Origin: Bacteroidales bacterium
Lineage (GTDB): Bacteria; Bacteroidota; Bacteroidia; Bacteroidales; P3
Direction of reading: 5' to 3'
Assembly (NCBI GenBank): GCA_017480785.1
Contig: JAFURZ010000005.1
Coordinates: forward strand, 16,259 to 80,258
Length of the DNA: 64,000 nucleotides
Shown here: piece by piece, positions 1 through 64,000 of the stretch
Position numbering within the stretch: position 1 is the first letter of the stretch
Layout of the letters: the number at the start of each line of letters is the position of its first letter
The notes under the pieces: generated by a model
Told to the model about the DNA's origin: nothing
The model's database searches: none
What the model saw: only the letters and a program-made list of their open reading frames with translations
Made by a program: the position numbers and the translations under genes

Positions 1-1089
1 CAGCGCCAGCAGGTCGTTGGCACGGTTGTCGGGCAGTTGCGTACCCATGCCGCTCACGCGGCTGTTGCTCGGGTTGGCCTCACCCAGGTCGGTCAAGGCC
101 AGAATGTTGCGGTTCTGCGTGACGGCGGCTCCCACATTGGTGCGCCACACCTCGATGCGCAGGATGCGTATGTTCGAGTTGACCACCGGCAGGGTACTCA
201 TGGCTCGGTTGTAGTTGTCATAGAAATACTGCGAGATGAAGTAGTGCCGGTTCTCCTCATATTCGTCGGCCCTGATTTCAAACTCGTGGCTGCTGGCACC
301 TCCCTGCACCTGCATATTCTCGGTCGAGGTCTCTTTCTGCGACAGCACGGCATCGACCGTCAGCTTGCCGAACTTCAGCTTGGTGTGGAAGCCGAACAGC
401 TGCTGGCTGCCCTTGATGAGGGTGGTCTGCAGGGGGAAGGAGATGTCGGCCGCCTCGAAGAGCTGCAGGATGTCGTCCTCCTTGCCCTCGTACTTGAGCT
501 TGTACTGGTTCTCGAAGTCGAAGGTGGCCTTGGTGTTCTCGTTGATGTTGAAATCGATGAGGTCGCCTATCTTGGCATTGAGGTTAATCTGTATGTTCTC
601 GTCGAAGTCGAAGGTGGTCACGCTGCGCTCGTGCTGGTCGCGCTGGGGGTCCTTGCGGTAGTTGTTCACAATCTGGAACGTCAGGTCGGCGCTACCGCTC
701 GGGTCGATGCTGATGAGGGGCTTGCCGTCGAGCATGTCGAGCTTCTGGCTTATCTGGTTGAAGCCCGGTATCTTGCTCAGCAGGCCTCCTTCGGCATTGT
801 CAAGCACCGAGCCCTCCTGCTTCTCGTTCCAGTACTTGTTCAGCAGCTGGTCCATCTGCCAGTCCTGGTATTCCTCGAAGGTCATGTAGTCGCGGCCGAT
901 AATCATGTCGCCCACCTTGGTGATACGCACATAGTCGCCCGTGGCGGGATTGTACTCCACCGTCGTGGTGATGCCCGCCGGCGTGTAGCCCGACCCCATG
1001 GGGGTATAGGCTCCGCTGTCGGTCTGCGCCCACGCGAAGCCGCACACCGCCAGCAGCACTATCAGCACTATTATCGATTTACCCTTCAA
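1..1089 (-). CDS. sprA: T9SS translocon SprA, N-terminal part (gene continues past window start)
   Basis: Reverse-strand reading from TTG at 1089 (in-frame stop just upstream) gives signal peptide LKGKSIIVLIVLLAVCGFAWAQT, then DSGAYTPMGSGYTPAGITTTVEYNPATGDYVRITKVGDMIIGRDYMTFEEYQDW. It stays open to position 1 and resembles the SprA N-terminus. sprA just downstream of ruvA is a known Bacteroidota synteny. ORF 37..1155(+) is its antisense shadow. Confidence 0.75.
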   Translation of the reverse strand, partial: MKGKSIIVLIVLLAVCGFAWAQTDSGAYTPMGSGYTPAGITTTVEYNPATGDYVRITKVGDMIIGRDYMTFEEYQDWQMDQLLNKYWNEKQEGSVLDNAEGGLLSKIPGFNQISQKLDMLDGKPLISIDPSGSADLTFQIVNNYRKDPQRDQHERSVTTFDFDENIQINLNAKIGDLIDFNINENTKATFDFENQYKLKYEGKEDDILQLFEAADISFPLQTTLIKGSQQLFGFHTKLKFGKLTVDAVLSQKETSTENMQVQGGASSHEFEIRADEYEENRHYFISQYFYDNYNRAMSTLPVVNSNIRILRIEVWRTNVGAAVTQNRNILALTDLGEANPSNSRVSGMGTQLPDNRANDLLAL

Positions 1090-1207
1090 TACACTCTACA
1101 AGTTAACCTATCAAAAACGAAGATGCGGAATATTTATTGTATTCCGCATGCATAAATAATATAAAAAAAACTCTTTCCCGCCCCTCTTTTTCCCTGCAGT
1201 TCTCCTA

Positions 1208-1246
1208 CTGTTCTTTTACTGTTCTTTTAGTTTTGTAAAAGAACAG
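1208..1246. repeat. CTGTTCTTTTA 11-nt tandem units forming a hairpin
   Basis: ctgttcttttactgttcttttag-tttt-gtaaaagaacag. Same family as 37943-37970 and 62378-62436. Confidence 0.8.
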
Positions 1247-1285
1247 GGGTCAACTACATGAAAACCAGCACTGGAAAACAGACGT

Positions 1286-1882
1286 CTACAGGCGCTGCAG
1301 GCCCACCTTGATGATGTCCTCGACGGTCATGGGACTTCCGTCGGGGTTCTTCCAGTCGCCCGACATCAGCAGTTTCTCGACAGCGGCCTTGGCAAATCCC
1401 AGCATCACGAGGGCCGTCATGGCCTCGTCGCGCGCCTGGTTGGACTGGTTGTTCGCCAGCGGCATCTGCCCGCCGACGGCACCCATCTTGTCGGCCAACT
1501 CGAGCACGATGCGCTGGGCTGTCTTGGCTCCGATGCCTTTCACGCGCTGCACCTTCTTGACGTCCTGCATCCGTATGGCCTCGCGCAGTTCGTCGACCGT
1601 GAGCGACGACAGCATCATGCGGGCCGTCTGGTTGCCCACGCCGTTGACTTCAATCAGGATGCGGAACATCTCGCGCTCGGCCATGTCGTAGAAGCCGAAG
1701 AGCTGATGTGCGTCCTCGCGCACCACAAGGTGGGCATAGAGTTTCACGCTCTGGGCATCGGCGCGCCGCAGCGCCTCATAGGTGTTCAGCGTGATTTCGA
1801 GCAGATAGCCCACGCCGCCGCAGTCGACGACCGCCTGCGTGGGTTCCAGATTGGCCAAACGGCCGCAAAAATATTCAAACAT
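1286..1882 (-). CDS. ruvA: Holliday junction branch migration complex subunit RuvA
   Basis: 198-aa ORF starting MFEYFCGRLANLEPTQAVVDCGGVGYLLEITLNTYEAL. HhH motifs VNGVGNQTARMMLS and VKGIGAKTAQRIVLEL. Confidence 0.95.
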   Translation of the reverse strand: MFEYFCGRLANLEPTQAVVDCGGVGYLLEITLNTYEALRRADAQSVKLYAHLVVREDAHQLFGFYDMAEREMFRILIEVNGVGNQTARMMLSSLTVDELREAIRMQDVKKVQRVKGIGAKTAQRIVLELADKMGAVGGQMPLANNQSNQARDEAMTALVMLGFAKAAVEKLLMSGDWKNPDGSPMTVEDIIKVGLQRL

Positions 1883-1888
1883 ACTATT

Positions 1889-3181
1889 TTAATTATCAAA
1901 AATATATCCAATCCCTTGAGCCGGCGACCCGTCCTGCAGGTGGTAGTCGTCCTCCTCGACGTCGACAAACTGCGGATCCTCGTCCCAGTCGCCGCCCTTC
2001 ACGAGGCAATGGGTGAAACTGTAGTTGAGCTGGCAGGCGTCGATGCCGCTGGCAATCACCTCGGAGGGCGAGTAGTTGCCATAGATGATGCAGTCGGTGA
2101 AGTCGGCCCGCGTGAGGTCACCCTGCTGCATGACGCTGCCGTCGGCGGCCAGCAGGTAGTTGGTCAGCACCACGCTCTCGATGCTGCGCGACGAGTAGCG
2201 CCAGTAGTCGGCGAAGGTGCAGCCCGTGAAGTCGTAGCTGCCGCCCCGCAGCACGGTGAGGCAGGTCAGGCAGTCGTAGACCAGCAGGTTGCTGCCGCTG
2301 ATGGTGCCGCCCTGCCCTATCAGGGCACAGTCGCTCATGTTACGTATAATAGTGTTGCTCACCGTCAGGCCGGCCCCGGGGTAGACGCGCAGCCCTCCGG
2401 TGCCGTTCTCCACGATGGCGTGGTCTATCGCATTGCCCGTGCTGCCGCTGGTGAACCAGAGGCACTGCCACTGCCCCGGCAGGAACGAGTACCACCCGTC
2501 GTGGCGCAACGAGGTGAAGAGCACCGGCTGTCCGGCCGTGCCCACCGCCACCAGGCTGGCGTTGCTGTCGACGGCCAGGATGGCGTCGTTGTAGAAGTAG
2601 AGCTCGTCGCCGGCCTGCAGGGTGAGGGTGCTGCCGTCGAGCACGGCGGCGGTGCCGAGGATGATGTGGGGCCTCGTGTGGTCCCAGTTGGCACAGTCGA
2701 CCACGCTGTAGGGGGCACCCGCCGGCACCGTGTGGTACACGGCGTTGCGGCCCCAGGCCGTCAGCGGAAGCCGCTGGCCGTTGCTGAAACGGATGGCGTC
2801 CTCCACCAGGAAGGGCGAGGTCTGGTCGTTGGGGTCGATATTGGCCTGGACGAAGATGAAGATGCTGTCGCCCGAGAGCAGTTCCACGTCGCGTGCCACA
2901 AGCGACGTGTCGCCGTCCACATTGAGGCGGAAGCGGCTGGCCCGCCCGCCCTCGAGGGTGACGCTGCTGAGCACCACGTCATGGCCCGTGGCGTTGTACA
3001 CCACCACCTGACGGGTGGTGCTGCCCACGGTGGTGAAGAGGGTGTCGAAGGCCAGCGTGTCGACCGAGAAGGCCAGCGGCACCTCGCGCTCGTCGGCATA
3101 GCCACCCTCGATGCACGACACCGACAGCCAGGGCATCACCGCCAAGACGAGGATATATAACAGTTTCTTCATCGCCGGCAT
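1889..3181 (-). CDS. Putative lipoprotein with parallel beta-helix-like repeats
   Basis: 430-aa ORF with a signal peptide and lipobox (MPWLSVSC). Repeated beta-helix-like segments (NAIDHAIVENGTGGLRV, SNTIIRNMSDCALIG, TGCTFADYW). Stop is 6 nt before the ruvA start. Confidence 0.7.
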   Translation of the reverse strand: MPAMKKLLYILVLAVMPWLSVSCIEGGYADEREVPLAFSVDTLAFDTLFTTVGSTTRQVVVYNATGHDVVLSSVTLEGGRASRFRLNVDGDTSLVARDVELLSGDSIFIFVQANIDPNDQTSPFLVEDAIRFSNGQRLPLTAWGRNAVYHTVPAGAPYSVVDCANWDHTRPHIILGTAAVLDGSTLTLQAGDELYFYNDAILAVDSNASLVAVGTAGQPVLFTSLRHDGWYSFLPGQWQCLWFTSGSTGNAIDHAIVENGTGGLRVYPGAGLTVSNTIIRNMSDCALIGQGGTISGSNLLVYDCLTCLTVLRGGSYDFTGCTFADYWRYSSRSIESVVLTNYLLAADGSVMQQGDLTRADFTDCIIYGNYSPSEVIASGIDACQLNYSFTHCLVKGGDWDEDPQFVDVEEDDYHLQDGSPAQGIGYIFDN

Positions 3182-3191
3182 CGTCCCCCCC

Positions 3192-4421
3192 TTACTTTGT
3201 GTACAATCCTATTATCTTCTCCAGCCGCTCGCGGCACACAGGGCAGAAGGGGGCGTAGTCGCGCATCATGCAGTGCATCGTCGGCCGGTAGACGCCCGTC
3301 GACGAGTAGCCGGCCCCTTCGTAGACACCCAGCGGGCCGCACTCCGTACGGGGCACCTTGTGGTTGTCGGGTGTCGGCACGGGGGTCTTCTTCCTGAGCA
3401 TGTGCTTCCACTTGCGGCCGAAGTCGACCAGGTTGGTGATGTTGGGCTCCAGCGGCTCGTACCGTGTCCGGTGCAGGTCGGCATAGCTGAGGTCCTCGTC
3501 GACATACTCGTCGGCCAGCCCTCCGATGCCGTGGCCCAGCTCGTGCGTCAGCACCATCTCGGCCATCGAGTGCAGCGAGCTGACGGAGTAGAAGTTGTAG
3601 ATGGCGCCGCCGCCGTACTTGGCGTTGTTGAGCACGATGATGACATGGTCGGCCGGAGTGCCGGCAAGCACGTCGTGCAGCTGGAACAGGCGGAAGGTCA
3701 TGGCATAGCGGTCGGACCCCAACGCGTTGTAGTCCACGCCCGCATGGCCGCGGATGAAATAGATGTTGAAATCCTCGCGGTGGCTGTGGAACGGCTCGTT
3801 CCTGAAGAAGCCCTCGACCATGCGGCGGCAGACACTGTTGTAGTAGGCCGTGTCGTCGTCGAAGCCCTGCATGACGAAGGCCAGGTCGAACTTGACGCCG
3901 GGGGCGCCATGTATCTCGTACGCTTCGGCCTCGTTCGTAACAATGAACGGGGAAAGCCGGGTCTCCCCGGGATTAAAGGTCACCACCGTCTGGTCATAGA
4001 GCCGCATCGCCTTGTCGCGCTTCTGCAAGGCAATCGTCACCTTCCCCCTCGGCATCGGCAGCAGCAGCACCTCCTCGAAGCGGGCCTTCACGGTCTTGCC
4101 CTCGGGCGTGTCCTTGTACTCGCGGAAGAGGTTGCTGTAGCCACGCGAGTAGAGCTCGCGACCCGTGGCGGCATCGCGCATCACCACGCGGTAGTCGCCG
4201 TTGTCGAAGGGGTCGAGCAACTGCGTGCGCGAGCCGTACCATTCCCCGGGACGGCCTACCCAGCGCTCCACCCACACCGTGTCCCCCTGCGCCGACCCTT
4301 CGCGCAGACAGTCCATGCGCAGCGTGCCGCCGGTGAACCAGCGGTCGAACTCCACCTCCTGCCCCCGTGCCGGAAGCACGGCGGACAGCAACAATATCGC
4401 GACTGCAATAATCCTTTTCAT
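3192..4421 (-). CDS. Peptidase M64 (IgA-peptidase-like) family zinc metalloprotease
   Basis: 409-aa ORF with signal peptide MKRIIAVAILLLSAVLPARGQ and zinc motif THELGHGIGGLADEY. Overall layout matches the M64 family. Confidence 0.85.
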   Translation of the reverse strand: MKRIIAVAILLLSAVLPARGQEVEFDRWFTGGTLRMDCLREGSAQGDTVWVERWVGRPGEWYGSRTQLLDPFDNGDYRVVMRDAATGRELYSRGYSNLFREYKDTPEGKTVKARFEEVLLLPMPRGKVTIALQKRDKAMRLYDQTVVTFNPGETRLSPFIVTNEAEAYEIHGAPGVKFDLAFVMQGFDDDTAYYNSVCRRMVEGFFRNEPFHSHREDFNIYFIRGHAGVDYNALGSDRYAMTFRLFQLHDVLAGTPADHVIIVLNNAKYGGGAIYNFYSVSSLHSMAEMVLTHELGHGIGGLADEYVDEDLSYADLHRTRYEPLEPNITNLVDFGRKWKHMLRKKTPVPTPDNHKVPRTECGPLGVYEGAGYSSTGVYRPTMHCMMRDYAPFCPVCRERLEKIIGLYTK

Positions 4422-4514
4422 GCCCTAGTAACGCAAAAAAACGCCGCTTATTATGCCGCGGGCAACGTTTTTTGCATCCCGACGCAAGTCCCTCTTTTTC
4501 CCTGCTTTTTCATT

Positions 4515-4566
4515 GCAGTTCGACTTGAGTTCGACTCGAAAACAAGTCGAACTCAAGTCGAACTGC
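4515..4566. repeat. 22-bp perfect-stem palindrome with 11-nt periodic arms
   Basis: gcagttcgacttgagttcgact-cgaaaaca-agtcgaactcaagtcgaactgc. Lies in a divergent intergenic region. Sister copy at 17976-18019. Confidence 0.85.
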
Positions 4567-4660
4567 CGATAAGTGTTTGAAAAACAATACTGTTTTTATT
4601 AGTGTTATACATATTGGCTTTTTTTTGTACCTTTGCACTTTCATTTTTTTGGACGAGTAT

Positions 4661-5281
4661 ATGCTTATCAAGCTCTACAACGACAACCCTAACGTGCGCG
4701 AAGTGAGACGTATAGCCGATGCCCTGCGCGACGGCGAGGTGGTCATCCTGCCCACCGACACGCTCTATGCCTTCGCCTGCTCGATGGAGCACAAGCGCGC
4801 CGTCGAGGAGATTGCACAACTCAAGGGGTTCAAAATCAAACAGGCCAAGTACTCGATGCTATGCTCCGACCTGAGCATGGCCTCGGAGTATGTGCGCGCC
4901 ATGAACCGCGACACCTTCGCGCTGCTCAAGCGGTCGCTGCCGGGACCCTTCACCTTCATCATGGAGGCCTCGGGGGCCGTGCCGCGCAACTACCAGAACC
5001 AGAACCACACCATCGGCATCCGCGTGCCGGAGAGCAACATCGCCCGCGCCCTCATCGAGGAGCTGGGCTCGCCGCTCATCGGCACCTCGGTGCGGCCCAT
5101 CGGCGAGGAAGACGGCGAGGTGGAGAACTACACCGACCCCGACCTCATCCACGACCGCTTCGGCCACCGCGTGTGGGCCGTGGTCGACGGCGGCATTGCC
5201 GACCCCGAGCCCTCGACCATCGTCGACTGCTCCGACGGCATCGAACTCGTCCGCCAAGGCAAAGGACAGATTGAGATATAA
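4661..5281 (+). CDS. L-threonylcarbamoyladenylate synthase (YrdC/Sua5/TsaC family)
   Basis: ORF 4577..5281 trimmed to ATG 4661 (MLIKLYNDNPNVREV), downstream of TAccTTTG at 4628-4635. Motifs VILPTDTLYAFAC and IGIRVPESNIARALIEELGSPLIGTS. Confidence 0.85.
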   Translation: MLIKLYNDNPNVREVRRIADALRDGEVVILPTDTLYAFACSMEHKRAVEEIAQLKGFKIKQAKYSMLCSDLSMASEYVRAMNRDTFALLKRSLPGPFTFIMEASGAVPRNYQNQNHTIGIRVPESNIARALIEELGSPLIGTSVRPIGEEDGEVENYTDPDLIHDRFGHRVWAVVDGGIADPEPSTIVDCSDGIELVRQGKGQIEI

Positions 5282-5325
5282 ACGCCCAGCCCCTGCGGGC
5301 TGTAATCCAGAAATCCAAACAAACA

Positions 5326-6243
5326 ATGAAACAGATACAGAAAGCCGCCGAGCTTCAAGCGGCAGTAAGTGAAGCCAAAGCCAAGGGCCTGCAGATAGGC
5401 CTTGTGCCCACCATGGGCGCCCTGCACGAGGGCCACCTCTCGCTCATCGAGCGCGCCCTGAAGGAGAACGACCTCGTCGTGGTCTCCCTCTTCGTCAACC
5501 CCATCCAGTTCAACAACAGGGAGGACCTGGAGAAGTATCCCCGCACCATCGAGGCCGACCTGGAGCTAATCGAAGGGCTCATAGCTCACGCCGATTGCCG
5601 TGCCAAGGAGCTGTTGGCGTTCACGCCGACAGTCGACGAGATGTACCCCGACGGGGAGCCGACGGAGATTGTCTACCACTTCGGGCCCGTCGAGGAGGTG
5701 ATGGAAGGGCCGCGGCGTCCGGGCCACTTCAACGGGGTGGCCGTCGTGGTGCGCCGCCTGTTCGACCTCAGCCAGCCCACCCGCGCCTACTTCGGCGAGA
5801 AGGACTACCAGCAGATTGCCGTCATCCGCGCCCTGCTAGAGCAGATGCTACCCACTACCCACTACCCACTACCCACTCTCGTTCCCTGCCCCATCGTGCG
5901 TGCCGACGACGGCCTGGCCCTGAGCAGCCGCAACAAGCGCCTCACCCCCGCCGCCCGCCAGATGGCCCCCGCCATCAACGCCACCCTCGAGCAGGCCGCC
6001 GAGATGGCCGAGTACGAGGAGGTGGACGACGTCAAGGAGTGGGTGCTCGACACGCTGGCGTCGTGGCACGAGGTGAATGAGTGCGGCGAGGGCCTGAGGT
6101 TCGAGCCTGAATACTTCGAGATTGTCGACGCCATCACCCTCCAGCCCATCGCCGACTGGACGGATGCCGACGAGCACGGCGCAGTGGGCTGCATCGCCGT
6201 ATGGCTCGACGGCGTCCGCCTGATCGACATAGTTAAGTTTTAA
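5326..6243 (+). CDS. panC: Pantoate--beta-alanine ligase
   Basis: 305-aa ORF with PanC motifs GLVPTMGALHEGHLSLI, YFGEKDYQQ and DGLALSSRN. Carries an in-frame TACCCAC x4 array. Confidence 0.95.
   Translation: MKQIQKAAELQAAVSEAKAKGLQIGLVPTMGALHEGHLSLIERALKENDLVVVSLFVNPIQFNNREDLEKYPRTIEADLELIEGLIAHADCRAKELLAFTPTVDEMYPDGEPTEIVYHFGPVEEVMEGPRRPGHFNGVAVVVRRLFDLSQPTRAYFGEKDYQQIAVIRALLEQMLPTTHYPLPTLVPCPIVRADDGLALSSRNKRLTPAARQMAPAINATLEQAAEMAEYEEVDDVKEWVLDTLASWHEVNECGEGLRFEPEYFEIVDAITLQPIADWTDADEHGAVGCIAVWLDGVRLIDIVKF
5849..5876 (+). repeat. TACCCAC x4 heptamer array inside panC
   Basis: Four perfect 7-nt units read in frame as LPTTHYPLPT. Confidence 0.9.
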
Positions 6244-6252
6244 ACCCCACAA

Positions 6253-6423
6253 GTCCCCGCAGGGGACGACACTTCTTAGCCGTGGGCGTAAGCCCACGGG
6301 AACGTGAGAAAAAAACATTATAGAGCCCCGTAGGGGCGACACATTGACAATCTGCCTAGTGCCGCCCCCACGGGGCTCGGTCACATCACTCTTCCTTCAA
6401 CCGTGGGCTTACGCCCACGGCTA
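6253..6423. repeat. Cluster of nested GC-rich REP-like hairpins
   Basis: tagccgtgggcgtaagcccacgg (6277-6299) is inverted at 6401-6423. gagccccgtaggggc (6323-6337) is inverted at 6361-6378. gtccccgcaggggac lies at 6253-6267. Confidence 0.8.
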
Positions 6424-6476
6424 AAACTTTTCGCCCTTAACAGGGCTCTGTTTGCATTATGAGACATCCTCTCTTA

Positions 6477-7274
6477 TTATCGCAGCAGCCAGCGCAGGCC
6501 CACCTTCACGTCGCTTGAGTAGACGCCCTCGAACAAATCATAGCCGACCCGGTAGTTCCCCTGCAGGCTCAACTGCAACTCGGGTGTAGCCTGCCAGCGT
6601 GCCTCCAGCTGGACGGCGCTGTTCTCCACACCCACCCCCAGCATCAGCCGGTCGGTGAGCAACCAGCGCGCAAAGAGAGAGTAGCGGAAAGACGGGTTGC
6701 CATAATCCGCATAGTATTGGGGCAAACGATTCCAGCTATAGCCCAACGAATAGTCGAGCAACCAGTGGCGGCCGATGCGGTTACGAAACTGCAATCCCAG
6801 CAAGGGCTGCAAACACCAATAGTCGTACCCCTTTGCTTTATTGACCGACAACTCGGTGACGAAAGTCACCTGCGGCAGCACTCCGCGGCCACCAAAGAGT
6901 TCCATCCGCACACCCACCCTGGGGGAAGCCGAGGTACCCATGTAGCGTGTGGCCGAGGAATCACTATCTTTCCATATGTCGGATACGCCGTTGAGACCGA
7001 ACGTCAGCTCAGCCTTGTGTCCGATACCCCAGCGCAGGCCCCCTCCCAGACCGATGTTATGCCTAGTGAAGTGCACGTAGGGTTGGTTTTGATACCACTG
7101 GAAATTATAGTATTCCATCAGAGTGCTCCATTGCAGCTCACCCTTGCCGGGCACGTTGGGGCCGGTGGTCCTGACAAGCGTGGAGTCCTGCGTCTGGGCC
7201 ACCACGCCGCCGCAGATTGCCATGACGCTGAAACAAGCGACGGCCATAATGAAAGGTTTGACGTTCTTTTTCAT
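6477..7274 (-). CDS. Putative outer-membrane beta-barrel protein (paralog of 7780..8607)
   Basis: ORF 6477..7310 trimmed to the MKKNVKPFIMAVACFSVMAI signal peptide. Shares blocks with 7780..8607: TTGPNV-G-G-L-WS, GLRWGIG-KAELT, FVTE, RHW, LFARWL, WQAT--LQL. Family not identified. Confidence 0.6.
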   Translation of the reverse strand: MKKNVKPFIMAVACFSVMAICGGVVAQTQDSTLVRTTGPNVPGKGELQWSTLMEYYNFQWYQNQPYVHFTRHNIGLGGGLRWGIGHKAELTFGLNGVSDIWKDSDSSATRYMGTSASPRVGVRMELFGGRGVLPQVTFVTELSVNKAKGYDYWCLQPLLGLQFRNRIGRHWLLDYSLGYSWNRLPQYYADYGNPSFRYSLFARWLLTDRLMLGVGVENSAVQLEARWQATPELQLSLQGNYRVGYDLFEGVYSSDVKVGLRWLLR

Positions 7275-7290
7275 AGCCATCCAAGGGTAT

Positions 7291-7761
7291 TTATTGGTTA
7301 AGCATCGCATCGTCCACCCGGAAGGTGAGCGAGGCCCAACTCTTGAGCTCCGAGCCGCTTGGCAGACCGTCGAAGGTGTAGCGCGGCGAGTCGAAGTTGT
7401 AGGGCGAGTCGGCGCCGAGGGTGTCGCTGGCGTGGAAGGTCAGCGTGTCGGTGCCGTCGACCACAAAGCTCACACTGTCGCCCAGCAGGCCATAGCGTGC
7501 CGACGCACATATTGCACTCCGGCTGGTATGGCCCATGTCGCCCGAGAAGGGCAGCGACACTTTCCGCCCCGCCGGCACGGGATAGCTGCCGTCGAAGCCG
7601 AGGCCGCCCTCGTAGGGGTAGTAGCGCCAACCGCCACCCCAGATGAATGTCAGGTCGTGCGACGATTGGTTGTCGATGATGTACTCCTCGTTGTAGGAGG
7701 GGTCGCAGGCCGCCAGCAGCAAGGCGGCAGCGGCCATAAGCAATAGTCTGTTCGGTTTCAT
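7291..7761 (-). CDS. Hypothetical lipoprotein
   Basis: 156-aa ORF with lipoprotein signal MKPNRLLLMAAAALLLAAC. No recognisable domain. Sits between the two paralogous OMP genes. Confidence 0.6.
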   Translation of the reverse strand: MKPNRLLLMAAAALLLAACDPSYNEEYIIDNQSSHDLTFIWGGGWRYYPYEGGLGFDGSYPVPAGRKVSLPFSGDMGHTSRSAICASARYGLLGDSVSFVVDGTDTLTFHASDTLGADSPYNFDSPRYTFDGLPSGSELKSWASLTFRVDDAMLNQ

Positions 7762-7779
7762 ATCTCTTTACATTTAAGG

Positions 7780-8607
7780 TTATCTAATCATCCAATTGAA
7801 GCCCATGAGGCCGTAGACGCTGAAGGCGGAGTAGTCGGAGCCTTTGCCGCCGTCGACGCACACCTGCGCCTTCAGCTGCAGCTTGTCGGTGGCCTGCCAC
7901 ATAGCCTCGTAGCGGCTCCGCAGGCCGTCGAGGCCGGCGCTGAACATCCACCGTTCGTTGGGGAGCCAGCGGGCGAACAGGGTCAGGCGGAAGGGGCGGT
8001 CGGTCATCAAGAAGTAGGGGGCATGGCGGTTCCAGGCGTAGGCCGCCGAAGCGTCGAAGTACCAGTGGCGCGAGAAGCGGTGGCGGTACTGCAAGCCGAT
8101 GATAGGCTCGGCCAGCAGGCCCTCGTCCTCCACCATGGGGTGTCCCTGCCGTATGGGCAGGGTCACCTCGGTGACGAAGGTCAGCATATTCTTCTTACCC
8201 TCGCCGCCCAGCAGCACCACCCGGGCCCCCAGCGAGGGAACCAGGTTGAGGTGGTTGGCACCGAACGAGAGCGAGTCCATCACGCGGCCGTGGGCATGCT
8301 CGGCGCTGACGCCCAGCGTCAGCTCGGCCTTGCTGCCGATGCCCCAGCGCAGGCCGGTCTGGGCGCCGAACACGCTGTAGTTGTTGTAGTCTGCCTCATC
8401 CCACACGGAATGCAGGCGGTAGAAGCTCAGGTCGCCGCTCCACATGAGGTGGCCGGAGCCAAGCACATTGGGGCCGGTGGTGGTGACGAGGGGTGTGGAA
8501 GCCAGCGGGTCGTCCTGGGCGTGGGAGGCCACCGCCGCGCCGAAGGTCATCGCAAGGAAGAAGGCCACCACCAAAAGGTTGGATTTAGTATTGTCGTTCT
8601 TTTTCAT
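7780..8607 (-). CDS. Putative outer-membrane beta-barrel protein (paralog of 6477..7274)
   Basis: 275-aa ORF with signal peptide LLVVAFFLAMTFGAAVASHAQ. Shares conserved blocks with 6477..7274. Confidence 0.6.
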   Translation of the reverse strand: MKKNDNTKSNLLVVAFFLAMTFGAAVASHAQDDPLASTPLVTTTGPNVLGSGHLMWSGDLSFYRLHSVWDEADYNNYSVFGAQTGLRWGIGSKAELTLGVSAEHAHGRVMDSLSFGANHLNLVPSLGARVVLLGGEGKKNMLTFVTEVTLPIRQGHPMVEDEGLLAEPIIGLQYRHRFSRHWYFDASAAYAWNRHAPYFLMTDRPFRLTLFARWLPNERWMFSAGLDGLRSRYEAMWQATDKLQLKAQVCVDGGKGSDYSAFSVYGLMGFNWMIR

Positions 8608-8628
8608 ATTGGAGTTGAATTATACAGT

Positions 8629-9360
8629 TTAGAGATAAATCATCATGCCGGTGTTGTATATCTTCGTGCCCGAGGCGGGGTCGATGTAGGTGGGCAGCAG
8701 GTTGGTGAAGAAGCGCACGCCGTGGATGATGCCCAGCATGTCGGTCGACAGGGTGAGGCCCACCTCCAGCTTCCAGGGCTGGAACATGGGGTCGCCGGAC
8801 TCGACGACCGTCCTGTCGCTGCTGGTCAGCACACCGAAGTAGGTGTTGCGGGCGTCGAGGGTACGGATGGTGAGGTAGTGGCTCACGTCGTAGGCCACGT
8901 AGTAGTCGAGGCCCAGCCGCAACGCACGGTGGTTGCCCGGCACCACCTGCCACTGCACCTCGCCCGTGAGGCCCAGGTAGCTGTGGAACATGGTGGCCGT
9001 CTGGCGCCCTGTGGTGGGGGTGGTCAGGAGGTCGATGCCGCCACCGTCGACGCGGGTCACATTGTAGCGCAGGAAAGACCACTCGAAGTCGTAGCGCAGG
9101 CCGCCGATGGCGGTCAGGCGGTCCACCGGCAGCGGTATCGTCGCCACCAGCGGTATCTGCAACAGCAGGCTGTGGGGCGCGTCGTAGGGCGTGTAGTCGG
9201 TGCGGTTGAACTTCATGCCGGCCTGCACGCCGAGGGTGAGGTTCACCTGGCGGCGCCCGCCGTTGCCGCAGGCCGACAGCGAGTCGGGCAAAGTGTCGGT
9301 CTGGGCCGGGAGCGCCGACGCGGCAAGCACAAGGGACAGTATAATAGCAATGCGTTTCAT
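8629..9360 (-). CDS. Putative outer-membrane beta-barrel protein
   Basis: 243-aa ORF with signal peptide MKRIAIILSLVLAASALPAQ and an alternating beta-strand-like pattern. No specific family recognised. Confidence 0.55.
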   Translation of the reverse strand: MKRIAIILSLVLAASALPAQTDTLPDSLSACGNGGRRQVNLTLGVQAGMKFNRTDYTPYDAPHSLLLQIPLVATIPLPVDRLTAIGGLRYDFEWSFLRYNVTRVDGGGIDLLTTPTTGRQTATMFHSYLGLTGEVQWQVVPGNHRALRLGLDYYVAYDVSHYLTIRTLDARNTYFGVLTSSDRTVVESGDPMFQPWKLEVGLTLSTDMLGIIHGVRFFTNLLPTYIDPASGTKIYNTGMMIYL

Positions 9361-9380
9361 AATATGGTGTTTTTTCGTTT

Positions 9381-10124
9381 CTAGAATTCCAGTAAAGCCA
9401 AGGTGGTGCCTTCCATCAGGCTGGGTTCGGCCGGGCGGAAGAGGCTGCCGAGGAAGCTGCGGCGGCGCTCCCGTGGCTTGGCGGCAGGCTCGACCGGTTC
9501 GGGCTGCACCGGCTCCGGGGTGGCCTGCACCACCAGCTCGGATTCGGCCTCGACATCGCTCTCGATGACAGGTATCGTATCGGTGTTTTCGGGGATTTCG
9601 CCAACCGCCTCTACCTCAGCGAAATACACTTCCTCGAAGGGCGCCGTTTCTTCAATTTCGCTAACAGCCTCTTGCTGAGCCACTTCATCGCCTAATGTCT
9701 TACCACCGTGGTAAGAGTTGGTAAGGCGTTGGTAAGGCGTTGGTAAGGCGTTGGTAAGGCGTTGGGGGGCGGCCGGCCGTAAGTCGCCGTCTCTCAAGCG
9801 AGTAGTGCTGTCGGCCAATTCCAGGCCGATGGCGGCGGGGATGTCGGCCTCGGCCACCGTCACGGGCTCCTCGCCGGTAGGGACGAACCAGATGCGCACT
9901 ACGGTGCTGACAAAGAGGAGGATGCACGCTGCCGCGGCCACCCGCAACGTCCACCACCACGCACCGTGGCGGTGTTCTCTGCCCGCCTCGCTCCGTTCTC
10001 CTTGTTCCGCTGCCAGGCGGTCGAGCATGTCGCCCAGCTCCTGCTGCCGGCGCTCGTCGCGGCCGGCATGCTCGAGGGTGGCGAGCAGCTGCTCCAGGTC
10101 CAGGTTATCTCTGTTTGTTTTCAT
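9381..10124 (-). CDS. Putative anti-sigma factor (single-pass membrane protein)
   Basis: 247-aa ORF that overlaps the sigma gene stop by 20 nt. One TM helix (WWWTLRVAAAACILLFVSTVV). The position is typical of an anti-sigma partner. Contains an 11-nt x4 array. Confidence 0.6.
   Translation of the reverse strand: MKTNRDNLDLEQLLATLEHAGRDERRQQELGDMLDRLAAEQGERSEAGREHRHGAWWWTLRVAAAACILLFVSTVVRIWFVPTGEEPVTVAEADIPAAIGLELADSTTRLRDGDLRPAAPQRLTNALPTPYQRLTNSYHGGKTLGDEVAQQEAVSEIEETAPFEEVYFAEVEAVGEIPENTDTIPVIESDVEAESELVVQATPEPVQPEPVEPAAKPRERRRSFLGSLFRPAEPSLMEGTTLALLEF
9717..9765. repeat. GTTGGTAAGGC 11-nt x4 tandem array inside the anti-sigma gene
   Basis: Four perfect units at 9717-9760 plus a partial fifth. 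Translated as LTNALPTPYQRLTN. Confidence 0.9.
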
Positions 10125-10605
10125 ATTCCAGTATCATTTCTTTCAGTGAACTATAGGCGCGCGAGAGGAGGGTGTAGACGTTGCCCGCATTGACGTGCAG
10201 TACCTCGGCTATCTGCTGCGTGTCGGCCCCTTGCAGGTGCTTGAGCCTGACGGCCAGCGCCTGCCGCTCGGGCAGCCGGTCGACCAGCTGTGTCGCCAGC
10301 CGCAGCCGCTCCTCGCCGGCATGGCTCTCCTCTTCGGCCAGGGCCATGGCGCGCTCGTCAATCTCGACGGTGGGCTTGCGCCGGCGCAGCAGGTCCACGC
10401 AACGGCGCTTGACAAGGGTGATGCACCACGCCTCGCGGTTGACCACCCGCCGCAGCTTCGCGCGCTCCTCCCACAGGGTGACGAAACAGTCCTGCACCAC
10501 GTCGGCAGCGTCGGCCTCGCTGCCCAGCAGGGTCTCGGCCATGCGCTGCATGGCGGGCTGCAAGGGCAGGTAGTCGTGTTTGAACTGTTCCGTTTCCTGT
10601 TTCAT
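10105..10605 (-). CDS. RNA polymerase ECF-type sigma-70 factor
   Basis: 166-aa ORF with region 2 (DAADVVQDCFVTLWE) and a region 4 HTH (QQIAEVLHVNAGNVYTLLSRA). Confidence 0.9.
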   Translation of the reverse strand: MKQETEQFKHDYLPLQPAMQRMAETLLGSEADAADVVQDCFVTLWEERAKLRRVVNREAWCITLVKRRCVDLLRRRKPTVEIDERAMALAEEESHAGEERLRLATQLVDRLPERQALAVRLKHLQGADTQQIAEVLHVNAGNVYTLLSRAYSSLKEMILEYENKQR

Positions 10606-10678
10606 AACTAGTAGTCGTAAATGGATACGAAATCTTACACTCAGGTAAAAAAAATTTTTTCAGTCAGACAGAAAAAAC

Positions 10679-10794
10679 CTCAATCAGAACTGAAAGGATT
10701 TATTCTCAATCAGAACTAAAAGAACTATCAGAATAGGGTCGTATTTCTTTTTGTTCTTTTAGTTCTGATTGAGATTTTGTTTCTGATTGAGATT
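10679..10794. repeat. Composite palindromic element (CAATCAGAAC / GTTCTGATTG family)
   Basis: Nested inverted repeats. Contains the complement of ttctgatagttcttttagttctgattg, the same unit found twice inside ribD. Confidence 0.8.
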
Positions 10795-11209
10795 AGACAA
10801 GGGCACGGAGTGCCAGCTCGTAGCCCTGCAGGCCGAGGCCGCACACCATGCCGCGGCAGGCCGAGGTGACGAGGGAGTGGTGGCGGTAGTCCTCGCGGGC
10901 GAAGATGTTGCTCAGGTGCACCTCCACCTTCGGGGCCGGCACGGCCAGCAGGGCATCGCGCAGGGCCACACTGGTGTGGCTGTAGCCCCCGAGGTTCACT
11001 ATCAGGCCGTCGGCCTCGAAACCGGCACGCTGTATCTCGTCGATGAGCTCGCCCTCCACGTTGCTTTGAAAAGAGGTTATCTCCACTTCGGGGAAGCGCA
11101 TTCCGAGTTCTTCGAGATACTGGTCCATGGTCATCGTGCCGTAGACCTCCGGCTCACGGAGTCCCGTGAGGTTGAGGTTGGGTCCGTTGATGATTTCTAT
11201 ATGTTTCAT
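10793..11209 (-). CDS. aroQ: Type II 3-dehydroquinate dehydratase
   Basis: 138-aa ORF with MKHIEIINGPNLNLTGLREPEVYG and HLSNIFAREDYRHHS. Confidence 0.95.
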   Translation of the reverse strand: MKHIEIINGPNLNLTGLREPEVYGTMTMDQYLEELGMRFPEVEITSFQSNVEGELIDEIQRAGFEADGLIVNLGGYSHTSVALRDALLAVPAPKVEVHLSNIFAREDYRHHSLVTSACRGMVCGLGLQGYELALRALV

Positions 11210-11383
11210 ATTACTAATAACGTCACATCCTCTTTTTTATTACGCCCCCGCCTGGCCGTATTGTTAAAGTATGTTAATTGGATTATTTTTTTAATCATCC
11301 CGCACAATATAGCTCTCGAGGGTGCGTTACTGGGATAGATTAAATAATTAATCATAGGATTAACGAATAAATCATATACGACT

Positions 11384-11782
11384 ATGGCAAGAAAGAAGAC
11401 AGAACTGAGCGGGACGCTGACCAAGGCCGAGGAGCAGGTGATGCAGGCCGTGTGGCAGCTGGGCCGGGGCTTTGCGGGCGACATAGCGGCGGCGGTGGAG
11501 GAACCGCGTCCGGCCTACCGCACCGTGCTCACGGAGATACGCATCCTGGAGCAGAAGGGCTTCGTGGGCCACCGCGAGATGGGCGGCAGCAACGAGTACT
11601 ACCCCTTGGTGAGCAAGGCCGACTACAGCGGTCGGCAACTGGGCACCTTGATGAAAAACTACTTCGGCGGCAGCTATCAGCAGCTGGTCTCCTTCTTCGT
11701 GGAGGACAAGAACATCAGCGCCGCCGACCTCGAGGCGCTGGGTCGCATCATCGAGGAGAAGCGAAAGGAGGTGCAGCCATGA
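11384..11782 (+). CDS. BlaI/MecI/CopY family transcriptional repressor
   Basis: 132-aa ORF with a winged-helix pattern (LTKAEEQVMQAVWQLG ... YRTVLTEIRILEQKGFV). Followed by an M56 sensor gene. Confidence 0.9.
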   Translation: MARKKTELSGTLTKAEEQVMQAVWQLGRGFAGDIAAAVEEPRPAYRTVLTEIRILEQKGFVGHREMGGSNEYYPLVSKADYSGRQLGTLMKNYFGGSYQQLVSFFVEDKNISAADLEALGRIIEEKRKEVQP

Positions 11783-13089
11783 GGTACCTGCTTTTGGCCG
11801 CAGCCGCCACTGCCCTGTTCTTCGGTGCCTACTGGCTGCTGATGCGCAGCGAGAAGCGCCACACGATGGTGCGGTTCTACCTGGTGGGTACGCTCGTGCT
11901 GTCGCTGCTGCTGCCGGCGGTGCACCTGCGTCTGGCTGTGCCGGCGCACTATGTGGCGCGGAGCGAGGCGGCAGTCAGTCTTTCCGGTTATTCCAGTGAT
12001 TCTAGATTATCTAGCGAATCTAGACTTTCTAGAGATTCTAGAGAATCCAGTGCTGCCGGCTCCCGGCCATCCCTGCCGCTGTGGCAGTGGGTCTGGCTGG
12101 CGGGCGTGGCCGTGGCGACAGTGGTGCTGGCTGTGAGGCTCGCGGTGCTATGGCGCAGGATGCGCAGCCTTCCCTTCGAGGAGCGCGACGGCCTGCGGGT
12201 GGCGCTCTTGGACGACGACACGCCGGCCTACTCCTTCGGGCGCCGCATCGTGGTGGGCACGCGGGGCTTCACTGACAACGAGGTGCAGCAACTCGTCGGA
12301 CACGAGTCGGTGCATGCCCGCCGATGTCACACCGCCGACCTGTTGCTCTGCGAGGCGGCCAAGGTGGTGCTTTGGTTCGACCCATTTACATATCTGTATG
12401 CGCGCGAGCTGAAGCGTGTGCACGAGTACATCGCCGACGGCGCGATGATGAGCGCCGACTATGCCGCGCTGTTCTACCACCAGGTGAGCGGACGGCAGTA
12501 TGTCCCACTGGCCAACCAGTTCGACTACCGCATGGTGCACCAGCGCATCGCCATGATGTCGAAGCGGCGCCGCTACGGCGGCTGGCTCAAGCCGCTGGCG
12601 GCCCTGCCCATCGTAGCTGTGGTGCTGTTGGCCGCCTGCGCTCCGAAATCCAACAGCCTGCTGGTGGGCCAGTGGGAATATGTCGGCATCAGCCGGGAAT
12701 TCATCTATGACGACGGGGATACCGACTTCCATATCAAGGAAGATGACCCCGACAACACCTACCCGCGGATAAACGACCTCGACTTCCACGCCGACGGCAC
12801 TGCCACGGTAATAGCCTGGGATGTGAGCAAATGGGTCACTGACGAGGATGACGACTCCACGAAGATACTCAAACCCGGCGACTACTTCGACTACACCCCC
12901 TATGCCGTCGAATGGCAGGTGGTGGCCGACACCCTGCTGATGTGCAACGACAAAGGTGGCCGCGAGGCATTCTGCATCGTCAACGTCGACGAGGACACAC
13001 TCGTCTTTGTCTCGAGCAGCATCTTCCGACTACAAGATAGAGGAGAAGGCCATACCCGTGAGACCTATACTTTCCGCCGGAAGAAATAA
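11779..13089 (+). CDS. M56 family peptidase / BlaR1-like signal transducer
   Basis: ORF 11452..13089 trimmed to ATG 11779 (MRYLLLAAAATALFFGAYWLL), which overlaps the upstream stop as ATGA. TM segments and an HExxH motif (HESVHARRCH). Contains an in-frame 9-nt array. Confidence 0.85.
   Translation: MRYLLLAAAATALFFGAYWLLMRSEKRHTMVRFYLVGTLVLSLLLPAVHLRLAVPAHYVARSEAAVSLSGYSSDSRLSSESRLSRDSRESSAAGSRPSLPLWQWVWLAGVAVATVVLAVRLAVLWRRMRSLPFEERDGLRVALLDDDTPAYSFGRRIVVGTRGFTDNEVQQLVGHESVHARRCHTADLLLCEAAKVVLWFDPFTYLYARELKRVHEYIADGAMMSADYAALFYHQVSGRQYVPLANQFDYRMVHQRIAMMSKRRRYGGWLKPLAALPIVAVVLLAACAPKSNSLLVGQWEYVGISREFIYDDGDTDFHIKEDDPDNTYPRINDLDFHADGTATVIAWDVSKWVTDEDDDSTKILKPGDYFDYTPYAVEWQVVADTLLMCNDKGGREAFCIVNVDEDTLVFVSSSIFRLQDRGEGHTRETYTFRRKK
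11989..12051 (+). repeat. 9-nt periodic TCTAGA-containing array inside the blaR1-like gene
   Basis: gattctaga/ttatctagc/gaatctaga/ctttctaga/gattctaga, flanked by (a/t)tccagtg direct repeats. Reads SSDSRLSSESRLSRDSRESS. Confidence 0.85.
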
Positions 13090-13107
13090 TCTAAACCTCA
13101 CATAACC

Positions 13108-15306
13108 ATGAAGCATACAGCGATTGTGCTGCTGCTCTTCGGAGCGGCGGCGGGCATAGGCTACGCCCAAACAAATGACTCGATTGACCTCGACAGCCTC
13201 TATTTTCCCGAGTCGATAAGACAACTCGAGGAGATGGAAATCACCGCCGAGCGGCCGCTCTACAGCGTCGACGGCGAGAAGCAGCTCTACAACGTCGGCG
13301 ACGACCCGAGCGTGCAGACCGGCACCGCCAGCGACGCCCTGCAGAACGCCCCCGGCATCGAGGTGGACGCCGAGGGCAACATCACCCTGCGCGGCTCGCA
13401 GAGCGTCGACGTGTGGATAGACGACCGGCCCTCGAACCTCAGCGGCGAGGCCCTGCGGCAGTACATCAAGACCCTGCCGTCCGGCGCCATCGACCGCATC
13501 GAGGTCATCACCAACCCCTCGGCGCGCTACGGCGGCAGCGGCCCGGTGGTGAACCTCGTGATGCGCCGCAAGGTGAAGCGCAACGAGTTTCTCACCTTCG
13601 GCGCCAGCGGCAACCACCGCCCGCAGGTGTCGCCCTGGGTCAGCTATGTCTACGGCGGCAAGCGGTTCTCCTTCAACGTCTACGCCGAGTACGACTACTC
13701 CCACACCTGGACCGACCAGAGCGGCAGCAACGTGATGCTCACGCCGCAGGGCGACACCAGCGCCGTGCGCAGCTACACCGCTCACAGCGACGCGCGGCGC
13801 CACGGCAGCTACCTGTGGCTCAGCGGGCACTACGACATCGATACCCAGCGCACCGTCCGTCTCTGGGGCGGCGCCTATCCGTCGGTCTACTTCCACAGAA
13901 GCAATACTGACTGCCAGTGGCGCGAGCTCATCTACGCACCGGGCGACTACAGCTACCGCAACACCTCCGACTACCGCTTCCCGCAGGCGGGCGGCTTCGG
14001 CGGCGTGGAATACACGCGGCGCATCAGCCCCGAGGGCGAAAAGCTGTGGCTGCAAGTCGGTGGCAGCACCTTCAGATACCATAGCAATGGCACCGACACG
14101 CGCACCTACACCTCGCTGGTCGGGCAGGACGTCACATTGCAGGACGACACCCGTAGCCGGAGCGGTCTCAGTACCTACGTCGACGCCGGCTACACCCTAC
14201 CAATCGGCAAGCTGTGGGAACTGGAGATGGGCCTCGGTGGTGGGCGCGAATTCCCGAGCAGTTACATCTTTGCCGCCGACAGCATCATCGGTGGTACCGC
14301 CGTGCACGACACGTTGCGCAGCTACACAGAAAGCGAGAGCAGTTGGAAGTACCAGGCCTACGCCACCCTGCAACGCCGCTTCGGCGACCTCACCGTCAAG
14401 TTGGGCCTGCAGGCCGGCCGCAAGCACGTGGAGGGCTACTGGGACGGCCACACCACCGCCACGGTGGACCGAACATGGAGCGTGCCAGTGCCGTCCGTCC
14501 ACCTCACCTACAGCACCAATAGCATGCACAACTTCGCCCTCAGCTGGACGCGCCGAACGGAGACGCCCACGGCCGACAACCTCAGCCCCTTCGTCAAATA
14601 CTACACCGAGAACTACGACATCGGCAACCCGGCATTGCAACCCACCGTGACGCACAACATCGAGGGCCGCTGGGACAAATACTTCGACGGCTTCGGATCG
14701 GTGGGCACGGAACTCTACTGGCGCGCAGCGCAGAACAGCATCAGCGAAATAGGCGACGTGGCCTACAGCGACATCTTCGGCCGCGAAGTGTCGTTCCGCA
14801 TGCCCTACAACATAGGCAACGCCGAGGTGGCGGGCGGCACGCTCAACGTCACCTACCGCCCCACAGCCTTCCTCAACCTGCGCCTCTCGGCCATGGCCTA
14901 CCACAACCACTACCGAATGATGTTCCGCCCCGGCGAGTGGGCCGAGGATGCCAGCTGGAGCGGCCGCCTGCGACTTAATGCCTGGGCCAAGCTGTGGAAC
15001 ACATTGCAGGTCTTCGGCACGGTGAGCTACACCACGCGCCAGATTGCCCCGATGAACATCCACGAGCCCACCTTCCGCACCGACCTCGGCCTCAGCGCCG
15101 ACCTGCTGGACCGCAAGCTGTCACTCTATTTAAATGTAAAAGACATCTTCGGCAGCGACGCTGAGGAGTGGCAGAGTACCAACCCCTACTACAGCGGCGG
15201 CGGCCGCAGCACCTCCAGCTCGCGCTACGTCTCCCTGGGCATCACCCTGCGCTTCGGCAAGATGGAGCTCGAGAGTCAGGCCCGCACGGGAGGGTCAGGC
15301 AACTGA
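13108..15306 (+). CDS. TonB-dependent-receptor-like outer membrane beta-barrel protein
   Basis: 732-aa ORF with a signal peptide, a plug-like N-terminus (DALQNAPGIEVDAEGNITLRGSQSVDVWIDDRP) and a long barrel region. Confidence 0.8.
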   Translation: MKHTAIVLLLFGAAAGIGYAQTNDSIDLDSLYFPESIRQLEEMEITAERPLYSVDGEKQLYNVGDDPSVQTGTASDALQNAPGIEVDAEGNITLRGSQSVDVWIDDRPSNLSGEALRQYIKTLPSGAIDRIEVITNPSARYGGSGPVVNLVMRRKVKRNEFLTFGASGNHRPQVSPWVSYVYGGKRFSFNVYAEYDYSHTWTDQSGSNVMLTPQGDTSAVRSYTAHSDARRHGSYLWLSGHYDIDTQRTVRLWGGAYPSVYFHRSNTDCQWRELIYAPGDYSYRNTSDYRFPQAGGFGGVEYTRRISPEGEKLWLQVGGSTFRYHSNGTDTRTYTSLVGQDVTLQDDTRSRSGLSTYVDAGYTLPIGKLWELEMGLGGGREFPSSYIFAADSIIGGTAVHDTLRSYTESESSWKYQAYATLQRRFGDLTVKLGLQAGRKHVEGYWDGHTTATVDRTWSVPVPSVHLTYSTNSMHNFALSWTRRTETPTADNLSPFVKYYTENYDIGNPALQPTVTHNIEGRWDKYFDGFGSVGTELYWRAAQNSISEIGDVAYSDIFGREVSFRMPYNIGNAEVAGGTLNVTYRPTAFLNLRLSAMAYHNHYRMMFRPGEWAEDASWSGRLRLNAWAKLWNTLQVFGTVSYTTRQIAPMNIHEPTFRTDLGLSADLLDRKLSLYLNVKDIFGSDAEEWQSTNPYYSGGGRSTSSSRYVSLGITLRFGKMELESQARTGGSGN

Positions 15307-15320
15307 CCCGTGCCCAAGGG

Positions 15321-16412
15321 TCATTGGTTGCGTATCTTGTTGCCCAGGATAAAGCCGAAGATACCGGTCAGGAGGATGCCCAGGGTGGTCTGCAACACGT
15401 TGAGCAGGTCGACAAACGGCGACACCCCCGCCAACACGTCGGAGTCGACGCCGGCCATATTCTTCAGGCTCACGCCCAAGGCGTCGATGTAGGCCAGCGG
15501 CGACACCTCCTCGCTGAAGAGGAAGGCAAAGAAGAAAACCGTGACGATATAGGTCAGTATCATCTTCAGCATGCTCTCGCCATAGCCGAAGAAGAGGTCG
15601 GACAGGAAGTTGGTGAAGATACGCCAGCAATTACCCACCTTGGTCCATAAAGGAATCCTCGGATTGCTCATGTCGGCCACCATGCGGTGACGTTCCATGC
15701 GGCGCCCCTGCACATAGGCCCAGTTGGCGTCGGCGATATAGCCCTTGCCGGCCCACAGCCCGTTAAGGGTCTTGTAGATATCCTCGGCCTCGTTCCAACG
15801 GTTCTTGACGGCCTCGTCGGCACTCCAATCCGACACCTGGCGGCTGTCGTTGGTGCGTTCGCCGGTACCGTAGTTGTGCCAGTCGACCAGGAACTTGGTG
15901 AACTGGCTTCTGCTCTGCTGCACGATACGTCCCTTCACCAGATTCTCACGGCGTATGTTGGCGGCATCGCCGAAGTAGGTGTTATTCAGGCTGGAGTTGC
16001 TTATGCGGGCATGCTTGAAGATAATCACGCCCTCCATGAAGCAGCGGTAGAAATCGCAATAGTCGACCACCGCATCCTCAAGGGTGCCCTGGTTGATGCG
16101 GGCATAGCGGAAGTCGCTCCACACGAGGTAGGCATAGCGGAAACGACAGTTGTTGAGTTCCGCCTTGCGGAAGGACACGCTCTGCAACGTAGGTTCGGCG
16201 GCGGGTCCGGAATGGTCAAAGTCGCAGCTGTCCATCCTGGCCTCGTCGAAACGACAATGGCGCAGATGCGCATTCTTGAAATTCACATTGGTCAGAGTGC
16301 ATCCCGAGAAGTCGATTCCCTCGAGAGTCATGCCACCCAAATCCACATCGGCGACAGTCTTTGTCGCTACCAACTGTTCCAGTTCCTGTTGAGTCATACC
16401 TTTTGTTTTCAA
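15321..16412 (-). CDS. Pentapeptide-repeat protein with C-terminal membrane domain
   Basis: 363-aa ORF with N-terminal pentapeptide repeats (DLGGMTLEGIDFSGCTLTNVNFKNAHLRHCRFDEARMDSCDF) and C-terminal hydrophobic helices (MILTYIVTVFFFAFLF, TTLGILLTGIFGFILG). Confidence 0.75.
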   Translation of the reverse strand: MKTKGMTQQELEQLVATKTVADVDLGGMTLEGIDFSGCTLTNVNFKNAHLRHCRFDEARMDSCDFDHSGPAAEPTLQSVSFRKAELNNCRFRYAYLVWSDFRYARINQGTLEDAVVDYCDFYRCFMEGVIIFKHARISNSSLNNTYFGDAANIRRENLVKGRIVQQSRSQFTKFLVDWHNYGTGERTNDSRQVSDWSADEAVKNRWNEAEDIYKTLNGLWAGKGYIADANWAYVQGRRMERHRMVADMSNPRIPLWTKVGNCWRIFTNFLSDLFFGYGESMLKMILTYIVTVFFFAFLFSEEVSPLAYIDALGVSLKNMAGVDSDVLAGVSPFVDLLNVLQTTLGILLTGIFGFILGNKIRNQ

Positions 16413-16450
16413 CGTTTATAAAAGAAGGCCGTCCGCAGACGGACGGCCTT
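16413..16450 (-). terminator. Rho-independent-type terminator after gdhA
   Basis: 12-bp stem GAAGGCCGTCCG/CGGACGGCCTTC (16423-16434 / 16439-16450), followed on the minus strand by a T-rich run. Confidence 0.7.
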
Positions 16451-16479
16451 CCGTATCATGGGTTTTTCCAATCGTGCAA

Positions 16480-17823
16480 TTAGATGATACCCTGGGCAAC
16501 CATGGCGTTGGCGACACGCATGAAGCCAGCGATGTTGGCACCCTTGACATAGTTGATGTGACCATCAGACTCACGACCGTGCTCGACGCACATGTCGTAG
16601 ATGTTGTTCATGATGGTGTGGAGGTTCTTGTCGACCTCTTCGGCAGTCCAGTTGCGGTGTTCGGCGTTCTGGCAGATTTCGAGACCCGAAGTGGCAACAC
16701 CACCGGCGTTGACAGCCTTACCGGGGCCGAAGGGCACCTTGGCAGCCTGAATGGCGGCGATGGCGGCGGGCTGGCAGCCCATGTTCGAGACCTCAGCCAC
16801 ATACTTCACGCCATTGGCGAGGAGCATCTTGGCATCTTCCTCGGCGAGCTCGTTCTGGAAGGCGCAGGGCATAGCGATGTCGCACTTCACAATCCAAGCC
16901 TTCTTGCCGGCGGTGAACTTGGCCTGGCCGGGGAACTTGTCGGCCATATCCTGGACCTTGTTGCGATTCGAGGCACGCATGACGAGCATGTAGTCGATCA
17001 TCTCCTTGGTGATGCCGTTCTCGATTTCGCAGACGCCGTCGGGGCCGCTGATGGCGACGACCTTGGCACCCAGCTCGGTGGCCTTGATGGCGGCACCCCA
17101 AGCCACGTTGCCGAAGCCGGAGAGGGCGATGCGCTTGCCTTCCATCTTGTCACCCTGCTGCTTCACCATGCGCTCCACATAGTAGATGGCGCCGAAGCCG
17201 GTGGCCTCGGGACGGATGAGGGAACCACCCCAGCCGTAGCTCTTGCCGGTCAGAGCACCGGTCGAGTGCTCGCGGGCGAGTTTCTTGTAGGCACCATAGA
17301 GGTAGCCGATTTCGCGGCCGCCCACACCCACGTCGCCGGCAGGGCTGTCCTGGTCGGGACCGATGTTGCGCCACAACTCATACATGAAGGCCTGACAGAA
17401 ACGCATGATTTCGGCGTCGCTCTTTCCGACGGGGTCGAAATCGGAACCACCCTTACCACCGCCGAGAGGCAGCATGGTGAGGCTGTTCTTGAAAATCTGC
17501 TCGAAGCCGAGGAACTTCAGCATGCTGACGTTCACAGCCTTGTGGAAACGCAGACCACCCTTGTAGGCGCCGAGGGCGGCGTTGAACTGCACGCGGTAGC
17601 CGAGGTTGGTGCACACCTCACCCTTGTCGTTGACCCAGGTCACGCGGAAGGTGAAGATACGGTCGGGCTCCACAATGCGCTCGACAATCTTGTTGGCCTC
17701 AAACTCGGGGTGTTTGTTGTACTCTTCCTCGATGGTCTCAAGAACTTCGCGAACTGCCTGCAAGTACTCGTTTTCGCCCGGATGTTTGGCCTCCAGGTTG
17801 GCCATGATTTCGTTTACTTTCAT
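16480..17823 (-). CDS. gdhA: NAD(P)-specific glutamate dehydrogenase
   Basis: 447-aa ORF with LPLGGGKGGSDFDP and the Rossmann motif SGFGNVAWGAA. Confidence 0.95.
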   Translation of the reverse strand: MKVNEIMANLEAKHPGENEYLQAVREVLETIEEEYNKHPEFEANKIVERIVEPDRIFTFRVTWVNDKGEVCTNLGYRVQFNAALGAYKGGLRFHKAVNVSMLKFLGFEQIFKNSLTMLPLGGGKGGSDFDPVGKSDAEIMRFCQAFMYELWRNIGPDQDSPAGDVGVGGREIGYLYGAYKKLAREHSTGALTGKSYGWGGSLIRPEATGFGAIYYVERMVKQQGDKMEGKRIALSGFGNVAWGAAIKATELGAKVVAISGPDGVCEIENGITKEMIDYMLVMRASNRNKVQDMADKFPGQAKFTAGKKAWIVKCDIAMPCAFQNELAEEDAKMLLANGVKYVAEVSNMGCQPAAIAAIQAAKVPFGPGKAVNAGGVATSGLEICQNAEHRNWTAEEVDKNLHTIMNNIYDMCVEHGRESDGHINYVKGANIAGFMRVANAMVAQGII

Positions 17824-17868
17824 AATATTTAATACTTTAGATGAATAATTTATTTTGTTTCAGTCCGG

Positions 17869-17900
17869 CAAATATACAACTTAAATTTAATTACGCCAAA
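17869..17900 (-). promoter_or_regulatory. Promoter of gdhA
   Basis: On the minus strand: TTTG (complement of 17897-17900), 20-nt spacer, TAtaTTTG (complement of 17869-17876). Confidence 0.6.
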
Positions 17901-17975
17901 ATTATTTTAAAATATTTCAAATTTAATTATGCCGCAATCCACAAAGCGCTCTTTTCCACCAGCCTTGCAATTGAA

Positions 17976-18019
17976 TTCAACTTGAGTTCGACTTGAAAAC
18001 AAGTCGAACTCAAGTTGAA
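17976..18019. repeat. 19-bp-stem palindrome, sister of 4515-4566
   Basis: ttcaacttgagttcgactt-gaaaac-aagtcgaactcaagttgaa. Confidence 0.85.
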
Positions 18020-18048
18020 CTGAAATCAACAACATGAAAAAGAGGCGG

Positions 18049-19671
18049 CTACAGCAGGTCGAGCGAGTAGTGCAGACCGACGTTCTGCCGGCGGGCACGG
18101 GCCATCTTGATGATGAGATAGGCGCAGGCGATGAGGTTGCGCAGCTCGCTGAGGGGCTCGGTGAGCACGGAGCGGTTGTAGAGGTCCTCGGTCTCGCGGA
18201 AGATGAGGTTCAGACGGTCGAAGGCGCGCTGCAGGCGCAGGTCGCTGCGCACAATGCCGACATAGTTCCACATGATTTCCTGCAGCTCCTTCTTGGTCTG
18301 CGTGATGAGCACCATCTCCTCGTTGAGCACCATGCCCTCGGCGTTCCAGTCGGGCACTTTTGAGTGGGTAGTGGATAGTGGATAGTGGGTAGCATTTGAC
18401 CCTGTGCTCCCCACTACACACTCCCCACTACACACTTGCGCTATAGCCGACATGGCTGCGTTGTGGGCATAGACCACGGCCTCGAGCAGCGAATTGGAGG
18501 CCAGGCGGTTGCCGCCATGCAGACCCGTGCAGCTGCACTCGCCGGCGGCATAGAGGTTGAGGATGGACGATTGCCCGTTGCGGTCCACCTTGATGCCGCC
18601 GCACTGGTAGTGGGCTGCCGGCCGGATGGGTATCATGTCGCGCGTGATGTCGATGCCGATGGAGAGGCATTTGGCATAGATGGTGGGGAAGCCCTCGATG
18701 AGGTGCTTCTTGCCGATGCCGCGGGCGTCGAGGTAGAGGTAGTCCTTGCCGCTGAGTTTCATCTCGTTGTCGATGGCACGGGCCACAATGTCGCGCGGGG
18801 CGAGACTCAGGCGCTCGTCGTACTTCTGCATGAACTCCTTCCCGTCGCGGTCTTTCAGCACGGCGCCGGCGCCGCGCATGGCCTCGGTGATGAGGAAGGC
18901 GGGCTTCTCGGCGGGGTTGTAGAGCGAGGTGGGGTGGAACTGCATGAACTCCAGGTCGCTCAGCACGCCGCGGGCGCGGTGCACCATGGCCACCCCGTCG
19001 CCGGTCGAGATGACGGGCGTGGTGGTGGTGCTGTACACGTTGCCCATGCCGCCGGTGGCCAGCAGGGTGACGCGGGCCAGGTAGGTGTCGATGCGGTTGG
19101 TGTCACAGTCCAAAGCATAGACGCCGTAGCACTCGATGCCCGGCGTGTGCTTGGTGACGCGCTGGCCCAGATGGTGCTGGGTGATGATGTCGATGGCGAA
19201 CTGGCGTTCCTTGAGCTCGATGTTGGGATGCCGGCGCACGGCCTCGAGCAGGCCGCGCTCTATCTCCTCGCCTGTGTTGTCCTTGTGGTGCAGGATGCGG
19301 AACTCCGAGTGGCCGCCCTCGCGGTGCAGGTCGAAGCGGTCGCCGCCTTTCCCCTCGGCGGGGACGCGGTCGAAGTTGACCCCGTACTGCACCAGCTCGC
19401 GGATACGGTCAGGAGCCTCGCGGATGGTCATCTCCACCACCTCGCGGTCACAGATGCCGTCGCCGGCCACCAGGGTGTCCTGTATGTGCTTGTCGAACGA
19501 GTCGCTGTCGTACATCACCGCAGCGATACCCCCTTGGGCGTAGCGCGTGCTTCCCTCGCTGGCATCGCCTTTGGTCAGGATGCACACCCGGCCGTAGGGA
19601 GCCACCTTCAGGGCGAAACTAAGGCCCGCTATACCCGAGCCAACAACCAAGAAATCAACTTCGTAGCGCAT
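18049..19671 (-). CDS. nadB: L-aspartate oxidase
   Basis: ORF 18049..19758 trimmed to ATG 19671 (MRYEVDFLVVGSGIAGL FAD motif), downstream of TAtaTTTG (19695-19702, minus). Also RYAQGGIAAV. Carries an in-frame heptamer hairpin. Confidence 0.95.
   Translation of the reverse strand: MRYEVDFLVVGSGIAGLSFALKVAPYGRVCILTKGDASEGSTRYAQGGIAAVMYDSDSFDKHIQDTLVAGDGICDREVVEMTIREAPDRIRELVQYGVNFDRVPAEGKGGDRFDLHREGGHSEFRILHHKDNTGEEIERGLLEAVRRHPNIELKERQFAIDIITQHHLGQRVTKHTPGIECYGVYALDCDTNRIDTYLARVTLLATGGMGNVYSTTTTPVISTGDGVAMVHRARGVLSDLEFMQFHPTSLYNPAEKPAFLITEAMRGAGAVLKDRDGKEFMQKYDERLSLAPRDIVARAIDNEMKLSGKDYLYLDARGIGKKHLIEGFPTIYAKCLSIGIDITRDMIPIRPAAHYQCGGIKVDRNGQSSILNLYAAGECSCTGLHGGNRLASNSLLEAVVYAHNAAMSAIAQVCSGECVVGSTGSNATHYPLSTTHSKVPDWNAEGMVLNEEMVLITQTKKELQEIMWNYVGIVRSDLRLQRAFDRLNLIFRETEDLYNRSVLTEPLSELRNLIACAYLIIKMARARRQNVGLHYSLDLL
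18364..18435. repeat. GTGG(G/A)TA x4 array plus CTCCCCACTACACA x2 opposing arm inside nadB
   Basis: Left arm 18364-18393, right arm 18409-18435. Read in frame (minus) as ..VCSGECVVGSTGSNATHYPLSTTHS.. Confidence 0.85.
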
Positions 19672-19787
19672 ATCGTTTCGTTTGTTCCGAGTTGCAAATA
19701 TACACAAAAAATATGAATATACACCGTAAAATATGTATTGGTTGGCCTCATTCGGCATACATATTTTTCAAATATCGAAAAAAAGAT

Positions 19788-19795
19788 GTATTTTT
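19788..19795 (+). promoter_or_regulatory. -7 box upstream of the GLUG-repeat protein gene
   Basis: TAttTTTG lies 34 nt before ATG 19830. No clear -33 element. Confidence 0.45.
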
Positions 19796-19829
19796 GCTGC
19801 ATGGCAAACAATATAATATATATACGTAT

Positions 19830-22800
19830 ATGATTATGAATCAAGCAATTACCCCCCCCCCATGCCGATTTGTCGCCATTGAAATCCTGAAAAGGACCGC
19901 AAAAAGGGTGTGCCTGCTGGCCGCCATGCTTATCGGCGTCACAGGGCTTCGTGCCCAGACCCACATTACCGACGTGTCGGGTTTCGACGCCCTCAACGGC
20001 AGCAGCGCCGCCTTCATCATCGACAACGACATCGACGCCTCCTCCCTCGCCACCATTGCCTCCTTCGGCGGCACCCTCGAGGCCGCCATCGACCCTGAGA
20101 CCCACATGCCCTACCGCCTCTCAGGCCTCTCCCACCCCCTCTTCGAGACCCTCACCGGCACCGTCTGCAACCTGGTGCTCGAGGATGTCGGCATCAGCCA
20201 CACTGGCAACACCGGCGCCATCGCCTGCACGGCCTCCGGTGCGGCCCGCATCTACAATGTGGGCATCCTCGGCGGCTCTGTCGGCGGCACGGGCTACACC
20301 GGCGGCCTCGTCGGCCTGCTCGACGGCACGGCCCGCGTGATTAACTGCTACTCCTTCGCCGACATCGTGGGCGGCACGGAAAAGGCCGGCATCGTGGGCT
20401 ACAACAACTACGCCTCCCTCTACAACGACCTCAAGACGATGGTCATGAACTGCATGTTCTATGGCGACATCGCCGAGGGTGGCACCATTGCACCGGTCTA
20501 CGGCGGACTGGAGATAAGCAACGACTACAACAACTCCAACACCAAGCGCCTCAACAACTATAACTATTTTCTCTACGAAGCCTCCTTCAGTGCAGGCCGC
20601 CACATCACGAATTACAACTGTGCGCTGGCCGCCGAGGAGCGCTTCCTCGTCCGGTTCGAGTTCTACCGCCACCTGCTCAACTCCACGCGCGAGATGGCCG
20701 GCTGGTACGTCTACGGCTCCATCCAGGCCGATGCCCACAGCAAGATGCTCAAGTGGGTGCTCGACCCCGCCGTCGCCCGATACCCCGTGCTGAAGGAGCA
20801 AGGCAAGTACCCCTCGGTGGTCAACTACGACCCCGACTACACCTTCGACCCCGTGACCTCCAGCCGGGTGAGTCGCACCGCCGTCACCGAGCCCTACCGC
20901 GGCCGCCACCTCGGCACCCTCACCGTCAACATCGCCAACGCCAAGAGCCAAGGCAAGCAGGACTGGCCGGCCGGCGCCACCGTCAACACCACCTCGCTCA
21001 CCCTCGCCCGCACAGACATGGACGAGCCAAACTACAATTTCAACTACGACAAGGTGCAGCTGCCCTACTACAACGACGTGGGTACGGGCAACTACACGGG
21101 TAACCGTGTGGTCACGGGATGGATTGTCACCGCCGTCACGGGTGGCACGCAGGGCGAGCGCGTGGCCGCCGACTTCACCACCACCACCAATTATGACGCG
21201 CCCTACTACAACTTCGCCGACCGCGACACCTACGCCAAGGACCTCTACTCCATCAGCGGCCGCATCTTCGCCCAGGGAGCCTACTTCAACGTCCCCACCG
21301 GCGTCACCGCCATCACCATCGAGCCCTACTGGGCCGTGTGCACCTACCTCTCCGACGCATACTACGACAGCTATGGCTACATGGATGGCGGCACCAACGA
21401 CACCTACGGCCTGCGCTATACCAACAACAATAACTACACCATAAACGGCAGCTCCCAGAAGGTGTACACCGACGTGGGCAACGCGGTATCCAATCTGACA
21501 GGCGTCACCTCACCCACCGTCTACGACTATGCCGTGGTACTGGTGGGCAACCACCACAGATGCGGCACCTCGGAGCCCTCGGACGGAAACACTCCCTTCA
21601 CCCTCATGTCCATCGACAACAACCGCGACAACGAGCCCGACTACTCGTTCGTTTTCAAGAGCGGCAAAAACCAGAAATGCTCCCCCATACGCTACGACTT
21701 CATCAACATCCCGGCGGCATCCATGGCCCACAAGATGGCGTCGAGCACCGACCTCGCCATCCCGGGCAACGCATTCTACAAAGAATGGATGGAGGTCACC
21801 ACCACAGCCCTCATCCGTTTCGGACAGCTGGAGTACAGTAACAGTAACACTTCGCTGTCGCCCATGATTCTTATGGGTGGCGTGGTGGAACAAATAGTGT
21901 CAAGCAACGATGGAGATACCAACACCGACAAAAGGCGCTACCTCCTCTTCGGCGACAATGTGTGGTTCAAACGGTTTGCCAACGGCATACACGGCGACAA
22001 GACAGGTTCGACTCCCCACCGCCCCATCTCCGTGACAGGAGGCGAATACCTGCGGTTCTACCTCACCGGCTATTTCCGTCCCGACGCAGCTGCCAGCACC
22101 GACAACGCCGAGTGCTACATCGACGGGGGCCGCTTCGGCGACGTGGCAGGGGCCGGACAGGAGAACATCTCCGGCAACGTAAACTGGTTTGTCAACCATG
22201 CCGACATCGAGAACTTCTATGGCGGCGGCATCAAGTCAAGCAACACCAGCCAGATTGCAGGCAACATCACCACAGACATCAGGAACAGCCGCGTAACCCT
22301 TTTCTGCGGCGGACCCATGTTCGGCGACATGGTGGCCGACAAGACCGTCACCACCACCGCCGACCACTGCACCTTCGGCACCTATTTCGGCGCCGGCTAC
22401 GGCGGCAACTCCATCTACCTCAACCGAGTCCAGAACGAATACCAGCACCTGAACGAAAACTGGAACAACTGGATGGGCAATTCCTACGACAACGCCGGCG
22501 GCGGCAACTACCGCGGCAAATACTCCGGCAACGGCATCGCCATCGGCTACGAGTACGAGTTCTTCGCCGGCTCCAGCGGCAACGTAGCGCGCCTCTACAT
22601 CCACAAAGTCTCCTTCTCGCTGGCGAAGTGCAACGACGTCAACTCCACCCTGACGGGCTGCAAGGTGCTTGGCAACTACTACGGCGGCGGCAGCCTCGGA
22701 AAGGTGGTGGGCACCGCGACCTCGGAGCTGACCAGCGACACCGTGCTGGGCAACGTCTTCGGCGCGGGGTTCTCGGTCTCGTTGCCCGACGTGGAAGTGC

Positions 22801-23225
22801 TCGACAACGGCGGCTTCAGCCCTGCCCCCAACTACAACCAGGCGACCGGCGTCTACGAAGAAGGCGGCTTCCCGAGCACCCGGACATTCAAGTGGACCCA
22901 AGTGAACTCCATCAGCAACGGGACGCAATGCCTTGTGGTGGACGGCGAAAACCGCACCATCAAGACCACCGAGGACCTCGACAACCTAGGCACCGTGCAG
23001 GGCACCGTCAACCTCACCATCGGGGGCAGCAGCGTCATCGGCACCGCGGGCGACGCCGCCACCGGAGGCGTCTACGGCGGCGGCGAGGAGAGCACCGTCC
23101 AGGGCGACACCCATGTGCTGCTGAAAGGGACCACCCACGTGCTGGGCGACGTCTTCGGCGGGGGCAATCGCGGTCCCGTGAACGGAAACACCGAAGTGCG
23201 ACTCTGCGACGAATGCAGCCTATAG
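19830..23225 (+). CDS. Large secreted GLUG-motif / Gly-rich beta-helix repeat protein (putative adhesin)
   Basis: ORF 19692..23225 with start taken at ATG 19830 (MIMNQAITPPPCRF..KRVCLLAAMLIGVTGLRAQ). GLUG-like repeats (YTGGLVGLLDGTARVINCYSFADIVGG, KAGIVGYNN). C-terminal repeats NYYGGGSLGKVVG, VYGGGEESTVQGDT, VFGGGNRGPVNGNT. Confidence 0.7.
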   Translation: MIMNQAITPPPCRFVAIEILKRTAKRVCLLAAMLIGVTGLRAQTHITDVSGFDALNGSSAAFIIDNDIDASSLATIASFGGTLEAAIDPETHMPYRLSGLSHPLFETLTGTVCNLVLEDVGISHTGNTGAIACTASGAARIYNVGILGGSVGGTGYTGGLVGLLDGTARVINCYSFADIVGGTEKAGIVGYNNYASLYNDLKTMVMNCMFYGDIAEGGTIAPVYGGLEISNDYNNSNTKRLNNYNYFLYEASFSAGRHITNYNCALAAEERFLVRFEFYRHLLNSTREMAGWYVYGSIQADAHSKMLKWVLDPAVARYPVLKEQGKYPSVVNYDPDYTFDPVTSSRVSRTAVTEPYRGRHLGTLTVNIANAKSQGKQDWPAGATVNTTSLTLARTDMDEPNYNFNYDKVQLPYYNDVGTGNYTGNRVVTGWIVTAVTGGTQGERVAADFTTTTNYDAPYYNFADRDTYAKDLYSISGRIFAQGAYFNVPTGVTAITIEPYWAVCTYLSDAYYDSYGYMDGGTNDTYGLRYTNNNNYTINGSSQKVYTDVGNAVSNLTGVTSPTVYDYAVVLVGNHHRCGTSEPSDGNTPFTLMSIDNNRDNEPDYSFVFKSGKNQKCSPIRYDFINIPAASMAHKMASSTDLAIPGNAFYKEWMEVTTTALIRFGQLEYSNSNTSLSPMILMGGVVEQIVSSNDGDTNTDKRRYLLFGDNVWFKRFANGIHGDKTGSTPHRPISVTGGEYLRFYLTGYFRPDAAASTDNAECYIDGGRFGDVAGAGQENISGNVNWFVNHADIENFYGGGIKSSNTSQIAGNITTDIRNSRVTLFCGGPMFGDMVADKTVTTTADHCTFGTYFGAGYGGNSIYLNRVQNEYQHLNENWNNWMGNSYDNAGGGNYRGKYSGNGIAIGYEYEFFAGSSGNVARLYIHKVSFSLAKCNDVNSTLTGCKVLGNYYGGGSLGKVVGTATSELTSDTVLGNVFGAGFSVSLPDVEVLDNGGFSPAPNYNQATGVYEEGGFPSTRTFKWTQVNSISNGTQCLVVDGENRTIKTTEDLDNLGTVQGTVNLTIGGSSVIGTAGDAATGGVYGGGEESTVQGDTHVLLKGTTHVLGDVFGGGNRGPVNGNTEVRLCDECSL
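19852..19861 (+). repeat. C10 homopolymer tract between the start codon and signal peptide of the GLUG-repeat gene
   Basis: att acc ccc ccc cca tgc reads ITPPPC. The tract currently keeps the frame open. Confidence 0.9.
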
Positions 23226-23242
23226 CCTCCCCTTCACCTCCG

Positions 23243-23339
23243 CCATTTTTACGGTAGTATTACGGTAGTATTACGGTAGTATTACGCTTTAAAAGCGTAA
23301 TACTACCGTAATACTACCGTAATACTACCGTAAAAATGG
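23243..23339. repeat. ~47-bp near-perfect palindrome with TACGGTAGTAT 11-nt x3 arms
   Basis: ccatttttacggtagtattacggtagtattacggtagtattacgcttt | aaaagcgtaatactaccgtaatactaccgtaatactaccgtaaaaatgg. Confidence 0.9.
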
Positions 23340-23394
23340 TAGACCTGACATGGGGTCGAACAAAACTTTTTGCTCACGTATTAAATATTTTTTG

Positions 23395-23402
23395 TATCTT
23401 TG
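23395..23402 (+). promoter_or_regulatory. -7 box upstream of the EF-G paralog
   Basis: TAtcTTTG lies about 93 nt before ATG 23496. Confidence 0.5.
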
Positions 23403-23495
23403 CCGTCTCATAAGACACCGCCATCAGCCCCGATGACGGCGTTTAGTGCACTAGTAATCACCAATGTAGAACAAAAATAAATAATAGCAATAACA

Positions 23496-25628
23496 ATGAA
23501 AATTTATCAGACTCAGGACATCCGTAACATCGCCCTCGTGGGCGGTGCCAAGAGCGGCAAGACCACCATGGCCGAGGCTATGGCTTTCTGTGGCGGCCTC
23601 ATCAACCGCCGCGGCAGCGTGGACAGCAAAAACACCATCAGCGACTATCGCGACATCGAGCACGACCGCGGCTACTCCGTGGAGAACACCCTCATGTACA
23701 CCGAGTTCGGCGGCAAGAAAATCAACATTCTTGACGTTCCCGGCTTCGCCGACTACCAGGGCGAGCTGGTCAGCGCGCTGAACGTGGTCGAGGCCGCCGT
23801 CGTCGTGGTCAACGCACAGAGCGGCGTCGAGGTCGGTACCGAGATTGCCAACCGCTACACCGCCAAGCTCGACACCCCCATGCTCTTCGTCGTCAACCAC
23901 CTCGACGCCGAGAAGGCCAACTTCGACGACAGCGTCAACCAGCTGAAGGACTTCTTCGGCGGCAAGTGCACCGTGCTGCAGTTCCCGACCAACGCCGGTC
24001 TGGGCTTCAACCAGGTGGTCGACATCGTGGCCAACAAGATGTACACCTTCACCGACGGCAAGATGACCGAGGCCGACATCCCCGCCGAGTACGCCGACAA
24101 GGCCGAGGAGATGCGCATGGCCCTCGTCGAGGAAGCCGCCGCTGCCGACGACGCCCTCATGGAGAAATACTTCGAGAACGGCGACCTCACCCCCGAGGAG
24201 CTCACCCAGGCCCTCAAACTGGCCATCGACAAGCGCGACCTCTTCCCCATCCTCTGCACCTCCGCCAAGGAGAACTTCGGCGTGGGCCGTCTGCTCGAGT
24301 TCATCTGCCAGAACGTCCCCGCCCCCTGCGAGGTCCTCGACGCCAAGAAGACCAAGGGCGGCAAGGAGCTGAAGAGCAACAGTGCCAACCCCACCGTGGC
24401 CTTCGCCTTCAAGAGCGCCAAGGACAAGAACCTCGGCGAGATCACCTACCTCCGCATCTTCGACGGCGAGCTGGCCGAGAGCCAGGACGTGGTCAACGCC
24501 TGCAACCAGAGCAAGGAGCGCGTCAGCCAGGTGCTCGTCTGCAGCGGCAGCAACCGCCAGAAGGTCGAGAAGGCCTGCGCCGGCGACATCGTCTGCACCA
24601 TCAAGCTCAAGGACGTCAAGATTAACCACACCCTCACCACCCCGAAGAACGCCGACGACGCCGTCGAGGAAATCCAGTTCCCGACGCCCATCTACACCGT
24701 CGCCGTCAAGGCCGCCAACAGCAACGACGACGAGAAGGTAGGCGCCGCACTGAAGGACCTCACCACCTACGACCGCAGCCTCACGCTCGAGAACAGCCGC
24801 GAGCTGCGCCAGGTCATCCTCGGCTGCCAGGGCGAGCTGCACCTGAACACCATCAAGTGGTACTTCGAGAACCAGTACAAGCTCGGCGTCAACTTCACCG
24901 CCCCCAACGTGCCCTACCGCGAGACCATCACCAAGAGCGCCGAGGCCATGTACCGCCACAAGAAACAGTCGGGCGGCAGCGGCCAGTTCGGCGAGGTACA
25001 CATGCTCATCGAGCCTTACTTCGACGGCATGCCCAACCAGACCAAGTACCCCATCCGCGACACCCAGGAGTATCCACTGGAGTGGGGCGGCAAGCTGGTC
25101 TTCAACAACTGCATCGTGGGCGGCTCCATCGACGCCCGCTTCATGCCCGCCATCCTCAAGGGTATCATGGAGAAGATGGAACAGGGTCCTCTGACCGGTT
25201 CCTACGCCCGCGACATCGTCGTCAACATCTACGACGGTAAGATGCACCCCGTGGACAGCAACGAGACGGCCTTCAAGATTGCCGGCCGCACCGCTTTCCG
25301 CGAGGCCTTCAAGCAGGCTGCCCCGAAGATCAAGGAGCCTATCTACGACGTCGCCGTCACCGTGCCGACCGAGAGTCAGGGAGGCGTCATGACCGACCTG
25401 CAGGGCCGCCGCGCCATCGTCATGGGCATGGATGCCGAAGGCAAATACACCACCCTGAAAGCCAAAGCCCCGTTGGCCGAGATGAACCGCTACTGCACCG
25501 CCCTGAGCTCCCTCACCAGCGGCCGCGGCACCTTCACCATGACCTTCAGCGGCTACGAGCTCGTCCCCGCCGACGTCCAGCAGGCCCTCCTCAAAGCCTA
25601 CGAGGAAGCCGCCAGCGAGGAAGAGTAA
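23496..25628 (+). CDS. Elongation factor G paralog (EF-G2-like translational GTPase)
   Basis: 710-aa ORF with G1 GGAKSGKTT, G3 DVPGFADY and EF-G domains II-V. The divergent G1 resembles the second EF-G known in Bacteroides. Confidence 0.9.
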   Translation: MKIYQTQDIRNIALVGGAKSGKTTMAEAMAFCGGLINRRGSVDSKNTISDYRDIEHDRGYSVENTLMYTEFGGKKINILDVPGFADYQGELVSALNVVEAAVVVVNAQSGVEVGTEIANRYTAKLDTPMLFVVNHLDAEKANFDDSVNQLKDFFGGKCTVLQFPTNAGLGFNQVVDIVANKMYTFTDGKMTEADIPAEYADKAEEMRMALVEEAAAADDALMEKYFENGDLTPEELTQALKLAIDKRDLFPILCTSAKENFGVGRLLEFICQNVPAPCEVLDAKKTKGGKELKSNSANPTVAFAFKSAKDKNLGEITYLRIFDGELAESQDVVNACNQSKERVSQVLVCSGSNRQKVEKACAGDIVCTIKLKDVKINHTLTTPKNADDAVEEIQFPTPIYTVAVKAANSNDDEKVGAALKDLTTYDRSLTLENSRELRQVILGCQGELHLNTIKWYFENQYKLGVNFTAPNVPYRETITKSAEAMYRHKKQSGGSGQFGEVHMLIEPYFDGMPNQTKYPIRDTQEYPLEWGGKLVFNNCIVGGSIDARFMPAILKGIMEKMEQGPLTGSYARDIVVNIYDGKMHPVDSNETAFKIAGRTAFREAFKQAAPKIKEPIYDVAVTVPTESQGGVMTDLQGRRAIVMGMDAEGKYTTLKAKAPLAEMNRYCTALSSLTSGRGTFTMTFSGYELVPADVQQALLKAYEEAASEEE

Positions 25629-25654
25629 GCAGGCCCAAACAATTTAACTATACA

Positions 25655-25690
25655 GAAAGCACGCCCCGCGGGGCGTGCTTTCGCCGTTTC
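25655..25690 (+). terminator. Terminator-like hairpin after the EF-G paralog
   Basis: AAAGCACGCCCC/GGGGCGTGCTTT stem followed by TCGCCGTTTC. Near-identical arms occur after tsf (41373-41410). Confidence 0.6.
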
Positions 25691-25745
25691 TATATATATA
25701 TGTATCGCTCACAGGTGTGGCGCATTCACAGCTTTTTTTCACAAT

Positions 25746-25791
25746 CCCGCATCAATGCGAGACCGTTTTGCAGCACTTGCAATGCTCCCCG
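25746..25791 (-). repeat. 46-nt 3' element, copy downstream of the TM2 gene
   Basis: The reverse complement cggggagcattgcaagtgctgcaaaacggtctcgcattgatgcggg matches 56381-56426 at 40/46 positions. Confidence 0.8.
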
Positions 25792-25844
25792 AGCAAACCG
25801 CGGATAAAGATACACTGCTTGCTACATTAACGATTTGGTGACAG

Positions 25845-26282
25845 TTACCTGCTGTTCCATTTTGCCACGCGCTCTGCCCAGCCTTCGTCGTCATCGCAAA
25901 GCCAGACAATGCCTTCTATCAGTCCGATGATGGCTGGGACACCTGTCCAGCAAAAGAGGATGTCCAAAACACCACGCAGGGCTTGCCCTGTGTAGAAGTG
26001 CTGAACGCCAATATCTCCAAGGAGAATCGCAAGCAGGCCTGCTGTCAACTTGTCGGGGTTTTCGCTGAGTTCGAAAACTTCAGCAGACATATCGTTCTCT
26101 GTTGGGAACGATGCATCCTTCACTGCTTCGAAAGAAACAGAAGCAGGTTTTTCCTCGACCTGCTCGGTGAACATTTGGGGGTCGTTAGTGGTGGTGTTCT
26201 CGGGCTCGGCGAGCAATGACTGAGCTGATGCCGTGGCCATGCCCATCATGGCAGCAACGATTAGAGTAAGAACTCTTTTCAT
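25845..26282 (-). CDS. TM2 domain-containing membrane protein
   Basis: 145-aa ORF with a signal peptide and a C-terminal TM2 pattern (LLAILLGDIGVQHFYTGQALRGVLDILFCWTGVPAIIGLIEGI). Visibly less GC-biased than its flanks. Confidence 0.8.
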   Translation of the reverse strand: MKRVLTLIVAAMMGMATASAQSLLAEPENTTTNDPQMFTEQVEEKPASVSFEAVKDASFPTENDMSAEVFELSENPDKLTAGLLAILLGDIGVQHFYTGQALRGVLDILFCWTGVPAIIGLIEGIVWLCDDDEGWAERVAKWNSR

Positions 26283-26516
26283 AGGTGTGGTAATTTTATA
26301 AGGTTTTGTGCATTATTGCCATAAAAAAGGTACGGATGTTTCCGTCTGCCTTACAGGTTTACCACAACCTCCTTTCCCGACGGACACCGTACCATATAAA
26401 GCACGAATGCCCCAACGGGGAAGGATTATGGTGAAGCACTAATCGACTTCGAGGTGGTAATTTGTAAGGCAATTGAGTTCTTCTTGCCGTATGCATATCT
26501 CTCGCAAACGACGGTG

Positions 26517-26584
26517 CAAAAATACAAACTTTCTGCGACGTGACCAAATTTATTTTGCCATGTGGCTGAAATGTTGTATCTTTG
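26517..26584. promoter_or_regulatory. Back-to-back Bacteroides-type promoters (TM2 gene leftward, ribD rightward)
   Basis: Leftward TAttTTTG is the complement of 26517-26524; rightward TAtcTTTG is at 26577-26584. Central CAAA-tttat-TTTG supplies both -33 elements with 19-20 nt spacers. Confidence 0.65.
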
Positions 26585-26594
26585 CACCCTGAAA

Positions 26595-27677
26595 ATGACA
26601 CAGGAAGAGATAGACAAAAAGTATATGCGGCGCTGCCTGCAGCTGGCAGCCAACGGACTGGGTCGCGTGAGGCCCAACCCGTTGGTGGGGTGCGTGGTGG
26701 CGAGGCAAACGGAGAGTGGAGAGTGGAGAGTGGAGAGTGAAGGTTACCACCAATACTATGGCGGATGGCACGCCGAGCGCAACGCACTATTGCGTGCAAG
26801 CCAACTTTCAACTTTCAACTCTCAACTTTCAACTTTATATGTCAACCTCGAGCCCTGCTCGCACTACGGCCACACGCCACCCTGCGCCGACCTCATCATC
26901 GAGAAGGGCATCCGCCGGGTGGTCTGCTGCAACGACGACCCCAACCCCCTGGTGGCGGGGGGCGGCTTCCGCAAGCTGGAGGCCGCCGGCATCGAGGTGG
27001 TGCGTCACGTGCTCGAAGCGGAGGGCCGCGAACTGAACCGCCGCTTCTTCACCTTCATGGAGCAGCAGCGGCCCTACGTCATCCTCAAGTGGGCCGAGAG
27101 CAAGGACGGCTACATGGCGCCAAGCCCTAATTCTCAATCAGAACAAAAAGAAAATTCTGATAGTTCTTTTAGTTCTGATTGCAATAAAAAATACTGGCTC
27201 AGCACGCAGGAGCAGAACCGCCTGAACCACCGCTGGCGCACCGAGGAGGCCGCCATCCTCGTGGGCAGTGAGACCTTCCTGCGCGACCACCCCTCGCTCA
27301 CGGCACGCCACTACCTCGGTTCACAGCCGCAGCCCGTGGTGCTCGACCGCCGCGGACGCTTACTATCCCAATCAGAGGTTATTTCTCAATCAGGACTAAA
27401 AGAAAGTTCTGATAGTTCTTTTAGTTCTGATTGCAACAAAAGAGAATGGCTGGTTCTGCGGAGCCAGACCATCCCCGAGGTGCTGCATGCACTCTACGAG
27501 CACAAGCTGCAGAGCGTCATCGTCGAGGGCGGCCGCCAGATGCTGGACGCCTTCATCGAGAGCGGCCTCTACGACGAGGTGCGCATCCTCCGCAGCCTGC
27601 AGACCCTCGGCAGCGGCCTCAAGGCTCCCGCCATCCCGCCCATCGCCCCCAACCGCCTAATCATCATCGAGCCATGA
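26595..27677 (+). CDS. ribD: Bifunctional riboflavin biosynthesis deaminase/reductase RibD
   Basis: ORF 26562..27677 trimmed to ATG 26595, 10 nt after TAtcTTTG. Motifs RPNPLVGCVV, HAE, LEPCSHYGHTPPC and the reductase motif VIVEGGRQMLDAFIESGLYDEV. Confidence 0.9.
   Translation: MTQEEIDKKYMRRCLQLAANGLGRVRPNPLVGCVVARQTESGEWRVESEGYHQYYGGWHAERNALLRASQLSTFNSQLSTLYVNLEPCSHYGHTPPCADLIIEKGIRRVVCCNDDPNPLVAGGGFRKLEAAGIEVVRHVLEAEGRELNRRFFTFMEQQRPYVILKWAESKDGYMAPSPNSQSEQKENSDSSFSSDCNKKYWLSTQEQNRLNHRWRTEEAAILVGSETFLRDHPSLTARHYLGSQPQPVVLDRRGRLLSQSEVISQSGLKESSDSSFSSDCNKREWLVLRSQTIPEVLHALYEHKLQSVIVEGGRQMLDAFIESGLYDEVRILRSLQTLGSGLKAPAIPPIAPNRLIIIEP
26711..26738 (+). repeat. GGAGAGT x4 heptamer array inside ribD
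   Basis: Four perfect units read as ESGEWRVES. Confidence 0.9.
26803..26837 (+). repeat. AACTTTC x5 heptamer array inside ribD (imperfect inverse of 26711-26738)
   Basis: Units aactttc x2, aactctc, aactttc, aacttta. Read as QLSTFNSQLSTL. Confidence 0.9.
27127..27190 (+). repeat. In-frame palindromic element copy 1 inside ribD
   Basis: aatcagaacaaaaagaa...ttctgatagttcttttagttctgattgcaa. Reads PNSQSEQKENSDSSFSSDCNKK. Confidence 0.85.
27368..27445 (+). repeat. In-frame palindromic element copy 2 inside ribD
   Basis: caatcaggactaaaagaa...ttctgatagttcttttagttctgattgcaa (30 nt identical to copy 1). Reads SQSEVISQSGLKESSDSSFSSDCNKRE. Confidence 0.85.
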
Positions 27678-29416
27678 AACGCACACTACTCATAGCCCTG
27701 ATGCTCCTGCCGCTATTCCTGCGGGCACAGACAGTGGAGCCCACCTGGGAGAGACTCAATCAAAGAGGCTATCCGCAGTGGTTCAGCGACGCCAAGCTGG
27801 GCATTTTCATCCATTGGGGCCTCTACTCGGTGCCCGCCTATGCCGGCAAGGAGGGCTACGGCGAGTGGCTGTACAAAGGACTGATGAGCCGCGACCCCGG
27901 CCGCATGCGGGCTATGAGTTACTTCGCCGACACCACGCTGCCGGTGCGCGAGATGTACGGCCAGCTGACTCGCCACTGGCATGCCGAGCTGTGGAACCCG
28001 CAGGAGTGGGCGCGGATGTTCCGCGAGGCGGGGGCACAATACGTGATGCTGGTCACCAAGCACCACGACGGCTACAGCCTGTGGGACGACCCCTACCAGC
28101 CCGAGTGGAACAGCGTCGTCAGCGGCCCGCACCGCAACATCGTCGGGGAGCTGACTGAGGCCGTGCGCCGCGAGGGCCTCCGCATGTGCTTCTACTACTC
28201 GCTGCCGGAGTGGAGCAACCCGCTGCACCGCTGGACGGTGGCCCCCCACGACAGCATTGGCCGATACGTGGAGCAATACATGATACCGCAGTTCAAATCC
28301 CTCGTCAGCCGATACCACCCCGACGCCCTTTTCGCCGACGGCGATTGGGACTTCACCGCCGACCAGCTGCACAGCACCGACCTCATCGCCTGGTACTACC
28401 GCACCGTGGGTGACAAGGCCATCGTCAACGACCGCTGGGGCAAGGGCACGCAACACGGCTTCCGCACGCCGGAGTACAGCGCCGGCATCAGCGTGACAGA
28501 CAGGCCATGGGCCGAGTGCCGCGGCATTGGCCGCAGCTTCGGCCTGAACCGCAACGAGGACCTAGCCAACTACCTCACCTCCACCGAGCTCATCCAGCAC
28601 TTCTGCGAGCTGGTGGCCCACGGCGGCGGCCTCACCCTCAACGTGGGCCCCTACGCCGACGGCACCATCCCCCTCATCCAGCAGGAACGCCTGCAGGCGC
28701 TAGGCCGCTGGCTGCAAGTCAACGGAGAAGCCATCTACGGCAGCCGGCCCTACAGCATCCCTTGCCAGCAGGAACACATGTCAGCGGCGATGCCGCCGAA
28801 CACACACATCGACTACGACTGGGTGCGCAATGCTCCGCTGAAGGGGATGCCGGTGGACAACTTCACCATCCACTGGCATGGCATCTACAACGCACCCGAG
28901 AAGGGATGGTACCAGTTCAAAGCCGAGGCCGACGACGAGATGACGGTCGTCTACAATGGCGACACCATCTTGTATTACAACCATGCGTGGGCGGAAAACA
29001 AGCCTGCCACCAGGGTGCTGCTGAAACAGAACCAAGCCATTGAATTGGATGTATTCTACCGCGAGAAAGACCTTGAGGCTAAAGCTGCGCTCTATGTCGG
29101 CAAGGACGGAAAGGACTTTGCACTGGCCGACGGGGCATGGCACGGCATCGCCACCTGGGAGCGCACCTTCCGCTGCTTCACCGCCAAAGGTGACACCCTG
29201 TATGTGATAGAGTTCGAGCGTCCCGGCCAGACGGTAGTCATCCCCGACATGCCGCGTCTGCGGAAAGGCTCCACCGTCACCCTGCTCGGCACCACGGGCA
29301 CCATCCGCTGGAAGCAGAAGCGCGACAGCACCCTCACGCTCGACCTCTCCAGCCTCGACACCAAGGAACTGGGCGCCCTCGACCATGCCTGGGTGTTCCG
29401 AATCGAAAAACAATAA
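27674..29416 (+). CDS. Alpha-L-fucosidase (GH29) with C-terminal PA14-like region
   Basis: ORF 27431..29416 trimmed to ATG 27674 (MKRTLLIALMLLPLFLRAQ), which overlaps the ribD stop as ATGA. Motifs KLGIFIHWGLYSVPAY and YVMLVTKHHDGYSLWD. Confidence 0.9.
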   Translation: MKRTLLIALMLLPLFLRAQTVEPTWERLNQRGYPQWFSDAKLGIFIHWGLYSVPAYAGKEGYGEWLYKGLMSRDPGRMRAMSYFADTTLPVREMYGQLTRHWHAELWNPQEWARMFREAGAQYVMLVTKHHDGYSLWDDPYQPEWNSVVSGPHRNIVGELTEAVRREGLRMCFYYSLPEWSNPLHRWTVAPHDSIGRYVEQYMIPQFKSLVSRYHPDALFADGDWDFTADQLHSTDLIAWYYRTVGDKAIVNDRWGKGTQHGFRTPEYSAGISVTDRPWAECRGIGRSFGLNRNEDLANYLTSTELIQHFCELVAHGGGLTLNVGPYADGTIPLIQQERLQALGRWLQVNGEAIYGSRPYSIPCQQEHMSAAMPPNTHIDYDWVRNAPLKGMPVDNFTIHWHGIYNAPEKGWYQFKAEADDEMTVVYNGDTILYYNHAWAENKPATRVLLKQNQAIELDVFYREKDLEAKAALYVGKDGKDFALADGAWHGIATWERTFRCFTAKGDTLYVIEFERPGQTVVIPDMPRLRKGSTVTLLGTTGTIRWKQKRDSTLTLDLSSLDTKELGALDHAWVFRIEKQ

Positions 29417-29431
29417 AAGAAGAACAAACAA

Positions 29432-30174
29432 TCACCCTTTCACCTCGACTTTCTGGATGGGATGGCCGGCCACCTTGACGTAATAGAATCCAGCACCAGG
29501 CATGCGCATCACCACGCGCGGTTCGTCCCCTCCAGTACTCACAATATGCCCCATGGGATCGTAGACCTCGACTGGTAACACATCGGCACCCGTCACGATA
29601 ATTTGCAGCCCGTCGACAGCGACCGACACCTCCTGCACCTCCTCCTTGTCAGCCTTGTGAACACGCCGTCGCACCGCGTCTACAGCGACATTCCCAACAA
29701 TGTCGAAACGGGTCAACACCAGGCCCTCGGGCAGCATGCCTCCCGTGCAAACAATCTCCACACAAATATTCCGTCCACTGAAATGACTTAAATCGACACT
29801 GACATGTTCCTCGGCATGGCACACTGCAAGAGCCGCCACAAGCCATTCCAGCACGCCATCGCTACATCGCACACGCAGGGCATAGTGCAACGGAGAGTTG
29901 ACAGGAAGATTGTTGGAATAGTGAAGACCCAAATGTAGCGACATCTGCGAGCCAGTGGGAATACTGAACCATGGACTAATCAGCCGGTCGCCGTACTCGC
30001 AGAGGGTCAGGGCCGCGCCCCTCGCGACATCACGACTGTCGCCATAGCGCCAGCCACGAGGTGACAACCTGTCGTAACAGTACAATATTTTACCCCCCCC
30101 ACAACCTGCGCGGTTGCCGAAAGCGGGAGAAAAGACAGTAGTACCGCCACAAGATATATTTGCCTCAGGTTCAA
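29432..30174 (-). pseudogene. T9SS cargo protein (choice-of-anchor-J-like domain + C-terminal sorting domain), frameshifted at a G8 tract; phase-variation candidate
   Basis: The main ORF 29432..30199 has no signal peptide. The neighbouring frame (ORF 30007..30246) encodes MNLRQIYLVAVLLSFLPLSATAQ from TTG 30174. The two frames meet at C8 (+ strand, 30093-30100). The body has DRLISPWFSIPTGSQMSLHL and a CTD ending GFYYVKVAGHPIQKVEVKG. Confidence 0.55.
30093..30100 (-). repeat. G8 (C8 on + strand) homopolymer tract at the frameshift site of the T9SS cargo gene
   Basis: The signal-peptide frame and the body frame meet here. G9 (or G6) would fuse them. Confidence 0.85.
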
Positions 30175-30210
30175 GTCTGCAACGATATTGTAACCACAAA
30201 TTCCAAGGTG

Positions 30211-30279
30211 CAAAAGTACAACATTTTCAACAAATAGGCAAAACAATTGTCTCCATCTGGAAAAAAAGTTGTAATTTTG
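30211..30279. promoter_or_regulatory. Back-to-back promoters (T9SS cargo gene leftward, yigZ-like rightward)
   Basis: Leftward TActTTTG is the complement of 30211-30218; rightward TAatTTTG is at 30272-30279, 5 nt before ATG 30285. Confidence 0.6.
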
Positions 30280-30284
30280 CAGTC

Positions 30285-30887
30285 ATGTTCGACGACACCT
30301 ATAGAACCATCGCCGCACCCGCCGAGGGTCTCTACAAGGAGAAAGGCAGCAAGTTCCTGGCTTTCGCCTACCCCGTGCGCACCATCGACGAGGTGAAGGC
30401 CCATCTGGAGCAGCTGCGCAAGGACTACTTCGACGCACGGCACCACTGCTACGCCTACATCCTCGGGCCCCGCAAGGACGCCTTCCGCGCCAACGACGAC
30501 GGCGAACCCAGCGGCACCGGCGGCCGCCCCATCCACGGCCAGCTCCTCTCGGCCGACCTCACGGATACCTTGATAGTGGTGGTGCGCTACTTCGGCGGCA
30601 TCCTCCTCGGTGCCAGCGGCTTGGCCAACGCCTACAAGACCGCCGCACGTGACGCCATCGACCACGCCACCATCGTCGAACGCACCATCGACTGCCGCTA
30701 CCGCCTCACGTTCAAGTACGAAACGATGAACGACGTGATGCGCATACTCAAAGACTTCGACCTCAAACCGTTGAATCCGGTCTACAACCTCGACTGCATG
30801 CTCGAAGTGGCCATCCGCCAGTCGGAGAGCGTCCGCTTCTACGACGCCGTGGCCGACCTGCGGACCGTGGAAATCGAGCCGCTCTAG
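30285..30887 (+). CDS. YigZ/IMPACT family protein
   Basis: ORF 30114..30887 trimmed to ATG 30285. Motifs EKGSKFLAFAYPV, HHCYAYILG and NDDGEPSGTGGRPI. Confidence 0.85.
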   Translation: MFDDTYRTIAAPAEGLYKEKGSKFLAFAYPVRTIDEVKAHLEQLRKDYFDARHHCYAYILGPRKDAFRANDDGEPSGTGGRPIHGQLLSADLTDTLIVVVRYFGGILLGASGLANAYKTAARDAIDHATIVERTIDCRYRLTFKYETMNDVMRILKDFDLKPLNPVYNLDCMLEVAIRQSESVRFYDAVADLRTVEIEPL

Positions 30888-31077
30888 ACCCTCGGAAAAT
30901 ACATCGTGCGCGATGTAATTAGACATTCTCCACCCCTCTCCACCCCCGGGGCCCTCCCGCCTCCCTCCGACCCGCCCCCTCCCCGTCGGATGCGCCCCAA
31001 TTCCCTCATACAGCTACAACCACTTGATTATCAGCATCTATATAACCAAAATACATTTAAACCGCAGAAAATCAGCA

Positions 31078-31160
31078 TCAACTCCGTAACAACTCCGACT
31101 CAACTCCGACACAACTCCGACCATGGTCCGACTGCAGTCGGAGAATCGTCGGAGTAGTTT
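31078..31160. repeat. CAACTCCGAC(A/T) 11-nt tandem units with opposing GTCGGAG arms
   Basis: caactccgtaa/caactccgact/caactccgaca/caactccgacc ... gtcggagaatc/gtcggagtagtt. Confidence 0.75.
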
Positions 31161-31412
31161 TGGTGATGAAACGGAGGTGGTGCAGATTATATCGTGCACG
31201 ATTTAATTCACAATCCCGCACCACCGACGGTGGCCCAGGTCGGCGAGGTGGAGGAGGAGGAAAAAGCAGCCGGAGCAAAACTTTTTTTGGCCGTGTCGGA
31301 AAAAAGTTGTAATTTCGTGCTTTGAAGCAGCCCGCCCATTCGCGCCCTCGACAGCGTACAACGGGTTGATTTCGACGTAGATAAACCGTTTTGACAAAAT
31401 AGAGACATATAT

Positions 31413-34130
31413 ATGAAAAAGATGAAAAAAGGTCTGTTGCTGCTTGTCGCGGCCCTGTCGATAGCCACTGGCGCCCAGGCGCAGAAGAGCATCGCCCAGA
31501 AGGCCGACGACCTGTTCGACCAAAACCGCTTCGTGGAGGCCCTGGACCAATACACCAAGGCCTACGAGCGCATCAAGGACAACAAAGCCGAGAAGAACCG
31601 CCTCTACTTCCAGATGGCCGAGTGCTACCGGCTGATGTACGACTATCCCCGCGCCGAGCGCATATACAAGCGGTTGGCCAACGAAGGCTATGCCAACACC
31701 GAGCGCAAACTGTACTTCAACCTGGCGGAGATGTGCCGCTTCGAGGAGAAATTCGAGGAAGCCGACGAATACTACGGCAAGTATCTCGAGATGGAGCCGT
31801 CGGACAGCTATGCCGCCAAGCGGCGGGCCTCACTGCTGTATGCCAACCAGCTGTCAATCAACCGTACGCGCCACGAGATTGCGAAGATGGAAGAGTGGAG
31901 CAGCGACTACAACGACTGGGCGCCCCGCTTCGTCGGCGAGGACACCACCAAGCTGATATTCACCACCTCGCGCTTCGCCGAGGGCGAAGGACAGGGGGCC
32001 GACCCGTGGACCAACCAGGCTTTCTCCGACCTCTACCAGGTGTTTCAGGACCGCAACGGCCGCTGGACGAGCACTCCCGAACCCTTCGACAAGAGCGGCA
32101 AGATAAACACGATGGTCAATGAAGGCGAGCCCTGCTTCTCACCCGACGGCAACACCATCTACTTCACCCGCTGCGACGTGCGCGAGAAGGAGACCCTCGG
32201 CTGCCGCATCTACACCGCCTCGCGCGCCGTGGCGGCACCGGAGAAAAAGAAGAAGAAAACACCCGCCAAGAAGACCCAGACGGCCAAGGGCAAGAAGGGT
32301 GCATCCAACGACAAGCAGGCGGCCGCCAACGAGACGCCCGACGGTGAATGGAGCGAGCCCGTCATGCTGGTGCTGGGCGACTCGGCCTACAACTACCTCT
32401 ACCCCGCCGTGAGCAGCGACGGGCTGACGCTGTACTTCAGCAGCGACATGCCGGGCGGCTTCGGCGAGTACGACCTGTGGAAAGCCACCCGCAAGAGCAC
32501 TGCCGACGACTTCGGCCGCGCCGTCAACCTGAGTTCCATCGTGAACACCCCGGGCCGCGAGGTGATGCCGCTGCTGCGCACCGACTCGCTGCTCTACTTC
32601 TCGTCCGACGGTCATCCCGGCGTGGGCGGCCAGGACCTCTTCGTCACGCGCCTGCAGCGCAACGGCAAGTTCGATGTGCCCCAGAACATGGGGGTGCCCA
32701 TCAACTCGTCGTACGATGAGATGTCGATTGTGTTCTATCCCGTGGTGGGCGCCGGAAGCAACCTGCTGGAGCGCGGCTACTTCTCGTCGAACCGCCCCTT
32801 TGCCGACCCGCACAACAAGAACATCGCCAACCAGAACAAGAGCAAAACGGCCCCCATCAACGACGACCTCTACTACTTCGAATTGCCGGGGCTGAACTAC
32901 TCCATCGAAGGCATCGTGCGCGACGAGAAGTCGATGCAGCTGATGCAGGACGTGCGCGTGCGCCTCGTCGGCTCGGACGGCACCGAGAAGGAGGTGCGCA
33001 CCGACAAGCGGGGCTTCTACAAGTTCGACAGCACTGTGGTGCACCGCGACGTCATCTACAAACTCTACCTCTCGAAGAAGAACTACTACAGCATCGAGGG
33101 CTCGGAGAGCACCAAGGGATACAACAATAACAAATACATCAAGCACGACTTCCGCATGGACCCCGTGCCGCGCACACCGGTGGTGCTGCCCGAGATACGC
33201 TTCGACCTGGCCCGTACCGAGCTCAAGGGCGAGTTCATGGACTCGCTGATGGACCTGCTCATCGTCATGGAGAACAACCCCGGCCTGGTGGTGGAGATAC
33301 GCTCGCACACCGACTGCCAGCCCTATGTGGGCCTGACCAACGACACCCTCTCGCAACGCCGTGCACAGACAGTGGTCGACTACCTGGCCAACCGCGGCAT
33401 CGAGCGTGAACGGCTGGTAGCCAAGGGCTATGCCGACCGCGTGCCGCGCGTGCTCGACGAGGACATGACCGTCGTGCTCAACGGCAAGCCCTACACCTTC
33501 CTGAAAGGCACCGTGATGGATTGCGACTACATAGCCACCCTCAGCGGCGACCGGCAGCAGGCGGCCCACTCGCTCAACCGGCGCATTGAGTTCCTCGTGC
33601 TGCGTGACGACTACGTGTCGCGCCGCGAGATAGACAACATGACGCATCCCACCGACGGCAAGGTGGTCAACCTGGTCGACAACGAGCTGGAAGACCTCGA
33701 CCGCATCCAGCAACCCACCATCATACACGACGAGACCACCATCCCCGTCACCATGATTAACGCCACCCGTGGCGAAATCAACTGCATCATCAACAGCGCC
33801 CAGCAGATGCCCATGCTCATCGACGAGCGCTACCCCGAACCCATCGCCATCGCCTGGGAGGAGGCCATGAACCTGCTCTACCAGCAGCGCATCACCAAGG
33901 AGGACTTCCCGCTGCGCGACGAGAGTTTCGACCCCGAGGGCAACATCGTGGACCGTGCCACCTTGGTGTTCAAGGAGATGCAGATTGGCGAGCAGCGGCA
34001 GCGCAACGTCGAGGTGGTGGTGATGAAAGGCATCGACTACAAGTTCATCATCAACCGCACGGGTCTGCGCCAGTTTGGCGAGTATGAATTCGACAAGCAG
34101 CGCGCCAAGCTCATTTTCTTTGATGAGTAA
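31413..34130 (+). CDS. OmpA-family protein with PorE-like domain order (TPR, PD40 propeller, CarboxypepD_reg, OmpA_C) plus C-terminal extension
   Basis: 905-aa ORF with a signal peptide. PD40-like repeats (CFSPDGNTIYFTR, PAVSSDGLTLYFSSD, LYFSSDGHPGVGGQDLF), IEGIVRDEKSMQLMQDVRVRLVGSDG, and OmpA_C VVEIRSHTDCQPYVGLTNDTLSQRRAQTVVDYL. The PorE assignment is inference. Confidence 0.75.
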   Translation: MKKMKKGLLLLVAALSIATGAQAQKSIAQKADDLFDQNRFVEALDQYTKAYERIKDNKAEKNRLYFQMAECYRLMYDYPRAERIYKRLANEGYANTERKLYFNLAEMCRFEEKFEEADEYYGKYLEMEPSDSYAAKRRASLLYANQLSINRTRHEIAKMEEWSSDYNDWAPRFVGEDTTKLIFTTSRFAEGEGQGADPWTNQAFSDLYQVFQDRNGRWTSTPEPFDKSGKINTMVNEGEPCFSPDGNTIYFTRCDVREKETLGCRIYTASRAVAAPEKKKKKTPAKKTQTAKGKKGASNDKQAAANETPDGEWSEPVMLVLGDSAYNYLYPAVSSDGLTLYFSSDMPGGFGEYDLWKATRKSTADDFGRAVNLSSIVNTPGREVMPLLRTDSLLYFSSDGHPGVGGQDLFVTRLQRNGKFDVPQNMGVPINSSYDEMSIVFYPVVGAGSNLLERGYFSSNRPFADPHNKNIANQNKSKTAPINDDLYYFELPGLNYSIEGIVRDEKSMQLMQDVRVRLVGSDGTEKEVRTDKRGFYKFDSTVVHRDVIYKLYLSKKNYYSIEGSESTKGYNNNKYIKHDFRMDPVPRTPVVLPEIRFDLARTELKGEFMDSLMDLLIVMENNPGLVVEIRSHTDCQPYVGLTNDTLSQRRAQTVVDYLANRGIERERLVAKGYADRVPRVLDEDMTVVLNGKPYTFLKGTVMDCDYIATLSGDRQQAAHSLNRRIEFLVLRDDYVSRREIDNMTHPTDGKVVNLVDNELEDLDRIQQPTIIHDETTIPVTMINATRGEINCIINSAQQMPMLIDERYPEPIAIAWEEAMNLLYQQRITKEDFPLRDESFDPEGNIVDRATLVFKEMQIGEQRQRNVEVVVMKGIDYKFIINRTGLRQFGEYEFDKQRAKLIFFDE

Positions 34131-34134
34131 CACA

Positions 34135-34203
34135 GTGGATAGTGGGCAGTGGGTAGTGGGTAGCACACGTGGTCAGCAGCTACCCACTACCCACTACCCA
34201 CTA
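34135..34203. repeat. GTGGGTA x4 / TACCCAC x3 hairpin between the PorE-like stop and the miaA core
   Basis: gtgggtagtgggtagc (34149-34164) pairs perfectly with gctacccactacccac (34179-34194). Confidence 0.9.
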
Positions 34204-35106
34204 ATAACTATTCTAGGGCCCACGGCGACCGGCAAGACGGCCCTGGCGGCCGAGGTGGCCTACCGGCTGAACGGCGAGATAATCAGCGCCGACTCGCGTC
34301 AGGTGTTCCGCGGCATGGACCTCGGCACCGGCAAGGACCTGGCCGACTACGACCTGCACGGCGTCCACGTGCCCCACCACCTGATTGACATCTGCGACCC
34401 GCGCGAAGAATACTCCGCCTACCGTTTTGTGAACGACTTCCGGCGGGCCTACGAGGACATCACCGCCCGCCACCGGCAGCCCATACTCTGCGGCGGCACG
34501 GGTCTCTACCTTGACGCCATCCTGCGGGAGTACCACCTCAGCGACGCCCCCGTCAACCCCGCTTACCGCGCCTCGCTCGAGTCCTACAGCGACGAGGAGC
34601 TCACCGAACGGCTGGCCTCCTACGGCCCACTGCACAACCACACCGACACCGAGACCCGCGAACGGCTGCTGCGGGCACTGGAGATTGCCGAGTATGCCCG
34701 CCTCCACCCCGACCGCTATGCCCGTCTGCCCGAGATGGAGCACCGCGTGTTCGGCATGGCGCTGGAGCGCCAGCAGGTAATCGACCGCATCGGGCGGCGC
34801 CTGCGGCGCCGCCTCGACGAAGGCATGACCGCCGAGGTGCAGCGACTGTTGGACGAAGGCATCCCCGCCGAACGCCTGATGCGCTTCGGGCTGGAATACC
34901 GCCACGTGACCCGCTATCTGCTGGGCCAATGCACCGAGGAGGAGATGTTCCGCGACCTCTTCACCGACATACGCCGCTTCGCCAAGCGCCAGATGACCTG
35001 GTTCCGCCGCATGGAGCGCAACGGCGTGGCCATCCGCTGGCTCGATGCCTCACGCCCCGTGTCCGAGCTGGCCGACGAGGTGGCCAACGGCTCATATCAC
35101 CAATAG
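34156..35106 (+). CDS. miaA: tRNA dimethylallyltransferase
   Basis: ORF 34075..35106 overlaps the upstream gene. The conserved core begins ILGPTATGKTALA, followed by SADSRQVFRGMDLGTGK. There is no ATG; the nearest in-frame start, GTG 34156, lies inside a hairpin repeat, so the 5' end is uncertain. Confidence 0.85.
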   Translation: MGSTRGQQLPTTHYPLITILGPTATGKTALAAEVAYRLNGEIISADSRQVFRGMDLGTGKDLADYDLHGVHVPHHLIDICDPREEYSAYRFVNDFRRAYEDITARHRQPILCGGTGLYLDAILREYHLSDAPVNPAYRASLESYSDEELTERLASYGPLHNHTDTETRERLLRALEIAEYARLHPDRYARLPEMEHRVFGMALERQQVIDRIGRRLRRRLDEGMTAEVQRLLDEGIPAERLMRFGLEYRHVTRYLLGQCTEEEMFRDLFTDIRRFAKRQMTWFRRMERNGVAIRWLDASRPVSELADEVANGSYHQ

Positions 35107-35135
35107 TGGTGAGGCGGAAGGAGGGCGATTTTTCG

Positions 35136-35143
35136 TATCTTTG
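35136..35143 (+). promoter_or_regulatory. -7 box upstream of feoAB
   Basis: TAtcTTTG lies 26 nt before ATG 35170. Confidence 0.5.
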
Positions 35144-35169
35144 CAAAAGAAACTACAACAGGAAACAAC

Positions 35170-37605
35170 ATGCTACTATCTGAGCTACAGACAGGTGAAC
35201 GGGGTGTGGTGGTACGCGTGGCAGGCCACGGCGCCTTCCGCAAACGCATCATCGAGATGGGTTTCATCAAAGGCGTCACGGTCGAGTCCATCCTCAACGC
35301 ACCGCTCAAGGACCCCATAAAATATAGAATAATGAACTTCGAGGTGTCGCTGCGCCGCGCCGACGCCACGAAGGTGGAGATTGTCAGCGAGCGCGAGGCC
35401 GAGCGCGAGATTGCCAACCACCAGGACTACAAGCCCATCGACATCTCGGGCGAGAGCCCGATGCACCACATCGCCGCCGAACGCAGCAAGACCATCAACG
35501 TAGCCCTCGTGGGCAACCCCAACTGCGGCAAGACAAGCATCTTCAACATTGCCGCCCATGCCCACGAACGGGTGGGTAACTACAGTGGCGTCACGGTCGA
35601 CGAGAAGGTGGGCACCTTTGAATACGGCGGCTACACCTTCAACCTCACCGACCTGCCAGGCACCTACTCCCTCAGCGCCTACTCGCCCGAGGAGCTGTAC
35701 GTGCGCAAGCATATCATCGAGAAAAACCCCGACATCATACTCAACGTGGTCGACGGCTCAAACCTCGAGCGCAACCTCTACCTCACCACCCAACTCATCG
35801 ACATGGACATCACGATGGTGATGGCCCTGAACATGTACGACGAACTGCAGCGCAGCGGCGACCGGCTCGACATCGACCAGCTCTCCACCCTGCTGGGCAT
35901 GCCCATCGTGCCCACTACCGGCCGCAACGGCAAGGGCATCGACTCGCTCTTCGACAAAATCATCGAAGTGTTTGAAGGGCGCGACAACAAGACACGCCAC
36001 ATCCATGTAAACCACGGCCCCGCCCTGGAGCCCTGCATCAAGCGCCTACGCTCCGAACTCTACGAGCACGGCTTCAGCGACTCGCTCTCCACCCGCTTCC
36101 TCAGCATCAAGCTGCTGGAGAACGACCGCCAGCTGGAGCAATATGTCGCCGAGCGCGACCCTGACGGCAGCGTAATGAAGATGCGCAACGAGATAGCAGC
36201 CAAATACCTTGAGAGCAGCCGACACTCGATAGACGACGCAGAGCATGTCCGCGAAGCACACGACGGCGACCGCCATGCGCACCAGGACATCGAGAGCGCC
36301 ATCACCGACGCCAAATATGCCTTCGTGCGCGGCGCCCTGGCCGAATGCTACCAGAAAAACGACAAAAGCACCCTGCACGCCCTTACCGACAAGATAGACG
36401 CCGTCGTCACCCACCGCTGGCTGGGCTACCCGGTGTTCCTGGTGGTGATGTTCATCACCTTCTTCTGCACCTTCGCCGTCGGACAATACCCCATGGACTG
36501 GCTCGAGTCGCTCTTCGGCTGGCTGGGCCAGGCGGTGGGCAGCGCCATGAGCGACGGACCGCTGAAGAGCCTCCTCTGCGACGGCATCATCGCCGGCGTG
36601 GGCTCGGTGCTCGTCTTCCTGCCCAATATATTAATATTGTACCTATTTATCTCTTTCATGGAGGACAGCGGCTACATGGCCCGCGCCGCCTTCATCATGG
36701 ACAAGCTGATGCACCGCATGGGCCTGCACGGCAAGAGCTTCATCCCGATGATTATGGGCTTCGGCTGCAACGTGCCGGCCATCATGGCCACCCGCACCAT
36801 CGAGGACCGCAAGTCGCGCCTGCTCACCATGTTGGTCATCCCCATGATGAGCTGCTCGGCCCGCATCCCGGTCTATGTCATCCTCGTAAGCGCCTTCTTC
36901 TCCAAGTGGGCCGCCTTCGTACTCACGGGGCTCTACCTGCTGGGCATGGTGATGGCCGTGCTCATGGCCAAACTCTTCAGCCGCTTCTTCGTCAAGGGAG
37001 AAAGCCTCCCCTTCGTCATGGAGCTGCCGCCCTACCGCATGCCCACCGCCAAGGCCGTCCTGCGCCACACCTGGGAGAAAGGCAAGGAATACCTCAAGAA
37101 GATGGGAACCATCATCCTCGGCGCCTCGATTATCGTGTGGGCCCTGAGCTACTTCCCCATGAACGAGGACCGCATCGCCCAGGCCGAGAACTCGTACATG
37201 GCCAAGATAGGAAAAACCATCGAGCCCGCCATGCGCCCCTGCGGCTTCGACTGGCGCCAGAGCGTGTCGCTCCTGGCCGGCGTCGGCGCCAAAGAGGTGG
37301 TGGCCAGCACCATGGCCGTCGTCTACGCCACCAGCAGCGAAGAAGCCGAGCTGCTTGAAGCCGACTTCGAGGCCGACGAGAACGAGAGCCGCATCTCACA
37401 GCTGGTCCACGACCACATGACGCCCCTCTCGGCAGCCTCCATGCTGCTCTTCATCCTGCTCTACATGCCCTGCATCTCCACCATTGTGGCCATCAAGAAC
37501 GAAAGCGGCCACTGGAAGTGGGCCCTCTTCACCGTGGCCTACACCATCGGCCTGGCATGGATTGTGAGCACGCTGTTCTTCCAAATCGGTTCGCTGCTGC
37601 TATGA
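35170..37605 (+). CDS. feoB: Ferrous iron transporter, FeoA-FeoB fusion
   Basis: 811-aa ORF with N-terminal FeoA (LSELQTGERGVVVRV..IEMGFIKG), G domain VALVGNPNCGKTSIFN and a polytopic permease C-terminus. Confidence 0.95.
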   Translation: MLLSELQTGERGVVVRVAGHGAFRKRIIEMGFIKGVTVESILNAPLKDPIKYRIMNFEVSLRRADATKVEIVSEREAEREIANHQDYKPIDISGESPMHHIAAERSKTINVALVGNPNCGKTSIFNIAAHAHERVGNYSGVTVDEKVGTFEYGGYTFNLTDLPGTYSLSAYSPEELYVRKHIIEKNPDIILNVVDGSNLERNLYLTTQLIDMDITMVMALNMYDELQRSGDRLDIDQLSTLLGMPIVPTTGRNGKGIDSLFDKIIEVFEGRDNKTRHIHVNHGPALEPCIKRLRSELYEHGFSDSLSTRFLSIKLLENDRQLEQYVAERDPDGSVMKMRNEIAAKYLESSRHSIDDAEHVREAHDGDRHAHQDIESAITDAKYAFVRGALAECYQKNDKSTLHALTDKIDAVVTHRWLGYPVFLVVMFITFFCTFAVGQYPMDWLESLFGWLGQAVGSAMSDGPLKSLLCDGIIAGVGSVLVFLPNILILYLFISFMEDSGYMARAAFIMDKLMHRMGLHGKSFIPMIMGFGCNVPAIMATRTIEDRKSRLLTMLVIPMMSCSARIPVYVILVSAFFSKWAAFVLTGLYLLGMVMAVLMAKLFSRFFVKGESLPFVMELPPYRMPTAKAVLRHTWEKGKEYLKKMGTIILGASIIVWALSYFPMNEDRIAQAENSYMAKIGKTIEPAMRPCGFDWRQSVSLLAGVGAKEVVASTMAVVYATSSEEAELLEADFEADENESRISQLVHDHMTPLSAASMLLFILLYMPCISTIVAIKNESGHWKWALFTVAYTIGLAWIVSTLFFQIGSLLL

Positions 37606-37790
37606 GTCAGTATATCATCGTGATTGCCATCCTCACCGCTACCGCCGTCCTGGCGGTGCGGTGGGTGGTGCGCACCCTCCGCGGCAAAGGCGGCTGCGGT
37701 TGCTCGTCGTGCGAGCACTGCCCCATGAAGGGCGACGCCAAGTGCCACTGCCACGACCAGGACCTCCATCTGCCCGACATCAAGGTCTGA
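37602..37790 (+). CDS. FeoB-associated Cys-rich membrane protein
   Basis: ATG 37602 overlaps the feoB stop as ATGA. 62 aa: MSQYIIVIAILTATAVLAVRWV plus a Cys-rich tail GGCGCSSCEHCPMKGDAKCHCH. Confidence 0.7.
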   Translation: MSQYIIVIAILTATAVLAVRWVVRTLRGKGGCGCSSCEHCPMKGDAKCHCHDQDLHLPDIKV

Positions 37791-37912
37791 CCGACCATTG
37801 CACCGACCGGGCCGCTTTGCCCGCCGGAAGCATCGAACAAGGCCCGGGGAAAGGTCGACACAATCCCCTGTCCCCACATCCTCAGGGTTTTCAACTGCTG
37901 TTCTTCGGTCGT

Positions 37913-37971
37913 TTTACGGTAGTATTACGCTTTTTTCTCGAAGAACAGTAAAAGAACAGTAAAAGAACAAC
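37913..37971. repeat. Composite of the TACGGTAGTAT unit and GTAAAAGAACA units
   Basis: ttttacggtagtattacgctttt (matches an arm of 23243-23339) followed by agaacagtaaaagaacagtaaaagaaca. Confidence 0.75.
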
Positions 37972-38097
37972 CATAGAAATGGCAGAGGCGGCGGGGCGCG
38001 GAGAGCGAGGAGTCGGGGACAATGCCTCCCGGGGACTTGGGCAGCAGCAAAACCTGTTGATTTTGGTGCGTCCATCCCGAGGAAAGAAAAAAAATAT

Positions 38098-38128
38098 TTT
38101 GCCAGTTGAAAAAATGTTTGTAACTTTG
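38098..38128 (+). promoter_or_regulatory. Promoter of rplM-rpsI
   Basis: TTTG (38098-38101), 19-nt spacer, TAacTTTG (38121-38128). Confidence 0.6.
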
Positions 38129-38295
38129 CACTCTCCAAAAATGGGGATAGTGTGTCTTGTAGACCCGTTCAAGACACATATTCTCAGGTTGGTACGCACG
38201 TAGGCCAATTATCCGTCAGCGGCCGAAATGTGGTTCAGCCGGAGGAGAAAACAATGAAGAAAAGAGAAAAAAATCATCGTTAGTAAAATAAAAAA

Positions 38296-38751
38296 ATGAG
38301 TACGTTAAGTTACAAAACCATCTCCGCCAACAAGCAGACCGTCCAGAAGGAATGGGTCCTGGTTGACGCCGAGGGACAGACCGTAGGCCGTCTGGCCACC
38401 CGCGTGGCCAACATCCTGCGCGGCAAGACCAAGCCCTCGTACACCCCGCACGTCGACTGCGGCGACAACGTCATCATCATCAATGCCGAGAAGGTTGTCT
38501 TCAGCGGCAAGAAAGAGACCGACAAAATCTACCAGCGCTACACCGGTTACCCCGGCGGCCAGCGTGAGACCACCCCTGCCAAGGTGCGCGCCACCCACCC
38601 CGAGCGCATCCTCGAGCACGCCATCAAAGGCATGCTGCCGAAGAACCGCCTCGGTGCCCAGCTCTACCGCAACCTCTACATCTATGCCGGCAGCGAGCAC
38701 CCGCACCAGGGTCAGAATCCCAAAGCCATCAATATTAACGAAGTCAGATAA
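38296..38751 (+). CDS. rplM: 50S ribosomal protein L13
   Basis: 151-aa ORF: MSTLSYKTISANKQTVQKEWVLVDAEGQTVGRLATRVANILRGK..GYPGGQRE. Confidence 0.97.
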   Translation: MSTLSYKTISANKQTVQKEWVLVDAEGQTVGRLATRVANILRGKTKPSYTPHVDCGDNVIIINAEKVVFSGKKETDKIYQRYTGYPGGQRETTPAKVRATHPERILEHAIKGMLPKNRLGAQLYRNLYIYAGSEHPHQGQNPKAININEVR

Positions 38752-38759
38752 AACAGGAT

Positions 38760-39149
38760 ATGGCAGAAGTAATCAACACTATTGGTAGAAGAAAGACCGC
38801 CGTGGCCCGCGTGTATATGACCCCCGGCAACGGTGAGATTAAGGTCAACGGCCGCGACTATAAGGAGTATTTCCCCACCGGTCCGCTGCAGTACATCGTC
38901 GGCCAGGCTTTCGCCGTGGCTAACGCCGAAGGCAAATGGGATGTCAAGGCCAACCTCGACGGTGGCGGCATCACCGGCCAGGCCCAGGCCCTGCGCATGG
39001 CCATCGCCCGCGCCCTCTGCGAGAACAACATCGAGGACCGCCCCGCCCTGAAGAAGGAAGGCTTCCTGATGCGCGACCCGCGTATGGTCGAGCGTAAGAA
39101 ACCAGGTCAGCCCAAAGCCCGCAAGCGCTTCCAGTTCAGCAAGCGTTAG
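38760..39149 (+). CDS. rpsI: 30S ribosomal protein S9
   Basis: 129-aa ORF: GRRKTAVARVYMTPGNGEIKVNG ... C-terminal PGQPKARKRFQFSKR. Confidence 0.97.
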   Translation: MAEVINTIGRRKTAVARVYMTPGNGEIKVNGRDYKEYFPTGPLQYIVGQAFAVANAEGKWDVKANLDGGGITGQAQALRMAIARALCENNIEDRPALKKEGFLMRDPRMVERKKPGQPKARKRFQFSKR

Positions 39150-39333
39150 TCCGGTCCGGTATGTTGCAACAGTGTTGCAACACGCAAAGACAGAAAGTTT
39201 AGTATCCAAACTGCCCGAATGCTCCGCTGCATTGACACAGCGAGCCGCATAGAAAGGCCACTAAATGCAGCCTGATGGACTCACGGACGGTTGGAAAAAG
39301 TTTTAGAACAACAAAAAAGGAAAGTAAACAAAC

Positions 39334-40191
39334 ATGAACGAACTCAAATTCGAAGAACTGCTCGAGGCCGGTTGCCACTTCGGCCACCTCAAGCGTAAAT
39401 GGAATCCCAAAATGGCTCCTTATATCTTCAAGGAGCACAACGGCGTGCACGTCATCGACCTGCAGAAGACCATCGCCAAGGCCGACGAGGCTGCGGCTGC
39501 CCTGAAGCAGATGGCCCGCAGCGGCAAGAAGGTCCTCTTCGTGGCCACCAAGAAGCAGGCCAAAGAGGTCGTCGCCGAGATGGCCAAGAGCGTCGACATG
39601 CCCTTCGTCACCGAGCGTTGGCCGGGCGGCATGCTGACCAACTTCAGCACCATCCGCAAGGCCGTCAAGAAGATGAACAGCCTCGACGCCCTGATGCACG
39701 ACAAGGATTTCAACAATATCAGCAAGCGTGAGCGCCTCCAGGTGCAGCGCGAGCGTGCCAAGCTCGACAAGAACCTGGGCTCCATCGCCGACCTCACCCG
39801 TCTGCCCAGCGCCCTATTCGTCATCGACATCAACAAGGAGCACATCGCCGTCGCCGAGGCCCGCCGCCTGAACATCCCCACCTTCGCCCTCGTGGATACC
39901 AACACCAACCCCGAGCTTATCGACTTCCCGATTCCCGCTAACGATGATGCAGCGAAGTCGATTGCCGCCATCCTCAAGCACATGTGCGAGGCCATCCAGG
40001 AAGGTCTGAACGAGCGCGCCCTCGACAAGGACGCCCAGCAGGAGGAAGAGGCACCCGTGGTCGAGGCCACCGACGAGCAGAAACCCGCCGAGAAGCGCAC
40101 CCGCGCCCGCCGTCCCCGCAAGACCGACGACGCCCCCAAGGCCGAGAAGGTCGCCGAGGCCAAGCCCGAGGAGGCTCCCAAGGCCGAATAA
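39334..40191 (+). CDS. rpsB: 30S ribosomal protein S2 (with charged C-terminal extension)
   Basis: 285-aa ORF: LLEAGCHFGHLKRKWNPKMAPYIF, VLFVATKKQAKE, ERWPGGMLTN. The C-terminal ~55 aa are E/K/A/P-rich. Confidence 0.97.
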   Translation: MNELKFEELLEAGCHFGHLKRKWNPKMAPYIFKEHNGVHVIDLQKTIAKADEAAAALKQMARSGKKVLFVATKKQAKEVVAEMAKSVDMPFVTERWPGGMLTNFSTIRKAVKKMNSLDALMHDKDFNNISKRERLQVQRERAKLDKNLGSIADLTRLPSALFVIDINKEHIAVAEARRLNIPTFALVDTNTNPELIDFPIPANDDAAKSIAAILKHMCEAIQEGLNERALDKDAQQEEEAPVVEATDEQKPAEKRTRARRPRKTDDAPKAEKVAEAKPEEAPKAE

Positions 40192-40220
40192 GGGATAAAA
40201 ACCGTTACGGCAAGACAGCA

Positions 40221-40313
40221 AGCCCCGTAGGGGCGAAAGAACATAGGCGGGGGTGGAGCGTAGCGAAACCCCCGTTTATAAAATAAAATCACCATTTAAG
40301 CCCCGTAGGGGCG
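40221..40313. repeat. REP-like hairpins (AGCCCCGTAGGGGCG x2 plus CGGGGG..CCCCCG)
   Basis: The 15-nt unit at 40221-40235 and 40299-40313 is identical to 6323-6337. Confidence 0.8.
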
Positions 40314-40346
40314 TCAGAATTCAAAAACAAAGAAAGGAACAATAAT

Positions 40347-41333
40347 ATGGCAATTACCGCTTCACAGGTTAACGAGCTCCGCAAACTCACCGGCGTCGGC
40401 ATGATGGACTGCAAGAAGGCTCTCGTCGAGACCGACGGCGACATGCAGAAGGCTATCGAGCTGCTGCGCCAGAAAGGCCAGAAGATGGCCGCCAAGCGCG
40501 CCGACCGCGACGCCAACGAGGGTTGCGTGCTGGCCAAGACCATGGGCAACTACGGTGCCCTCATCATGGTGAGCTGCGAGACCGACTTCGTCGCCACCAA
40601 CGCCGGCTTCGTGGACTTCACCAACAGCATCATCGACACCGCCATGGCGCAACACCTCACCACCAAGGAGCAGGTGCTTGACATGGACCTCAACGGTGCC
40701 AAAGTCAGCGACGCCATCACCGACCAAATCGCCAAAATAGGCGAGAAAATCGAGCTGGCCCACTTCGAGACCATCGAGGCCGAGAAGGTCTACGCCTACG
40801 TCCACCCGGGCAACCGCATGGCCTCCATCGTCGGACTGAGCAAGGCCGGTTTCGACCAGGTCGGTCACGACATCGCCATGCAGGTCGTCGCCATGCGTCC
40901 CGTCGCCCTCGACGCCGAGAGCGTGCCCCAGGAGATCAAGGACCAGGAGCTGCGCGTCGCCATCGAGAAGACCAAGGAAGAGCTCGTCGGCAAGGCTGTC
41001 GACGCCGCCCTCAAGAAGGCCGGCATCAACCCCGCCCACGTCGACAGCGAGGAGCACATGGCCTCCAACATAGGCAAAGGCTGGATCACCGAGGAGCAGG
41101 TCAACCAGGCCCGCGAAATCAAGGAGAAGGTCGCCGCCGAAAAGATGGCCCAGCTCAGCGAGCAGCAGATCAACCAGATTGCCAACGGCCGTCTGAACAA
41201 GTACTTCCAGGAGAACACCCTCATGGAGCAGGAGTACATCATGGAAGCCAAGGTGAAGGTGAAAGACTTCATCGCCAAGGCCGACAAGGACCTGAAGTGC
41301 ACCGGTTTCAAGCGCCTCGAACTCGGCGCCTAA
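40347..41333 (+). CDS. tsf: Elongation factor Ts
   Basis: 328-aa ORF: MAITASQVNELRKLTGVGMMDCKKALVETDGDMQKAIELLRQKG. Confidence 0.97.
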   Translation: MAITASQVNELRKLTGVGMMDCKKALVETDGDMQKAIELLRQKGQKMAAKRADRDANEGCVLAKTMGNYGALIMVSCETDFVATNAGFVDFTNSIIDTAMAQHLTTKEQVLDMDLNGAKVSDAITDQIAKIGEKIELAHFETIEAEKVYAYVHPGNRMASIVGLSKAGFDQVGHDIAMQVVAMRPVALDAESVPQEIKDQELRVAIEKTKEELVGKAVDAALKKAGINPAHVDSEEHMASNIGKGWITEEQVNQAREIKEKVAAEKMAQLSEQQINQIANGRLNKYFQENTLMEQEYIMEAKVKVKDFIAKADKDLKCTGFKRLELGA

Positions 41334-41372
41334 GAGCCAATGGTACGCAGGCCGCCTGCCTGCAATAGAACA

Positions 41373-41410
41373 GAAAGCACGCCCCGCAACGGAGCGTGCT
41401 TTCGTCGTTA
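41373..41410 (+). terminator. Terminator-like hairpin after tsf
   Basis: GAAAGCACGC/GCGTGCTTTC stem followed by GTCGTT. Shares CAGAAAGCACGCCCCGC with 25653-25669. Confidence 0.6.
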
Positions 41411-41423
41411 ATATGCAATATCA

Positions 41424-41485
41424 CCGCGCATCATTGCAAAACCGTGTCGCAGCACTGAAAACTGACTTCGCATCGATGCGGAGGC
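41424..41485 (-). repeat. 3' element, diverged copy downstream of the lipoprotein gene
   Basis: The reverse complement ..cagtgctgcgacacggttttgcaatgatgcgcgg aligns with the 3' two-thirds of 56381-56426. Adjacent palindrome cgcatcgatgcg. Confidence 0.6.
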
Positions 41486-41523
41486 TCTGGTTGAACTAAA
41501 AAACGATCTTGCCTCAATTCTTA

Positions 41524-42308
41524 TTATTCAATCATTTCAACGGTTCTTCCAGACGAAAAGCACTCAAGTGTATTGGGTTCTCCTGTATTGAAATAACACG
41601 GAGATGCAGAAACCATCATGGTAAAAAAACCTATTTTCTTCACCTCACATCTCGTGATATAAAATTTGTTTCTAATCTTTTTCCATTGAGGATTGTCTAT
41701 ATTATTTGAAAAAGTAAGGATGTGTTCACACATAAGATCTTCTTTACTGTATACTCCTTTTTTTCTCTCTAGAGAGTACCTAGAGGGTCTTGTCATTCGG
41801 AAGAACTTGACGTTACTTCTTGAATGAGGAGGGATTCCAACAAAACGTTCTTCTGTGGTCTGAACAAACGTGCCTGATGTAGAAGTTTCCCCCATGTTTA
41901 CACCATTTGCTACGGTTTGAGTTATTGGTCCAGCGCCTACGGCTCTTGTCACCGCACCGGCATTCACATTCATACTCCTGCTTTGGATATTCGTTGTTGT
42001 GACGACAGCATTATTATATATTTTGATAGCGTTTCCATAATTAGTTCCAAGTTCGTTATGTGAAATAAAAAAGGATTCCCCCAGATCAATATATAACATG
42101 CTGTCCGTCTCATTATAAACAAACAATGAACCATCTACATCATATTCTAACCGAATACCTTCATCTGAAATGGAGACTTCCATTCGAGATTGGTTGTCAG
42201 GTTTACATTCAGAATTAACACAGCGAACAGTGTAGGTTAGTCGGTTTACCGGCACGCATGATGTAAAAAGTGTAATTGCTAGGGTAGCAACAAAAAAGTT
42301 TTTTTCAT
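41524..42308 (-). pseudogene. Hypothetical lipoprotein gene, start codon out of frame at an A7/T6 tract; phase-variation candidate (AT-rich islet)
   Basis: The body ORF 41524..42255 is listed from GTG. Upstream, ATG 42308 reads MKKTFLLLP-stop. One extra A (A8) or T (T7) would give MKK(N/T)FFVATLAITLFTSC VPVNRL..., a canonical lipoprotein signal fused to the body. GC content is far below the flanks. No domain recognised. Confidence 0.5.
42292..42305 (-). repeat. A7-C-T6 tract immediately after the ATG of the lipoprotein gene
   Basis: Minus strand reads atg aaaaaaa c tttttt g. A +1 change in either run restores the lipoprotein signal peptide frame. Confidence 0.85.
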
Positions 42309-42560
42309 ATTTTATACCCTAATACGTGCCGGGCGCAACTTTCAAGCTCTTCCGCACCCCGTTGAGCGATTATTAAAGAAGCGTGGTGCCGTCACACCAT
42401 TCTTACATGGAGGTCGTAGGAATTACCTTGAAAAGAGAAGATGCAATAAGCCCACGCTATATAGCGAAGACCATTACACAAATTCTGCTTTTCTCTGGAA
42501 GTTTCCTACGTTTCCATGTACAGAATAAGCGTAAACGCTTCGGTGATTTCCTCATGAAAT
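42309..42560 (-). promoter_or_regulatory. Conserved long 5' leader (copy 1) upstream of the frameshifted lipoprotein gene
   Basis: Aligns block by block with 55647-55880. Shared blocks include GATTTC-N5-GAAATC, CGAAGCGTT, TATAGCGTGG, CAAGGTA, ACCACGCTTCT and CGCTCAACGGGGT. Confidence 0.55.
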
Positions 42561-42566
42561 CGACTG

Positions 42567-42634
42567 CAAAAGTACAAACTTTCTACGACGTGGCCAAATT
42601 TATTTTGCCATGTGGCTGAATTGTCGTATCTTTG
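42567..42634. promoter_or_regulatory. Back-to-back promoters (lipoprotein gene leftward, Bro-N gene rightward)
   Basis: Leftward TActTTTG is the complement of 42567-42574; rightward TAtcTTTG is at 42627-42634. 67/72 identical to 26515-26586. Confidence 0.65.
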
Positions 42635-42657
42635 CAGTCGGAAAACACACATTCGGC

Positions 42658-43497
42658 ATGACGAAGAAGCAAGCAATACAATTCTTTGAGGAGAAGAAGG
42701 TGCGCACCGTGTGGGACGACGAGCAGGAGAAGTGGTATTTCTCCATCGTGGACACCGTGGCGGTGCTGACGGACAGCCCCAATCCGCACAATTATTGGAA
42801 AGTCTTGAAACATAGGCTCAAGAAAGAGGGCAACGAGTCGGTTACAAAATGTAACCAACTGAAATTAATATCGACCGACGGGAAAAGCTACAAGACTGAT
42901 GTCGCCGACACCGAGCAGCTTTTCCGCCTCATCCAGTCCATCCCCTCGCCCAAGGCGGAGCCTTTCAAGCAGTGGATGGCGCAGGTGGCGGCCGAGCGGC
43001 TGGACCAGATGCAGGACCCCGAGCTGGGCATCGAGCAGGCGCTGATGGACTACAAACGGCTGGGCTACTCCGACAACTGGATCAACCAGCGGCTGAAGTC
43101 CATCGAGATACGCAAGGACCTCACCGACGAGTGGAAGCGCCACGGCCTGAAGGAGGGCGTGCAGTTCGCCACGCTGACCGACATCATCTACCATACATGG
43201 TCGGGTATGACCGCCAAGGAGTACAAGCACTTCAAAGGCCTAAAGAAGGAGAATCTGCGCGACAACATGACGAATAGGGAACTCGTCCTCAACATGCTGG
43301 CCGAACTCTCCACCAAGGACATCTCCGAGGCGCGCAACCCCGAGACCTTCGGCGAGCACGCCGAGGTGGCCCGACAGGGCGGCGAGATTGCCGCTGGCGC
43401 CCGCCGTGAGCTTGAAGCCAAGACCGGCAAGCCAGTCGTCACCTCGCTCAACGCCAAGGACGTGTTGCAGATTGAAGACAAAGCCACCGAAAAGTAA
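42658..43497 (+). CDS. Bro-N domain protein (DinD/antirepressor-like C-terminal half)
   Basis: ORF 42610..43497 trimmed to ATG 42658. Bro-N-like FEEKKVRTVWDDEQEKWYFSIVDTVAVL. The C-terminal part resembles DNA-damage-inducible protein D-type proteins. Confidence 0.75.
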   Translation: MTKKQAIQFFEEKKVRTVWDDEQEKWYFSIVDTVAVLTDSPNPHNYWKVLKHRLKKEGNESVTKCNQLKLISTDGKSYKTDVADTEQLFRLIQSIPSPKAEPFKQWMAQVAAERLDQMQDPELGIEQALMDYKRLGYSDNWINQRLKSIEIRKDLTDEWKRHGLKEGVQFATLTDIIYHTWSGMTAKEYKHFKGLKKENLRDNMTNRELVLNMLAELSTKDISEARNPETFGEHAEVARQGGEIAAGARRELEAKTGKPVVTSLNAKDVLQIEDKATEK

Positions 43498-43544
43498 GTC
43501 CTCTCCACGTCCAGCGGGATATGGTTCTCCTCCGCAATCATTTA

Positions 43545-44159
43545 TTATTTTTTTGTGAGGTAAGTGAAGCGGTCGAGGCGGGTGATGCCGAGGGCGGTGA
43601 GCCGCTCAGCGGTACGGTCGGTATCGGCCTCGGTGTTGTAGTCGGCGATGAGAGGCACGCGGACGGTGATGTGCTCGGGGCCGACGAGGCCGAGCAGCAG
43701 CGCCAGGTTGTCCCAAGCCACCGAGGCGGCGCCGCCGGTGTAGGCGCGGTAGATGTCGGGGTTGCCCTCCTTGATGTCCACGATGAAGTCACCCACCACC
43801 GCGGCAGCGCGGCGGACGCTCGCGGCAGGCACCTGCAACGAGGTCTCGGCCGTGAGATTCCATCCTTTGCCACAGAGTCGCTTGAACTCCTCGATGAAGT
43901 CCACCCGCAGCAGCGGCTCGCCGCCACCGAAGCAGACGCCTCCGCCGGTGGCGATAAAATAGAGGTTATCCACTCCCACGCGGTCGTAGAGCTGCTGCGG
44001 AGTGTAGCGTTGCAGGCCATCGGGAGCCTCCAGACAGCGGTGGTTGAGACAATACCTGCACTGCAGCGGACAGCCGTGGAAAGCCGCCAGCGTGGTCACT
44101 CCCACGCCGTCGACTCCCAACCGATGACGGTCGATGCCTATGAACGGTACAGCCTCCAT
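43545..44159 (-). CDS. Radical SAM protein (glycyl-radical-enzyme-activase-like)
   Basis: 204-aa ORF with a CxxxCxxC cluster (HGCPLQCRYCLN) and a GGGEPLL motif. Confidence 0.8.
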   Translation of the reverse strand: MEAVPFIGIDRHRLGVDGVGVTTLAAFHGCPLQCRYCLNHRCLEAPDGLQRYTPQQLYDRVGVDNLYFIATGGGVCFGGGEPLLRVDFIEEFKRLCGKGWNLTAETSLQVPAASVRRAAAVVGDFIVDIKEGNPDIYRAYTGGAASVAWDNLALLLGLVGPEHITVRVPLIADYNTEADTDRTAERLTALGITRLDRFTYLTKK

Positions 44160-44162
44160 CTT

Positions 44163-45701
44163 TCACTGACCCCAGCTGTCTCGGTCGAGCGACCTATATG
44201 TGATGGCCTCCTGCAGGTGGTAGGGCTTGATGTCGGGGCTGCCCTCGAGGTCGGCGATGGTACGGCTGACGCGCAGGATGCGGTCGTAGGCACGGGCTGA
44301 GAGGCCCAGGCGGTTCATAGCCATCTCCATGATGGAGCGGCATTCGTCGGTGAGGCGACAATGCTCACGCGTGAGTTTGCTGGTCATCTGGGCATTGCAG
44401 TGCACGCCGGGGTTACTGCGGAAGCGTTCGGTCTGTATGGTGCGGGCCGCCAGCACCCGCTCACGGATGGCGGCGCTGCTCTCGGCCCTGTCCTCTTTGT
44501 TCAGCTGGCTCACCGGCACAGGAGTGACCTCTATGTGCAGGTCGATACGGTCCATCAGCGGGCCGCTGACCTTGTTCAGGTAGCGCTTCACGGCACCCGC
44601 AGGGCAGGTGCATTCGACGGTGGGGTGGTTGTAGTAGCCGCAGGGGCAAGGATTCATGGCGGCGATGAGCATGAAAGAGGCAGGATAGTCGATGGTCATC
44701 TTGGCTCGGCTGATGGTGACGCGCCGTTCCTCCATGGGCTGCCGCAGCACTTCCAACACCGTGCGCTTGAACTCCGGCAGTTCGTCGAGGAAGAGCACCC
44801 CGTTGTGCGCCAAGCTGATTTCGCCGGGCTTGGGGTTGGCACCGCCGCCCACGAGGGCCACGTCGGAGATGGTGTGGTGCGGCGCGCGGAAGGGGCGCAC
44901 AGCAATCAGCGAGTCTTCCTTGCGCATCAGACCTGCCACGGAGTGTATCTGGGTGGTCTCCAAGCTCTCGCCGAGCGTCAACGGCGGCAGTATGCCCGGC
45001 ATGCGCTTGGCCAGCATGCTCTTGCCGCTGCCCGGAGGACCTATCATAATGGCATTATGCCCACCGGCGGCGGCAATCTCCAGGCACCGTTTCACCGTCT
45101 CCTGCCCTTTTACATCGGCAAAGTCGTACTCATAGTGGCTGAGTGTGTTCGCAAACTCGGCACGTGTGTCGACCACCGTCTGGGGAATATCAACAATTCC
45201 GTTGAAGAAGTCGGCCACCTGTTTAAGGTCTTCAGCACCATACACCTCCAGATTGTTCACTATAGCCGCCTCGCGGGCATTGGCCGAAGGCACGATGATG
45301 CCCTTGCAACCTCGACGCCGCGCCTCGATGGCGATGGGCAGCACACCCTTGATGGGGCGCAGCGAGCCGTCCAGTCCCAACTCACCCATGATGACATAGC
45401 GGTCAAGGCTGTCGGCATTCACCATCCCCACGGCTCCGAGGATGCCGATGGCGATTGTGAGGTCATAAGCCGAGCCCTCCTTTCTCAGGTCGGCCGGAGC
45501 CATATTCACCACCACGTACTGGTTGGGTACCTTGAAGTTCGACTCAAAGAAAGCCGACGAGATGCGATGCCCGCTCTCCTTGACGGCACTGTCTGGCAGG
45601 CCCACGATGGAGAACCCTGTTCCCGGCGACACCGTCACTTCCACGGTGACCGTCACCGCACTGACCCCGATAATTGCACTGCCGTATGTCTTGACTAGCA
45701 T
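44163..45701 (-). CDS. YifB/ComM family Mg-chelatase-like AAA+ ATPase
   Basis: 512-aa ORF with a Lon-protease-like N-domain, Walker A GPPGSGKSM and a ChlI-like core. Confidence 0.93.
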   Translation of the reverse strand: MLVKTYGSAIIGVSAVTVTVEVTVSPGTGFSIVGLPDSAVKESGHRISSAFFESNFKVPNQYVVVNMAPADLRKEGSAYDLTIAIGILGAVGMVNADSLDRYVIMGELGLDGSLRPIKGVLPIAIEARRRGCKGIIVPSANAREAAIVNNLEVYGAEDLKQVADFFNGIVDIPQTVVDTRAEFANTLSHYEYDFADVKGQETVKRCLEIAAAGGHNAIMIGPPGSGKSMLAKRMPGILPPLTLGESLETTQIHSVAGLMRKEDSLIAVRPFRAPHHTISDVALVGGGANPKPGEISLAHNGVLFLDELPEFKRTVLEVLRQPMEERRVTISRAKMTIDYPASFMLIAAMNPCPCGYYNHPTVECTCPAGAVKRYLNKVSGPLMDRIDLHIEVTPVPVSQLNKEDRAESSAAIRERVLAARTIQTERFRSNPGVHCNAQMTSKLTREHCRLTDECRSIMEMAMNRLGLSARAYDRILRVSRTIADLEGSPDIKPYHLQEAITYRSLDRDSWGQ

Positions 45702-45727
45702 AGTTACTGACTGTTGATTTGGTGTTG

Positions 45728-45795
45728 CAAAGATACAAAAGTTGTACGAGATGACAAAATTAATTTTGCCACGTCGCGGAATATGTGTATCTTTG
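45728..45795. promoter_or_regulatory. Back-to-back promoters (comM/yifB leftward, sodB rightward)
   Basis: Leftward TAtcTTTG is the complement of 45728-45735; rightward TAtcTTTG is at 45788-45795. Central CAAA-attaat-TTTG with 19-nt spacers. Confidence 0.65.
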
Positions 45796-45852
45796 CAAAA
45801 TAAAATCGTTCAAGAATCAACGCATTAACACACATAAAATATTCTAAGAGAT

Positions 45853-46443
45853 ATGAAAGACATCATGCCCGTTGGCGACCAGTTCGCCATGATGAACCTG
45901 CCCTACGAAGCACTGGGTGGGGTGATTAGCAAGGAGACCCTCTCCTTCCACCACGGCAAACACCTCAAAGCCTACGTCGACAACCTCAACAAGGCACTGC
46001 CTGGCAGCGGCCTCGAAGGGCTCTCGCTGCAGGAGGTGGTGCGCCGCGCACAAGGTGGCCTGTTCAACAATGCCGGACAGGTACTCAACCACACCCTCTA
46101 TTTCGAGCAGTTCTCCCCCACTCCACGCCCCATGGGCGAGAAGATGAAGGCCCTGCTGGAGCGCAGCTTCGGCTCCGTCGAGGCCTTCCGCAAGGAGTTC
46201 GAGCAGAAAGGCGCCACCCTCTTCGGCAGCGGCTGGGTATGGCTCAGTGCCGACCAGGAGAGCAAGCTGGTCATCACCCAGCAGCGCAACGCCGAGAACC
46301 CCGTCACCGACGGCCTCAATCCCCTGCTCACCTTCGATGTGTGGGAGCACGCCTACTATCTCGACTACCAGAACCGCCGCGCCGACTACCTCGCTGCCCT
46401 CTGGCAGCTGGTCGACTGGCCCACGGTCGAAGAGCGCCTGTAA
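45853..46443 (+). CDS. sodB: Fe/Mn superoxide dismutase
   Basis: 196-aa ORF with HHGKHLKAYVDNLN and DVWEHAYYLDYQNRR. The start could also be ATG 45865. Confidence 0.95.
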   Translation: MKDIMPVGDQFAMMNLPYEALGGVISKETLSFHHGKHLKAYVDNLNKALPGSGLEGLSLQEVVRRAQGGLFNNAGQVLNHTLYFEQFSPTPRPMGEKMKALLERSFGSVEAFRKEFEQKGATLFGSGWVWLSADQESKLVITQQRNAENPVTDGLNPLLTFDVWEHAYYLDYQNRRADYLAALWQLVDWPTVEERL

Positions 46444-46469
46444 AACCCACCTCTCCACCTCCCGCCAAC

Positions 46470-46495
46470 CATGCCGAAGACTTGTTTTCGGCATG
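46470..46495 (+). terminator. Hairpin after sodB
   Basis: 9-bp stem CATGCCGAA/TTCGGCATG. No clear T-run follows. Confidence 0.45.
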
Positions 46496-46573
46496 ACGGG
46501 TTGCGTGTACGCCACTCTTGTTGATAAGTAATTTTTCCCATTCCAGATAATCTTCGTACTTTTGCAGTTTGAA

Positions 46574-47134
46574 ATGAAAAGACTCTGGATAGCTATCGTG
46601 AAGCTCTGCGGATGGCGCTTCTGCCTGCCCGACAAGGAGGCGCGGCCCGAGGTGATGCGTTGCGTCTATGCCGCTGCACCCCACACGGCGGTCAGCGATT
46701 TCCTCGTCGGCATCGCCTACATGTGGGCCATCGGGACGCCAGGGCACATCTTCATCAAGAAAGAGTTCTTCCGCTGGCCGCTGGGGAGGCTGCTGCGTCG
46801 CTACGGCTGTGTAGCCATCGACCGCGGCAATCCCAAAAACGGCCTCGTGGAGCGCGCCGTACAAGGCTTTCGCGACCATCGTGAGTTCTCCGTCATCATC
46901 ACCCCCGAAGGCACCCGCAAACCAGTACAGCGGTGGAAGCGCGGCTTCTGGGAGATAGCCACCCAGGCCGGAGTGCCCATCGTGCCGGTCTACATCGACT
47001 TCAGCCGCAAGGAGATAGGCCTTTTCGACACCCTCTGGCCCACGACCGACCGTGAAGACGACACCCGCCGCCTGCGGACCCTCTACAGCAAGACGATGGC
47101 CAAGCGGCCCAAACAGTTCATCGAGTTGAAATAA
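46574..47134 (+). CDS. 1-acyl-sn-glycerol-3-phosphate acyltransferase family protein
   Basis: ORF from TTG 46562 trimmed to ATG 46574, 10 nt after TActTTTG. HX4D motif (PHTAVSD) and ITPEGTR. Confidence 0.8.
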   Translation: MKRLWIAIVKLCGWRFCLPDKEARPEVMRCVYAAAPHTAVSDFLVGIAYMWAIGTPGHIFIKKEFFRWPLGRLLRRYGCVAIDRGNPKNGLVERAVQGFRDHREFSVIITPEGTRKPVQRWKRGFWEIATQAGVPIVPVYIDFSRKEIGLFDTLWPTTDREDDTRRLRTLYSKTMAKRPKQFIELK

Positions 47135-47146
47135 ACAAAAACATAT

Positions 47147-50100
47147 ATGGTTAGAAGAATCTACGTAGAGAAGAAATCCCCCTATGCCGTGAAGGCGAAG
47201 GAGCTCAAGACCGAAATGAGCGAATACCTCGGCATCGAAGCCGACGTGGTACGCGTGCTGGTGCGCTACGACGTGGAGAATGTCAGCGACGCCACCTTCC
47301 ACACCGCGCTGACCACCGTCTTCAGCGAGCCTCCGGTGGACGACGTGTACCTCGAAGAGTTTCCCCGCAAGGAGAACGACTTCTGCTTCACCGTGGAGTA
47401 CCTCCCCGGCCAGTTCGACCAACGGGCCGACAGCGCCGAGCAGTGCGTCTGCCTCCTCAACGACGCCGAGCACCCCATCATCAAGTCTGCCACCACCTAC
47501 GTCATCTCTGGAGTGGATAGCGGGAAGTGGAAAGAGGACAGCGACTGGCAATCGGCCATCATCGCCCACTGCGTCAATCCGGTCGACAGCCGCCGTGCCG
47601 ACGGTCCCAAACCAGACACCCTCGAGGACCACTTCGACGAGCCTGCCGACGTCATCACCTTCGACGGCTTCAAGGACATGCCCGAGCCGCAGCTGAAAAG
47701 CCTTTACGACGGCCTCGGACTGGCCATGACCTTCGCCGACTTCCTGCACATCCAGCGCTACTTCCACGACGAGGAGCACCGCGACCCCACGATGACCGAA
47801 ATCCGCGTCCTCGACACCTACTGGAGCGACCACTGCCGCCACACCACCTTCGCCACCGAGCTGAAGGACGTCCGCTTCGACGACGGCTTCTACCGCCCCC
47901 TCATCGAGGGCGCCTTCCGGCAGTACCTCGCCGACCACCGCGAGCAGTATGCCGGACGCACCGACAAGTACGTCTGCCTGATGGATATCGGCACCCTGGC
48001 GGCCAAACGGCTCAAGAAAGCCGGCTACCTCGACGACCAGGAGCCCAGCGACGAAATCAACGCCTGCTCCATCGTGGTGCCCGTCACCATCGACGGCAAC
48101 CGCGAGGAGTGGCTCATCAACTTCAAGAACGAGACCCACAACCACCCCACCGAGATTGAGCCCTTCGGCGGCGCGGCCACCTGCCTCGGCGGCTGCATCC
48201 GCGACCCGCTCAGCGGCCGCACCTACGTCTACCAGGCCATGCGCGTCACCGGCGCCGCCGACCCCACCAAGCCCCTCAGCGAGACCCTCCCCGGCAAGCT
48301 GCCCCAGCGCAAGATTGTCACCACCGCCGCCCGCGGCTACTCCAGCTACGGCAACCAGATAGGCCTCGCCACAGGGCTAGTCAACGAGATATACCATCCC
48401 AACTACGTAGCCAAGCGCCTGGAGATAGGCGCCGTCATCGCCGCCGCCCCGCGCCGTGCCGTGAAGCGCCTCACCTCCGACCCGGGCGACGTCATTATCC
48501 TGCTTGGTGGCCGCACCGGCCGCGACGGCATCGGCGGCGCCACGGGTGCCTCGAAGAGCCACACCAGCAAGTCGCTCACCACCTGCGGCGCCGAGGTGCA
48601 GAAGGGCAACGCCCCCACCGAACGCAAGATACAACGCCTCTTCCGCCGCGAAGAGGTCAGCAGCCTCATCAAGAAGTGCAACGACTTCGGCGCCGGCGGC
48701 GTCAGCGTGGCCATCGGCGAACTGGCCGACGGACTCCAAATCAACCTCGACCGCGTACCCAAGAAGTATGCCGGCCTCGACGGCACCGAACTCGCCATCA
48801 GCGAGAGCCAGGAGCGCATGGCCGTGGTGGTCGACCCCAAGGATGTGGACCAGATGCTGCGCTACGCCGACGAGGAGAACCTCGAAGCCACCGTCGTGGC
48901 CACCGTCACCGAGGAGCCCCGCATGGTCATCTCTTGGCGCGGCAAAGAGATAGTGAACCTCAGCCGCCGCTTCATCGACACCAACGGCGCCCACCAGGAA
49001 ACCACCGTGAAGGTGAAGATGCCCGAGAAAATTGAAAATGGAAAATTGAAAATTGAAAATTCGCTGCCGCACCCGGATAATTCTCAATTCTCAACTCTCA
49101 ATTCTCAATTGAAGGACCTTTGGTTCCAGACCCTCTCCGACCTCAACGTCTGCTCGCAGAAAGGCCTCGTCGAGATGTTCGACAGCTCCATCGGCGCCGG
49201 CAGCGTGGTGATGCCCTTCGGCGGCCGCTACCAGCTGACGCCCACGCAGTGCATGATAGGCAAGCTGCCCCTCCTGGACGGCAAGTGCGACACCGTGACC
49301 CTCATGTCCTACGGCATGGACCCCTACCAGACCTCGTGGAGTCCCTTCCACGGCGCCGCCTATGCCGTGCTCGGCAGCGTGGCCAAGATTGCCGCCGCCG
49401 GCGGCGACGTCAGCCGCGTGCGCCTCACCTTCCAAGAATACTTCAAGAAACTGGGCACCGACCCCTACCGCTGGGGCGAGCCCTTCACCGCCCTCCTCGG
49501 CGCCTACCACGCCCAGATGGGCCTCCACCTACCCGCCATCGGCGGCAAGGACTCCATGTCCGGCACCTTCAACGACATCGACGTGCCGCCCACCTTCTGC
49601 TCCTTCGCCGTCGGCGTCAGCGACCTGCAGCACGTCGTCACCCCCGAGCTGAAGAAAGCCGGCAACCGGCTGGTGCTGCTCGATGTCAAGGAGGACCAGT
49701 ACGGCATGCCCGACTATGCCGACGCCCTCAACCAGTACGCCGCCCTGCACCGCGCCGTCGAGGCCGGCCGGGTGTGCAGCGCCTATGCCCTCGGCATGGG
49801 CGGCATCGTCGAGGCCGTCAGCAAGATGGCCTTCGGCAACAAGCTGGGCGTCCGCATGGCCCCCGTGCCCGAGACATCAGCCTCGGGTCTCGCCGCCAAG
49901 CACTATGGCTGGCTTGTCGTCGAGGTAGCCGGCACAGAAGAGCTGCCCTTCCGCTGCACCGGGATTGGCGAGGTCACCGCCGAGCCCGTGTTCGAGGTGG
50001 CCGGCGAGAAGATAAGCCTCGACGAGGCCCTCGCCGCATGGCAGAAGACGCTCGAAGGCGTCTTCCCCACCCGTAGCACCCAGCAAGCGGAAAGTGGAAA

Positions 50101-50977
50101 GTGGAAAGTGGAAAGCGCTCTGTACAACACTCCGAAGGAGAAACTTTCAACTTTCAACTATCAACTTTCAAGTTCCGCGAAGCCGAGAGTCTTCATCCCC
50201 GCCTTCCCCGGCACCAACTGCGAGTACGACTCGGCCCGCGCCTTCAACCGCGCCGGTGCCGAGAGCGAAATCATCGTCTTCCGCAACCAGAACGGCCAGC
50301 AGATTCGCGAGAGCGTGGACGCCTATGTCGACGCCATCCGCCGCAGCCAGATTATCATGCTGCCCGGCGGCTTCAGTGCCGGCGACGAACCCGAAGGCAG
50401 TGCCAAATTCATCACCAGCGTCTTCCGCAACCCCAAGATTGCCGACGCCGTGATGGAGCTGCTCCAGAAGCGCGACGGCCTCATGCTGGGCATCTGCAAC
50501 GGCTTCCAGGCCTTGGTGAAGCTCGGCCTGGTGCCCTACGGCGAGATACGTCCGCAGGCCGCCGACGCCCCCACGCTGACCTTCAACACCATCGGCCGCC
50601 ACCAGAGCAAGATGGCCTACACCCGCGTCAGCTCCAACCTCAGCCCCTGGCTGCGCAAGGCCGAACTCGGCGCCACCTACGTCATTCCCATCTCGCACGG
50701 CGAGGGCCGCTTCGTGGCCCCGCAGGAATGGATTGACAGCCTCTTCCGGAACGGACAGGTGGCCACACAGTACTGCGACCTCGACGGCAACCCCACCATG
50801 GACGAGGAGTACAACATGAACGGCTCCTACTGCGCCATCGAAGGCATCACCAGCCCCGACGGACGCGTCTTCGGCAAGATGGGACACAGCGAACGCCGCA
50901 GCAAAGGCAGCGCCCTCAATATCTATGGCAACGACGACCAGCAGATATTCGAGAGCGGCGTACAGTACTTCAAGTAG
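47147..50977 (+). CDS. purL: Phosphoribosylformylglycinamidine synthase (single-chain)
   Basis: 1276-aa ORF with NHPTEIEPFGGAATCLGGCIRD, a repeated AIR-synthase-like core and a C-terminal glutaminase (GICNGFQAL, SHGEGR). Two in-frame heptamer hairpins. Confidence 0.97.
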   Translation: MVRRIYVEKKSPYAVKAKELKTEMSEYLGIEADVVRVLVRYDVENVSDATFHTALTTVFSEPPVDDVYLEEFPRKENDFCFTVEYLPGQFDQRADSAEQCVCLLNDAEHPIIKSATTYVISGVDSGKWKEDSDWQSAIIAHCVNPVDSRRADGPKPDTLEDHFDEPADVITFDGFKDMPEPQLKSLYDGLGLAMTFADFLHIQRYFHDEEHRDPTMTEIRVLDTYWSDHCRHTTFATELKDVRFDDGFYRPLIEGAFRQYLADHREQYAGRTDKYVCLMDIGTLAAKRLKKAGYLDDQEPSDEINACSIVVPVTIDGNREEWLINFKNETHNHPTEIEPFGGAATCLGGCIRDPLSGRTYVYQAMRVTGAADPTKPLSETLPGKLPQRKIVTTAARGYSSYGNQIGLATGLVNEIYHPNYVAKRLEIGAVIAAAPRRAVKRLTSDPGDVIILLGGRTGRDGIGGATGASKSHTSKSLTTCGAEVQKGNAPTERKIQRLFRREEVSSLIKKCNDFGAGGVSVAIGELADGLQINLDRVPKKYAGLDGTELAISESQERMAVVVDPKDVDQMLRYADEENLEATVVATVTEEPRMVISWRGKEIVNLSRRFIDTNGAHQETTVKVKMPEKIENGKLKIENSLPHPDNSQFSTLNSQLKDLWFQTLSDLNVCSQKGLVEMFDSSIGAGSVVMPFGGRYQLTPTQCMIGKLPLLDGKCDTVTLMSYGMDPYQTSWSPFHGAAYAVLGSVAKIAAAGGDVSRVRLTFQEYFKKLGTDPYRWGEPFTALLGAYHAQMGLHLPAIGGKDSMSGTFNDIDVPPTFCSFAVGVSDLQHVVTPELKKAGNRLVLLDVKEDQYGMPDYADALNQYAALHRAVEAGRVCSAYALGMGGIVEAVSKMAFGNKLGVRMAPVPETSASGLAAKHYGWLVVEVAGTEELPFRCTGIGEVTAEPVFEVAGEKISLDEALAAWQKTLEGVFPTRSTQQAESGKWKVESALYNTPKEKLSTFNYQLSSSAKPRVFIPAFPGTNCEYDSARAFNRAGAESEIIVFRNQNGQQIRESVDAYVDAIRRSQIIMLPGGFSAGDEPEGSAKFITSVFRNPKIADAVMELLQKRDGLMLGICNGFQALVKLGLVPYGEIRPQAADAPTLTFNTIGRHQSKMAYTRVSSNLSPWLRKAELGATYVIPISHGEGRFVAPQEWIDSLFRNGQVATQYCDLDGNPTMDEEYNMNGSYCAIEGITSPDGRVFGKMGHSERRSKGSALNIYGNDDQQIFESGVQYFK
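49027..49110 (+). repeat. GAAAATT x5 / AATTCTC x4 inverted heptamer arrays inside purL
   Basis: Left arm 49027-49061, right arm 49079-49110. Reads KIENGKLKIENSLPHPDNSQFSTLNSQL. Confidence 0.9.
50089..50171 (+). repeat. GGAAAGT x4 / AACTTTC x4 inverted heptamer arrays inside purL
   Basis: Left arm 50089-50116, right arm 50142-50171. Reads ESGKWKVESALYNTPKEKLSTFNYQL. Confidence 0.9.
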
Positions 50978-50986
50978 ACTAATCCC

Positions 50987-51024
50987 GAGAGCCCCCCGAC
51001 AATCCGAGGGGCTCTTGGTTTTTT
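50987..51024 (+). terminator. Rho-independent terminator after purL (also faces the deoD 3' end)
   Basis: GAGAGCCCC/GGGGCTC stem followed by TTGGTTTTTT. Confidence 0.75.
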
Positions 51025-51032
51025 CCCGAGGG

Positions 51033-51743
51033 CTAGTCGACCAGACTGAAGGCCACGTCCATCATTTTGGTGAAGGTGGTCTGGCGCTCCTCGGCAGTGG
51101 TGGCCTCACCGGTGAGGATGTGGTCGCTGACGGTGCAGATGCCGAGCGCGTGCTTGCCAGCGCGTGCGGCATTCATGTACAGTTGCGCAATCTCCATCTC
51201 GACCGCGAGCACCCCCATGCGCTGCCAGCGCTCGTTGTGGGCGTTCTCGGTATAGAAGGTGTCGGAGGACATCACGTTGCCCACCTGATGGCGGTAGCCC
51301 ATACGCTCGCAGGCCTCGACGGCGCGGCGCGCCAGCGTGAAGTCGGCAATGGGGGCGAAGGTGCCGGGCAGCTCGTACTGGGCGGCATAGTTGGAGTTGG
51401 TGCAGGCGCCGGTGGCGATGACGAGGTCGCCCACGTGGAGGCTCTCCTGTATGGCACCTGCCGACCCGACGCGGATGATGGTCTGCACGTCGTAGAAATT
51501 GAAGAGCTCGTAGGTGTAGATTCCTATCGACGGGCCGCCCATGCCGTGGCCCATCACGCTGACGCGACGGCCCCGGTAGGTGCCGGTGTAGCCCAGCATG
51601 CCGCGCACCTGGTTGAAGAGCACGGGATTGTCGAGGTACTTCTCGGCCATGAATTTAACACGCAGCGGGTCGCCCGCCATGAGTACGGTTCCGGCTATTT
51701 CGCCTTTCTGCGCCCCGATGTGGGGAGTGGGTGTGCTTGACAT
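51033..51743 (-). CDS. deoD: Purine nucleoside phosphorylase, DeoD type
   Basis: 236-aa ORF with [14 protein letters not shown] and [14 protein letters not shown]. Confidence 0.95.
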
Positions 51744-51750
51744 ATCTTTA

Positions 51751-52548
51751 TTATGTTACTGTGTTAATAAATGAAACATTACTATTCCCATCAATATCCT
51801 CCGCCGGAGGCGCGGTGGACTTTGCATGCGCCGCGGATTGGCGGTCTTGCGGTGCCGGCGCTTCACCCGTTGCCGGCGCCGTGCCGGCGCCGGCAACCAC
51901 GACGTGCGGTTCCGTCTGCTCCGCGCCCTCGGTCACGGAGCCCGCATAGAGCGAGTCGCTCCAGCGGCCGTCGCGGCTCATGGCCATCAGGTAGACGTGC
52001 GCCTCGCACCCCGCGAAGAAGGTGGGCAGCGCCAGCGCGATGCGCTTGTCGGCCCGGTAGACCGGCGCCGAGAGGCACCCCTCGCCCCGCTCAGGCACGT
52101 AGACGTAGAGGTAGACATAGTCGAGCTGACTGCCCTGCGCAGAGCGGAACTTGACGCTCAGCACGTTGTCGTCGTCCCAGACCATCTCGCGCAGCTCCAC
52201 CGGCGCCACGTCGCCCACGCTCAGCCGCAGCGAGGCATAGTCGACCTGCAGCTGCCCGTCGGCCGAGCCGAAGGCCGGCTGGTTCAGGTGCACGAAGAGG
52301 TTGTACGACGTCATGCCCGCCTCGCGCGCCAGCCCGGTCAGCGTCGTGGTCACCGCCCACCGCATCCGGGCCGCCAGCTGCACCTGTTGCTTGAACAGCG
52401 CGCGGTGCTCCACCTGCGCCTCGGTGCGCGGATTGCGCACCATCGGGTTGTGGGCCCGAAGGCACCACTTTCCGTTCCACATATACCCCACCGCGGGCCC
52501 CAGCCTGCCGCTGAAACCACCCAGATAACCAGCCGATTGCTTTGCCAT
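51751..52548 (-). CDS. Hypothetical protein (DUF6266-like by recollection only)
   Basis: 265-aa ORF starting [28 protein letters not shown], with an A/P-rich low-complexity C-terminus. Stop is 7 nt before the deoD start. Confidence 0.6.
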
Positions 52549-52685
52549 GTCGTGTAGTTTTATAGTTATTTTCCTTTGCTCATAACGTTATTTTCCATTT
52601 ATTATTGCCTACTCGAATAAATTTTTATAAGGCGGGGACTAATATAGGAGTAAGGGTTGAGTAAGAGGTGGTGGTGCGGAAAGGT

Positions 52686-52729
52686 TGAAAAAGAAGCACT
52701 TCGGCTCGTCCGAAAACGGGCCGAAGTGC
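52686..52729 (-). terminator. Rho-independent-type terminator after cutC
   Basis: 10-bp stem GCACTTCGGC/GCCGAAGTGC (52696-52705 / 52720-52729) with a T-run on the minus strand. Confidence 0.65.
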
Positions 52730-52760
52730 CGAGTGGAGAGCTTTTCCGCCGCGCGCGGGG

Positions 52761-53465
52761 TCAGAGGGTGGCGGCGAGGGCCATGAGCTGGCGGACGGCG
52801 GCTTCGGAGGTCTGCACGGTGCCGTCGGCGAGGGTGGTCTTGCACGAGCCGTGCACCTCGGCCACGCCGGTGCGTTCCACCAGCTCCCTTGCGTTGGCGG
52901 GGGTCACGCCGCTGCCGGCCAGGATGCGGAAGCGGCCGGCGCCCGCCGTCAGGCGCTCGGCGTGCCGTACCAGCCGGCCTATGACGTCGGCCCCCGCGAG
53001 GGCCGTGGGGGCCTGTCCGCTGGTGAGCAGGCGGTGGCAGCCGCAGTCAATGATAGCCTCGAGGGCTTCGAGCGGGTCCTGGTGCGCCTCGTCGAAGGCG
53101 CGGTGAAAGGTCACCTCCATCCCGTCGGCCGCCTCGACGGCGCGGCGCGTGAGGGCGGTGTCGACCCGCCCCTCGTAGTCGAGGAAGCCCACCACCACGG
53201 CGGCGGCGCCCAGGCGGCGGCACTGCTCGATGGTGGCCAGCATCGCGTCCACCTCGTCGGCCGTGTAGTAGAAGTTGCCGGGCCGGGGACGCACCAGCAC
53301 ATGGGTGCGCAGACCCAGCGTATGGACACAGTACTCTATATCCTCATCTGTCGGCGTGAGGCCGCCGCACGCAAGGTCGCGGCACAGCTCGATGCGCTGT
53401 GCCCCGCCCCGCCGGGCCGCCTCGGCCGAGGTGCGCGAGGGGGTGCAGATTTCGACTTGTATCAC
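52761..53465 (-). CDS. cutC: Copper homeostasis protein CutC
   Basis: This is the 3' part of the 614-aa ORF 52761..54605. The CutC signature begins IQVEICT..AARRGGAQRIELC..GGLTPT. Start assigned to GTG 53465, overlapping the pepD stop as GTGA. Confidence 0.85.
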   Translation of the reverse strand: MIQVEICTPSRTSAEAARRGGAQRIELCRDLACGGLTPTDEDIEYCVHTLGLRTHVLVRPRPGNFYYTADEVDAMLATIEQCRRLGAAAVVVGFLDYEGRVDTALTRRAVEAADGMEVTFHRAFDEAHQDPLEALEAIIDCGCHRLLTSGQAPTALAGADVIGRLVRHAERLTAGAGRFRILAGSGVTPANARELVERTGVAEVHGSCKTTLADGTVQTSEAAVRQLMALAATL

Positions 53466-54952
53466 TTCAGGTGCTTCAGTATTTCGAGGGTCTGGTTCCA
53501 GAACATCTCGACGGTCTTGATTTCGATGCGCTCGTCGGGGCTGTGCACGCCACGGAGGGTGGGGCCGTAGGATATCATGTCCATCTTGGGGTACTTCTCC
53601 CCTATCAGGCCGCACTCGAGGCCGGCATGGATGGCGCGGACCACGGGCTCGCGGCCGTACATCTTCCGGTAGACGTCGACACCCACCTTGAGGACGCGGC
53701 TGTCGGGGTTGGGGGTCCAGCCTGGGTAGCCGTCGCTGTGCTTCACGCGGGCGCCGGCGAGGCGGAAGGTGCTCTCGATTTTGGCGGCGGCGGCCAGCTT
53801 GGCGCTCTCGACGGAGCTGCGCTGCGAGGTGGCGATATGGATGACGCCGTCGCTCATCTTGACACTGGCCAGGTTGGTGGAGGTCTCGACGAAGTTGTCT
53901 ATCTCGCGGCTCATGGCGAGGACGCCGTGGGCGCAGGCGTAGAGGGCGTCGACGAGGTGCTCCTGGGTGTCCTTGTCGATGATTTTCTTGGGCAGGTCGA
54001 CGCTGTTGAGGCTGAAGGTGAGGTCGGGCTCGGTGGAGCGGAACTCGAACTGCATGGCCTTGCCCATGCGGGTGACCATGGTCTTGAAGGAGCGCACCAC
54101 GTCCTCGGGGACGGTGACCACGGCCACGGCCTCGCGGGCGATGGCGTTGCGCAGGTTGCCGCCGTCGATGGAGGCCAGGCGCATGCCGTACTTGTAGGTG
54201 CCCTCCCAGAGGATGCGGTTGATGAGCTTGTTGGCGCAGCCGCGGCCGCGGTTGATGTCGTCGCCGCTGTGGCCCCCTTTGAGGCCGCTGACATGCAGGC
54301 GGAAGGCCTTGTGCCCCTTCATGGCGGGGACGGCCTTGAAGTCCATCTCGACCACCGTGTCGATGCCGCCGGCGCAGCCGATGCAGTACTCGCCCTCGTC
54401 TTCGTCGTCGAAGTTGAGGAGTATCTCGCTCTTGAGCCAGCTCTTGCCGAGGCCGCCGGCGCCGGTGAGGCCGGTCTCCTCGTCGACGGTGATGAGGGCT
54501 TCGAGGGCGGGGTGCTGTATCTTCTTGTCCTCGAGGATGGCGAGGATGGTGGCCACGCCGATGCCGTCGTCGGCGCCGAGGGTGGTGCCGTCGGCGGTGA
54601 GCCACTCACCGTCCAGCACAGGCTGGATGGGGTCTTTCATGAAGTCGAACTTCTTGTCCGAGTTCTTCTCGCAGACCATGTCCATGTGGGCCTGCAGGCA
54701 CACCATGGGGCTCTTCTCGTAGCCCTTGGTGGCGGGCTTGCGGATGAGGACGTTGCCGAGGCGGTCGCTCTTGGTCTCCAGACCGTGGTCTTTGCCCCAC
54801 TGCACGAGCCAGGCGCTGATGCGCTCCTCGTGCTTCGACGGACGCGGAATCTGCATTATCTCGCCGAACCAGTGCCACACGCGCGCCGGCTTCAACCCTT
54901 TGAGCACCGCTTGATTGCTCGATTGCTTGACTGCTTGAGTATTCTTTGCCAT
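53462..54952 (-). CDS. pepD: Aminoacyl-histidine dipeptidase (M20C, PepD)
   Basis: ORF 53462..55171 trimmed to ATG 54952 (MAKNTQAV), downstream of TAatTTTG (54982-54989, minus). Motifs IPRPSKHEERIS, CLQAHMDMVCEKN and GADDGIGVA. Confidence 0.9.
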   Translation of the reverse strand: MAKNTQAVKQSSNQAVLKGLKPARVWHWFGEIMQIPRPSKHEERISAWLVQWGKDHGLETKSDRLGNVLIRKPATKGYEKSPMVCLQAHMDMVCEKNSDKKFDFMKDPIQPVLDGEWLTADGTTLGADDGIGVATILAILEDKKIQHPALEALITVDEETGLTGAGGLGKSWLKSEILLNFDDEDEGEYCIGCAGGIDTVVEMDFKAVPAMKGHKAFRLHVSGLKGGHSGDDINRGRGCANKLINRILWEGTYKYGMRLASIDGGNLRNAIAREAVAVVTVPEDVVRSFKTMVTRMGKAMQFEFRSTEPDLTFSLNSVDLPKKIIDKDTQEHLVDALYACAHGVLAMSREIDNFVETSTNLASVKMSDGVIHIATSQRSSVESAKLAAAAKIESTFRLAGARVKHSDGYPGWTPNPDSRVLKVGVDVYRKMYGREPVVRAIHAGLECGLIGEKYPKMDMISYGPTLRGVHSPDERIEIKTVEMFWNQTLEILKHLK

Positions 54953-54981
54953 AGATATAATGTTTTTTTGATTTCCGACTG

Positions 54982-55049
54982 CAAAATTACACATTTTCGG
55001 GCAATTGGCAAAATATATTTTGCAGAATGGAATAAATGTAGTACTTTTG
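54982..55049. promoter_or_regulatory. Back-to-back promoters (pepD leftward, 55074 gene rightward)
   Basis: Leftward TAatTTTG is the complement of 54982-54989; rightward TActTTTG is at 55042-55049. Central CAAA-atatat-TTTG with 19-nt spacers. Confidence 0.65.
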
Positions 55050-55073
55050 CACACACTTTCAAACAATAAAACC

Positions 55074-55481
55074 ATGGACATTCCGCAAGGAAACACGAAA
55101 GAAGAGCTCAAGCAGCGCGAGGAGATAATCTCGCAGGTGTACCGCCGCTGGACGGAGGAAAACCCCGACAAGCGCGTCTACAACCGCTCGCTAAAGGACT
55201 ACATCAACATCCGCTACCTCTCTATCACCGAGACGATGCGTCACGCCGCCAAAACCTACGCATCCACGCTGGCGATGCTGCAACTGGACACCATTTTGCG
55301 CTACTCCGTCAAATTCGGTAAGCCTAAACCGCCCAAGAAAGGGGTGAAAAACCAGGAAATCTTCACATTGATGCAGGAGATGCATTGCGAGCTGGTAGGC
55401 ATCGGGACCGTGAAGATGATGGTCGGGATCAAACGCTCGGGAGAGAAGATACAGTATTGTATCACAGCCATTACGGCATAA
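55074..55481 (+). CDS. Hypothetical protein
   Basis: ORF 55005..55481 trimmed to ATG 55074, after TActTTTG at 55042-55049. 135 aa with no domain recognised. Confidence 0.5.
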   Translation: MDIPQGNTKEELKQREEIISQVYRRWTEENPDKRVYNRSLKDYINIRYLSITETMRHAAKTYASTLAMLQLDTILRYSVKFGKPKPPKKGVKNQEIFTLMQEMHCELVGIGTVKMMVGIKRSGEKIQYCITAITA

Positions 55482-55572
55482 AAAAAAGAAATCGACAGGC
55501 TGGCTCGCTCGGAAGGTCATCGCCAAATTGTGGACGTCTGAACTGGACTGTTCCCCTATTGATTTCCGACTG

Positions 55573-55641
55573 CAAAAGTACAACTTTTTTTCGGACTGAC
55601 AAAATTTATTTTTGCCAGTCCGATTTATTTATGTATTTTTG
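55573..55641. promoter_or_regulatory. Promoter module upstream of the small OMP gene; its leftward half has no target gene
   Basis: Leftward TActTTTG is the complement of 55573-55580; rightward TAttTTTG is at 55634-55641 with TTTG at 55611-55614 (19-nt spacer). Confidence 0.6.
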
Positions 55642-55646
55642 CAGCC

Positions 55647-55880
55647 GATTTCGGAAGGAAATCTTCGAAGCGTTATATCTTCGTCTTGCGATTGGGAATG
55701 TGAGAAGTTCATCGATAAGCGAGATAGGTATGATGGTTCGCGTGTATAGCGTGGACTTTATATCACATCTGCTTATCAAGGTATTCTCACAACCTCCAAT
55801 CGAAGAAGTGGTGTACGGTACCACGCTTCTGTTTTAACCGCTCAACGGGGTACGGGAGAGCACGAAAAAAACTAATAATA
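55647..55880 (+). promoter_or_regulatory. Conserved long 5' leader (copy 2) upstream of the small OMP gene
   Basis: Same blocks in the same order as 42309-42560 (minus). 5'-terminal hairpin GATTTC(55647-52)/GAAATC(55658-63). Confidence 0.55.
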
Positions 55881-56351
55881 ATGAAAAGATTAACGGTAAT
55901 TGCAGTGCTCATTCTTTTTTTAGCTTCAATGCAAGCAAACGCACAAACCACAGATGACCAACAAAAGATGGATTACACGAGAGGTAGTGGCTTTGTAATT
56001 CGTCCTGAATTAAACAATGGTCTACTTGCTACATTAGGTTACCAAATTAACCCTTATGTAATGTTAGAAGGGAGCCTTGGTTTTGATTTGTCGGGCTCTG
56101 CAGCCATGACTACGGTTATCGGTGTCAGGGCATACACTTCTAGCAAGCCTTGGGCCGCTTTTTTTGATTATCGTGTTGGCGCAGAAAGCGTCTCGGGATA
56201 TAGCATAACTAGACATACGATTGTTGCAGGTGCAGCATATAAAGACTTTGATTTTGGAGCCGGTGTAATATTCGGCACTGATGGGACGACAAGTGTCACA
56301 GGTCTATCCATCTCAATTGGATATAATATTCGCTGCTACAAGCACCGATAA
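55881..56351 (+). CDS. Small exported beta-barrel-like protein (AT-rich islet)
   Basis: 156-aa ORF with signal peptide MKRLTVIAVLILFLASMQANAQ and a short barrel-like pattern ending GLSISIGYNIRCYKHR. Markedly AT-richer than its flanks. Confidence 0.6.
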   Translation: MKRLTVIAVLILFLASMQANAQTTDDQQKMDYTRGSGFVIRPELNNGLLATLGYQINPYVMLEGSLGFDLSGSAAMTTVIGVRAYTSSKPWAAFFDYRVGAESVSGYSITRHTIVAGAAYKDFDFGAGVIFGTDGTTSVTGLSISIGYNIRCYKHR

Positions 56352-56380
56352 CAGTCCGTTTAACGCCATCTGTAAATGTG

Positions 56381-56426
56381 CGGGAAGCATTGCAAGTGCT
56401 GCGAAACAGTCGCGCATTGATGCGCT
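56381..56426 (+). repeat. 46-nt 3' element, copy downstream of the small OMP gene
   Basis: cgggaagcattgcaagtgctgcgaaacagtcgcgcattgatgcgct. Contains the near-palindrome agcattgcaagtgct and the palindrome gcgcattgatgcgc. Confidence 0.8.
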
Positions 56427-56481
56427 GCGATTTTTCGCGGTTGCTCGAAAGGGTGCTGATGTTGTCGAGAGGACGGGGGCT

Positions 56482-56724
56482 TCAGGGGACGGGGTCGTAG
56501 CCGGAGCCGCCCCAGGGATGGCATCGGAGGATGCGCTTCAGGGCCAGCCAGCCGCCGCGGAAGGGGCCGTATTTGCGGATGGCCTCCTGGGCATACTGCG
56601 AGCAGGTGGGCGTGTAGCGGCAGGCCGGGGGCGTGAGGGGGGAGATGCAGGTGCGGTAGAAGGCGATGAGTGCCAGCATCACCTTACTGAGCAGCCACGT
56701 CAGTGCTTTGTAGAGGCTTTTCAT
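56482..56724 (-). CDS. yidD: Membrane protein insertion efficiency factor YidD
   Basis: 80-aa ORF with [19 protein letters not shown] and [17 protein letters not shown]. Confidence 0.9.
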
Positions 56725-57100
56725 GGCTCAGGTCATTCATCAGCGCCGCCATCAGTTTGTCGAACCGGGGGCAGAGCTGGTCGTAGGTCATCAGGTTGTC
56801 GTGGATATAGACCAGGGAGAGGGTGATGCGCCGCCCCTGCTCCTGCAGGAGATGGAAGAGGGGCTCTTTGCGCAGACGGTAGCATTCGCGGGTGAGACGC
56901 TTGGTACGGTTGCGGTCGACGGCATGGTGCAGCCGGCGTTTGGGGGCCACTATCAGCACCTGGCAGGGAACCTCGAGCGACGGCTCCTCGACCCACTGCA
57001 CGCTGTAGGGGAATACCCTCAGACGATGCCCCTCGGCATGGAGACGCTCCATCAGCCTGCGGCTGCATAGGTGTTCCGCTTTGGGGAAACGGCAGTTCAC
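56684..57100 (-). CDS. rnpA: Ribonuclease P protein component
   Basis: GTG 57100 start overlaps the upstream stop as GTGA. Motif [16 protein letters not shown]. Overlaps the yidD start by 41 nt. Confidence 0.85.
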
Positions 57101-58170
57101 TTGGAGGTCTTGGTTTGGGTTGCCTTGACGGCGGTGGTTTTCTTGGCGGCCACCTTCTTGGCCGGGGCCTTCTTGGCGGGCTCGGCCTTGGGGGCGGTTT
57201 CCTTCTTGGTCGTCTTGGGGGCGCTCTTCTTGACGGCTTCGGCCTCCTGTTTGGCGCGCTCGGCGGCGCGGGCGGCGCGACGGGCGGCCGCCTGGGCCTT
57301 CTTCTCCTCCATGCGTTTCTTGTAGACTTCCTTGTTGGCAATCACCGGCTTGGAGTGCTTGGAGCCTCCCGCCATATTCATGCTCTTGGAGCGCTTCGAC
57401 TCGCCCTTGAGCGAGATGACGCTGCCCTGCTGGCGGCCAAGGATGTGGTTCTCGAGCGCCATGGCCATCGAGGGGGCCACCTGGGTGGGGGCGGCGATGG
57501 TGAGCTTGATGCCGTTCTCCTTGAGGGCGGCATGGGTCGAGGTGCCGAAGGCTGCAATGACGATGTTGCGGTCCTTGATGTCGGGGAAGTTCTTCACCAG
57601 ACTGCGCACCCCGATGGGCGAGAAGAGGCAGATGGCGTCGTAGTCGTCGAGGTTGAAGCGCGAAAGGTCGCGTGGCACCGAGGTGTACATGGGGGCCTTG
57701 GTGTATTTTATCTTGGCCTTGTCAAGGGCTTTGGTGTACTCGGTCTGCTTCTCGTCGGAGCAGGGGAAGAGGTACTTCTCGTCGCGGTGTTTGCCGATGA
57801 TTTCCACCAGGTCGGAGAAATACTGGGCGCCGAAGAAGACCTTGCGCTTGCGGTATTGGATGTAGTTCTGCAGATAGAGCGCTATCGACTCGGTGGCACA
57901 GAAGTACTTCATCTCTTCGCCCACAGTCTCGCGCAGGTCCTTGAGCATCCGGAAGAAATGGTCGATGGACTGCTTGCTGTTGAAGATGATGGCGGAGTAT
58001 TCGCTGATATGGATACGCGTCTTGCGGAAGTCACTGGCCGTGATGCCTACCACCTCGAAGAACTTATAGAAAGTGATGTCGATTCCGTACTTTTGAATTA
58101 AATTGCGGTAGGGCGACTTCTCCAAATCAGCCGGCTCGGGCTGGGAAACAAGGATTTTTTTGATTTTCAT
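57097..58170 (-). CDS. Uroporphyrinogen-III synthase (HemD)-like protein with Lys/Ala-rich tail
   Basis: 357-aa ORF with HemD-like segments (KILVSQPEP, AIIFNSKQSIDHFF, ICLFSPIGVRSL). Lies in the conserved DUF4271/hemD-like/rnpA/yidD neighbourhood. The last ~100 aa are K/A-rich. Confidence 0.8.
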   Translation of the reverse strand: MKIKKILVSQPEPADLEKSPYRNLIQKYGIDITFYKFFEVVGITASDFRKTRIHISEYSAIIFNSKQSIDHFFRMLKDLRETVGEEMKYFCATESIALYLQNYIQYRKRKVFFGAQYFSDLVEIIGKHRDEKYLFPCSDEKQTEYTKALDKAKIKYTKAPMYTSVPRDLSRFNLDDYDAICLFSPIGVRSLVKNFPDIKDRNIVIAAFGTSTHAALKENGIKLTIAAPTQVAPSMAMALENHILGRQQGSVISLKGESKRSKSMNMAGGSKHSKPVIANKEVYKKRMEEKKAQAAARRAARAAERAKQEAEAVKKSAPKTTKKETAPKAEPAKKAPAKKVAAKKTTAVKATQTKTSK

Positions 58171-58203
58171 TCTCTATCTGTTATTTTCGCAACTAACTGA
58201 TTG

Positions 58204-59055
58204 CTACTCTATAATCCACTTTATTAAGACCAAAAAAGGTGCCAATTCGACGATGCAAAGATAGTAAAAAAGATAGACATACGGCCCCGAAGATTGTGTT
58301 AAAAAAAGTTTCATTCCTCTAAACAAGCGCATTATCATTTCCAGCACGACCACCCCTTCCAGCACCGTGAGCACCACCGGCTGGCCGGCGGGCAGATAGG
58401 CCAGCAGGAACAGCAGCGGCAACGCCAGGCTGGCAAGGGTCAGATGGTAGAGGTAATTGCTGGTGATATATGTGTCGACGGCCGTCCGGTTGTCGAAGAT
58501 GAGGGCCAGCAGCCTCAGCAACCCGTTGCGGAGCAGGTAGAGGCCCGACACAGCGGCCACCAGCAGCAGGTAGCAGCCGAAGCCGGTCTTGGCAAGGGCT
58601 GTCTGGTGCACCGCCAGCATGAGGCATGACAGCATCAGCAAGCCCATCGGGACGAAGCGGATGCGGCTGTTGAGGTTGTTGTTGCGCAGCGTGCGGTCCA
58701 TGGCACGGCTGTCGAAAAGCAATGGCAGCAGGGTCCTGAAGCGGAGCTTGCAGGTTCTGTAGTAGAGCGTCATCAGCGCCAACAGGGCCACCAGCACCCC
58801 GAAGACCCACACCGGAGCCGCCACGTCGGCACGTGGCTGCAGCTCCTCGTGGCGGATGTCGAGGGAGTGCTCACGGAAGAGCGACGGCCTGACGACGGGC
58901 TCGGCCGCCATCGTGCTGTCGGGCAGGAAGTACAGGCTGAAGGTGTCGGCCACCGCCATGCCGGCATCAGGGGCGGGGGTCGCCATGACGTAGGGGACGG
59001 TGTCCCACTGGTAGAACGGTTGAGTACTGATTGCTATGGTGTCGGTTGCAGGCAT
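58204..59055 (-). CDS. Polytopic membrane protein (DUF4271-like by position)
   Basis: 283-aa ORF with about six hydrophobic helices. Lies directly upstream of the hemD-like gene, as in other Bacteroidota. Confidence 0.7.
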   Translation of the reverse strand: MPATDTIAISTQPFYQWDTVPYVMATPAPDAGMAVADTFSLYFLPDSTMAAEPVVRPSLFREHSLDIRHEELQPRADVAAPVWVFGVLVALLALMTLYYRTCKLRFRTLLPLLFDSRAMDRTLRNNNLNSRIRFVPMGLLMLSCLMLAVHQTALAKTGFGCYLLLVAAVSGLYLLRNGLLRLLALIFDNRTAVDTYITSNYLYHLTLASLALPLLFLLAYLPAGQPVVLTVLEGVVVLEMIMRLFRGMKLFLTQSSGPYVYLFYYLCIVELAPFLVLIKWIIE

Positions 59056-59057
59056 GG

Positions 59058-62000
59058 CTAATGGTGGATTACGAGTGTTTGATGGGCACGTCCGGTGGCT
59101 GTCACGAGCCGTAGCAGGTAGACACCGTCGGGGAGGGACGGGAAGCGGTAGGTGGCGGGGGCTACATGGCGCGTCGAGAAACAGAGGCGGCCGTAGAGGT
59201 CGAGCACCTGCAGTTCACCCTGCCCGCCGCCGTCCACCGTCACCGTGCCGTTGCACGGGTTGGGGAAGACATGCAGCGACGGCAGGCCGGGCTGCACTAT
59301 GCCGAGCCGGGTGCTGTCGCCAAACCAGCCATAGGCCGAATCCCACAGCGCCAGCGGAAGCCTCACGTCGTCAATCCACGCACAGTCGCTGCCGGCCGAG
59401 CCGCTCTCGTCCTTCACATAGCGCCACCGCAGCGTGTGGCGGCCGGCGTCGAGCACCGTCGTGTAGCATTTCCATCCGGCTTCGCCCCACCGTTCGTTGC
59501 CGCGCCGCACGCCGTCGACCGAGAAGAGCAGCTTGTCATACTGCGCCTCGCTCGACACCCGCGACCAGTAGCTGAGCGTGTCGCGTTGGGGGAGCAGCAC
59601 CTCGAGGACGAGGTCCGAGGTCTGGCGGTAGTCGATGGCACCGCTGCGCACGCTGAAGCGGCCGCTGTGACTCACCGTGCTATCCACCACCCACGGCTGC
59701 GTGCCGCCCTGTTGCCACGGATAGCTGGCGAAGCCCTCCTCGAAGCTGTCGGCCCGTTGGCCGCCGACCATGTACCAGTCGTAGTCCCTGCGGTGGTTGC
59801 CCAGCGCGACGGAGGCCTGCAGGTGCAGGTGGGTCAGGGTGTCGTCGGGGGTGGAGAATGGAGAGTGGAGAGTGGGGAGTGGAGAGCGGAAAGTGGAAAG
59901 CGTATCGCCCGAAGGGAGTGCGGTGAGGCCGAGGCTCACGCTGTCGCACGACCCCTCGACGGTGGTCTGAAGCAAGTATGTGTGCATCGGCAGCAAGCGG
60001 TTTGTCTCGCTGCTGTCGGCCTCCAGCAGGCGGACCGAGAGTTCGGGATAGCGAGGTTCCAGCCGCCCTTGCAGCCTGATGCAGCACAGCATCCCCTCGA
60101 TGCTGTCCCAGGCGAAGAGGTACGCCTGCCAGCCCGGCTGCTGTCCCACGGCAACCAGCTGCAACGGCACCGCCACCCGACGACTCTGGTGCGGCAGCAG
60201 GGTGTCGACCACCGTCTGTTGCTCTGCGACCAAGGCGTCGGCAGCACTGTCGGCATCAATCTGCGACAGCACCACCCGCAGGCCGTAGAGCGGCACCGCG
60301 CCCACGTTCTCCACGCGGCACTCCACCACGCTGTCGCCGACCGTCACTTCACGCAGCGCCACCCCAGTGCCTTCGGCAGCCGCCACAGTCAGCGTGTCAA
60401 TCCGCGGCCGGTGGTGACGGGCTGTGGCCGTGAGGACGAGCAGCGAGGTGTCGACCGACTGACCGAGCTGCAACGCCAGCAGTCCGTCGGGACCCATCAC
60501 GCCCATGCCCAGCACCGTGTCGTGCTGCATGGCCGTGACCGTACAGCCCGGCGTGCCGCCCAGATGCAGCGTGCCCGCGCCGTCAGTCGGCTGCCCGTTG
60601 GTCAGGTGCAGCTCGAGGGGCTGCGGAACACCCACCCAAGGCTCGAGCGACGGGTCTCCCAGCAGGCAGTAGGTCTCCCAGTAGAACTTGTCGTAGGGCG
60701 ACCCCACCGCCGTGACCGCCAGGTTGCCGGCCGTCAGCAGCTCGCCTTGGCTGTGCACCCCACCCGTGCGGCCCAGCCACCGGTCGAACGGACCGGGGCG
60801 CAGGCTGTCGTACTGCGGCGTGAGGCTCAGCGGGAGCTTCGGCCCCACGGCCCAGTAGTAGTCCTCGTCCCAGAGGGTGGAGTTGGTGGCGCCGATGACG
60901 CCGATGGCGCCGCCGTCGGCCTTGCGCAGCAGCTGCTCGCCGAAGCAGGTGCCGTCGAAGGCGTTGCTCAGGCAGCAGTTGTTCACGTAGAGGAGCGGCT
61001 GCGGGTTGTCGAGGGTGTCGATGCTGGTGAAGGTCACCGACGGACTGGTCCAGCCGGCGGAGGTGCAATGGGCCGTATAGTTGAGCAAGGCCACGCCGCG
61101 GCGCAGGTCGCCGAGGATGGCCGGCCGTTGGTCGGCCGAGGCGGGGTTGTGGTAACACAGGGTGTCGAGGAAGGGATGCGCCAGACGTGCCTCACGCGCC
61201 ACATAGTCCACCTGCCCGTTGGTGGTCACCGGTGCCGGCGCGCGGTCTTCGCTTCCGGCCACCAGCAGCAGGCGCTTCAGGCGTGCAGTGTCGATGTCGG
61301 CGCCCTGCTCGTAGCGGATGCACTTACGCACCACGGCGCCCAGCTCGGCGGTGTCGTTCACCGGCCAGCGGCCCAGCAACGCGTCGGGCAGGTAGTCGCC
61401 CGTGAACTCGGCATAGTAGAGGTCGGTGACGTGGTTGCCGAGGCCGGTGGGATGTGTGGTGCCCGGGAAAGCCTGCAGCAGCGCCACATCGCCCACCAGC
61501 AGCACGTGGCGCGGTCCACGGCTGCCGTCGGCGCTCCAGAGGGGGCGCATCAGGGCCTTCACGCTGTCGCGCAGGTGGGTGTCGACATAGAGCTCCATCA
61601 CCTCGAAGCCCTGCTGCCGTTTCCAGCGTACAAAAGGCTGCAATCCTTCGCGGAACAGCGGCCGCGACACAACCAGATAGCCATGGGTGCCAAGCGACGG
61701 GGAGGCGGCCTTGCCGACATGCAGCAGCGCGTCGACCGAGGTATCGCACTCCAGAAGGCCGTCCACGGGCCGGTAGCCCACGGGGCGCACCGTCACCCGG
61801 AACAGCTGCTCTGCTCCCATCACGCCGAGGAGCTCCACCTCCACCCGCCCGCCGCCGCGGTAAAGGTCGCCGGAGCCATACACCTTCGCGTCGGGACAGT
61901 AGTCGGGCGGCAGCCCGTCCTTGACCCATCCCTCCGTCACCGGTGCCAGGGGGCGGCCCTGCGGCACGACATCCATCGACACGGTGCCGGTCGACCGCAC

Positions 62001-62297
62001 ACCGGTCACCTCCAGCGTGCTGCCCTTGGGCAGGCTCACCAGGACCGACAGCGACGGCAGGTCGGGACAGCCCACACGTCCGGTGCCGATGGCCATCCCC
62101 TCCCACCCGAGGCGACAGAAAGCCCGAGAGGCATTGCTGTCGACCCGGGGCATGCTTCCTTGCACCTCGAAACGGAGACGGAAGAGGCTGTCGCCCTCTC
62201 CCACGAGGGACAACATGGGTTTCCCCACCGGCTGCGCACTTGCAGCAGACAGCATCAACAGACATATAATCAGTGCGATATATCGCCTAACATTCAT
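59058..62297 (-). CDS. Peptidase C25 (gingipain-like) family protein with T9SS C-terminal domain; PorU-like sortase candidate
   Basis: ORF 59058..62369 trimmed to ATG 62297 (MNVRRYIALIICLLMLSAASAQ). Candidate His/Cys sites LLNYTAHCTSAGW and YVNNCCLSNAFDG. CTD: LHVFPNPCNGTVTVD..GVYLLRLVTATGRAHQTLVIHH. The PorU call is inference. Confidence 0.7.
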   Translation of the reverse strand: MNVRRYIALIICLLMLSAASAQPVGKPMLSLVGEGDSLFRLRFEVQGSMPRVDSNASRAFCRLGWEGMAIGTGRVGCPDLPSLSVLVSLPKGSTLEVTGVRSTGTVSMDVVPQGRPLAPVTEGWVKDGLPPDYCPDAKVYGSGDLYRGGGRVEVELLGVMGAEQLFRVTVRPVGYRPVDGLLECDTSVDALLHVGKAASPSLGTHGYLVVSRPLFREGLQPFVRWKRQQGFEVMELYVDTHLRDSVKALMRPLWSADGSRGPRHVLLVGDVALLQAFPGTTHPTGLGNHVTDLYYAEFTGDYLPDALLGRWPVNDTAELGAVVRKCIRYEQGADIDTARLKRLLLVAGSEDRAPAPVTTNGQVDYVAREARLAHPFLDTLCYHNPASADQRPAILGDLRRGVALLNYTAHCTSAGWTSPSVTFTSIDTLDNPQPLLYVNNCCLSNAFDGTCFGEQLLRKADGGAIGVIGATNSTLWDEDYYWAVGPKLPLSLTPQYDSLRPGPFDRWLGRTGGVHSQGELLTAGNLAVTAVGSPYDKFYWETYCLLGDPSLEPWVGVPQPLELHLTNGQPTDGAGTLHLGGTPGCTVTAMQHDTVLGMGVMGPDGLLALQLGQSVDTSLLVLTATARHHRPRIDTLTVAAAEGTGVALREVTVGDSVVECRVENVGAVPLYGLRVVLSQIDADSAADALVAEQQTVVDTLLPHQSRRVAVPLQLVAVGQQPGWQAYLFAWDSIEGMLCCIRLQGRLEPRYPELSVRLLEADSSETNRLLPMHTYLLQTTVEGSCDSVSLGLTALPSGDTLSTFRSPLPTLHSPFSTPDDTLTHLHLQASVALGNHRRDYDWYMVGGQRADSFEEGFASYPWQQGGTQPWVVDSTVSHSGRFSVRSGAIDYRQTSDLVLEVLLPQRDTLSYWSRVSSEAQYDKLLFSVDGVRRGNERWGEAGWKCYTTVLDAGRHTLRWRYVKDESGSAGSDCAWIDDVRLPLALWDSAYGWFGDSTRLGIVQPGLPSLHVFPNPCNGTVTVDGGGQGELQVLDLYGRLCFSTRHVAPATYRFPSLPDGVYLLRLVTATGRAHQTLVIHH
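59850..59902. repeat. GGAGAGT/GGAAAGT-type heptamer array inside the C25/PorU-like gene
   Basis: ggtggagaatggagagtggagagtggggagtggagagcggaaagtggaaagcg. Read on the minus strand as STFRSPLPTLHSPFSTP. Confidence 0.85.
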
Positions 62298-62321
62298 CTC
62301 CTCACAGATAGTTTCCCGATG

Positions 62322-62329
62322 CAAAAATA
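62322..62329 (-). promoter_or_regulatory. -7 box upstream of the C25/PorU-like gene
   Basis: Minus-strand TAttTTTG, preceded by a T9 tract (A9 on the + strand, 62332-62340). Confidence 0.5.
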
Positions 62330-62377
62330 AGAAAAAAAAACGACATCGACCGTCATTTAACACGGTCATTTCCCGCC

Positions 62378-62436
62378 CTGTTCTTTTACTGTTCTTTTAC
62401 TGTTCTTTTACCGTTCTTTACAAATTCGTAAAGAAC
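62378..62436. repeat. CTGTTCTTTTA x3 tandem units followed by a hairpin
   Basis: ctgttcttttactgttcttttactgttctttta + ccgttctttac-aaattc-gtaaagaac. Confidence 0.8.
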
Positions 62437-62544
62437 TAGAGGTAAACACCTGGTAATCAGGGGGCGTTTTCTGCACGTCGACGCACACGCCTCCGAAACG
62501 GTCCGGGATGCAAATAAAGTTTTCACGGTTTGGGAAATAATTTG

Positions 62545-62552
62545 TATCTTTG
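62545..62552 (+). promoter_or_regulatory. -7 box upstream of hisS
   Basis: TAtcTTTG lies 20 nt before ATG 62573. Confidence 0.5.
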
Positions 62553-62572
62553 CAACTTAAAACAATACTGTC

Positions 62573-63925
62573 ATGGCCAACGTTAAGTGCTCTATACCAA
62601 AAGGAACGCGCGATTTCCTGCCTGTGGAGATGGCGCGGCGCAACTATATTTTCGACACCATCCGCTCGGTGTTCCGGGCCTTTGCCTTCGAGCCCATCGA
62701 GACCCCGTCGCTGGAGAACCTCTCCACGCTGATGGGCAAATACGGCGAGGAGGGCGACAAGCTGCTCTTCAAGGTGCTCAACTCGGGCGACTTCATGGAG
62801 GGCGTGGACTTCCAGCAGGACTACCACAAGGTGGCCCCGCGCATCTGCGACCGCGGCCTGCGCTACGACCTCACCGTGCCCTTCGCCCGCTTCGTGGTGC
62901 AGCATCGCGACCAGGTGGTCTTCCCCTTCCGCCGCTACCAGCTGCAGCCCGTGTGGCGCGCCGACCGGCCGCAGAAGGGCCGCTATCGCGAGTTCTACCA
63001 GTGCGACGCCGACATGATAGGCTCCGACTCGCTACTCAACGAGCTGGAGCTGGTGCAGATGATAGACATGGTGTTCCAGCGGCTGGGCATCGACGTGGCG
63101 GTGAAAATCAACAACCGCAAGGTGCTGGCCGGCATCGCCGAGATGATTGGCGCGCCTGAGAAGATTGTCGACATCACGGTGGCCATCGACAAGCTCGACA
63201 AGATAGGCCTCGACAACGTGCGCGCCGAACTGGCCGACCGCGGCCTCACGGCCGGGCAGATTGCCGCCCTCGACCCCGTGTTCTCGCTCAGCGGAAGCGC
63301 GGCCGAGAAGCTGACGGCCCTGGAGCGGATGTTTGAAGGTGTAGAGGTTGGGCGCAAGGGGGTCGAAGAGTTGAAGGAACTCTTTGGATATATCGAGACT
63401 GCCGCGCTGCGGTGCGAGGTCGAGTTGGACCTCACCCTGGCCCGCGGCCTCAACTACTACACGGGGGCCATCTTCGAGGTGAAGGCCCTCGATGTGCAGA
63501 TTGGCTCCATCTGCGGCGGCGGCCGCTACGACAACCTGACGGGCATCTTCGGCATGCCGGGCGTGAGCGGCGTGGGCATCAGCTTCGGCGCCGACCGCAT
63601 CTACGACGTGCTGACCGAGCTGCAGGCCTTCCCCGAAGGGTTGGAACAGGCGGCCCGCGTGATGTTCATCAACTTCGGCCCCGCCGAGCAGGCCGCCTGC
63701 GTAGCCATCGCCGCACGCCTCCGGGCGGCAGGCATCTCGACGCTCATCTACCCCGATGCCTCCAAGATGAAGAAGCAGATGGACTTCGCCAACCGCAAGC
63801 AGGTGCCCTTCGTGGCCTTCGTGGGCGAAAGCGAGATGCGCGACGGCACCGTCACCCTCAAGAACATGGCCGACGGCACCCAACAGACCCTCTCGGTAGA
63901 CGATATGATTTCCCAACTCCGATGA
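62573..63925 (+). CDS. hisS: Histidine--tRNA ligase
   Basis: 450-aa ORF with [37 protein letters not shown] and GGGRYDNL. Confidence 0.97.
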
Positions 63926-64000
63926 AACGACTACTCTACATACTGCTGCTTTTCCTGCCGCTGGGCCTTTCGGCTCAAGTAATCGACTCGGTCGCCGACA
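63922..64000 (+). CDS. Exported protein, 5' fragment (runs off window)
   Basis: ATG 63922 overlaps the hisS stop as [30 protein letters not shown] is a signal peptide. Only 26 codons are visible. Confidence 0.4.

Follow-up and report, generated by a model that had tools for sequence, protein, structure and literature searches.

The pilC genes of Neisseria gonorrhoeae and N. meningitidis carry a poly-G tract in the region coding for the signal peptide. Campylobacter and Helicobacter lack MutS and MutL, and in gut Bacteroidales phase variation has been ascribed almost wholly to recombinase-driven promoter inversions and shufflons. Invertible-promoter phase variation is described for Bacteroides fragilis and B. 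thetaiotaomicron (PMC13742949), 29 homopolymer-associated genes are reported for Helicobacter canadensis (PMC2823697), and inlA of Listeria monocytogenes contains a 5′ poly-A tract, homopolymeric tracts being 5′-biased in general (Orsi et al. 2010, PMC2831843). Our literature searches found no description of homopolymer-slippage switches in Bacteroidales.

We analysed a window of 64 kb (the whole stretch of DNA studied here), whose longest G/C homopolymer is a C10 tract at 19852–19861 on the forward strand. As the first-pass annotation had stated, these ten C residues lie between the start codon and the signal peptide of a gene for a 1131-aa protein (CDS 19830–23225, + strand). The 5′ frame reads ATG(19830) ATT ATG(19836) AAT CAA GCA ATT ACC CCC CCC CCA TGC… (translation MIMNQAITPPPCRFVAIEILKRTAKRVCLLAAMLIGVTGLRAQ|T), the tract forming codons 8–11 (ACC CCC CCC CCA, T-P-P-P), and stays open from 19830 through 23225. 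Just eight G/C runs of at least 6 bases occur in the window, and besides C10 only one reaches 8 (C8, 30093–30100), in agreement with the annotated rarity of long G/C homopolymers. Computed frames give ON lengths of C7, C10 and C13 (1130, 1131 and 1132 aa, respectively) and OFF lengths of C8, C9, C11 and C12. With C9 the upstream ATG frame ends after 19 codons and with C11 after 17 codons, in line with the expectation that a change of ±1 would abolish translation of the protein. Contingency loci are recognised by (i) a homopolymer of at least about 7 bases in frame near the 5′ end, (ii) a tract length that toggles between full-length and truncated product and (iii) polymorphism far above background mutation among cells or strains that are identical otherwise. 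At this locus we find (i) C10 at codons 8–11, (ii) 1131 aa versus 19- or 17-aa peptides and (iii) such polymorphism between sample consensus sequences. From the sequence, we consider it probable (roughly 0.8) that C10 is a slipped-strand (simple-sequence-repeat) contingency switch acting on translation; judged by analogy, its mechanism is the classical slipped-strand phase variation known from pathogens.

As in pilC, a G/C homopolymer lies in the coding region of an export signal, slippage by ±1 misframes the whole mature protein, and the host is mismatch-repair proficient. Unlike in pilC, the tract precedes the n-region and encodes Pro3, the protein is unrelated to PilC in sequence and in fold, and the host, a gut commensal of the Bacteroidales, uses TAnnTTTG promoters and leaders devoid of a Shine-Dalgarno sequence. 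With inlA the locus shares a homopolymer few codons past the start of a surface-protein gene, where a shift yields a very short peptide; the inlA tract, however, is poly-A in a low-GC Firmicute, whereas here it is poly-C in a genome of 57% GC that otherwise strongly avoids such runs. The outcome, combinatorial ON/OFF surface expression within a gut Bacteroidales clone, resembles that of the B. fragilis and B. thetaiotaomicron inversions, but slippage requires no recombinase.

We propose that transcription begins a few bases 3′ of the putative promoter box TATTTTTG (19789–19796, + strand), assigned purely by its match to the Bacteroidetes-type −7 consensus (TAnnTTTG), and that translation begins at ATG19830 or ATG19836 within an A+T-rich leader. 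The ribosome would read eight codons (from ATG19830) or six codons (from ATG19836) through the codon that opens the C run, decode the run as Pro-Pro-Pro and go on through the positively charged n-region and hydrophobic core to the RA|Q cleavage site. Slippage during replication would gain or lose a C. With C10 (or C7 or C13) the full pre-protein would be produced and exported; with C9 or C11 the ribosome would halt after the 19 or 17 codons, leaving the 1131-aa protein absent or unexported. The gene would be one of a set that comprises four paralogous lipoproteins, an OmpA-family protein and a small secreted ORF, and probably also a D12 DNA methyltransferase of a prophage and capsule-locus genes, so that a clonal population could hold many surface combinations. 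We infer the slippage mechanism and its rate, its reversibility, the absence of the protein when OFF and any selective benefit; slippage rates may be modest because MutS is present in the genome.

Tract lengths were compared between the present assembly and 18 contig segments taken from further assemblies of this clone, all belonging to the same ruminant-gut study (246,586 aligned nt). Each assembly is one consensus sequence per sample, and the differences are those between sample consensus sequences. The source libraries were Illumina NovaSeq, TruSeq PCR-free (PMC8199421), and two runs, SRR12529340 and SRR12529373, correspond to its samples Omasum-2 and Abomasum-2. Samples with this clone also include SAMN15829947, SAMN15829962, SAMN15829972 and SAMN15829987. 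The alignments contain 0 substitutions and 3 indels, all of ±1 base in G/C runs of at least 8 bases: (i) C10 to C9 at window position 19852, which turns the gene OFF, (ii) C8 to C9 at window position 30093, which turns the gene ON, and (iii) C9 to C8 at C17:166341, a lipoprotein gene on another contig, which turns the gene ON. The ENA assembly of sample SAMN15829947 has C9 in place of C10 as its sole difference from the window across 6.3 kb, and on C9 contigs the gene is called from ATG19926 (1099 aa). The 1131-aa product is found on 7 contigs, of which the three displayed all carry C10, and the 1099-aa product on 2 contigs, of which the one displayed carries C9. In SAMN15829972, C9 at 30093 (G9 on the coding strand) is the sole difference across 22.7 kb. 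At C17:166341 the ON length had been predicted as C8, the variant found, and the gene is called there with 557 aa versus 525. Length changes thus affect 3 of 29 comparisons at G/C runs of at least 8 bases, 26 being unchanged, versus 0 of 216 at control runs (G/C runs of 6–7 plus A/T runs of at least 6; Fisher p = 0.0015); the controls divide into 25 A/T runs of at least 8 and 191 shorter runs. Tract length across samples is hence not uniform, C9 in SAMN15829947 standing against C10 in three other assemblies. Exact-pattern scans for this locus with the tract length left variable returned no match in JGI metagenome contigs or GTDB genome contigs.

Two further surface-protein genes of the window had been annotated as out of frame at 5′ homopolymer tracts, and both descriptions hold. 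The G8 tract at 30093–30100 (− strand), a second candidate switch, comes straight after the signal-peptide codons of a small secreted ORF that runs from TTG 30174 to a stop at 29432; the frame shifts at the tract (G8, OFF) and G9 restores an ORF of 247 aa (ON). This ORF has no Pfam or NCBIfam match, and its relatives cover the C-terminal 60–70 residues only, at the C-termini of large proteins. Its resemblance to a T9SS C-terminal domain, seen by eye and in these shared C-terminal matches, was set aside, no HMM backing it. The A7-C-T6 tract at 42292–42305 (− strand) follows ATG 42308 of a lipoprotein gene whose body (41524–42255) is off frame by one base. One additional A or T joins start and body, giving on manual reading MKK(N/T)FFVATLAITLFTSC fused to ORF 41524–42255. 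Its length is unchanged in the single other assembly compared, and the tract may be a switch, a pseudogene or an error.

In the whole genome, which has a GC content of 57%, G/C runs number 2664 (length 5), 315 (6), 29 (7), 23 (8), 8 (9), 4 (10) and 2 (13). Relative to the expectation from an order-5 Markov model, runs of at least 8 bases are in excess (37 observed versus ~9 expected, range 6–15) and runs of length 7 are in deficit (29 versus ~55). The runs of at least 8 bases lie mostly outside intact reading frames, 25 of the 37 outside called genes versus 19% non-coding sequence (p = 1e-10). Enrichment of the long runs together with depletion at length 7 suggests, at the level of sequence statistics, selection for switch-length tracts over drift. 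An architecture of TAnnTTTG, ATG, 4–7 codons, (T)TA-C(n) and signal peptide or lipobox recurs at the loci labelled C10:18449, C17:166341, C17:17521, C15:28429 and C10:12735, and TAnnTTTG boxes stand at a similar distance in other poly-C genes. Four paralogous lipoprotein genes have this layout, all four of them OFF in this assembly; their hydrophobic core starts directly after the tract, and the ORFs 3′ of the OFF tracts are still open for 530–560 codons. A G13 tract lies inside a D12 adenine methyltransferase gene of a prophage. The slipped-strand phase variation proposed in the first-pass annotation is accordingly supported by length differences within one clone, the surplus of long tracts across the genome and the recurrence of one 5′ layout. 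Tens of G/C runs of 8–13 bases in a small genome, their enrichment in surface-structure, capsule/glycosyltransferase and DNA-methyltransferase genes, and ON/OFF combinations that differ by sample are features shared with the phasomes of Campylobacter jejuni and Helicobacter, from which this genome differs in its phylum and in the presence of MutS.

The C10 tract is missing from ~100 homologues and orthologues in other species, with the exception of L051, a 48%-identical homologue in which ATG…TTA-C8 occurs in an upstream ORF before the normal start MIRKAICF…, the stop of the upstream ORF overlapping the downstream start (ATGA). In the sister species G082, the orthologue has the same promoter box 36 nt before its ATG and no poly-C tract. 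Judged by this distribution, the tract at the 1131-aa gene is therefore apparently young, and it may represent a short-lived mutational hot spot. The ATGAAATTCAAATTATTA-C9 module is retained on the orthologous lipoprotein gene of G082, and that species has a second module, ATGAAAATCAAACTTTTA-C9. The motif ATGAATCAnnnAATTA-C(n) occurs in this genome only at the C10 locus and at C4:174780, and in no other of the 60 genus genomes bar one weak match with 2 mismatches; a looser module, ATGAA-N(6–18)-TTA-C7 or longer, is confined to G000 and G082. This restriction of both motif forms to few loci and genomes rules out a widespread mobile switch cassette.

Consensus calling from Illumina reads is least reliable at G/C runs of 9–10 bases. 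The C9/C10, C8/C9 and C9/C8 differences might accordingly be sequencing or assembly noise over one fixed length per locus, an explanation that gains from all three being single-base changes in homopolymers of 8–10 bases, a classic error site, and from each variant being present in one displayed contig only. It is nevertheless quite unlikely: the libraries were PCR-free (PMC8199421), none of the long A/T or shorter control runs differs, C10 recurs in three separate assemblies and the 1099-aa form on two contigs. Noise would also fail to account for long G/C runs being four times as frequent as expected, for their 5′ placement in exported-protein genes and for their retention in G082. A real, hypermutable tract need not be an evolved switch either; it could be a recent chance homopolymer in a dispensable, decaying surface-protein gene and have no regulatory role. 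The lack of the tract in orthologues of other species, G082 included, the body of the 30093 ORF, which has no homologues and may be a remnant, and the OFF state of four out of four lipoprotein paralogues speak for such decay. We rate it as unlikely, since one clone contains both phases, ON and OFF, of genes that are intact and identical in all other respects, reading frames remain open downstream of OFF tracts, lipoprotein orthologues of two species share the module, and the distribution of run lengths suggests selection.

Alternatively, the true start could lie 3′ of the tract (GTG19908, ATG19926 or some non-canonical codon), which would place the C run in the 5′ leader or in a short upstream ORF. 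Tract length could then do no more than modulate expression, by way of upstream-ORF coupling, mRNA structure or slippage in transcription, and would exert no on/off control. The upstream ORF of L051 offers a precedent for this arrangement, and gene callers took ATG19926 on the C9 contigs, but we regard it as highly improbable. GTG19908 and ATG19926 are the only in-frame starts 3′ of C10 (19908–19928, + strand); both lie 3′ of the KRTAKR n-region and would yield a truncated signal without its charged residues. Between tract and n-region there is no canonical in-frame start; ATT, ATC and CTG codons do occur there. The A+T context is 30–45% at these two starts versus 79–85% at ATG19830/ATG19836, the spacing of 34 nt between the TATTTTTG box and ATG19830 matches that of the G082 orthologue, homologues carry 6–19 residues ahead of the h-region, and independent gene calls begin at ATG19830 (ENA and Logan, 1131 aa, 6–7 contigs) or ATG19836 (NCBI, 1129 aa). 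On these grounds, we infer that the true start is ATG19830 or ATG19836, the tandem starts ATG ATT ATG (19830–19838, + strand) being the sole plausible ones that cover the whole signal peptide. Further in-frame candidates, ATG19713 and TTG19692/19794, fall before or inside the promoter and within the neighbouring gene that diverges from this one; product look-ups for the ATG19836 and GTG19908 starts returned no record for either. In the lipoprotein paralogues, the position of the hydrophobic core directly after the tract makes a downstream start impossible. We rejected an invertible-promoter switch: the sole inverted repeat flanking the promoter is a 17-nt, 82% complementary pair within two coding sequences, which is not credible, and all contigs from other samples are collinear.

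That three such tracts, and nothing else in about 250 kb, differ between samples of one clone is evidence, drawn from public data, that switching takes place under natural conditions. A broader reading, which we hold tentatively and at slightly under even odds, is that a poly-G/C phasome (~37 tracts) spans the genome of this rumen Bacteroidales lineage, on a mismatch-repair-proficient background. It would comprise translational switches on the lipoprotein family and on β-helix, OmpA-family and T9SS-type exported proteins and capsule-locus genes, with the G13 methyltransferase as a possible phasevarion and with the prevailing ON/OFF combination changing from one gut compartment to another in a single animal. 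Bacteroidales would then possess, beside invertible promoters, a second general means of phase variation, simple-sequence-repeat switching, overlooked because assemblies and annotators treat the tracts as frameshifts. Should it be general, many surface-protein genes that look frameshifted in Bacteroidales MAGs would be OFF-phase genes, neither pseudogenes nor errors, annotation pipelines would mis-start or lose such genes, and studies of strain variation, phage receptors and host immunity in rumen and gut would have to track tract length in addition to promoter orientation.

The signal peptide of the 1131-aa protein (P0001) is encoded at 19830–19955 (+ strand; residues 1–42) and consists of a long n-region MIMNQAITPPPCRFVAIEILKRTAKR and the h-region VCLLAAMLIGVTGL, followed by RA|Q, a cleavage site assigned by the A|Q rule. 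The AlphaFold model (overall pLDDT 83.8, pTM 0.84) contains a helix at residues 15–37, with low pLDDT over residues 1–41. The earlier designation as a GLUG-repeat protein is loosely right: Peptidase_M26_N (PF05342) matches residues 76–148 above its cut-off (29.7 versus 27.7 bits), while the Glug match itself stays below threshold. Assignment to the M26 IgA1-specific metallopeptidases was rejected, as the N-terminal module is common to both but no HEXXH motif is found anywhere in the protein and Pfam gives no Peptidase_M26_C match. Foldseek returned weak matches to the N-terminal β-helix domain of streptococcal IgA1 protease and to BACOVA_03286 (N-terminal parts of 7jgj and 6xja; 3n6z) and then to β-helix adhesins and lyases, every fold match lying above E = 0.01. 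No PDB sequence match, no NCBIfam match and no Pfam or NCBIfam match to a T9SS C-terminal sorting domain was obtained. On the basis of the model, the product is described only as a β-helix, adhesin-like exported protein. Its 90% protein cluster has three members, and the family has multiple copies both in the genus and among rumen Bacteroidales/Prevotella MAGs. The last ~50 residues form an unclassified motif with which many large proteins of the genus also end.

The C10 homopolymer at 19852–19861 (+ strand) lies inside the open reading frame of a secreted beta-helix protein (19830–23225, + strand) and is the longest G/C homopolymer in the window (60% GC), which contains eight G/C runs of at least 6. 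The frame reads ATG(19830)-ATT-ATG(19836)-AAT-CAA-GCA-ATT-ACC-CCC-CCC-CCA-TGC and stays open until 23225, giving 1131 aa with the N-terminus MIMNQAITPPPCRFVAIEILKRTAKRVCLLAAMLIGVTGLRAQ followed by T. A Bacteroidetes-type −7 box, TATTTTTG, is located at 19789–19796 (+), 34 nt 5′ of the first ATG. With C9 or C11, the frame from the upstream ATGs terminates after 19 or 17 codons, respectively. The first-pass annotation had placed C10 within the 1131-aa frame before the signal peptide, expected a ±1 change to break this frame and regarded long G/C homopolymers as rare in the window; sequence and frame bear out all of these points. The window corresponds to C14:16259–80258 (contig:position) of a 2.25 Mb genome of 19 contigs with 57% GC.

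We assessed tract-length variation on assembly consensus sequences by exact-product look-ups. The samples stem from Xie et al. 2021, a study of ruminant guts (NovaSeq, PCR-free libraries; PMC8199421), two of the runs being Omasum-2 and Abomasum-2. The 1131-aa product is found on seven contigs read, with C10 in the 3/3 shown, and a 1099-aa product starting at ATG19926 on two contigs; C9 is present in the one shown, from ENA sample SAMN15829947. This is the sole difference between that contig and the window in 6.3 kb. Tract length, whose uniformity across samples had been named earlier as evidence against slippage, is not uniform: C9 in SAMN15829947 and C10 in three others. Using neighbouring genes as anchors, we drew from other assemblies 18 contig segments belonging to the same clone (246,586 aligned bases), which contain no substitutions and three 1-base indels: (i) C10 to C9 at window position 19852, turning the gene OFF; (ii) C8 to C9 at window position 30093, turning the gene ON; and (iii) C9 to C8 at C17:166341, turning the gene ON. 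At the last site, C8 is the length predicted beforehand to restore the lipoprotein frame, and the gene is then called as 557 aa, compared with 525. Length changes thus amount to 3/29 comparisons for G/C runs of at least 8 and 0/216 for all other homopolymers of at least 6 (p = 0.0015). Slipped-strand phase variation at C10 is supported by these sequence comparisons; the between-sample evidence is unusually clean and is accompanied by a genome-wide set of companion loci.

Across the genome, G/C run counts (2664, 315, 29, 23, 8, 4 and 2 at lengths 5, 6, 7, 8, 9, 10 and 13) drop about ten-fold per added base through length 7, with no further drop thereafter. An order-5 Markov model yields ~9 runs of at least 8, compared with 37 observed, and ~55 at length 7, compared with 29. 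According to a rough home-made gene caller, 25/37 long runs lie outside called genes, relative to 19% non-coding DNA, and in many such cases an ORF is cut off from its start codon. In a recurrent layout, TAnnTTTG, ATG, 4–7 codons and (T)TA-C(n) precede, in that order, a signal peptide or lipobox. It is found at four paralogous lipoproteins of ~550 aa, at C10:18449 (C10), C17:166341 (C9), C17:17521 (C8) and C15:28429 (C7), where the tract lies between 'MK..L' codons and the lipobox signal, and at an OmpA family gene (C10:12735, C8, in frame). The four paralogues match no Pfam family; all are OFF in this assembly, and sample SAMN15829972 has one of them ON (C8). In the sister species (G082), the orthologous lipoprotein gene retains ATGAAATTCAAATTATTA-C9, and a second module is present in that genome. 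C9/G9 runs occur in 41/41 genus genomes sampled, some of them, at contig ends, being artefacts. MutS is present in the genome.

Assembly noise is possible behind any single variant, but leaves unexplained why changes are confined to long G/C runs and why C10 is reproducible, as well as the genome-wide tract excess and the conserved module. A hot spot without function may exist at the studied gene, and is hard to dismiss there because the tract is missing from all orthologues of this gene. Translation starting downstream of the tract, which would leave the tract at most a tuning role, is unlikely here. The upstream ATGs (19830/19836) are probably used, since (i) the A+T content of the start context is 79–85% there versus 30–45% at the downstream candidates, (ii) the same promoter box lies 36 nt 5′ of the ATG in the G082 orthologue, (iii) homologues likewise have 6–19 residues ahead of the hydrophobic core and (iv) independent gene calls select ATG19830 (ENA and Logan) or ATG19836 (NCBI). 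The only in-frame canonical starts 3′ of the tract, GTG19908 and ATG19926, are both past the KRTAKR n-region. One point for a downstream start is a similar ATG...TTA-C8 module in another species (L051:1470–1620, CAMHDJ010000056.1): upstream of a 48% identical homologue, ATGAGAAATACACACTCAATCAATCTTTTA-C8 belongs to an upstream ORF, and the TGA of this ORF overlaps the real-start ATG (MIRKAICF...). This arrangement hints at tract-length-dependent coupling, so that expression tuning through the leader is, as judged from sequence, a real variant of the theme.

The product is best described as an exported, adhesin-like beta-helix protein, whose family is multi-copy and diverges fast. The AlphaFold model (26 homologues) is confident (pLDDT 83.8, pTM 0.84), with residues 1–41 disordered or helical as expected of a signal peptide. 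Foldseek weakly matches the N-terminal 275 residues to streptococcal IgA1 protease (beta-helix domain) and to BACOVA_03286, and the remainder, at non-significant scores, to beta-helix adhesins, autotransporter passengers and lyases. The previous 'GLUG-repeat' label holds only in part: in Pfam, the Glug match is sub-threshold and Peptidase_M26_N barely exceeds the cut-off. The 1131-aa protein contains no HEXXH motif, and NCBIfam profile and PDB sequence searches gave no match. Relatives are encoded in MAGs of rumen and gut origin that bear the labels Prevotella, Bacteroidaceae or Bacteroidales; the closest-species orthologue is only 64–70% identical, and several genus genomes have tandem paralogues.

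The first-pass annotation proposed two companion tracts. G8 at 30093–30100 (− strand), directly after the signal peptide of a small secreted ORF (29432–30174, start TTG 30174, promoter TACTTTTG at 30218–30211, −), splits this ORF as claimed; G9, carried by another sample of the same clone, restores the 247-aa frame. This ORF has no match in an HMM search, and relatives only for its C-terminal 60–70 residues, at C-termini of large proteins. A7-C-T6 at 42292–42305 (−), after ATG 42308, is indeed out of frame by one base: one additional A or T fuses a textbook lipoprotein signal (MKKNFFVATLAITLFTSC if A is added) to the 243-aa body ORF 41524–42255. Its length is unchanged in the one other assembly compared.

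Neisseria pilC follows the same logic, with a G/C run in the sequence that encodes the signal peptide. The genome-wide picture matches the poly-G phasomes of Campylobacter and Helicobacter (compare PMC2823697). The invertible-promoter paradigm of Bacteroidales (PMC13742949) differs in that the studied promoter lacks credible flanking inverted repeats. A 17-nt inverted repeat (82% complementary, 19573–19589/19906–19922) brackets promoter and tract; both arms are coding, no inverted form of 19573–19922 was seen in other assemblies, and we judged it to be chance. The mechanism is classical; in this group, full-text literature searches returned no report of switching by homopolymer slippage, for Bacteroidales or Prevotella. 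The nearest precedent is a speculative remark on four consecutive C's in B. fragilis (PMC3090145), and general surveys do not mention the phylum.

Further tracts occur elsewhere in the genome. G13 at C16:89894–89906 encodes GGGG (residues 30–33) of a D12-class N6-adenine DNA methyltransferase (PF02086, 29.8 bits), whose gene terminates a prophage-like block of tail genes. The run is in frame both here and in the one other assembly seen, and the methyltransferase is a candidate for phase variation. In the same prophage, a 408-aa reverse-transcriptase-like gene (RVT_1, weak; C16:88324–89550, L160:11854–13080) adjoins tail-fibre-like genes and is possibly a diversity-generating retroelement. A conserved leader, '...cataacccgctgattttta-C8/9...gaattcacggcctcggacgat', is present in four copies (C1:171553, C4:256123, C15:46225 and C17:2467, the last preceding a Lipocalin_4 lipoprotein) located 115–170 nt 5′ of small lipoprotein genes; a TAnnTTTG box lies upstream of the tract, which is part of the 5′ leader. 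In a capsule-type locus, a GT4 glycosyltransferase gene has at its 3′ end ATTATGAATCAgagAATTA-C9 (C4:174778–174802), which shares 16/19 flanking bases with ATTATGAATCAagcAATTA-C10 at window 19833–19861; chance is very unlikely (rough estimate, order 1e-4), and the motif is found in no other genus genome. C8/G8 runs at C8:60085, C17:136395 and C1:152341 lie next to a repeated palindrome (cctctccgattggagagg) that is located just past stop codons and resembles a REP or terminator element. An AT-rich repeat of ~140 nt, with no obvious ORF, is present twice; at one and the same position, the copy at C5:21647 has C8 and that at C15:12399 has C10. Finally, G9 at C12:72952–72960, in the middle of a secreted-protein gene (tail beginning '...VAYPNPF'), coincides with a frame change and is a possible mid-gene OFF switch.

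What the first reader, a model, noticed from the sequence alone, without database searches (positions are those of the whole stretch)
26711..26837. Inverted heptanucleotide arrays bracket the catalytic-site codons of ribD
(GGAGAGT)x4 at 26711-26738 is read as ESGEWRVES. (AACTTTC)x5 at 26803-26837 is read as QLSTFNSQLSTL. The second array is the imperfect reverse complement of the first; both fit GARAGTK units. The 64 nt between them encode GYHQYYGGWHAERNAL, the conserved zinc/deaminase motif. So the loop of this potential hairpin is native coding sequence, not an insertion. By my recollection of E. coli RibD, the arrays occupy two short loops and lengthen each by about 4-6 aa. A 7-nt unit is not a multiple of 3, so slippage by one unit would frameshift an essential gene.
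Basis: partly seen in the sequence, partly recalled or inferred. Interest (0 to 1): 0.7.

Follow-up and report, generated by a model that had tools for sequence, protein, structure and literature searches.

The report
In-frame heptamer repeat arrays in ribD
Two 7-base tandem repeats really do sit inside the riboflavin gene ribD on either side of its catalytic motif, but they are two independently varying members of a repeat family that peppers many housekeeping genes of this uncultured rumen bacterium, and nothing indicates that they form a purpose-built hairpin.

Summary
(GGAGAGT)x4.1 lies at 26711-26739 and (CAACTTT)x5 at 26802-26836. Both are in frame in ribD and flank the native HAE zinc/deaminase codons. 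Each array replaces a short loop and adds 5 residues compared with array-free orthologs.

The hairpin reading is weak. The arms are only 72% Watson-Crick complementary, which is no better than arm 1 against unrelated arrays elsewhere in the window. Among about 90 orthologs from uncultured rumen or hindgut Bacteroidales, the two sites are filled or empty independently. In one lineage the arrays are direct rather than inverted, and the arms do not covary.

The window holds 8 period-7 and 4 period-11 arrays, against 0 expected by chance. Many are read in frame in PanC, a NadB-like protein, PurL, MiaA and a C25 peptidase. Array lengths always differ by multiples of 3. The units evolve in concert in place, and short recombination tracts shuffle the alleles. 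Independent assemblies from other samples are identical.

Best reading: these are tolerated, probably selfish or neutral long-unit simple-sequence repeats and hairpin elements, filtered by selection for an intact reading frame. They resemble Rickettsia palindromic elements and intragenic REPs, but with arms built from tandem heptamers. How the arrays are copied between loci remains unknown.

The parts
26595..27677 (+). ribD coding sequence (bifunctional deaminase/reductase), 360 aa, host of four in-frame repeat patches
   Evidence: ORF list. Pfam dCMP_cyt_deam_1 and RibD_C. 100% identical to NCBI MAG protein MBQ8703112.1.
26711..26739 (+). Site-1 array (GGAGAGT)x4.1, purine-rich type, read as ESGEWRVES. 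It replaces the native beta1-beta2 turn (KDGRII) and adds 5 aa.
   Evidence: TRF. Ortholog alignment. PDB alignment gap. The AF2 model puts strands at 32-38 and 44-51 with pLDDT 82-84.
26740..26801 (+). Native core between the arrays, EGYHQYYGGWHAERNALLRAS (zinc-ligand His and catalytic Glu). It is not part of any repeat.
   Evidence: Invariant H59-A60-E61 in alignment A1. Present in all orthologs with or without arrays.
26802..26837 (+). Site-2 array (CAACTTT)x5, pyrimidine-rich type, read as QLSTFNSQLSTL. It replaces the native loop xGDYxGA after the HAE helix and adds 5 aa.
   Evidence: TRF. Ortholog DNA. Coil at residues 67-78 in the AF2 model.
27123..27191 (+). Site-3 patch: an AT-rich palindromic element read in frame (SPNSQSEQKENSDSSFSSDCNKK)
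   Evidence: GC falls to 27%. 18-nt arms are 94% complementary (I18). Absent or replaced by other elements in orthologs. Absent from 2HXV and 2B3Z.
27363..27446 (+). Site-4 patch: a second copy of the same AT-rich palindromic element, read in frame
   Evidence: GC falls to 30%. Inverted arms (I19). Motif count is 7 against 0.04 expected. Absent in many orthologs.
50081..50176 (+). PurL hairpin 2: (GGAAAGT)n, a 24-nt loop, then (AACTTTC)n. It uses the same units as ribD and reads AESGKWKVES...LSTFNYQLS.
   Evidence: Absent from most PurL orthologs.
49027..49110 (+). PurL hairpin 1: (GAAAATT)x5, a 17-nt loop, then (AATTCTC)x4.6. It spans 84 nt, which is 28 codons.
   Evidence: Orthologs carry other heptad-periodic peptides or a shorter linker at this position.
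34132..34200 (+). MiaA N-terminal hairpin: (AGTGGGT)n, a loop, then (CTACCCA)n. It is 69 nt long and read in frame after codon 3.
   Evidence: Empty site in L119. Different elements at the same spot in L001 and L087, all preserving the ORF. Arms are 96% complementary (I10).
18363..18436 (-). Heptamer hairpin inside the NadB-like FAD oxidoreductase gene
5848..5877 (+). Single (CTACCCA)x4.3 array inside panC, read as LPTTHYPLP
59851..59897 (-). (GTGGAGA)x6.7 array (written on the + strand; the same unit as ribD site 1) inside a peptidase C25 gene on the minus strand
23234..23348 (.). Intergenic hairpin with arms of tandem 11-mers (TTACGGTAGTA)x3.5. The arms are 57 nt long and 93% complementary.
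   Evidence: I1.

Best explanation
The two arrays are long-unit (7-nt) simple-sequence repeats. They belong to a lineage-specific repeat family that fills this genome with purine-rich and pyrimidine-rich arrays, singly or as hairpins. In a sub-clade of uncultured rumen or hindgut Bacteroidales, the codons of two surface loops of the RibD deaminase domain were overwritten by such arrays.

What keeps the arrays in place is the absence of harm, not a function. The patch length must be a multiple of 3. The unit must be free of stop codons in all three frames of the coding strand. The encoded heptad-periodic peptide must fit a loop, a linker or an N-terminus.

Once in place, an array evolves in concert: a change in one unit spreads through the array while the total length stays fixed. 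Alleles with and without an array are exchanged between lineages by short tracts of homologous recombination. The potential mRNA stem between the two ribD arrays is a by-product of the general purine/pyrimidine complementarity of the family.

Shown here: the arrays are derived states; the two sites vary independently; the frame is always preserved; units evolve in concert; alleles are mosaic; the arms do not covary; the sequence is stable across samples.

Inferred: the arrays are neutral or selfish, and the units are copied between loci by slippage plus microhomology-seeded templated repair, gene conversion or template switching rather than by a transposase.
For: Derived state: deeper relatives (L003, L007-L009, L011, L144-L146 and others) have native loops at both sites.

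Independence of the two sites:
- Site 1 only: L167/P0002 and P0098.
- Site 2 only: L001, L086, L090, L092, L110 and many others.
- Neither site: L082, L099, L100.

No specific pairing: own-pair complementarity is 0.74, against 0.70-0.76 for arm 1 with unrelated arrays. There is no excess on the diagonal across 11 lineages, and L166 has direct arrays.

Coding constraint:
- All span lengths among about 90 orthologs are congruent modulo 3.
- The perfect complement of arm 2, (GAAAGTT)n, would place a TGA in every frame within 3 units (worked out from the sequence).
- The miaA arm carries the one G-to-C change that removes a TAG.

Concerted evolution in place: six unit types at site 2 share one total length (45 nt). 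In the same register they form a series of single-base steps, CTTTCAA, CTTTCCA, CTATCCA, CTACCCA.

Recombination: L108 and L110 are about 99% identical except for a 27-to-42 nt patch at site 1 plus 2 SNPs within 20 nt of it. Site-1 alleles are scattered over the gene tree.

Genome-wide family:
- 8 period-7 and 4 period-11 arrays against 0 expected.
- Arrays read in frame in PanC, a NadB-like protein, PurL (two), MiaA and a C25 peptidase.
- The same positions carry different elements in different lineages.

Stability: independent assemblies are identical.

Structure: the arrays align to gaps or loops of solved RibD structures and to a hairpin turn and a coil in the model.
Against: - The predicted RNA stem is strong: -52.4 kcal/mol, z = -3.96, and no shuffle reached it. 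Most orthologs with both arrays could also pair, with duplex energies of -27 to -51 kcal/mol. A structural role is therefore not excluded.
- In L164 the two arrays are exact complements.
- No copying mechanism was identified. There is no target-site duplication, no conserved element ends, and no transposase among about 45 ORFs scanned. The 'selfish' label therefore rests on analogy.
- Repeated occupation of the same codon positions by unrelated elements could reflect targeting rather than selection alone.
- The structure model has low overall confidence (mean pLDDT 52).
Confidence: 0.7

Rival explanations
1. The two arrays began as one inverted pair. The site-1 array was written as a templated inverted copy of a (TCCACTT)n site-2 array, by intrastrand template switching or quasi-palindrome correction, or by gene conversion from another hairpin. 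The two arms have drifted apart since. This is a claim about origin and is compatible with neutrality today.
For: - Every site-1 array in 11 lineages matches the reverse complement of the L164/L001-type site-2 array best (0.71-0.96).
- L164 still has exact complements.
- The native site-1 flank GTGGTGAAGGA shares microhomology with GTGGAAAGTGGA.
- PurL hairpin 2 uses the same unit pair and may likewise flank native-like residues.
Against: - L167 and P0098 carry the site-1 array with a fully native site 2, although recombination could have produced that combination.
- (GGAAAGT)n arrays also exist at other loci and could have been the donor.
- L166 has direct arrays.
Confidence: 0.2
2. The pair is a functional mRNA (or single-stranded DNA) hairpin that encloses the catalytic-site codons. 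It would tune ribD translation or mRNA stability.
For: RNA minimum free energy is -52.4 kcal/mol, z = -3.96, with the arms pairing in 6-bp blocks. Pairing is possible in most orthologs that have both arrays.
Against: - There is no covariation and no own-pair excess of complementarity.
- Homogenised substitutions in the window lowered complementarity from the ancestral GAAAGTG pair.
- Many orthologs have only one array or none, and one has direct arrays.
- Folded as DNA, the region gives only z = -2.0.
- There is no Rfam match.
Confidence: 0.07
3. The array-encoded peptides are adaptive additions to RibD. They might form a longer beta-hairpin and loop that affect oligomerisation, stability or interactions.
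For: - The site-1 peptide is modelled as an extended beta-hairpin with the best local confidence in the model (pLDDT 82-84).
- The same peptides (ESGKWKVES, LSTFNFQLS) recur in PurL.
- The site-1 length is fixed at 42 nt in 10 of the 11 lineages that carry it; L164 differs only by a nested insert.
Against: - Closely related lineages lack the peptides entirely.
- The site-2 peptide sequence changes freely with the unit type.
- The same DNA units occur in unrelated proteins and in intergenic DNA.
Confidence: 0.06
4. The arrays are the inverted repeats of an intragenic inverton. A recombinase flips the segment and switches ribD off, as described for thiC and other genes of Bacteroides thetaiotaomicron (PMC10028968).
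For: - The host is a Bacteroidales, and the repeats lie inside a vitamin-biosynthesis gene.
- Flipping 26711-26837 in silico gives a stop at codon 44. Flipping only the core recodes the segment and removes the HAE motif.
Against: - The arms are only 72% complementary.
- All 91 loci in which the segment between site 1 and site 2 was recovered, and all independent assemblies of the window sequence, have the forward orientation.
- Lineages with one arm or with direct arms retain the arrays.
- No recombinase gene lies nearby.
Confidence: 0.04
5. The arrays make ribD a contingency (phase-variable) locus that switches on and off by gain or loss of one 7-nt unit.
For: The unit length is not a multiple of 3 and the arrays lie inside an ORF.
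Against: - No length variant was found in independent assemblies or between near-identical pairs (L002/L083, L084/L091, L087/L095, L086/L088).
- Array length is fixed across deep divergence.
- There are only 4-5 units.
- The host is a housekeeping gene.
Confidence: 0.03

Closest known systems
Rickettsia palindromic elements (RPEs; Ogata et al. 2000, 2002, as summarised in PMC10969869)
   Same: Hairpin-forming repeats are inserted in frame into unrelated housekeeping genes. They are translated as extra surface peptides without destroying the protein. Many copies occur per genome.
   Different: RPEs are elements of about 100-150 bp with a conserved family consensus, found in obligate intracellular alpha-proteobacteria. 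Here the arms are tandem 7-mers or 11-mers, the loops are unrelated between copies, native codons are replaced rather than simply interrupted, and the host is a free-living gut anaerobe.
Intragenic REPs (GTAG- and CGTC-tagged palindromes; Di Nocera et al. 2013, PMC3733652)
   Same: Short stem-loop repeats, sometimes inside coding regions, adding 20-30 residues. Some units here (AGTGGGTAG, TTACGGTAGTA) contain GTAG.
   Different: The ribD units lack the GTAG or CGTC tag. The arms are tandem arrays rather than single 5-13 bp stems. No RAYT gene was seen in 64 kb.
Long-unit simple sequence repeats, especially heptanucleotide repeats (Mrazek et al. 2007 as described in PMC4679880; cyanobacterial STRR; TAACTGA repeats)
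   Same: Head-to-tail 7-nt units occur far above chance. Heptamers are the most abundant long-unit class in many genomes. Polymerase slippage is the proposed source.
   Different: The known cases are mostly intergenic, and units that are not multiples of 3 are depleted in ORFs. Here many arrays are read in frame in enzymes and often come as inverted pairs.
Phase-variable contingency loci (intragenic or promoter SSRs of Haemophilus and Neisseria)
   Same: A repeat whose unit is not a multiple of 3 lies inside an ORF, so slippage would shift the frame.
   Different: No copy-number polymorphism was found, the host is a housekeeping gene, and the arrays are short and fixed in length.
Eukaryotic Foldback transposons (comparison from my own knowledge, not checked here)
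   Same: Inverted arms built from short tandem repeats, with a variable middle segment.
   Different: Kilobase scale, eukaryotic, and associated with a transposase. Nothing of that kind was shown here.
Intragenic invertons of Bacteroides (PMC10028968)
   Same: Inverted repeats inside a coding gene of a Bacteroidales, including a vitamin-synthesis gene.
   Different: No orientation variant was observed, the repeats are imperfect, and no recombinase was found.

Membership tests
Long-unit simple sequence repeat (heptanucleotide) | Three or more head-to-tail copies of a 5-11 nt unit | tested here: met
   4.1 and 5.0 copies of 7-nt units, with 100% and 92% matches.
Long-unit simple sequence repeat (heptanucleotide) | Frequency far above the compositional expectation | tested here: met
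   8 period-7 arrays observed against 0.0 in 100 shuffles. 14 pattern hits against 0.00 expected.
Rickettsia palindromic elements | In-frame insertion in ORFs that leaves the protein intact | tested here: met
   The ORF is intact, the catalytic residues are invariant, and lengths differ by multiples of 3.
Rickettsia palindromic elements | Conserved family consensus of about 100-150 bp shared by all copies | tested here: not met
   Only the 7-nt unit is shared. The loops of different copies are unrelated, and the ribD 'loop' is native gene sequence.
REP / RAYT system | Terminal GTAG or CGTC tag on the stem-loop | tested here: not met
   The ribD units GGAGAGT and AACTTTC contain neither tag. 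Some other arrays in the window contain GTAG.
REP / RAYT system | An associated Y1 (RAYT) transposase gene in the genome | tested here: inconclusive
   None among about 45 ORFs of the 64-kb window scanned with Pfam. The rest of the genome was not available.
MITE | Terminal inverted repeats plus a target-site duplication | tested here: not met
   Comparisons of filled and empty sites (ribD site 1 in L108/L110; miaA in WIN/L119; L086/L107) show replacement or seamless junctions with microhomology and no duplication.
Phase-variable contingency locus | Unit-number polymorphism among close strains or within populations | tested here: not met
   Independent assemblies are identical. Near-identical locus pairs have identical arrays. 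Read-level data were not available.
Conserved structured RNA element | The structure is conserved and supported by covariation | tested here: not met
   No own-pair excess of complementarity. Orthologs exist with one array, none, or direct arrays. No Rfam hit.
Intragenic inverton | Both orientations of the segment are present in the population | not testable with these tools
   Only consensus assemblies were available, and all are in the forward orientation. The consequence of flipping was computed.
RibD (bifunctional deaminase/reductase) | CDA-fold deaminase with HAE and PCxxC zinc motifs, plus a RibD_C reductase domain | tested here: met
   Pfam E-values 7.7e-15 and 1.9e-23. H59/A60/E61, C88 and C97 are invariant. 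PDB RibD hits down to E = 5e-54.

The most novel reading that the evidence does not exclude
This clade of uncultured rumen Bacteroidales may have an active, undescribed process that writes inverted arrays of tandem 7-mers and 11-mers into genes. It could be a new kind of non-autonomous 'foldback-like' micro-element or a templated repair or template-switch pathway. It would act at recurrent positions and overwrite loop codons without a target duplication. The ribD pair would then be a split instance whose arms enclose native catalytic codons. A narrower version of this reading is that the pair acts as an intragenic inverton or regulatory stem for riboflavin synthesis.
Probability: 0.2. Interest if true: 0.8.

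Novelty: new variant of a known kind. Interest (0 to 1): 0.55.

Why it matters
In-frame colonisation of housekeeping enzymes by repeats has been regarded as a peculiarity of Rickettsia and a few other genomes, and is usually put down to small population size. Here the same outcome appears in an abundant, free-living, recombining gut anaerobe.

The repeats also differ from the known cases in three ways:
- The arms are tandem heptamers or 11-mers.
- The units are homogenised in place even though a one-unit slip would be lethal to the gene.
- Different elements repeatedly occupy the same few codon positions.

This gives a natural data set on three questions: which loops of RibD, PurL, MiaA, PanC and a NadB-like protein tolerate insertions; how repeats with units that are not multiples of 3 persist inside ORFs; and how such sequences spread without an obvious transposase.

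There is a practical point too. These patches inflate and fragment gene calls and alignments in rumen MAGs.

Tried and rejected
- Assembly artefact: rejected. Independent assemblies are identical, and the same array types appear in ENA, JGI, Logan and NCBI orthologs.
- Known RNA family or FMN riboswitch: none. The only Rfam hits in the window are two Acido-Lenti-1 matches elsewhere. The promoter-like -7 box lies only about 10 nt before the ATG.
- Transposase or RAYT nearby: none among about 45 ORFs.
- Target-site duplications or conserved element ends: none in the comparisons of filled and empty sites.
- PurL against solved structures, to place its arrays: the alignment did not reach the array regions. 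Ortholog alignment was used instead.
- Structure prediction: only the deaminase domain was usable (mean pLDDT 52). I did not search structure libraries with it.
- Literature: searches for heptanucleotide arrays in Bacteroidales or for in-frame hairpins in this clade found no prior description. The library lacks most subscription journals.
- One Pfam call failed on bad coordinates, as did two early calls.
- The gene tree is a simple neighbour-joining tree on identity distances. I use it only to show that site-1 alleles are scattered, not to count gains.
Full report
**1. What is in the sequence**

Tandem Repeats Finder reports two arrays. One lies at 26711-26739 (period 7, 4.1 copies, 100% matches, unit GGAGAGT). 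The other lies at 26802-26836 (period 7, 5.0 copies, 92%, unit CAACTTT) (sequence). Both are inside ORF 26562..27677 on the + strand.

From the ATG at 26595 the 360-aa product has a cytidine/dCMP deaminase zinc-binding domain (E = 7.7e-15) and a RibD_C reductase domain (E = 1.9e-23). It matches solved RibD structures down to E = 5e-54. It is 100% identical to a protein annotated in an NCBI MAG.

In frame, the arrays read TESGEWRVES and QLSTFNSQLSTL. The 62-63 nt between them encode EGYHQYYGGWHAERNALLRAS, which carries the zinc-ligand His and the catalytic Glu.

The arrays are far beyond chance. In 100 triplet shuffles of the window no array of period 7 or 11 appeared, against 8 and 4 observed.

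They are not assembly artefacts. Two independent ENA assemblies from other samples are 99.995% and 100% identical to window 16571-37677. Their only difference is one C in a poly-C run at 30093-30100.

**2. How good is the "inverted repeat"?**

The best ungapped register of arm 1 against the reverse complement of arm 2 has 21 of 29 Watson-Crick positions plus 3 G:U. The repeat finder with 9-nt seeds does not report the pair.

Folded as RNA, 26700-26845 gives -52.4 kcal/mol (z = -3.96 against shuffles), with the arms pairing in 6-bp blocks separated by single mismatches. Folded as DNA it gives -22.1 kcal/mol (z = -2.0). A long-range stem is thus possible on paper.

The complementarity is not specific to this pair:
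- Arm 1 scores 0.74 with its own partner.
- It scores 0.70-0.76 with unrelated pyrimidine-rich arrays in purL, miaA, panC and the nadB-like gene.
- Genuine adjacent hairpins in the window score 0.80-0.96.

All heptamer units here follow a common purine-rich pattern (AGTGGRR-like) or its complement. Any array of one type therefore pairs roughly 5 of 7 with any array of the other type.

One of the mismatches is forced by coding. The perfect complement of arm 2 would be (GAAAGTT)n. That repeat contains TGA, and a tandem heptamer is read in all three frames within three units, so the stop could not be avoided. The G that arm 1 carries instead (GAGAGTG) avoids it. PurL hairpin 2 shows the same G.A mismatch.

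**3. Orthologs: derived, independent, in frame**

The closest relatives are uncultured Bacteroidales from rumen and hindgut: RUG MAGs, yak and deer MAGs, 'bacterium P3' and Candidatus Colimorpha. Close orthologs are 68-85% identical but range from 310 to 382 aa. The alignment shows four indel hot spots. I extracted the DNA of sites 1 and 2 from about 90 loci.

- Deeper relatives have native loops. At site 1 they read VVKDGxIVS-EGYHQ, as do T. maritima and B. subtilis RibD, where the window shows a 5-residue insertion. At site 2 they read LLRxGDFRGATL.
- The arrays replace loop codons. At site 1 about 17 nt are lost and 32 nt gained. At site 2 about 21 nt are lost and 30-36 nt gained. Each site gains 5 aa in the window.
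- The two sites vary independently. Site 1 alone is filled in L167/P0002 and P0098. Site 2 alone is filled in L001, L086, L090, L092, L110 and many others. Neither is filled in L082, L099 and L100.
- In L166 the two arrays are direct copies of one unit type rather than inverted. In L164 they are exact complements, and the site-1 array is split by a nested 48-nt insert.
- Across 11 lineages with both arrays, a lineage's site 1 is no more complementary to its own site 2 than to the site 2 of other lineages. There is no covariation.
- Every length difference over the region that spans both sites is a multiple of 3. The observed spans are 116, 119, 122 ... 281 nt, all congruent modulo 3.

**4. How the arrays evolve**

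At site 2, six different unit types give exactly the same total length: 45 nt from the LL codons to the TL codons. In one register they form a series of single-base steps: CTTTCAA (L090), CTTTCCA (L001, whose first unit is CTATCCA), CTATCCA/CTACCCA (L101), and CTACCCA (L092). This is what concerted evolution within a resident array looks like. Repeated fresh insertion would not give it.

In the window, arm 1 (GAGAGTG) and the complement of arm 2 (GAAAGTT) each differ by one homogenised substitution from the GAAAGTG unit seen in L163, L167 and L164. Both changes lower pairing.

Site-1-filled alleles are scattered over a gene tree built without the indel sites. L108 and L110 are about 99% identical except for the site-1 patch and two SNPs within 20 nt of it. 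That is the signature of a short recombination tract.

The window itself looks mosaic. Its core variant (QYYGGW) and its 51-nt site-2 type are shared with L161-L163, while the rest of the gene groups with L167 and L168.

**5. The wider family**

The window has 12.5 period-7 arrays per 100 kb. Close relatives have 7.9, deeper relatives 1.9, and other Bacteroidota 2.5. Other periods are near zero, except period 11.

Arrays read in frame occur in:
- PanC (5848-5877);
- a NadB-like flavoprotein (18363-18436, minus strand);
- PurL (49027-49110 and 50081-50176);
- a C25 peptidase (59851-59897, minus strand);
- the N-terminus of MiaA (34132-34200).

PurL hairpin 2 and the C25 array use the same units as ribD.

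At the miaA site, L119 is empty. L001 carries a different 102-nt palindrome and L087 a different heptamer hairpin. All three filled versions keep the ORF open. The window's copy has the single G-to-C change that removes the TAG that (AGTGGGT)n would otherwise create.

PurL orthologs show the same picture. The linker at hairpin 1 carries a different heptad-periodic peptide in nearly every lineage. Hairpin 2 is present in a few lineages and absent in most.

ribD sites 3 and 4 hold two copies of an AT-rich palindrome that also occurs between genes at 10674-10795. Orthologs have that element, other palindromes, or nothing at those sites.

Comparisons of filled and empty sites show no target duplication. 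The junctions share microhomology with the unit. No transposase or RAYT was found among about 45 ORFs of the window.

**6. Placement in the protein**

The AlphaFold model is poor overall (mean pLDDT 52; shallow alignment), but the deaminase domain is usable. It has strands at 32-38 and 44-51 (the site-1 array lengthens the beta1-beta2 hairpin; pLDDT 82-84), a helix at 60-66 (HAE), a coil at 67-78 (site 2; pLDDT 62-69) and a strand at 79-83.

The two arrays therefore occupy the two loops on either side of the beta2/HAE-helix unit. That is enough to explain why they flank the catalytic motif.

**7. Interpretation**

The best-supported reading (confidence 0.7) is that these are tolerated long-unit simple-sequence arrays of a lineage-specific repeat family. 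Selection filters them for an intact frame, they evolve in concert, and recombination shuffles them. The hairpin potential is a family-level by-product.

Shown: the arrays are derived states; the two sites vary independently; the frame is preserved; units evolve in concert; alleles are mosaic; the arms do not covary; the sequence is stable across samples.

Inferred: the arrays are neutral, and the copying mechanism is slippage plus microhomology-seeded templated repair, gene conversion or template switching.

A compatible hypothesis about origin (0.2) is that site 1 began as an inverted copy of a (TCCACTT)n site-2 array, because every site-1 array matches that type best.

The rivals are each below 0.1:
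- a functional RNA stem;
- adaptive loop peptides;
- an intragenic inverton, as in B. thetaiotaomicron thiC (PMC10028968; flipping would give a stop at codon 44);
- phase variation by unit slippage.

**8. Comparison with known systems**

Heptanucleotide repeats are the commonest long-unit repeats in many bacteria and are attributed to polymerase slippage (Mrazek et al. 2007 as described in PMC4679880). They are mostly intergenic.

In-frame palindromic insertions are known as Rickettsia palindromic elements (PMC10969869) and as intragenic REPs (PMC3733652). The present case shares with them the outcome, extra surface peptides in housekeeping enzymes.

It differs in four respects:
- the arms are tandem heptamers or 11-mers;
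- the loops are unrelated between copies, or native as in ribD;
- native codons are replaced;
- the host is a free-living gut anaerobe.

It fails the defining tests for RPE (no shared consensus), REP (no tag in the ribD units), MITE (no target duplication) and contingency locus (no polymorphism). I found no description of this family in the searchable literature.

I therefore rate it a new variant of a known kind, with moderate interest. The specific "hairpin around the catalytic site" idea is largely explained away. The underlying genome-wide phenomenon, and the unknown way it is written, deserve follow-up.

Noticed in passing
window 27123-27191 and 27363-27446; also 10674-10795: ribD carries two more in-frame patches. 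Both are copies of an AT-rich palindrome (arms CAATCAGAACaAAAAGAA / TTCTTTTAGTTCTGATTG), and a larger copy lies between genes. The arm motif occurs 7 times against 0.04 expected. Orthologs carry this element, other palindromes, or nothing at the same two codon positions.
   Followed up: partly
window 34132-34200: A 69-nt heptamer hairpin is read in frame just after codon 3 of miaA. One G-to-C change removes the TAG that the repeat unit would otherwise create. The site is empty in L119. L001 and L087 each carry a different element there, and both keep the ORF open.
   Followed up: yes
window 49027-49110 and 50081-50176: PurL contains two in-frame heptamer hairpins. In orthologs the first position carries a different heptad-periodic peptide in almost every lineage. 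Several PurL orthologs on long contigs are called as fragments that all start at the same internal Met (MRVTGAADPT...), which suggests a split or frameshifted gene upstream.
   Followed up: partly
window 5848-5877; 18363-18436 (-); 59851-59897 (-): Further in-frame heptamer arrays lie in panC, in a NadB-like flavoprotein gene and in a C25 peptidase gene.
   Followed up: partly
window 23234-23348; 4515-4566; 17971-18024; 31083-31186; 37906-37969; 62378-62440; 1206-1246: Intergenic hairpins whose arms are tandem 11-mers. The largest has 57-nt arms that are 93% complementary, just downstream of a large peptidase-like gene. They may act as terminators; this was not tested.
   Followed up: no
window 6252-6299 (-) and 6401-6447 (+): Two Rfam Acido-Lenti-1 RNA matches (43.3 and 40.4 bits; gathering score 37) lie in inverted orientation about 100 nt apart, just downstream of panC. 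They are the only Rfam hits in the window.
   Followed up: no
window 26515-26590; 42561-42640; 45716-45807: A conserved palindromic cassette of about 75 nt carries Bacteroidetes-type promoter boxes (TTTG ... TAtcTTTG) on both strands. It occurs upstream of ribD, upstream of a Bro-N gene, and between a Mg-chelatase-like gene and sod. The -7 box lies only about 10 nt before the ribD ATG, which leaves no room for an FMN riboswitch.
   Followed up: partly
window 30093-30100: A poly-C run is C8 in the window and C9 in the independent assembly L169. It is the only difference in 21 kb and lies upstream of the Impact_N-family gene. It could be a sequencing error or a variable tract.
   Followed up: no
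window 27677-29416: An alpha-L-fucosidase gene lies between ribD and the Impact_N-family gene in the window, L161 and the assemblies identical to the window (L169, L170). The other relatives whose gene maps were checked (L162, L165-L168) have ribD followed directly by Impact_N or by a DUF6794 or unannotated gene.
   Followed up: no
loci L073, L046, L006, L076 (other Bacteroidota MAGs): Unrelated Bacteroidota MAGs have their own heptamer arrays. L073, for example, has at least 13 arrays of AAGGCGC/AAGGCTC and their complements in 7.7 kb. Heptamer arrays are therefore not confined to this clade.
   Followed up: no
locus L164, site 1 of ribD: A 48-nt insert (a small CCCCGAAGGGG hairpin followed by an A-run) is nested inside the site-1 heptamer array and is read in frame. 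It recalls the small elements nested in cyanobacterial heptamer repeats (from memory, not checked).
   Followed up: no

What the first reader, a model, noticed from the sequence alone, without database searches (positions are those of the whole stretch)
27127..27445. The same palindromic-element unit is inserted twice in frame in ribD and also exists as an intergenic palindrome
A 30-nt string, ttctgatagttcttttagttctgattgcaa, occurs at 27156-27185 and at 27406-27435. Each copy is preceded by a partner arm (aatcagaac.aaaagaa), giving two hairpin elements of 64-78 nt. Both are translated within the reductase domain as ..ENSDSSFSSDCNKK.. and ..ESSDSSFSSDCNKR... The complement of the same unit forms the composite palindrome at 10679-10794 between aroQ and the ECF sigma gene. 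This resembles Rickettsia palindromic elements (RPE), which insert in frame into genes. I am not aware of an equivalent described for Bacteroidota.
Basis: partly seen in the sequence, partly recalled or inferred. Interest (0 to 1): 0.75.

Follow-up and report, generated by a model that had tools for sequence, protein, structure and literature searches.

The report
Hairpin repeats translated inside rumen-bacterium genes
A short, AT-rich hairpin repeat that normally sits between genes in a group of uncultured rumen Bacteroidales is also inserted, in frame and translated, into loops of riboflavin enzyme RibD and other proteins, much like the palindromic elements of Rickettsia but in a free-living gut bacterium.

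Summary
The 30-mer occurs exactly twice in ribD (27155-27184 and 27407-27436, one base off the stated coordinates). A 2-mismatch copy lies on the other strand in the aroQ/ECF-sigma spacer.

Each ribD copy has a partner arm and folds as a hairpin. Both lie in frame in an intact gene that evolves under purifying selection.

Close RibD orthologues (68-85% identity) have these sites empty, filled by the same element, or filled by unrelated repeats. The arm 18-mer is dispersed through many rumen Bacteroidales MAGs. Of 64 hairpins, 25 lie in coding sequence: RibD, MutS2, a glycosidase-like protein, a protease and a methyltransferase.

All 25 use one frame (QSELKEQKE...SSFSSDC). The element's terminal TGA is removed only at the translated end.

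This is a new, sequence-unrelated analogue of the Rickettsia palindromic elements. It is shorter and built from 9-nt modules.

- ribD carries four repeat-derived segments. The other two are heptamer arrays, and panC, nadB, purL and a C25 peptidase carry similar inserts.
- Silent sites inside the elements are about twofold more conserved than in the rest of ribD, so something acts at the DNA or RNA level.

How the element spreads is unknown.

The parts
26595..27677 (+). ribD coding sequence (360 aa plus stop), host of four repeat-derived in-frame segments
   Evidence: TIGR00326, 235 bits. The core evolves under purifying selection.
27132..27184 (+). Element copy A (RibD site 3, residues about 177-199). 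Left arm 27135-27152; right-arm modules TTCTGATAG/TTCTTTTAG/TTCTGATTG at 27155-27181; terminal TGC replaces TGA; an A-rich tail runs to 27193.
   Evidence: dG -17.3 kcal/mol, z -4.8. The site is empty (ATPGP) in 44 of 120 orthologue clusters.
27369..27436 (+). Element copy B (RibD site 4, residues about 257-284). Orphan outer half-arm CAATCAGAG at 27369-27377; left arm 27387-27404; right arm 27407-27433; TGC at 27431-27433, followed by AAC AAA AGA.
   Evidence: dG -22 kcal/mol, z -2.7. The site is empty (RLTDVPSHW) in L113 and L115.
26711..26739 (+). Heptamer array (GGAGAGT) x4.1 at RibD site 1. It encodes ESGEWRVES and lengthens a beta-hairpin turn.
   Evidence: The short form (K-DG-RII) is found in 72 of 115 orthologue clusters.
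26802..26836 (+). Heptamer array (CAACTTT) x5 at RibD site 2. It encodes QLSTFNSQLSTL. It can pair over a long range with the site 1 array.
   Evidence: 26705-26845: -49.5 kcal/mol, z -4.1. Relatives carry other heptamer units at the same place.
10679..10795 (.). Intergenic composite copy of the same element. Inner arms 10704-10733 and 10745-10774, with outer CTCAATCAGAA/TTCTGATTGAG arms. It lies directly after the aroQ stop and is followed by T6 on the aroQ sense strand.
   Evidence: The orthologous spacer is empty in L119 and L120 and holds a variant element in L118.
5848..5877 (+). Heptamer array (CTACCCA) x4.3 in frame in panC, encoding LPTTHYPLPTL
18363..18436 (-). Heptamer-armed hairpin in frame in nadB; a 17-aa insertion relative to E. 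coli NadB
   Evidence: dG -39.7 kcal/mol, z -4.5
49027..49110 (+). Hairpin (GAAAATT)n/(AATTCTC)n in frame in purL. One unit reads GAAAATG, which removes an in-frame TGA.
50085..50171 (+). Hairpin (GGAAAGT)n/(AACTTTC)n in frame in purL
59851..59897 (-). Heptamer array (GTGGAGA-type) x6.7 inside the C25 peptidase/T9SS gene

Best explanation
The two ribD segments are copies of a small (about 45-130 nt), AT-rich, non-autonomous palindromic repeat. The repeat is dispersed through the high-GC genomes of a clade of uncultured rumen and gut Bacteroidales.

Anatomy. Each arm is a short array of 9-nt modules (CAATCAGAA / CTAAAAGAA / CTATCAGAA and their complements). The ends are TCTCAATCAG...CTGATTGAGA.

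Between genes. Copies sit mostly right after stop codons and are flanked by A or T runs. That is the layout of an intrinsic, often bidirectional, terminator or 3'-end stabiliser. This role is inferred, not shown.

Inside genes. Copies also land in coding sequence. They survive there only under four conditions:
- the added length is a multiple of three;
- the frame is the one reading Ser-Gln-Ser-Glu-Leu-Lys-Glu...Ser-Ser-Phe-Ser-Ser-Asp, which is hydrophilic and low in complexity;
- the terminal TGA has been changed to TGC, TGG, TGT or AGA;
- the site is a loop between secondary-structure elements.
The element is then translated as an extra loop and the enzyme stays functional. Translation is inferred from evolutionary evidence only.

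Turnover. RibD has four such permissive loops. In different lineages they are empty, hold this element, or hold unrelated hairpins or heptamer arrays, so turnover is rapid.

Spread. The spreading mechanism is not established. My best guess is hairpin-dependent copying or recombination with the many other genomic copies. That would also explain why silent sites in the elements stay near the family consensus and never drift toward the host's GC-rich codons.
For: - Repeat and hairpins are real.
- Presence/absence at orthologous sites, in ribD and in the aroQ spacer.
- Composition: GC3 is 0.04-0.20 in the elements against 0.71-0.89 in the ribD core.
- Census: 64 hairpins in 635 kb, 25 of them in coding sequence, at 8 independent host sites: RibD sites 3 and 4, MutS2, a transglutaminase-like protein, a GH2-like glycosidase, an S8 peptidase, and two sites in a methyltransferase.
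- Frame: all 25 coding copies use the same frame.
- Stop removal: TGA is kept at 1 of 25 translated ends. It is kept at 22 of 25 opposite ends and at 59 of 78 ends of non-coding copies.
- Host gene under purifying selection: divergence by codon position is 0.106/0.062/0.407, and the catalytic residues are invariant.
- Loop positions: the sites align to gaps in solved RibD structures and fall between secondary-structure elements in the model.
- Nested insertions inside elements, in P0026, P0011 and P0099.
- Silent-site identity is 0.84-1.00 inside the elements against 0.56-0.74 in the core, and this holds where the flanks are diverged.
Against: - No transposase, target-site duplication or autonomous parent element was found. 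Only one clean filled-versus-empty intergenic comparison was available.
- Insertions look like replacements of 5-6 codons rather than clean insertions.
- Part of the high element identity between some genomes comes from mosaic recombination of ribD blocks.
- The census is biased, because the loci were chosen for an exact 18-mer.
- There are no expression or protein data.
- The structure model was poor (mean pLDDT 57), so loop placement rests mainly on sequence alignment to solved structures.
Confidence: 0.75

Rival explanations
1. The hairpins and heptamer arrays are made where they sit, not moved there. Replication slippage would amplify one short unit. A fold-back or template switch would then copy the array in inverted orientation. 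Resemblance between loci would come from shared mutational bias or later gene conversion.
For: - Arms are tandem arrays of 7-, 9- or 11-nt units.
- At RibD site 2 the array keeps its place and length while the unit differs between genomes: CAACTTT, CCACTTT, CACCTTT, CCCACTA, CAATTCT.
- The L118 element has AAAAC in place of AGAAC in every module of both arms.
- Inserts replace rather than add sequence, and there is no target-site duplication.
- The site 2 array runs into conserved Thr-Leu codons.
- Template switching is known to create hairpins in one step (bioRxiv 10.1101/2023.04.19.537475, listed; abstract only read).
Against: - An identical 18-27 nt arm recurs at over 100 loci in many species and in unrelated genes. 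This needs copying from existing copies, not independent local origin.
- The same composite order of modules recurs.
- Nested insertions look like arrivals from elsewhere.
Confidence: 0.15
2. The copies inside genes are kept because the DNA or RNA hairpin itself does something. Candidates are pausing or attenuating transcription or translation of ribD, serving as an RNase processing site, or serving as a protein-binding site. The peptide would be a by-product.
For: - Third-codon-position divergence in the elements is 0.16-0.18 against 0.41 in the core. First- and second-position divergence is equal or higher.
- There is no drift toward host codon usage.
- Stems are retained in both copies.
- The site 1 and site 2 arrays can pair across the HAE motif using G-U pairs that work only in the sense strand.
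Against: - Many orthologues lack the elements or carry unrelated ones at the same site, so no specific structure is required for RibD.
- Stem positions are often mismatched without compensation, as with CGAAAAGAA opposite TTCTTTTAG.
- Site 1 and site 2 arrays occur independently of each other.
- Homogenisation by gene conversion explains the silent-site conservation equally well.
Confidence: 0.2
3. ribD here is a decaying pseudogene, or the inserts are assembly or binning artefacts.
For: Four low-complexity inserts in a 1-kb gene look suspicious, and the source is a metagenome-assembled genome.
Against: - The frame is uninterrupted and the catalytic residues are invariant. The codon-position divergence pattern is typical of purifying selection, and the equivalog score is above the cut-off.
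- The identical protein is on 9 contigs.
- The same elements appear at the same sites in MAGs from several independent projects.
Confidence: 0.02
4. The segments are ancestral, non-repetitive variable loops of this RibD lineage that merely resemble each other.
For: The sites are naturally variable loops in RibD.
Against: - A 30-nt exact repeat lies within the gene and the same sequence lies in intergenic DNA.
- GC3 is 0.1-0.2 against 0.7-0.9 in the core.
- Empty alleles exist.
- The same element occurs in unrelated proteins.
Confidence: 0.02

Closest known systems
Rickettsia palindromic elements (RPE; Ogata et al. 2000, as summarised in PMC10969869 and PMC3733652)
   Same: - Dispersed palindromic repeats with no coding capacity for a transposase.
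- Found between genes and also in frame inside unrelated housekeeping genes.
- Read in a preferred frame as a conserved peptide.
- Tolerated because they fall in loops; the host genes stay functional.
   Different: - No sequence relationship is evident.
- The core is about 45-65 nt (up to 130 nt when composite), against roughly 100-150 bp.
- Arms are built from 9-nt tandem modules.
- The host is a GC-rich, free-living rumen anaerobe, not an AT-rich obligate intracellular alphaproteobacterium.
- Several unrelated repeat families compete for the same loops.
- Silent sites in the elements are more conserved than in the host gene.
Protein-coding palindromic repeats of Wolbachia (Ogata, Suhre, Claverie 2005, cited in PMC3733652) and of Methanocaldococcus jannaschii (recalled from memory, not checked)
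   Same: They show that in-frame palindromic repeats occur outside Rickettsia.
   Different: Different phyla and sequences. I did not have those sequences to compare.
REP/BIME elements mobilised by RAYT transposases
   Same: Short imperfect palindromes in high copy number, located after stop codons, with a proposed terminator or mRNA-stabiliser role.
   Different: - REPs are GC-rich and extragenic, and carry a GTAG or CGTC head (PMC3733652).
- Here the ends are TCTCAATCAG/CTGATTGAGA.
- The elements are AT-rich, and 39% of sampled copies are in coding sequence.
- No RAYT was seen, though only 64 kb plus fragments were examined.
Bacterial MITEs (Correia/NEMIS, ERIC, RUP, BOX)
   Same: Small, non-autonomous, with terminal inverted repeats; occasionally give in-frame fusions (PMC10969869, PMC2759123).
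   Different: No target-site duplication at the one clean empty/filled site. No parent insertion sequence is known. The whole element is a hairpin of tandem modules.
Cyanobacterial heptanucleotide repeats (STRR) and GGGNATC heptamer arrays of Xanthomonas and Nostoc (PMC4692102)
   Same: Tandem heptamers dispersed over the genome, often close to the ends of reading frames.
   Different: [quoted passage not shown] In this window most heptamer arrays lie in frame inside genes and often come as inverted pairs.

Membership tests
Rickettsia palindromic elements (RPE) | Palindromic sequence able to form a stable hairpin | tested here: met
   (z -4.8, -2.7, -7.4)
Rickettsia palindromic elements (RPE) | Multicopy and dispersed, both between genes and in frame within unrelated reading frames, read as a conserved peptide | tested here: met
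   25 of 64 copies in coding sequence, one frame, 8 host sites
Rickettsia palindromic elements (RPE) | Sequence homology to the RPE-1 to RPE-10 consensus sequences, and occurrence in Rickettsiales | not tested
The host is Bacteroidales and the element is one third to one half the length. I therefore treat it as an analogue, not a member.
Rickettsia palindromic elements (RPE) | Insertion sites lie at the protein surface or in loops, compatible with fold and function | tested here: inconclusive
   The sites align to gaps or variable segments of solved RibD structures and fall between predicted secondary-structure elements. The model is of low confidence (pLDDT 57).
MITE | Terminal inverted repeats | tested here: met
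   TCTCAATCAGAAC...GTTCTGATTGAGA
MITE | Target-site duplication flanking the insertion | tested here: not met
   In the aroQ spacer, filled (window) against empty (L119, L120), no duplication is visible. In ribD the inserts replace 5-6 codons. Only one clean site was available.
MITE | A related autonomous insertion sequence with the same ends | not tested
   No whole genome was available. No transposase was found in the window reading frames scanned.
REP/BIME | Conserved GTAG or CGTC tetranucleotide head and GC-rich stem of 20-40 bp | tested here: not met
   Read directly from the sequences. The feature definition is from PMC3733652.
REP/BIME | Associated RAYT (Y1 transposase) gene in the genome | not testable with these tools
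   Needs the complete genome.
Intrinsic terminator | Stable stem-loop immediately followed by a T run on the sense strand, after a stop codon | tested here: inconclusive
   The intergenic copy begins right after the aroQ stop and is followed by TTTTTT. The consensus scanner did not call it, because the stem is AT-rich and longer than the scanner's rules allow. The ribD copies are followed by A-rich sequence, not T runs.
RibD (TIGR00326 equivalog) | Score above the curated cut-off; deaminase HAE/PCxxC and reductase VEGG motifs present | tested here: met
   235 bits against 156.35; invariant columns

The most novel reading that the evidence does not exclude
The repeats would not be passively tolerated selfish DNA. 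Instead, an as yet undescribed templated copying or gene-conversion process would keep rewriting them.

That process would build hairpins from one short unit, since whole arrays and both arms change in concert. It would keep intragenic copies at the family consensus and repeatedly replace the contents of the same protein loops.

A corollary concerns the heptamer arrays inside ribD, panC, nadB and purL. A change of one unit shifts the frame. Such changes could therefore switch costly vitamin and purine pathways on and off in a cross-feeding rumen community.
Probability: 0.2. Interest if true: 0.85.

Novelty: new variant of a known kind. Interest (0 to 1): 0.7.

Why it matters
- It extends in-frame, translated palindromic repeats from reduced intracellular genomes to abundant free-living gut Bacteroidales. 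It does so at high density: four segments in one 1-kb gene and five or more affected housekeeping genes in 64 kb.
- It affects practice. The inserts split orthologues in 90% clusters and depress family scores. They can be mistaken for errors or pseudogenes in MAG annotation, and they offer strain markers.
- It is a natural catalogue of loop positions in RibD, PurL, NadB, PanC and MutS2 that accept 5-40 extra residues.
- The conserved silent sites and the concerted changes of modules point to an unknown homogenising or generating mechanism. That mechanism could be studied with existing rumen metagenomes, transcriptomes and proteomes.

Tried and rejected
- Phage origin. The 18-mer hits 13 viral contigs, but all are single chance matches in AT-rich DNA with no partner arm. 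The 127-nt element has no blastn match in GenBank phages.
- Known RNA family. Rfam finds nothing at the elements; its only hits are two Acido-Lenti-1 matches elsewhere.
- Terminator and promoter consensus scans were uninformative.
- Nearby transposase. Pfam on 20 window reading frames found none.
- GxxExxY nuclease as mobiliser. A gene of this family is flanked by elements in L018, but no such gene is in the window. This stays a lead only.
- Structure-based mapping. The AlphaFold model from 37 close sequences was poor (pLDDT 57), so I did not run fold searches.
- Required site 1/site 2 pairing. The two arrays occur independently in orthologues.
- Ribosomal bypass of the hairpins. The inserts are always a multiple of three and free of stops.
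- An unbiased covariation test was not attempted. All sampled copies were selected on an exact arm. Inverted duplication would also give covariation without any selection.
Full report
**1. The observation**

The 30-mer TTCTGATAGTTCTTTTAGTTCTGATTGCAA occurs exactly at 27155-27184 and 27407-27436. With two mismatches it also occurs on the minus strand at 10704-10733. None of 100 shuffles gave any match.

Each ribD copy is preceded by an 18-nt arm that is 94% complementary: 27135-27152 and 27387-27404. The segments fold at -17.3 kcal/mol (z -4.8) and -22.0 kcal/mol (z -2.7). The intergenic composite at 10674-10800 folds at about -50 kcal/mol on either strand (z -7.4 and -8.8).

The frame 26595-27677 is open throughout. 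It encodes a 360-aa RibD with the quoted peptides. The identical protein is on record from 9 contigs.

**2. Host organism and gene**

The best protein and DNA matches are uncultured rumen and gut Bacteroidales MAGs. The window is 60% GC, with GC3 of 0.75-0.9 in genes. It also encodes a T9SS-tailed peptidase.

RibD scores 235 bits against the TIGR00326 equivalog, above the 156-bit cut-off. It aligns end to end with solved RibD structures. Across 37 orthologues the HAE, PCxxC and VEGG motifs are invariant.

Among nine ribD genes, core divergence by codon position is 0.106/0.062/0.407. That is the signature of purifying selection on a working protein. The pseudogene refutation therefore fails.

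**3. These are insertions**

In the alignment of close orthologues and in codon alignments of nine genes, site 3 lies between DG[FY]MAP and YWLS. It takes three forms:
- a 5-residue loop (ATPGP and similar);
- this element;
- quite different inserts.

Site 4 lies after LDRRxR. It is short (LTDVPSHW), or holds this element, or holds other inserts.

Over the 120 closest cluster representatives:

| Site | Empty or short | This element | Other inserts |
|---|---|---|---|
| Site 3 | 44 | 22 | 46, of at least a dozen kinds |
| Site 4 | about 49 (42 scored empty, plus about 7 mis-scored by the pattern) | 58 | about 10 |

GC3 is 0.04-0.20 in the elements and 0.71-0.89 in the core.

The inserts replace 5-6 codons rather than adding cleanly.

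**3a. ribD has two more repeat-derived segments**

- (GGAGAGT) x4 at 26711-26739 (site 1).
- (CAACTTT) x5 at 26802-26836 (site 2).

Both are absent from some orthologues: K-DG-RII at site 1 and GDY[HC]GA at site 2. At site 2, other genomes carry arrays of a different heptamer at the same place and of about the same length: CCACTTT, CACCTTT, CCCACTA, CAATTCT.

**4. A dispersed family**

Most are rumen Bacteroidales MAGs from several independent projects. The rest are chance hits in AT-rich genomes.

Aligned copies show the anatomy. The ends are TCTCAATCAG...CTGATTGAGA. The arms are made of 9-nt modules in varying number and order. The loop is variable, and A or T runs often flank the element.

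A search for arm pairs in 635 kb of high-GC loci plus the window found 64 hairpins. Of these, 25 lie inside long, high-GC3 reading frames. The host proteins, assigned by reading the translations except where a profile search is noted, are:
- RibD (profile-tested; sites 3 and 4);
- MutS2;
- a transglutaminase-like protein;
- a GH2-like glycosidase;
- an S8 peptidase;
- an N6-methyltransferase-type enzyme (two sites).

That makes eight independent sites. The sample is biased toward exact arms, so 39% is a rough figure.

**5. Evidence for translation and selection**

All 25 coding copies use one frame, QSE[LQ]KE...S[SF]SSD[CWR]. A second frame of each arm is also open (SIRTKRT and LLVLIE). Seen as eight independent events, the bias is unlikely by chance, about (1/2)^8 per arm. 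It points to selection for a hydrophilic peptide.

The consensus right end GAT TGA is a stop in that frame. TGA is present at 1 of 25 translated ends. It is present at 22 of 25 of the opposite, untranslated-sense ends and at 59 of 78 ends of non-coding copies.

The heptamer hairpins show the same editing:
- In purL, one GAAAATT unit reads GAAAATG exactly where an in-frame TGA would fall.
- The partner of (ACTTTCA)n is (GGAAAGT)n or (GGAGAGT)n, not the perfect complement (TGAAAGT)n, which would carry TGA.

Downstream domains remain conserved. I conclude that the elements are read through by the ribosome. This is an inference; no protein data exist.

**6. Position in the protein**

Against Thermotoga and Bacillus RibD:
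- Site 1 lengthens a beta-hairpin turn by 5 residues.
- Site 2 replaces the segment before the strand that leads into the EPC motif.
- Site 3 aligns to an 18-residue gap in the loop before the conserved W-[IL]-[TS].
- Site 4 falls in a segment that is naturally variable in length.

The model places all four sites between secondary-structure elements, but its confidence is low (pLDDT 57). From memory of the Bacillus RibG work, not checked here, the site 3 loop is close to the phosphate-binding Ser/Thr of the reductase site. Tolerance there would be notable.

**7. Silent sites in the elements are unusually conserved**

Between orthologues, third positions of identical codons are 56-74% identical in the core and 84-100% identical in the elements.

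Divergence by codon position:

| Region | Position 1 | Position 2 | Position 3 |
|---|---|---|---|
| Core | 0.106 | 0.062 | 0.407 |
| Site 4 element | 0.151 | 0.060 | 0.177 |
| Site 3 element | 0.136 | 0.258 | 0.159 |

A sliding profile shows that ribD alleles are mosaics. Some identity, such as L079 with L078 and L116, comes from shared recombinant blocks. In other pairs (window with L022, window with L079, L115 with window) the peak is confined to the element while the flanks sit at 0.2-0.6.

Three causes could produce this. The copies could be younger than the genes. They could be homogenised against the genomic pool. Or they could be constrained as nucleic acid. These data cannot separate the three.

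**8. Intergenic behaviour**

In the aroQ/ECF-sigma spacer, relatives L119 and L120 have only 13-21 nt between the stop codon and a conserved gtgtaagattt block. The window has the 130-nt composite directly after the stop, followed by TTTTTT.

L118 has a sister element in which every module reads AAAAC instead of AGAAC, with matching GTTTT on the other arm. No target-site duplication is visible.

The position and the T run fit a terminator or 3'-end hairpin, but the simple scanner did not call it.

**9. The wider phenomenon in the window**

Similar in-frame repeat inserts occur in other genes:
- panC, 5848-5877, encoding LPTTHYPLPTL;
- nadB, 18363-18436, a 17-aa insertion relative to E. coli;
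- purL, 49027-49110 and 50085-50171, and probably 47512-47543;
- the C25 peptidase, 59851-59897;
- an anti-sigma-like reading frame, 9709-9765 (assigned only from its position after the ECF sigma gene; no Pfam match).

These rest. The peptide ESGEWRVES of RibD site 1 recurs in an S8 peptidase of another MAG. LPTTHYPL recurs in panC, in the start of the miaA-like frame, and at RibD site 2 of other genomes.

**10. Comparison with known systems**

The closest analogue is the Rickettsia palindromic element. Both are dispersed palindromes found between genes and in frame in unrelated genes, read as a preferred peptide (PMC10969869, PMC3733652).

I do not file this element as a member of that family. 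The phylum differs, the length is a third to a half, the architecture is modular, and no homology was tested.

It fails the GTAG/CGTC head that defines REPs. It also fails the target-site duplication expected of MITEs, though on limited evidence.

The heptamer arrays recall cyanobacterial and Xanthomonas heptamer repeats. [quoted passage not shown]

Five literature searches found no description in Bacteroidota (review PMC10969869). The library is incomplete, so this is absence of evidence only.

**11. Verdict**

It is a new variant of a known kind. Its density, its host, the competition of several repeat families for the same loops, and the DNA-level conservation all give it added interest. 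The mechanism of spread is the main unknown.

Noticed in passing
window 6252-6299 (-) and 6401-6447 (+): Two Rfam Acido-Lenti-1 matches (43 and 40 bits; gathering score 37) form an inverted pair of GC-rich hairpins just downstream of panC. They may be another small repeat family.
   Followed up: no
window 26515-26595, 42565-42645, 45726-45806, 54980-55060, 55559-55612: Near-palindromic blocks of about 80 nt (TGCAAAAATACAAAC...TTTGCCA...TATCTTTGCA), 65-90% alike, lie upstream of genes, including directly before the ribD start. They look like shared Bacteroidetes-type promoter regions.
   Followed up: no
window 23234-23348, 4506-4566, 17965-18030, 1174-1240, 37871-37978, 62355-62421, 31070-31190: Intergenic palindromes whose arms are tandem 11-nt units (TTACGGTAGTA, CAAGTCGAACT, CTGTTCTTTTA, CAACTCCGACA). 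They share the architecture of the ribD element but have different sequences, and several are shared between loci.
   Followed up: partly
window 34134-34203: A heptamer hairpin, (AGTGGGT)n/(CTACCCA)n, starts right after the stop of the gene ending at 34130. Its right arm encodes LPTTHYPL at the N-terminus of the miaA-like reading frame.
   Followed up: partly
window 9709-9765 (- strand gene 9381-10133): An 11-nt array, (AACGCCTTACC) x5, lies in frame in the reading frame downstream of the ECF sigma gene. It encodes PQRLTNALPTPYQRLTN.
   Followed up: partly
L018 4730-5194 (-); also L014, L026, L054: A GxxExxY (TIGR04256, PD-(D/E)XK-like) gene inside a glycosyltransferase cluster is flanked by copies of the element. 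The element supplies the gene's last residues (NSSFSSD) and its TGA stop. This is a possible link between the element and a nuclease.
   Followed up: partly
L116 site 3 (ribD of P0018) and P0048, P0054, P0059, P0072: A GC-rich palindrome, CCTCACCCC(C)TACCCCTCTCC...GGAGAGGGGTCGGGGGTGAGG, encoding SLTPYPSPKERG...PSPRGEGSGVR, occupies the same RibD loop as the AT-rich element.
   Followed up: partly
ribD of L079, L078, L116, L005 (alignment columns 240-330): The ribD alleles are mosaics. Blocks with 90-100% silent-site identity lie next to blocks at 30-60%, which indicates recombination between species-level lineages.
   Followed up: partly
L072 (MutS2): Besides the element in its coiled-coil region, this MutS2 carries the segment SVHSPSLPLTPSHSS just before the Walker A motif. 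The segment looks derived from a heptamer array.
   Followed up: no
window 41484-42338 and 42547-43494: An AT-rich stretch holds a 243-aa reading frame that was not searched against any family. Next to it is a Bro-N domain protein. This may be a remnant of a mobile element or prophage.
   Followed up: no
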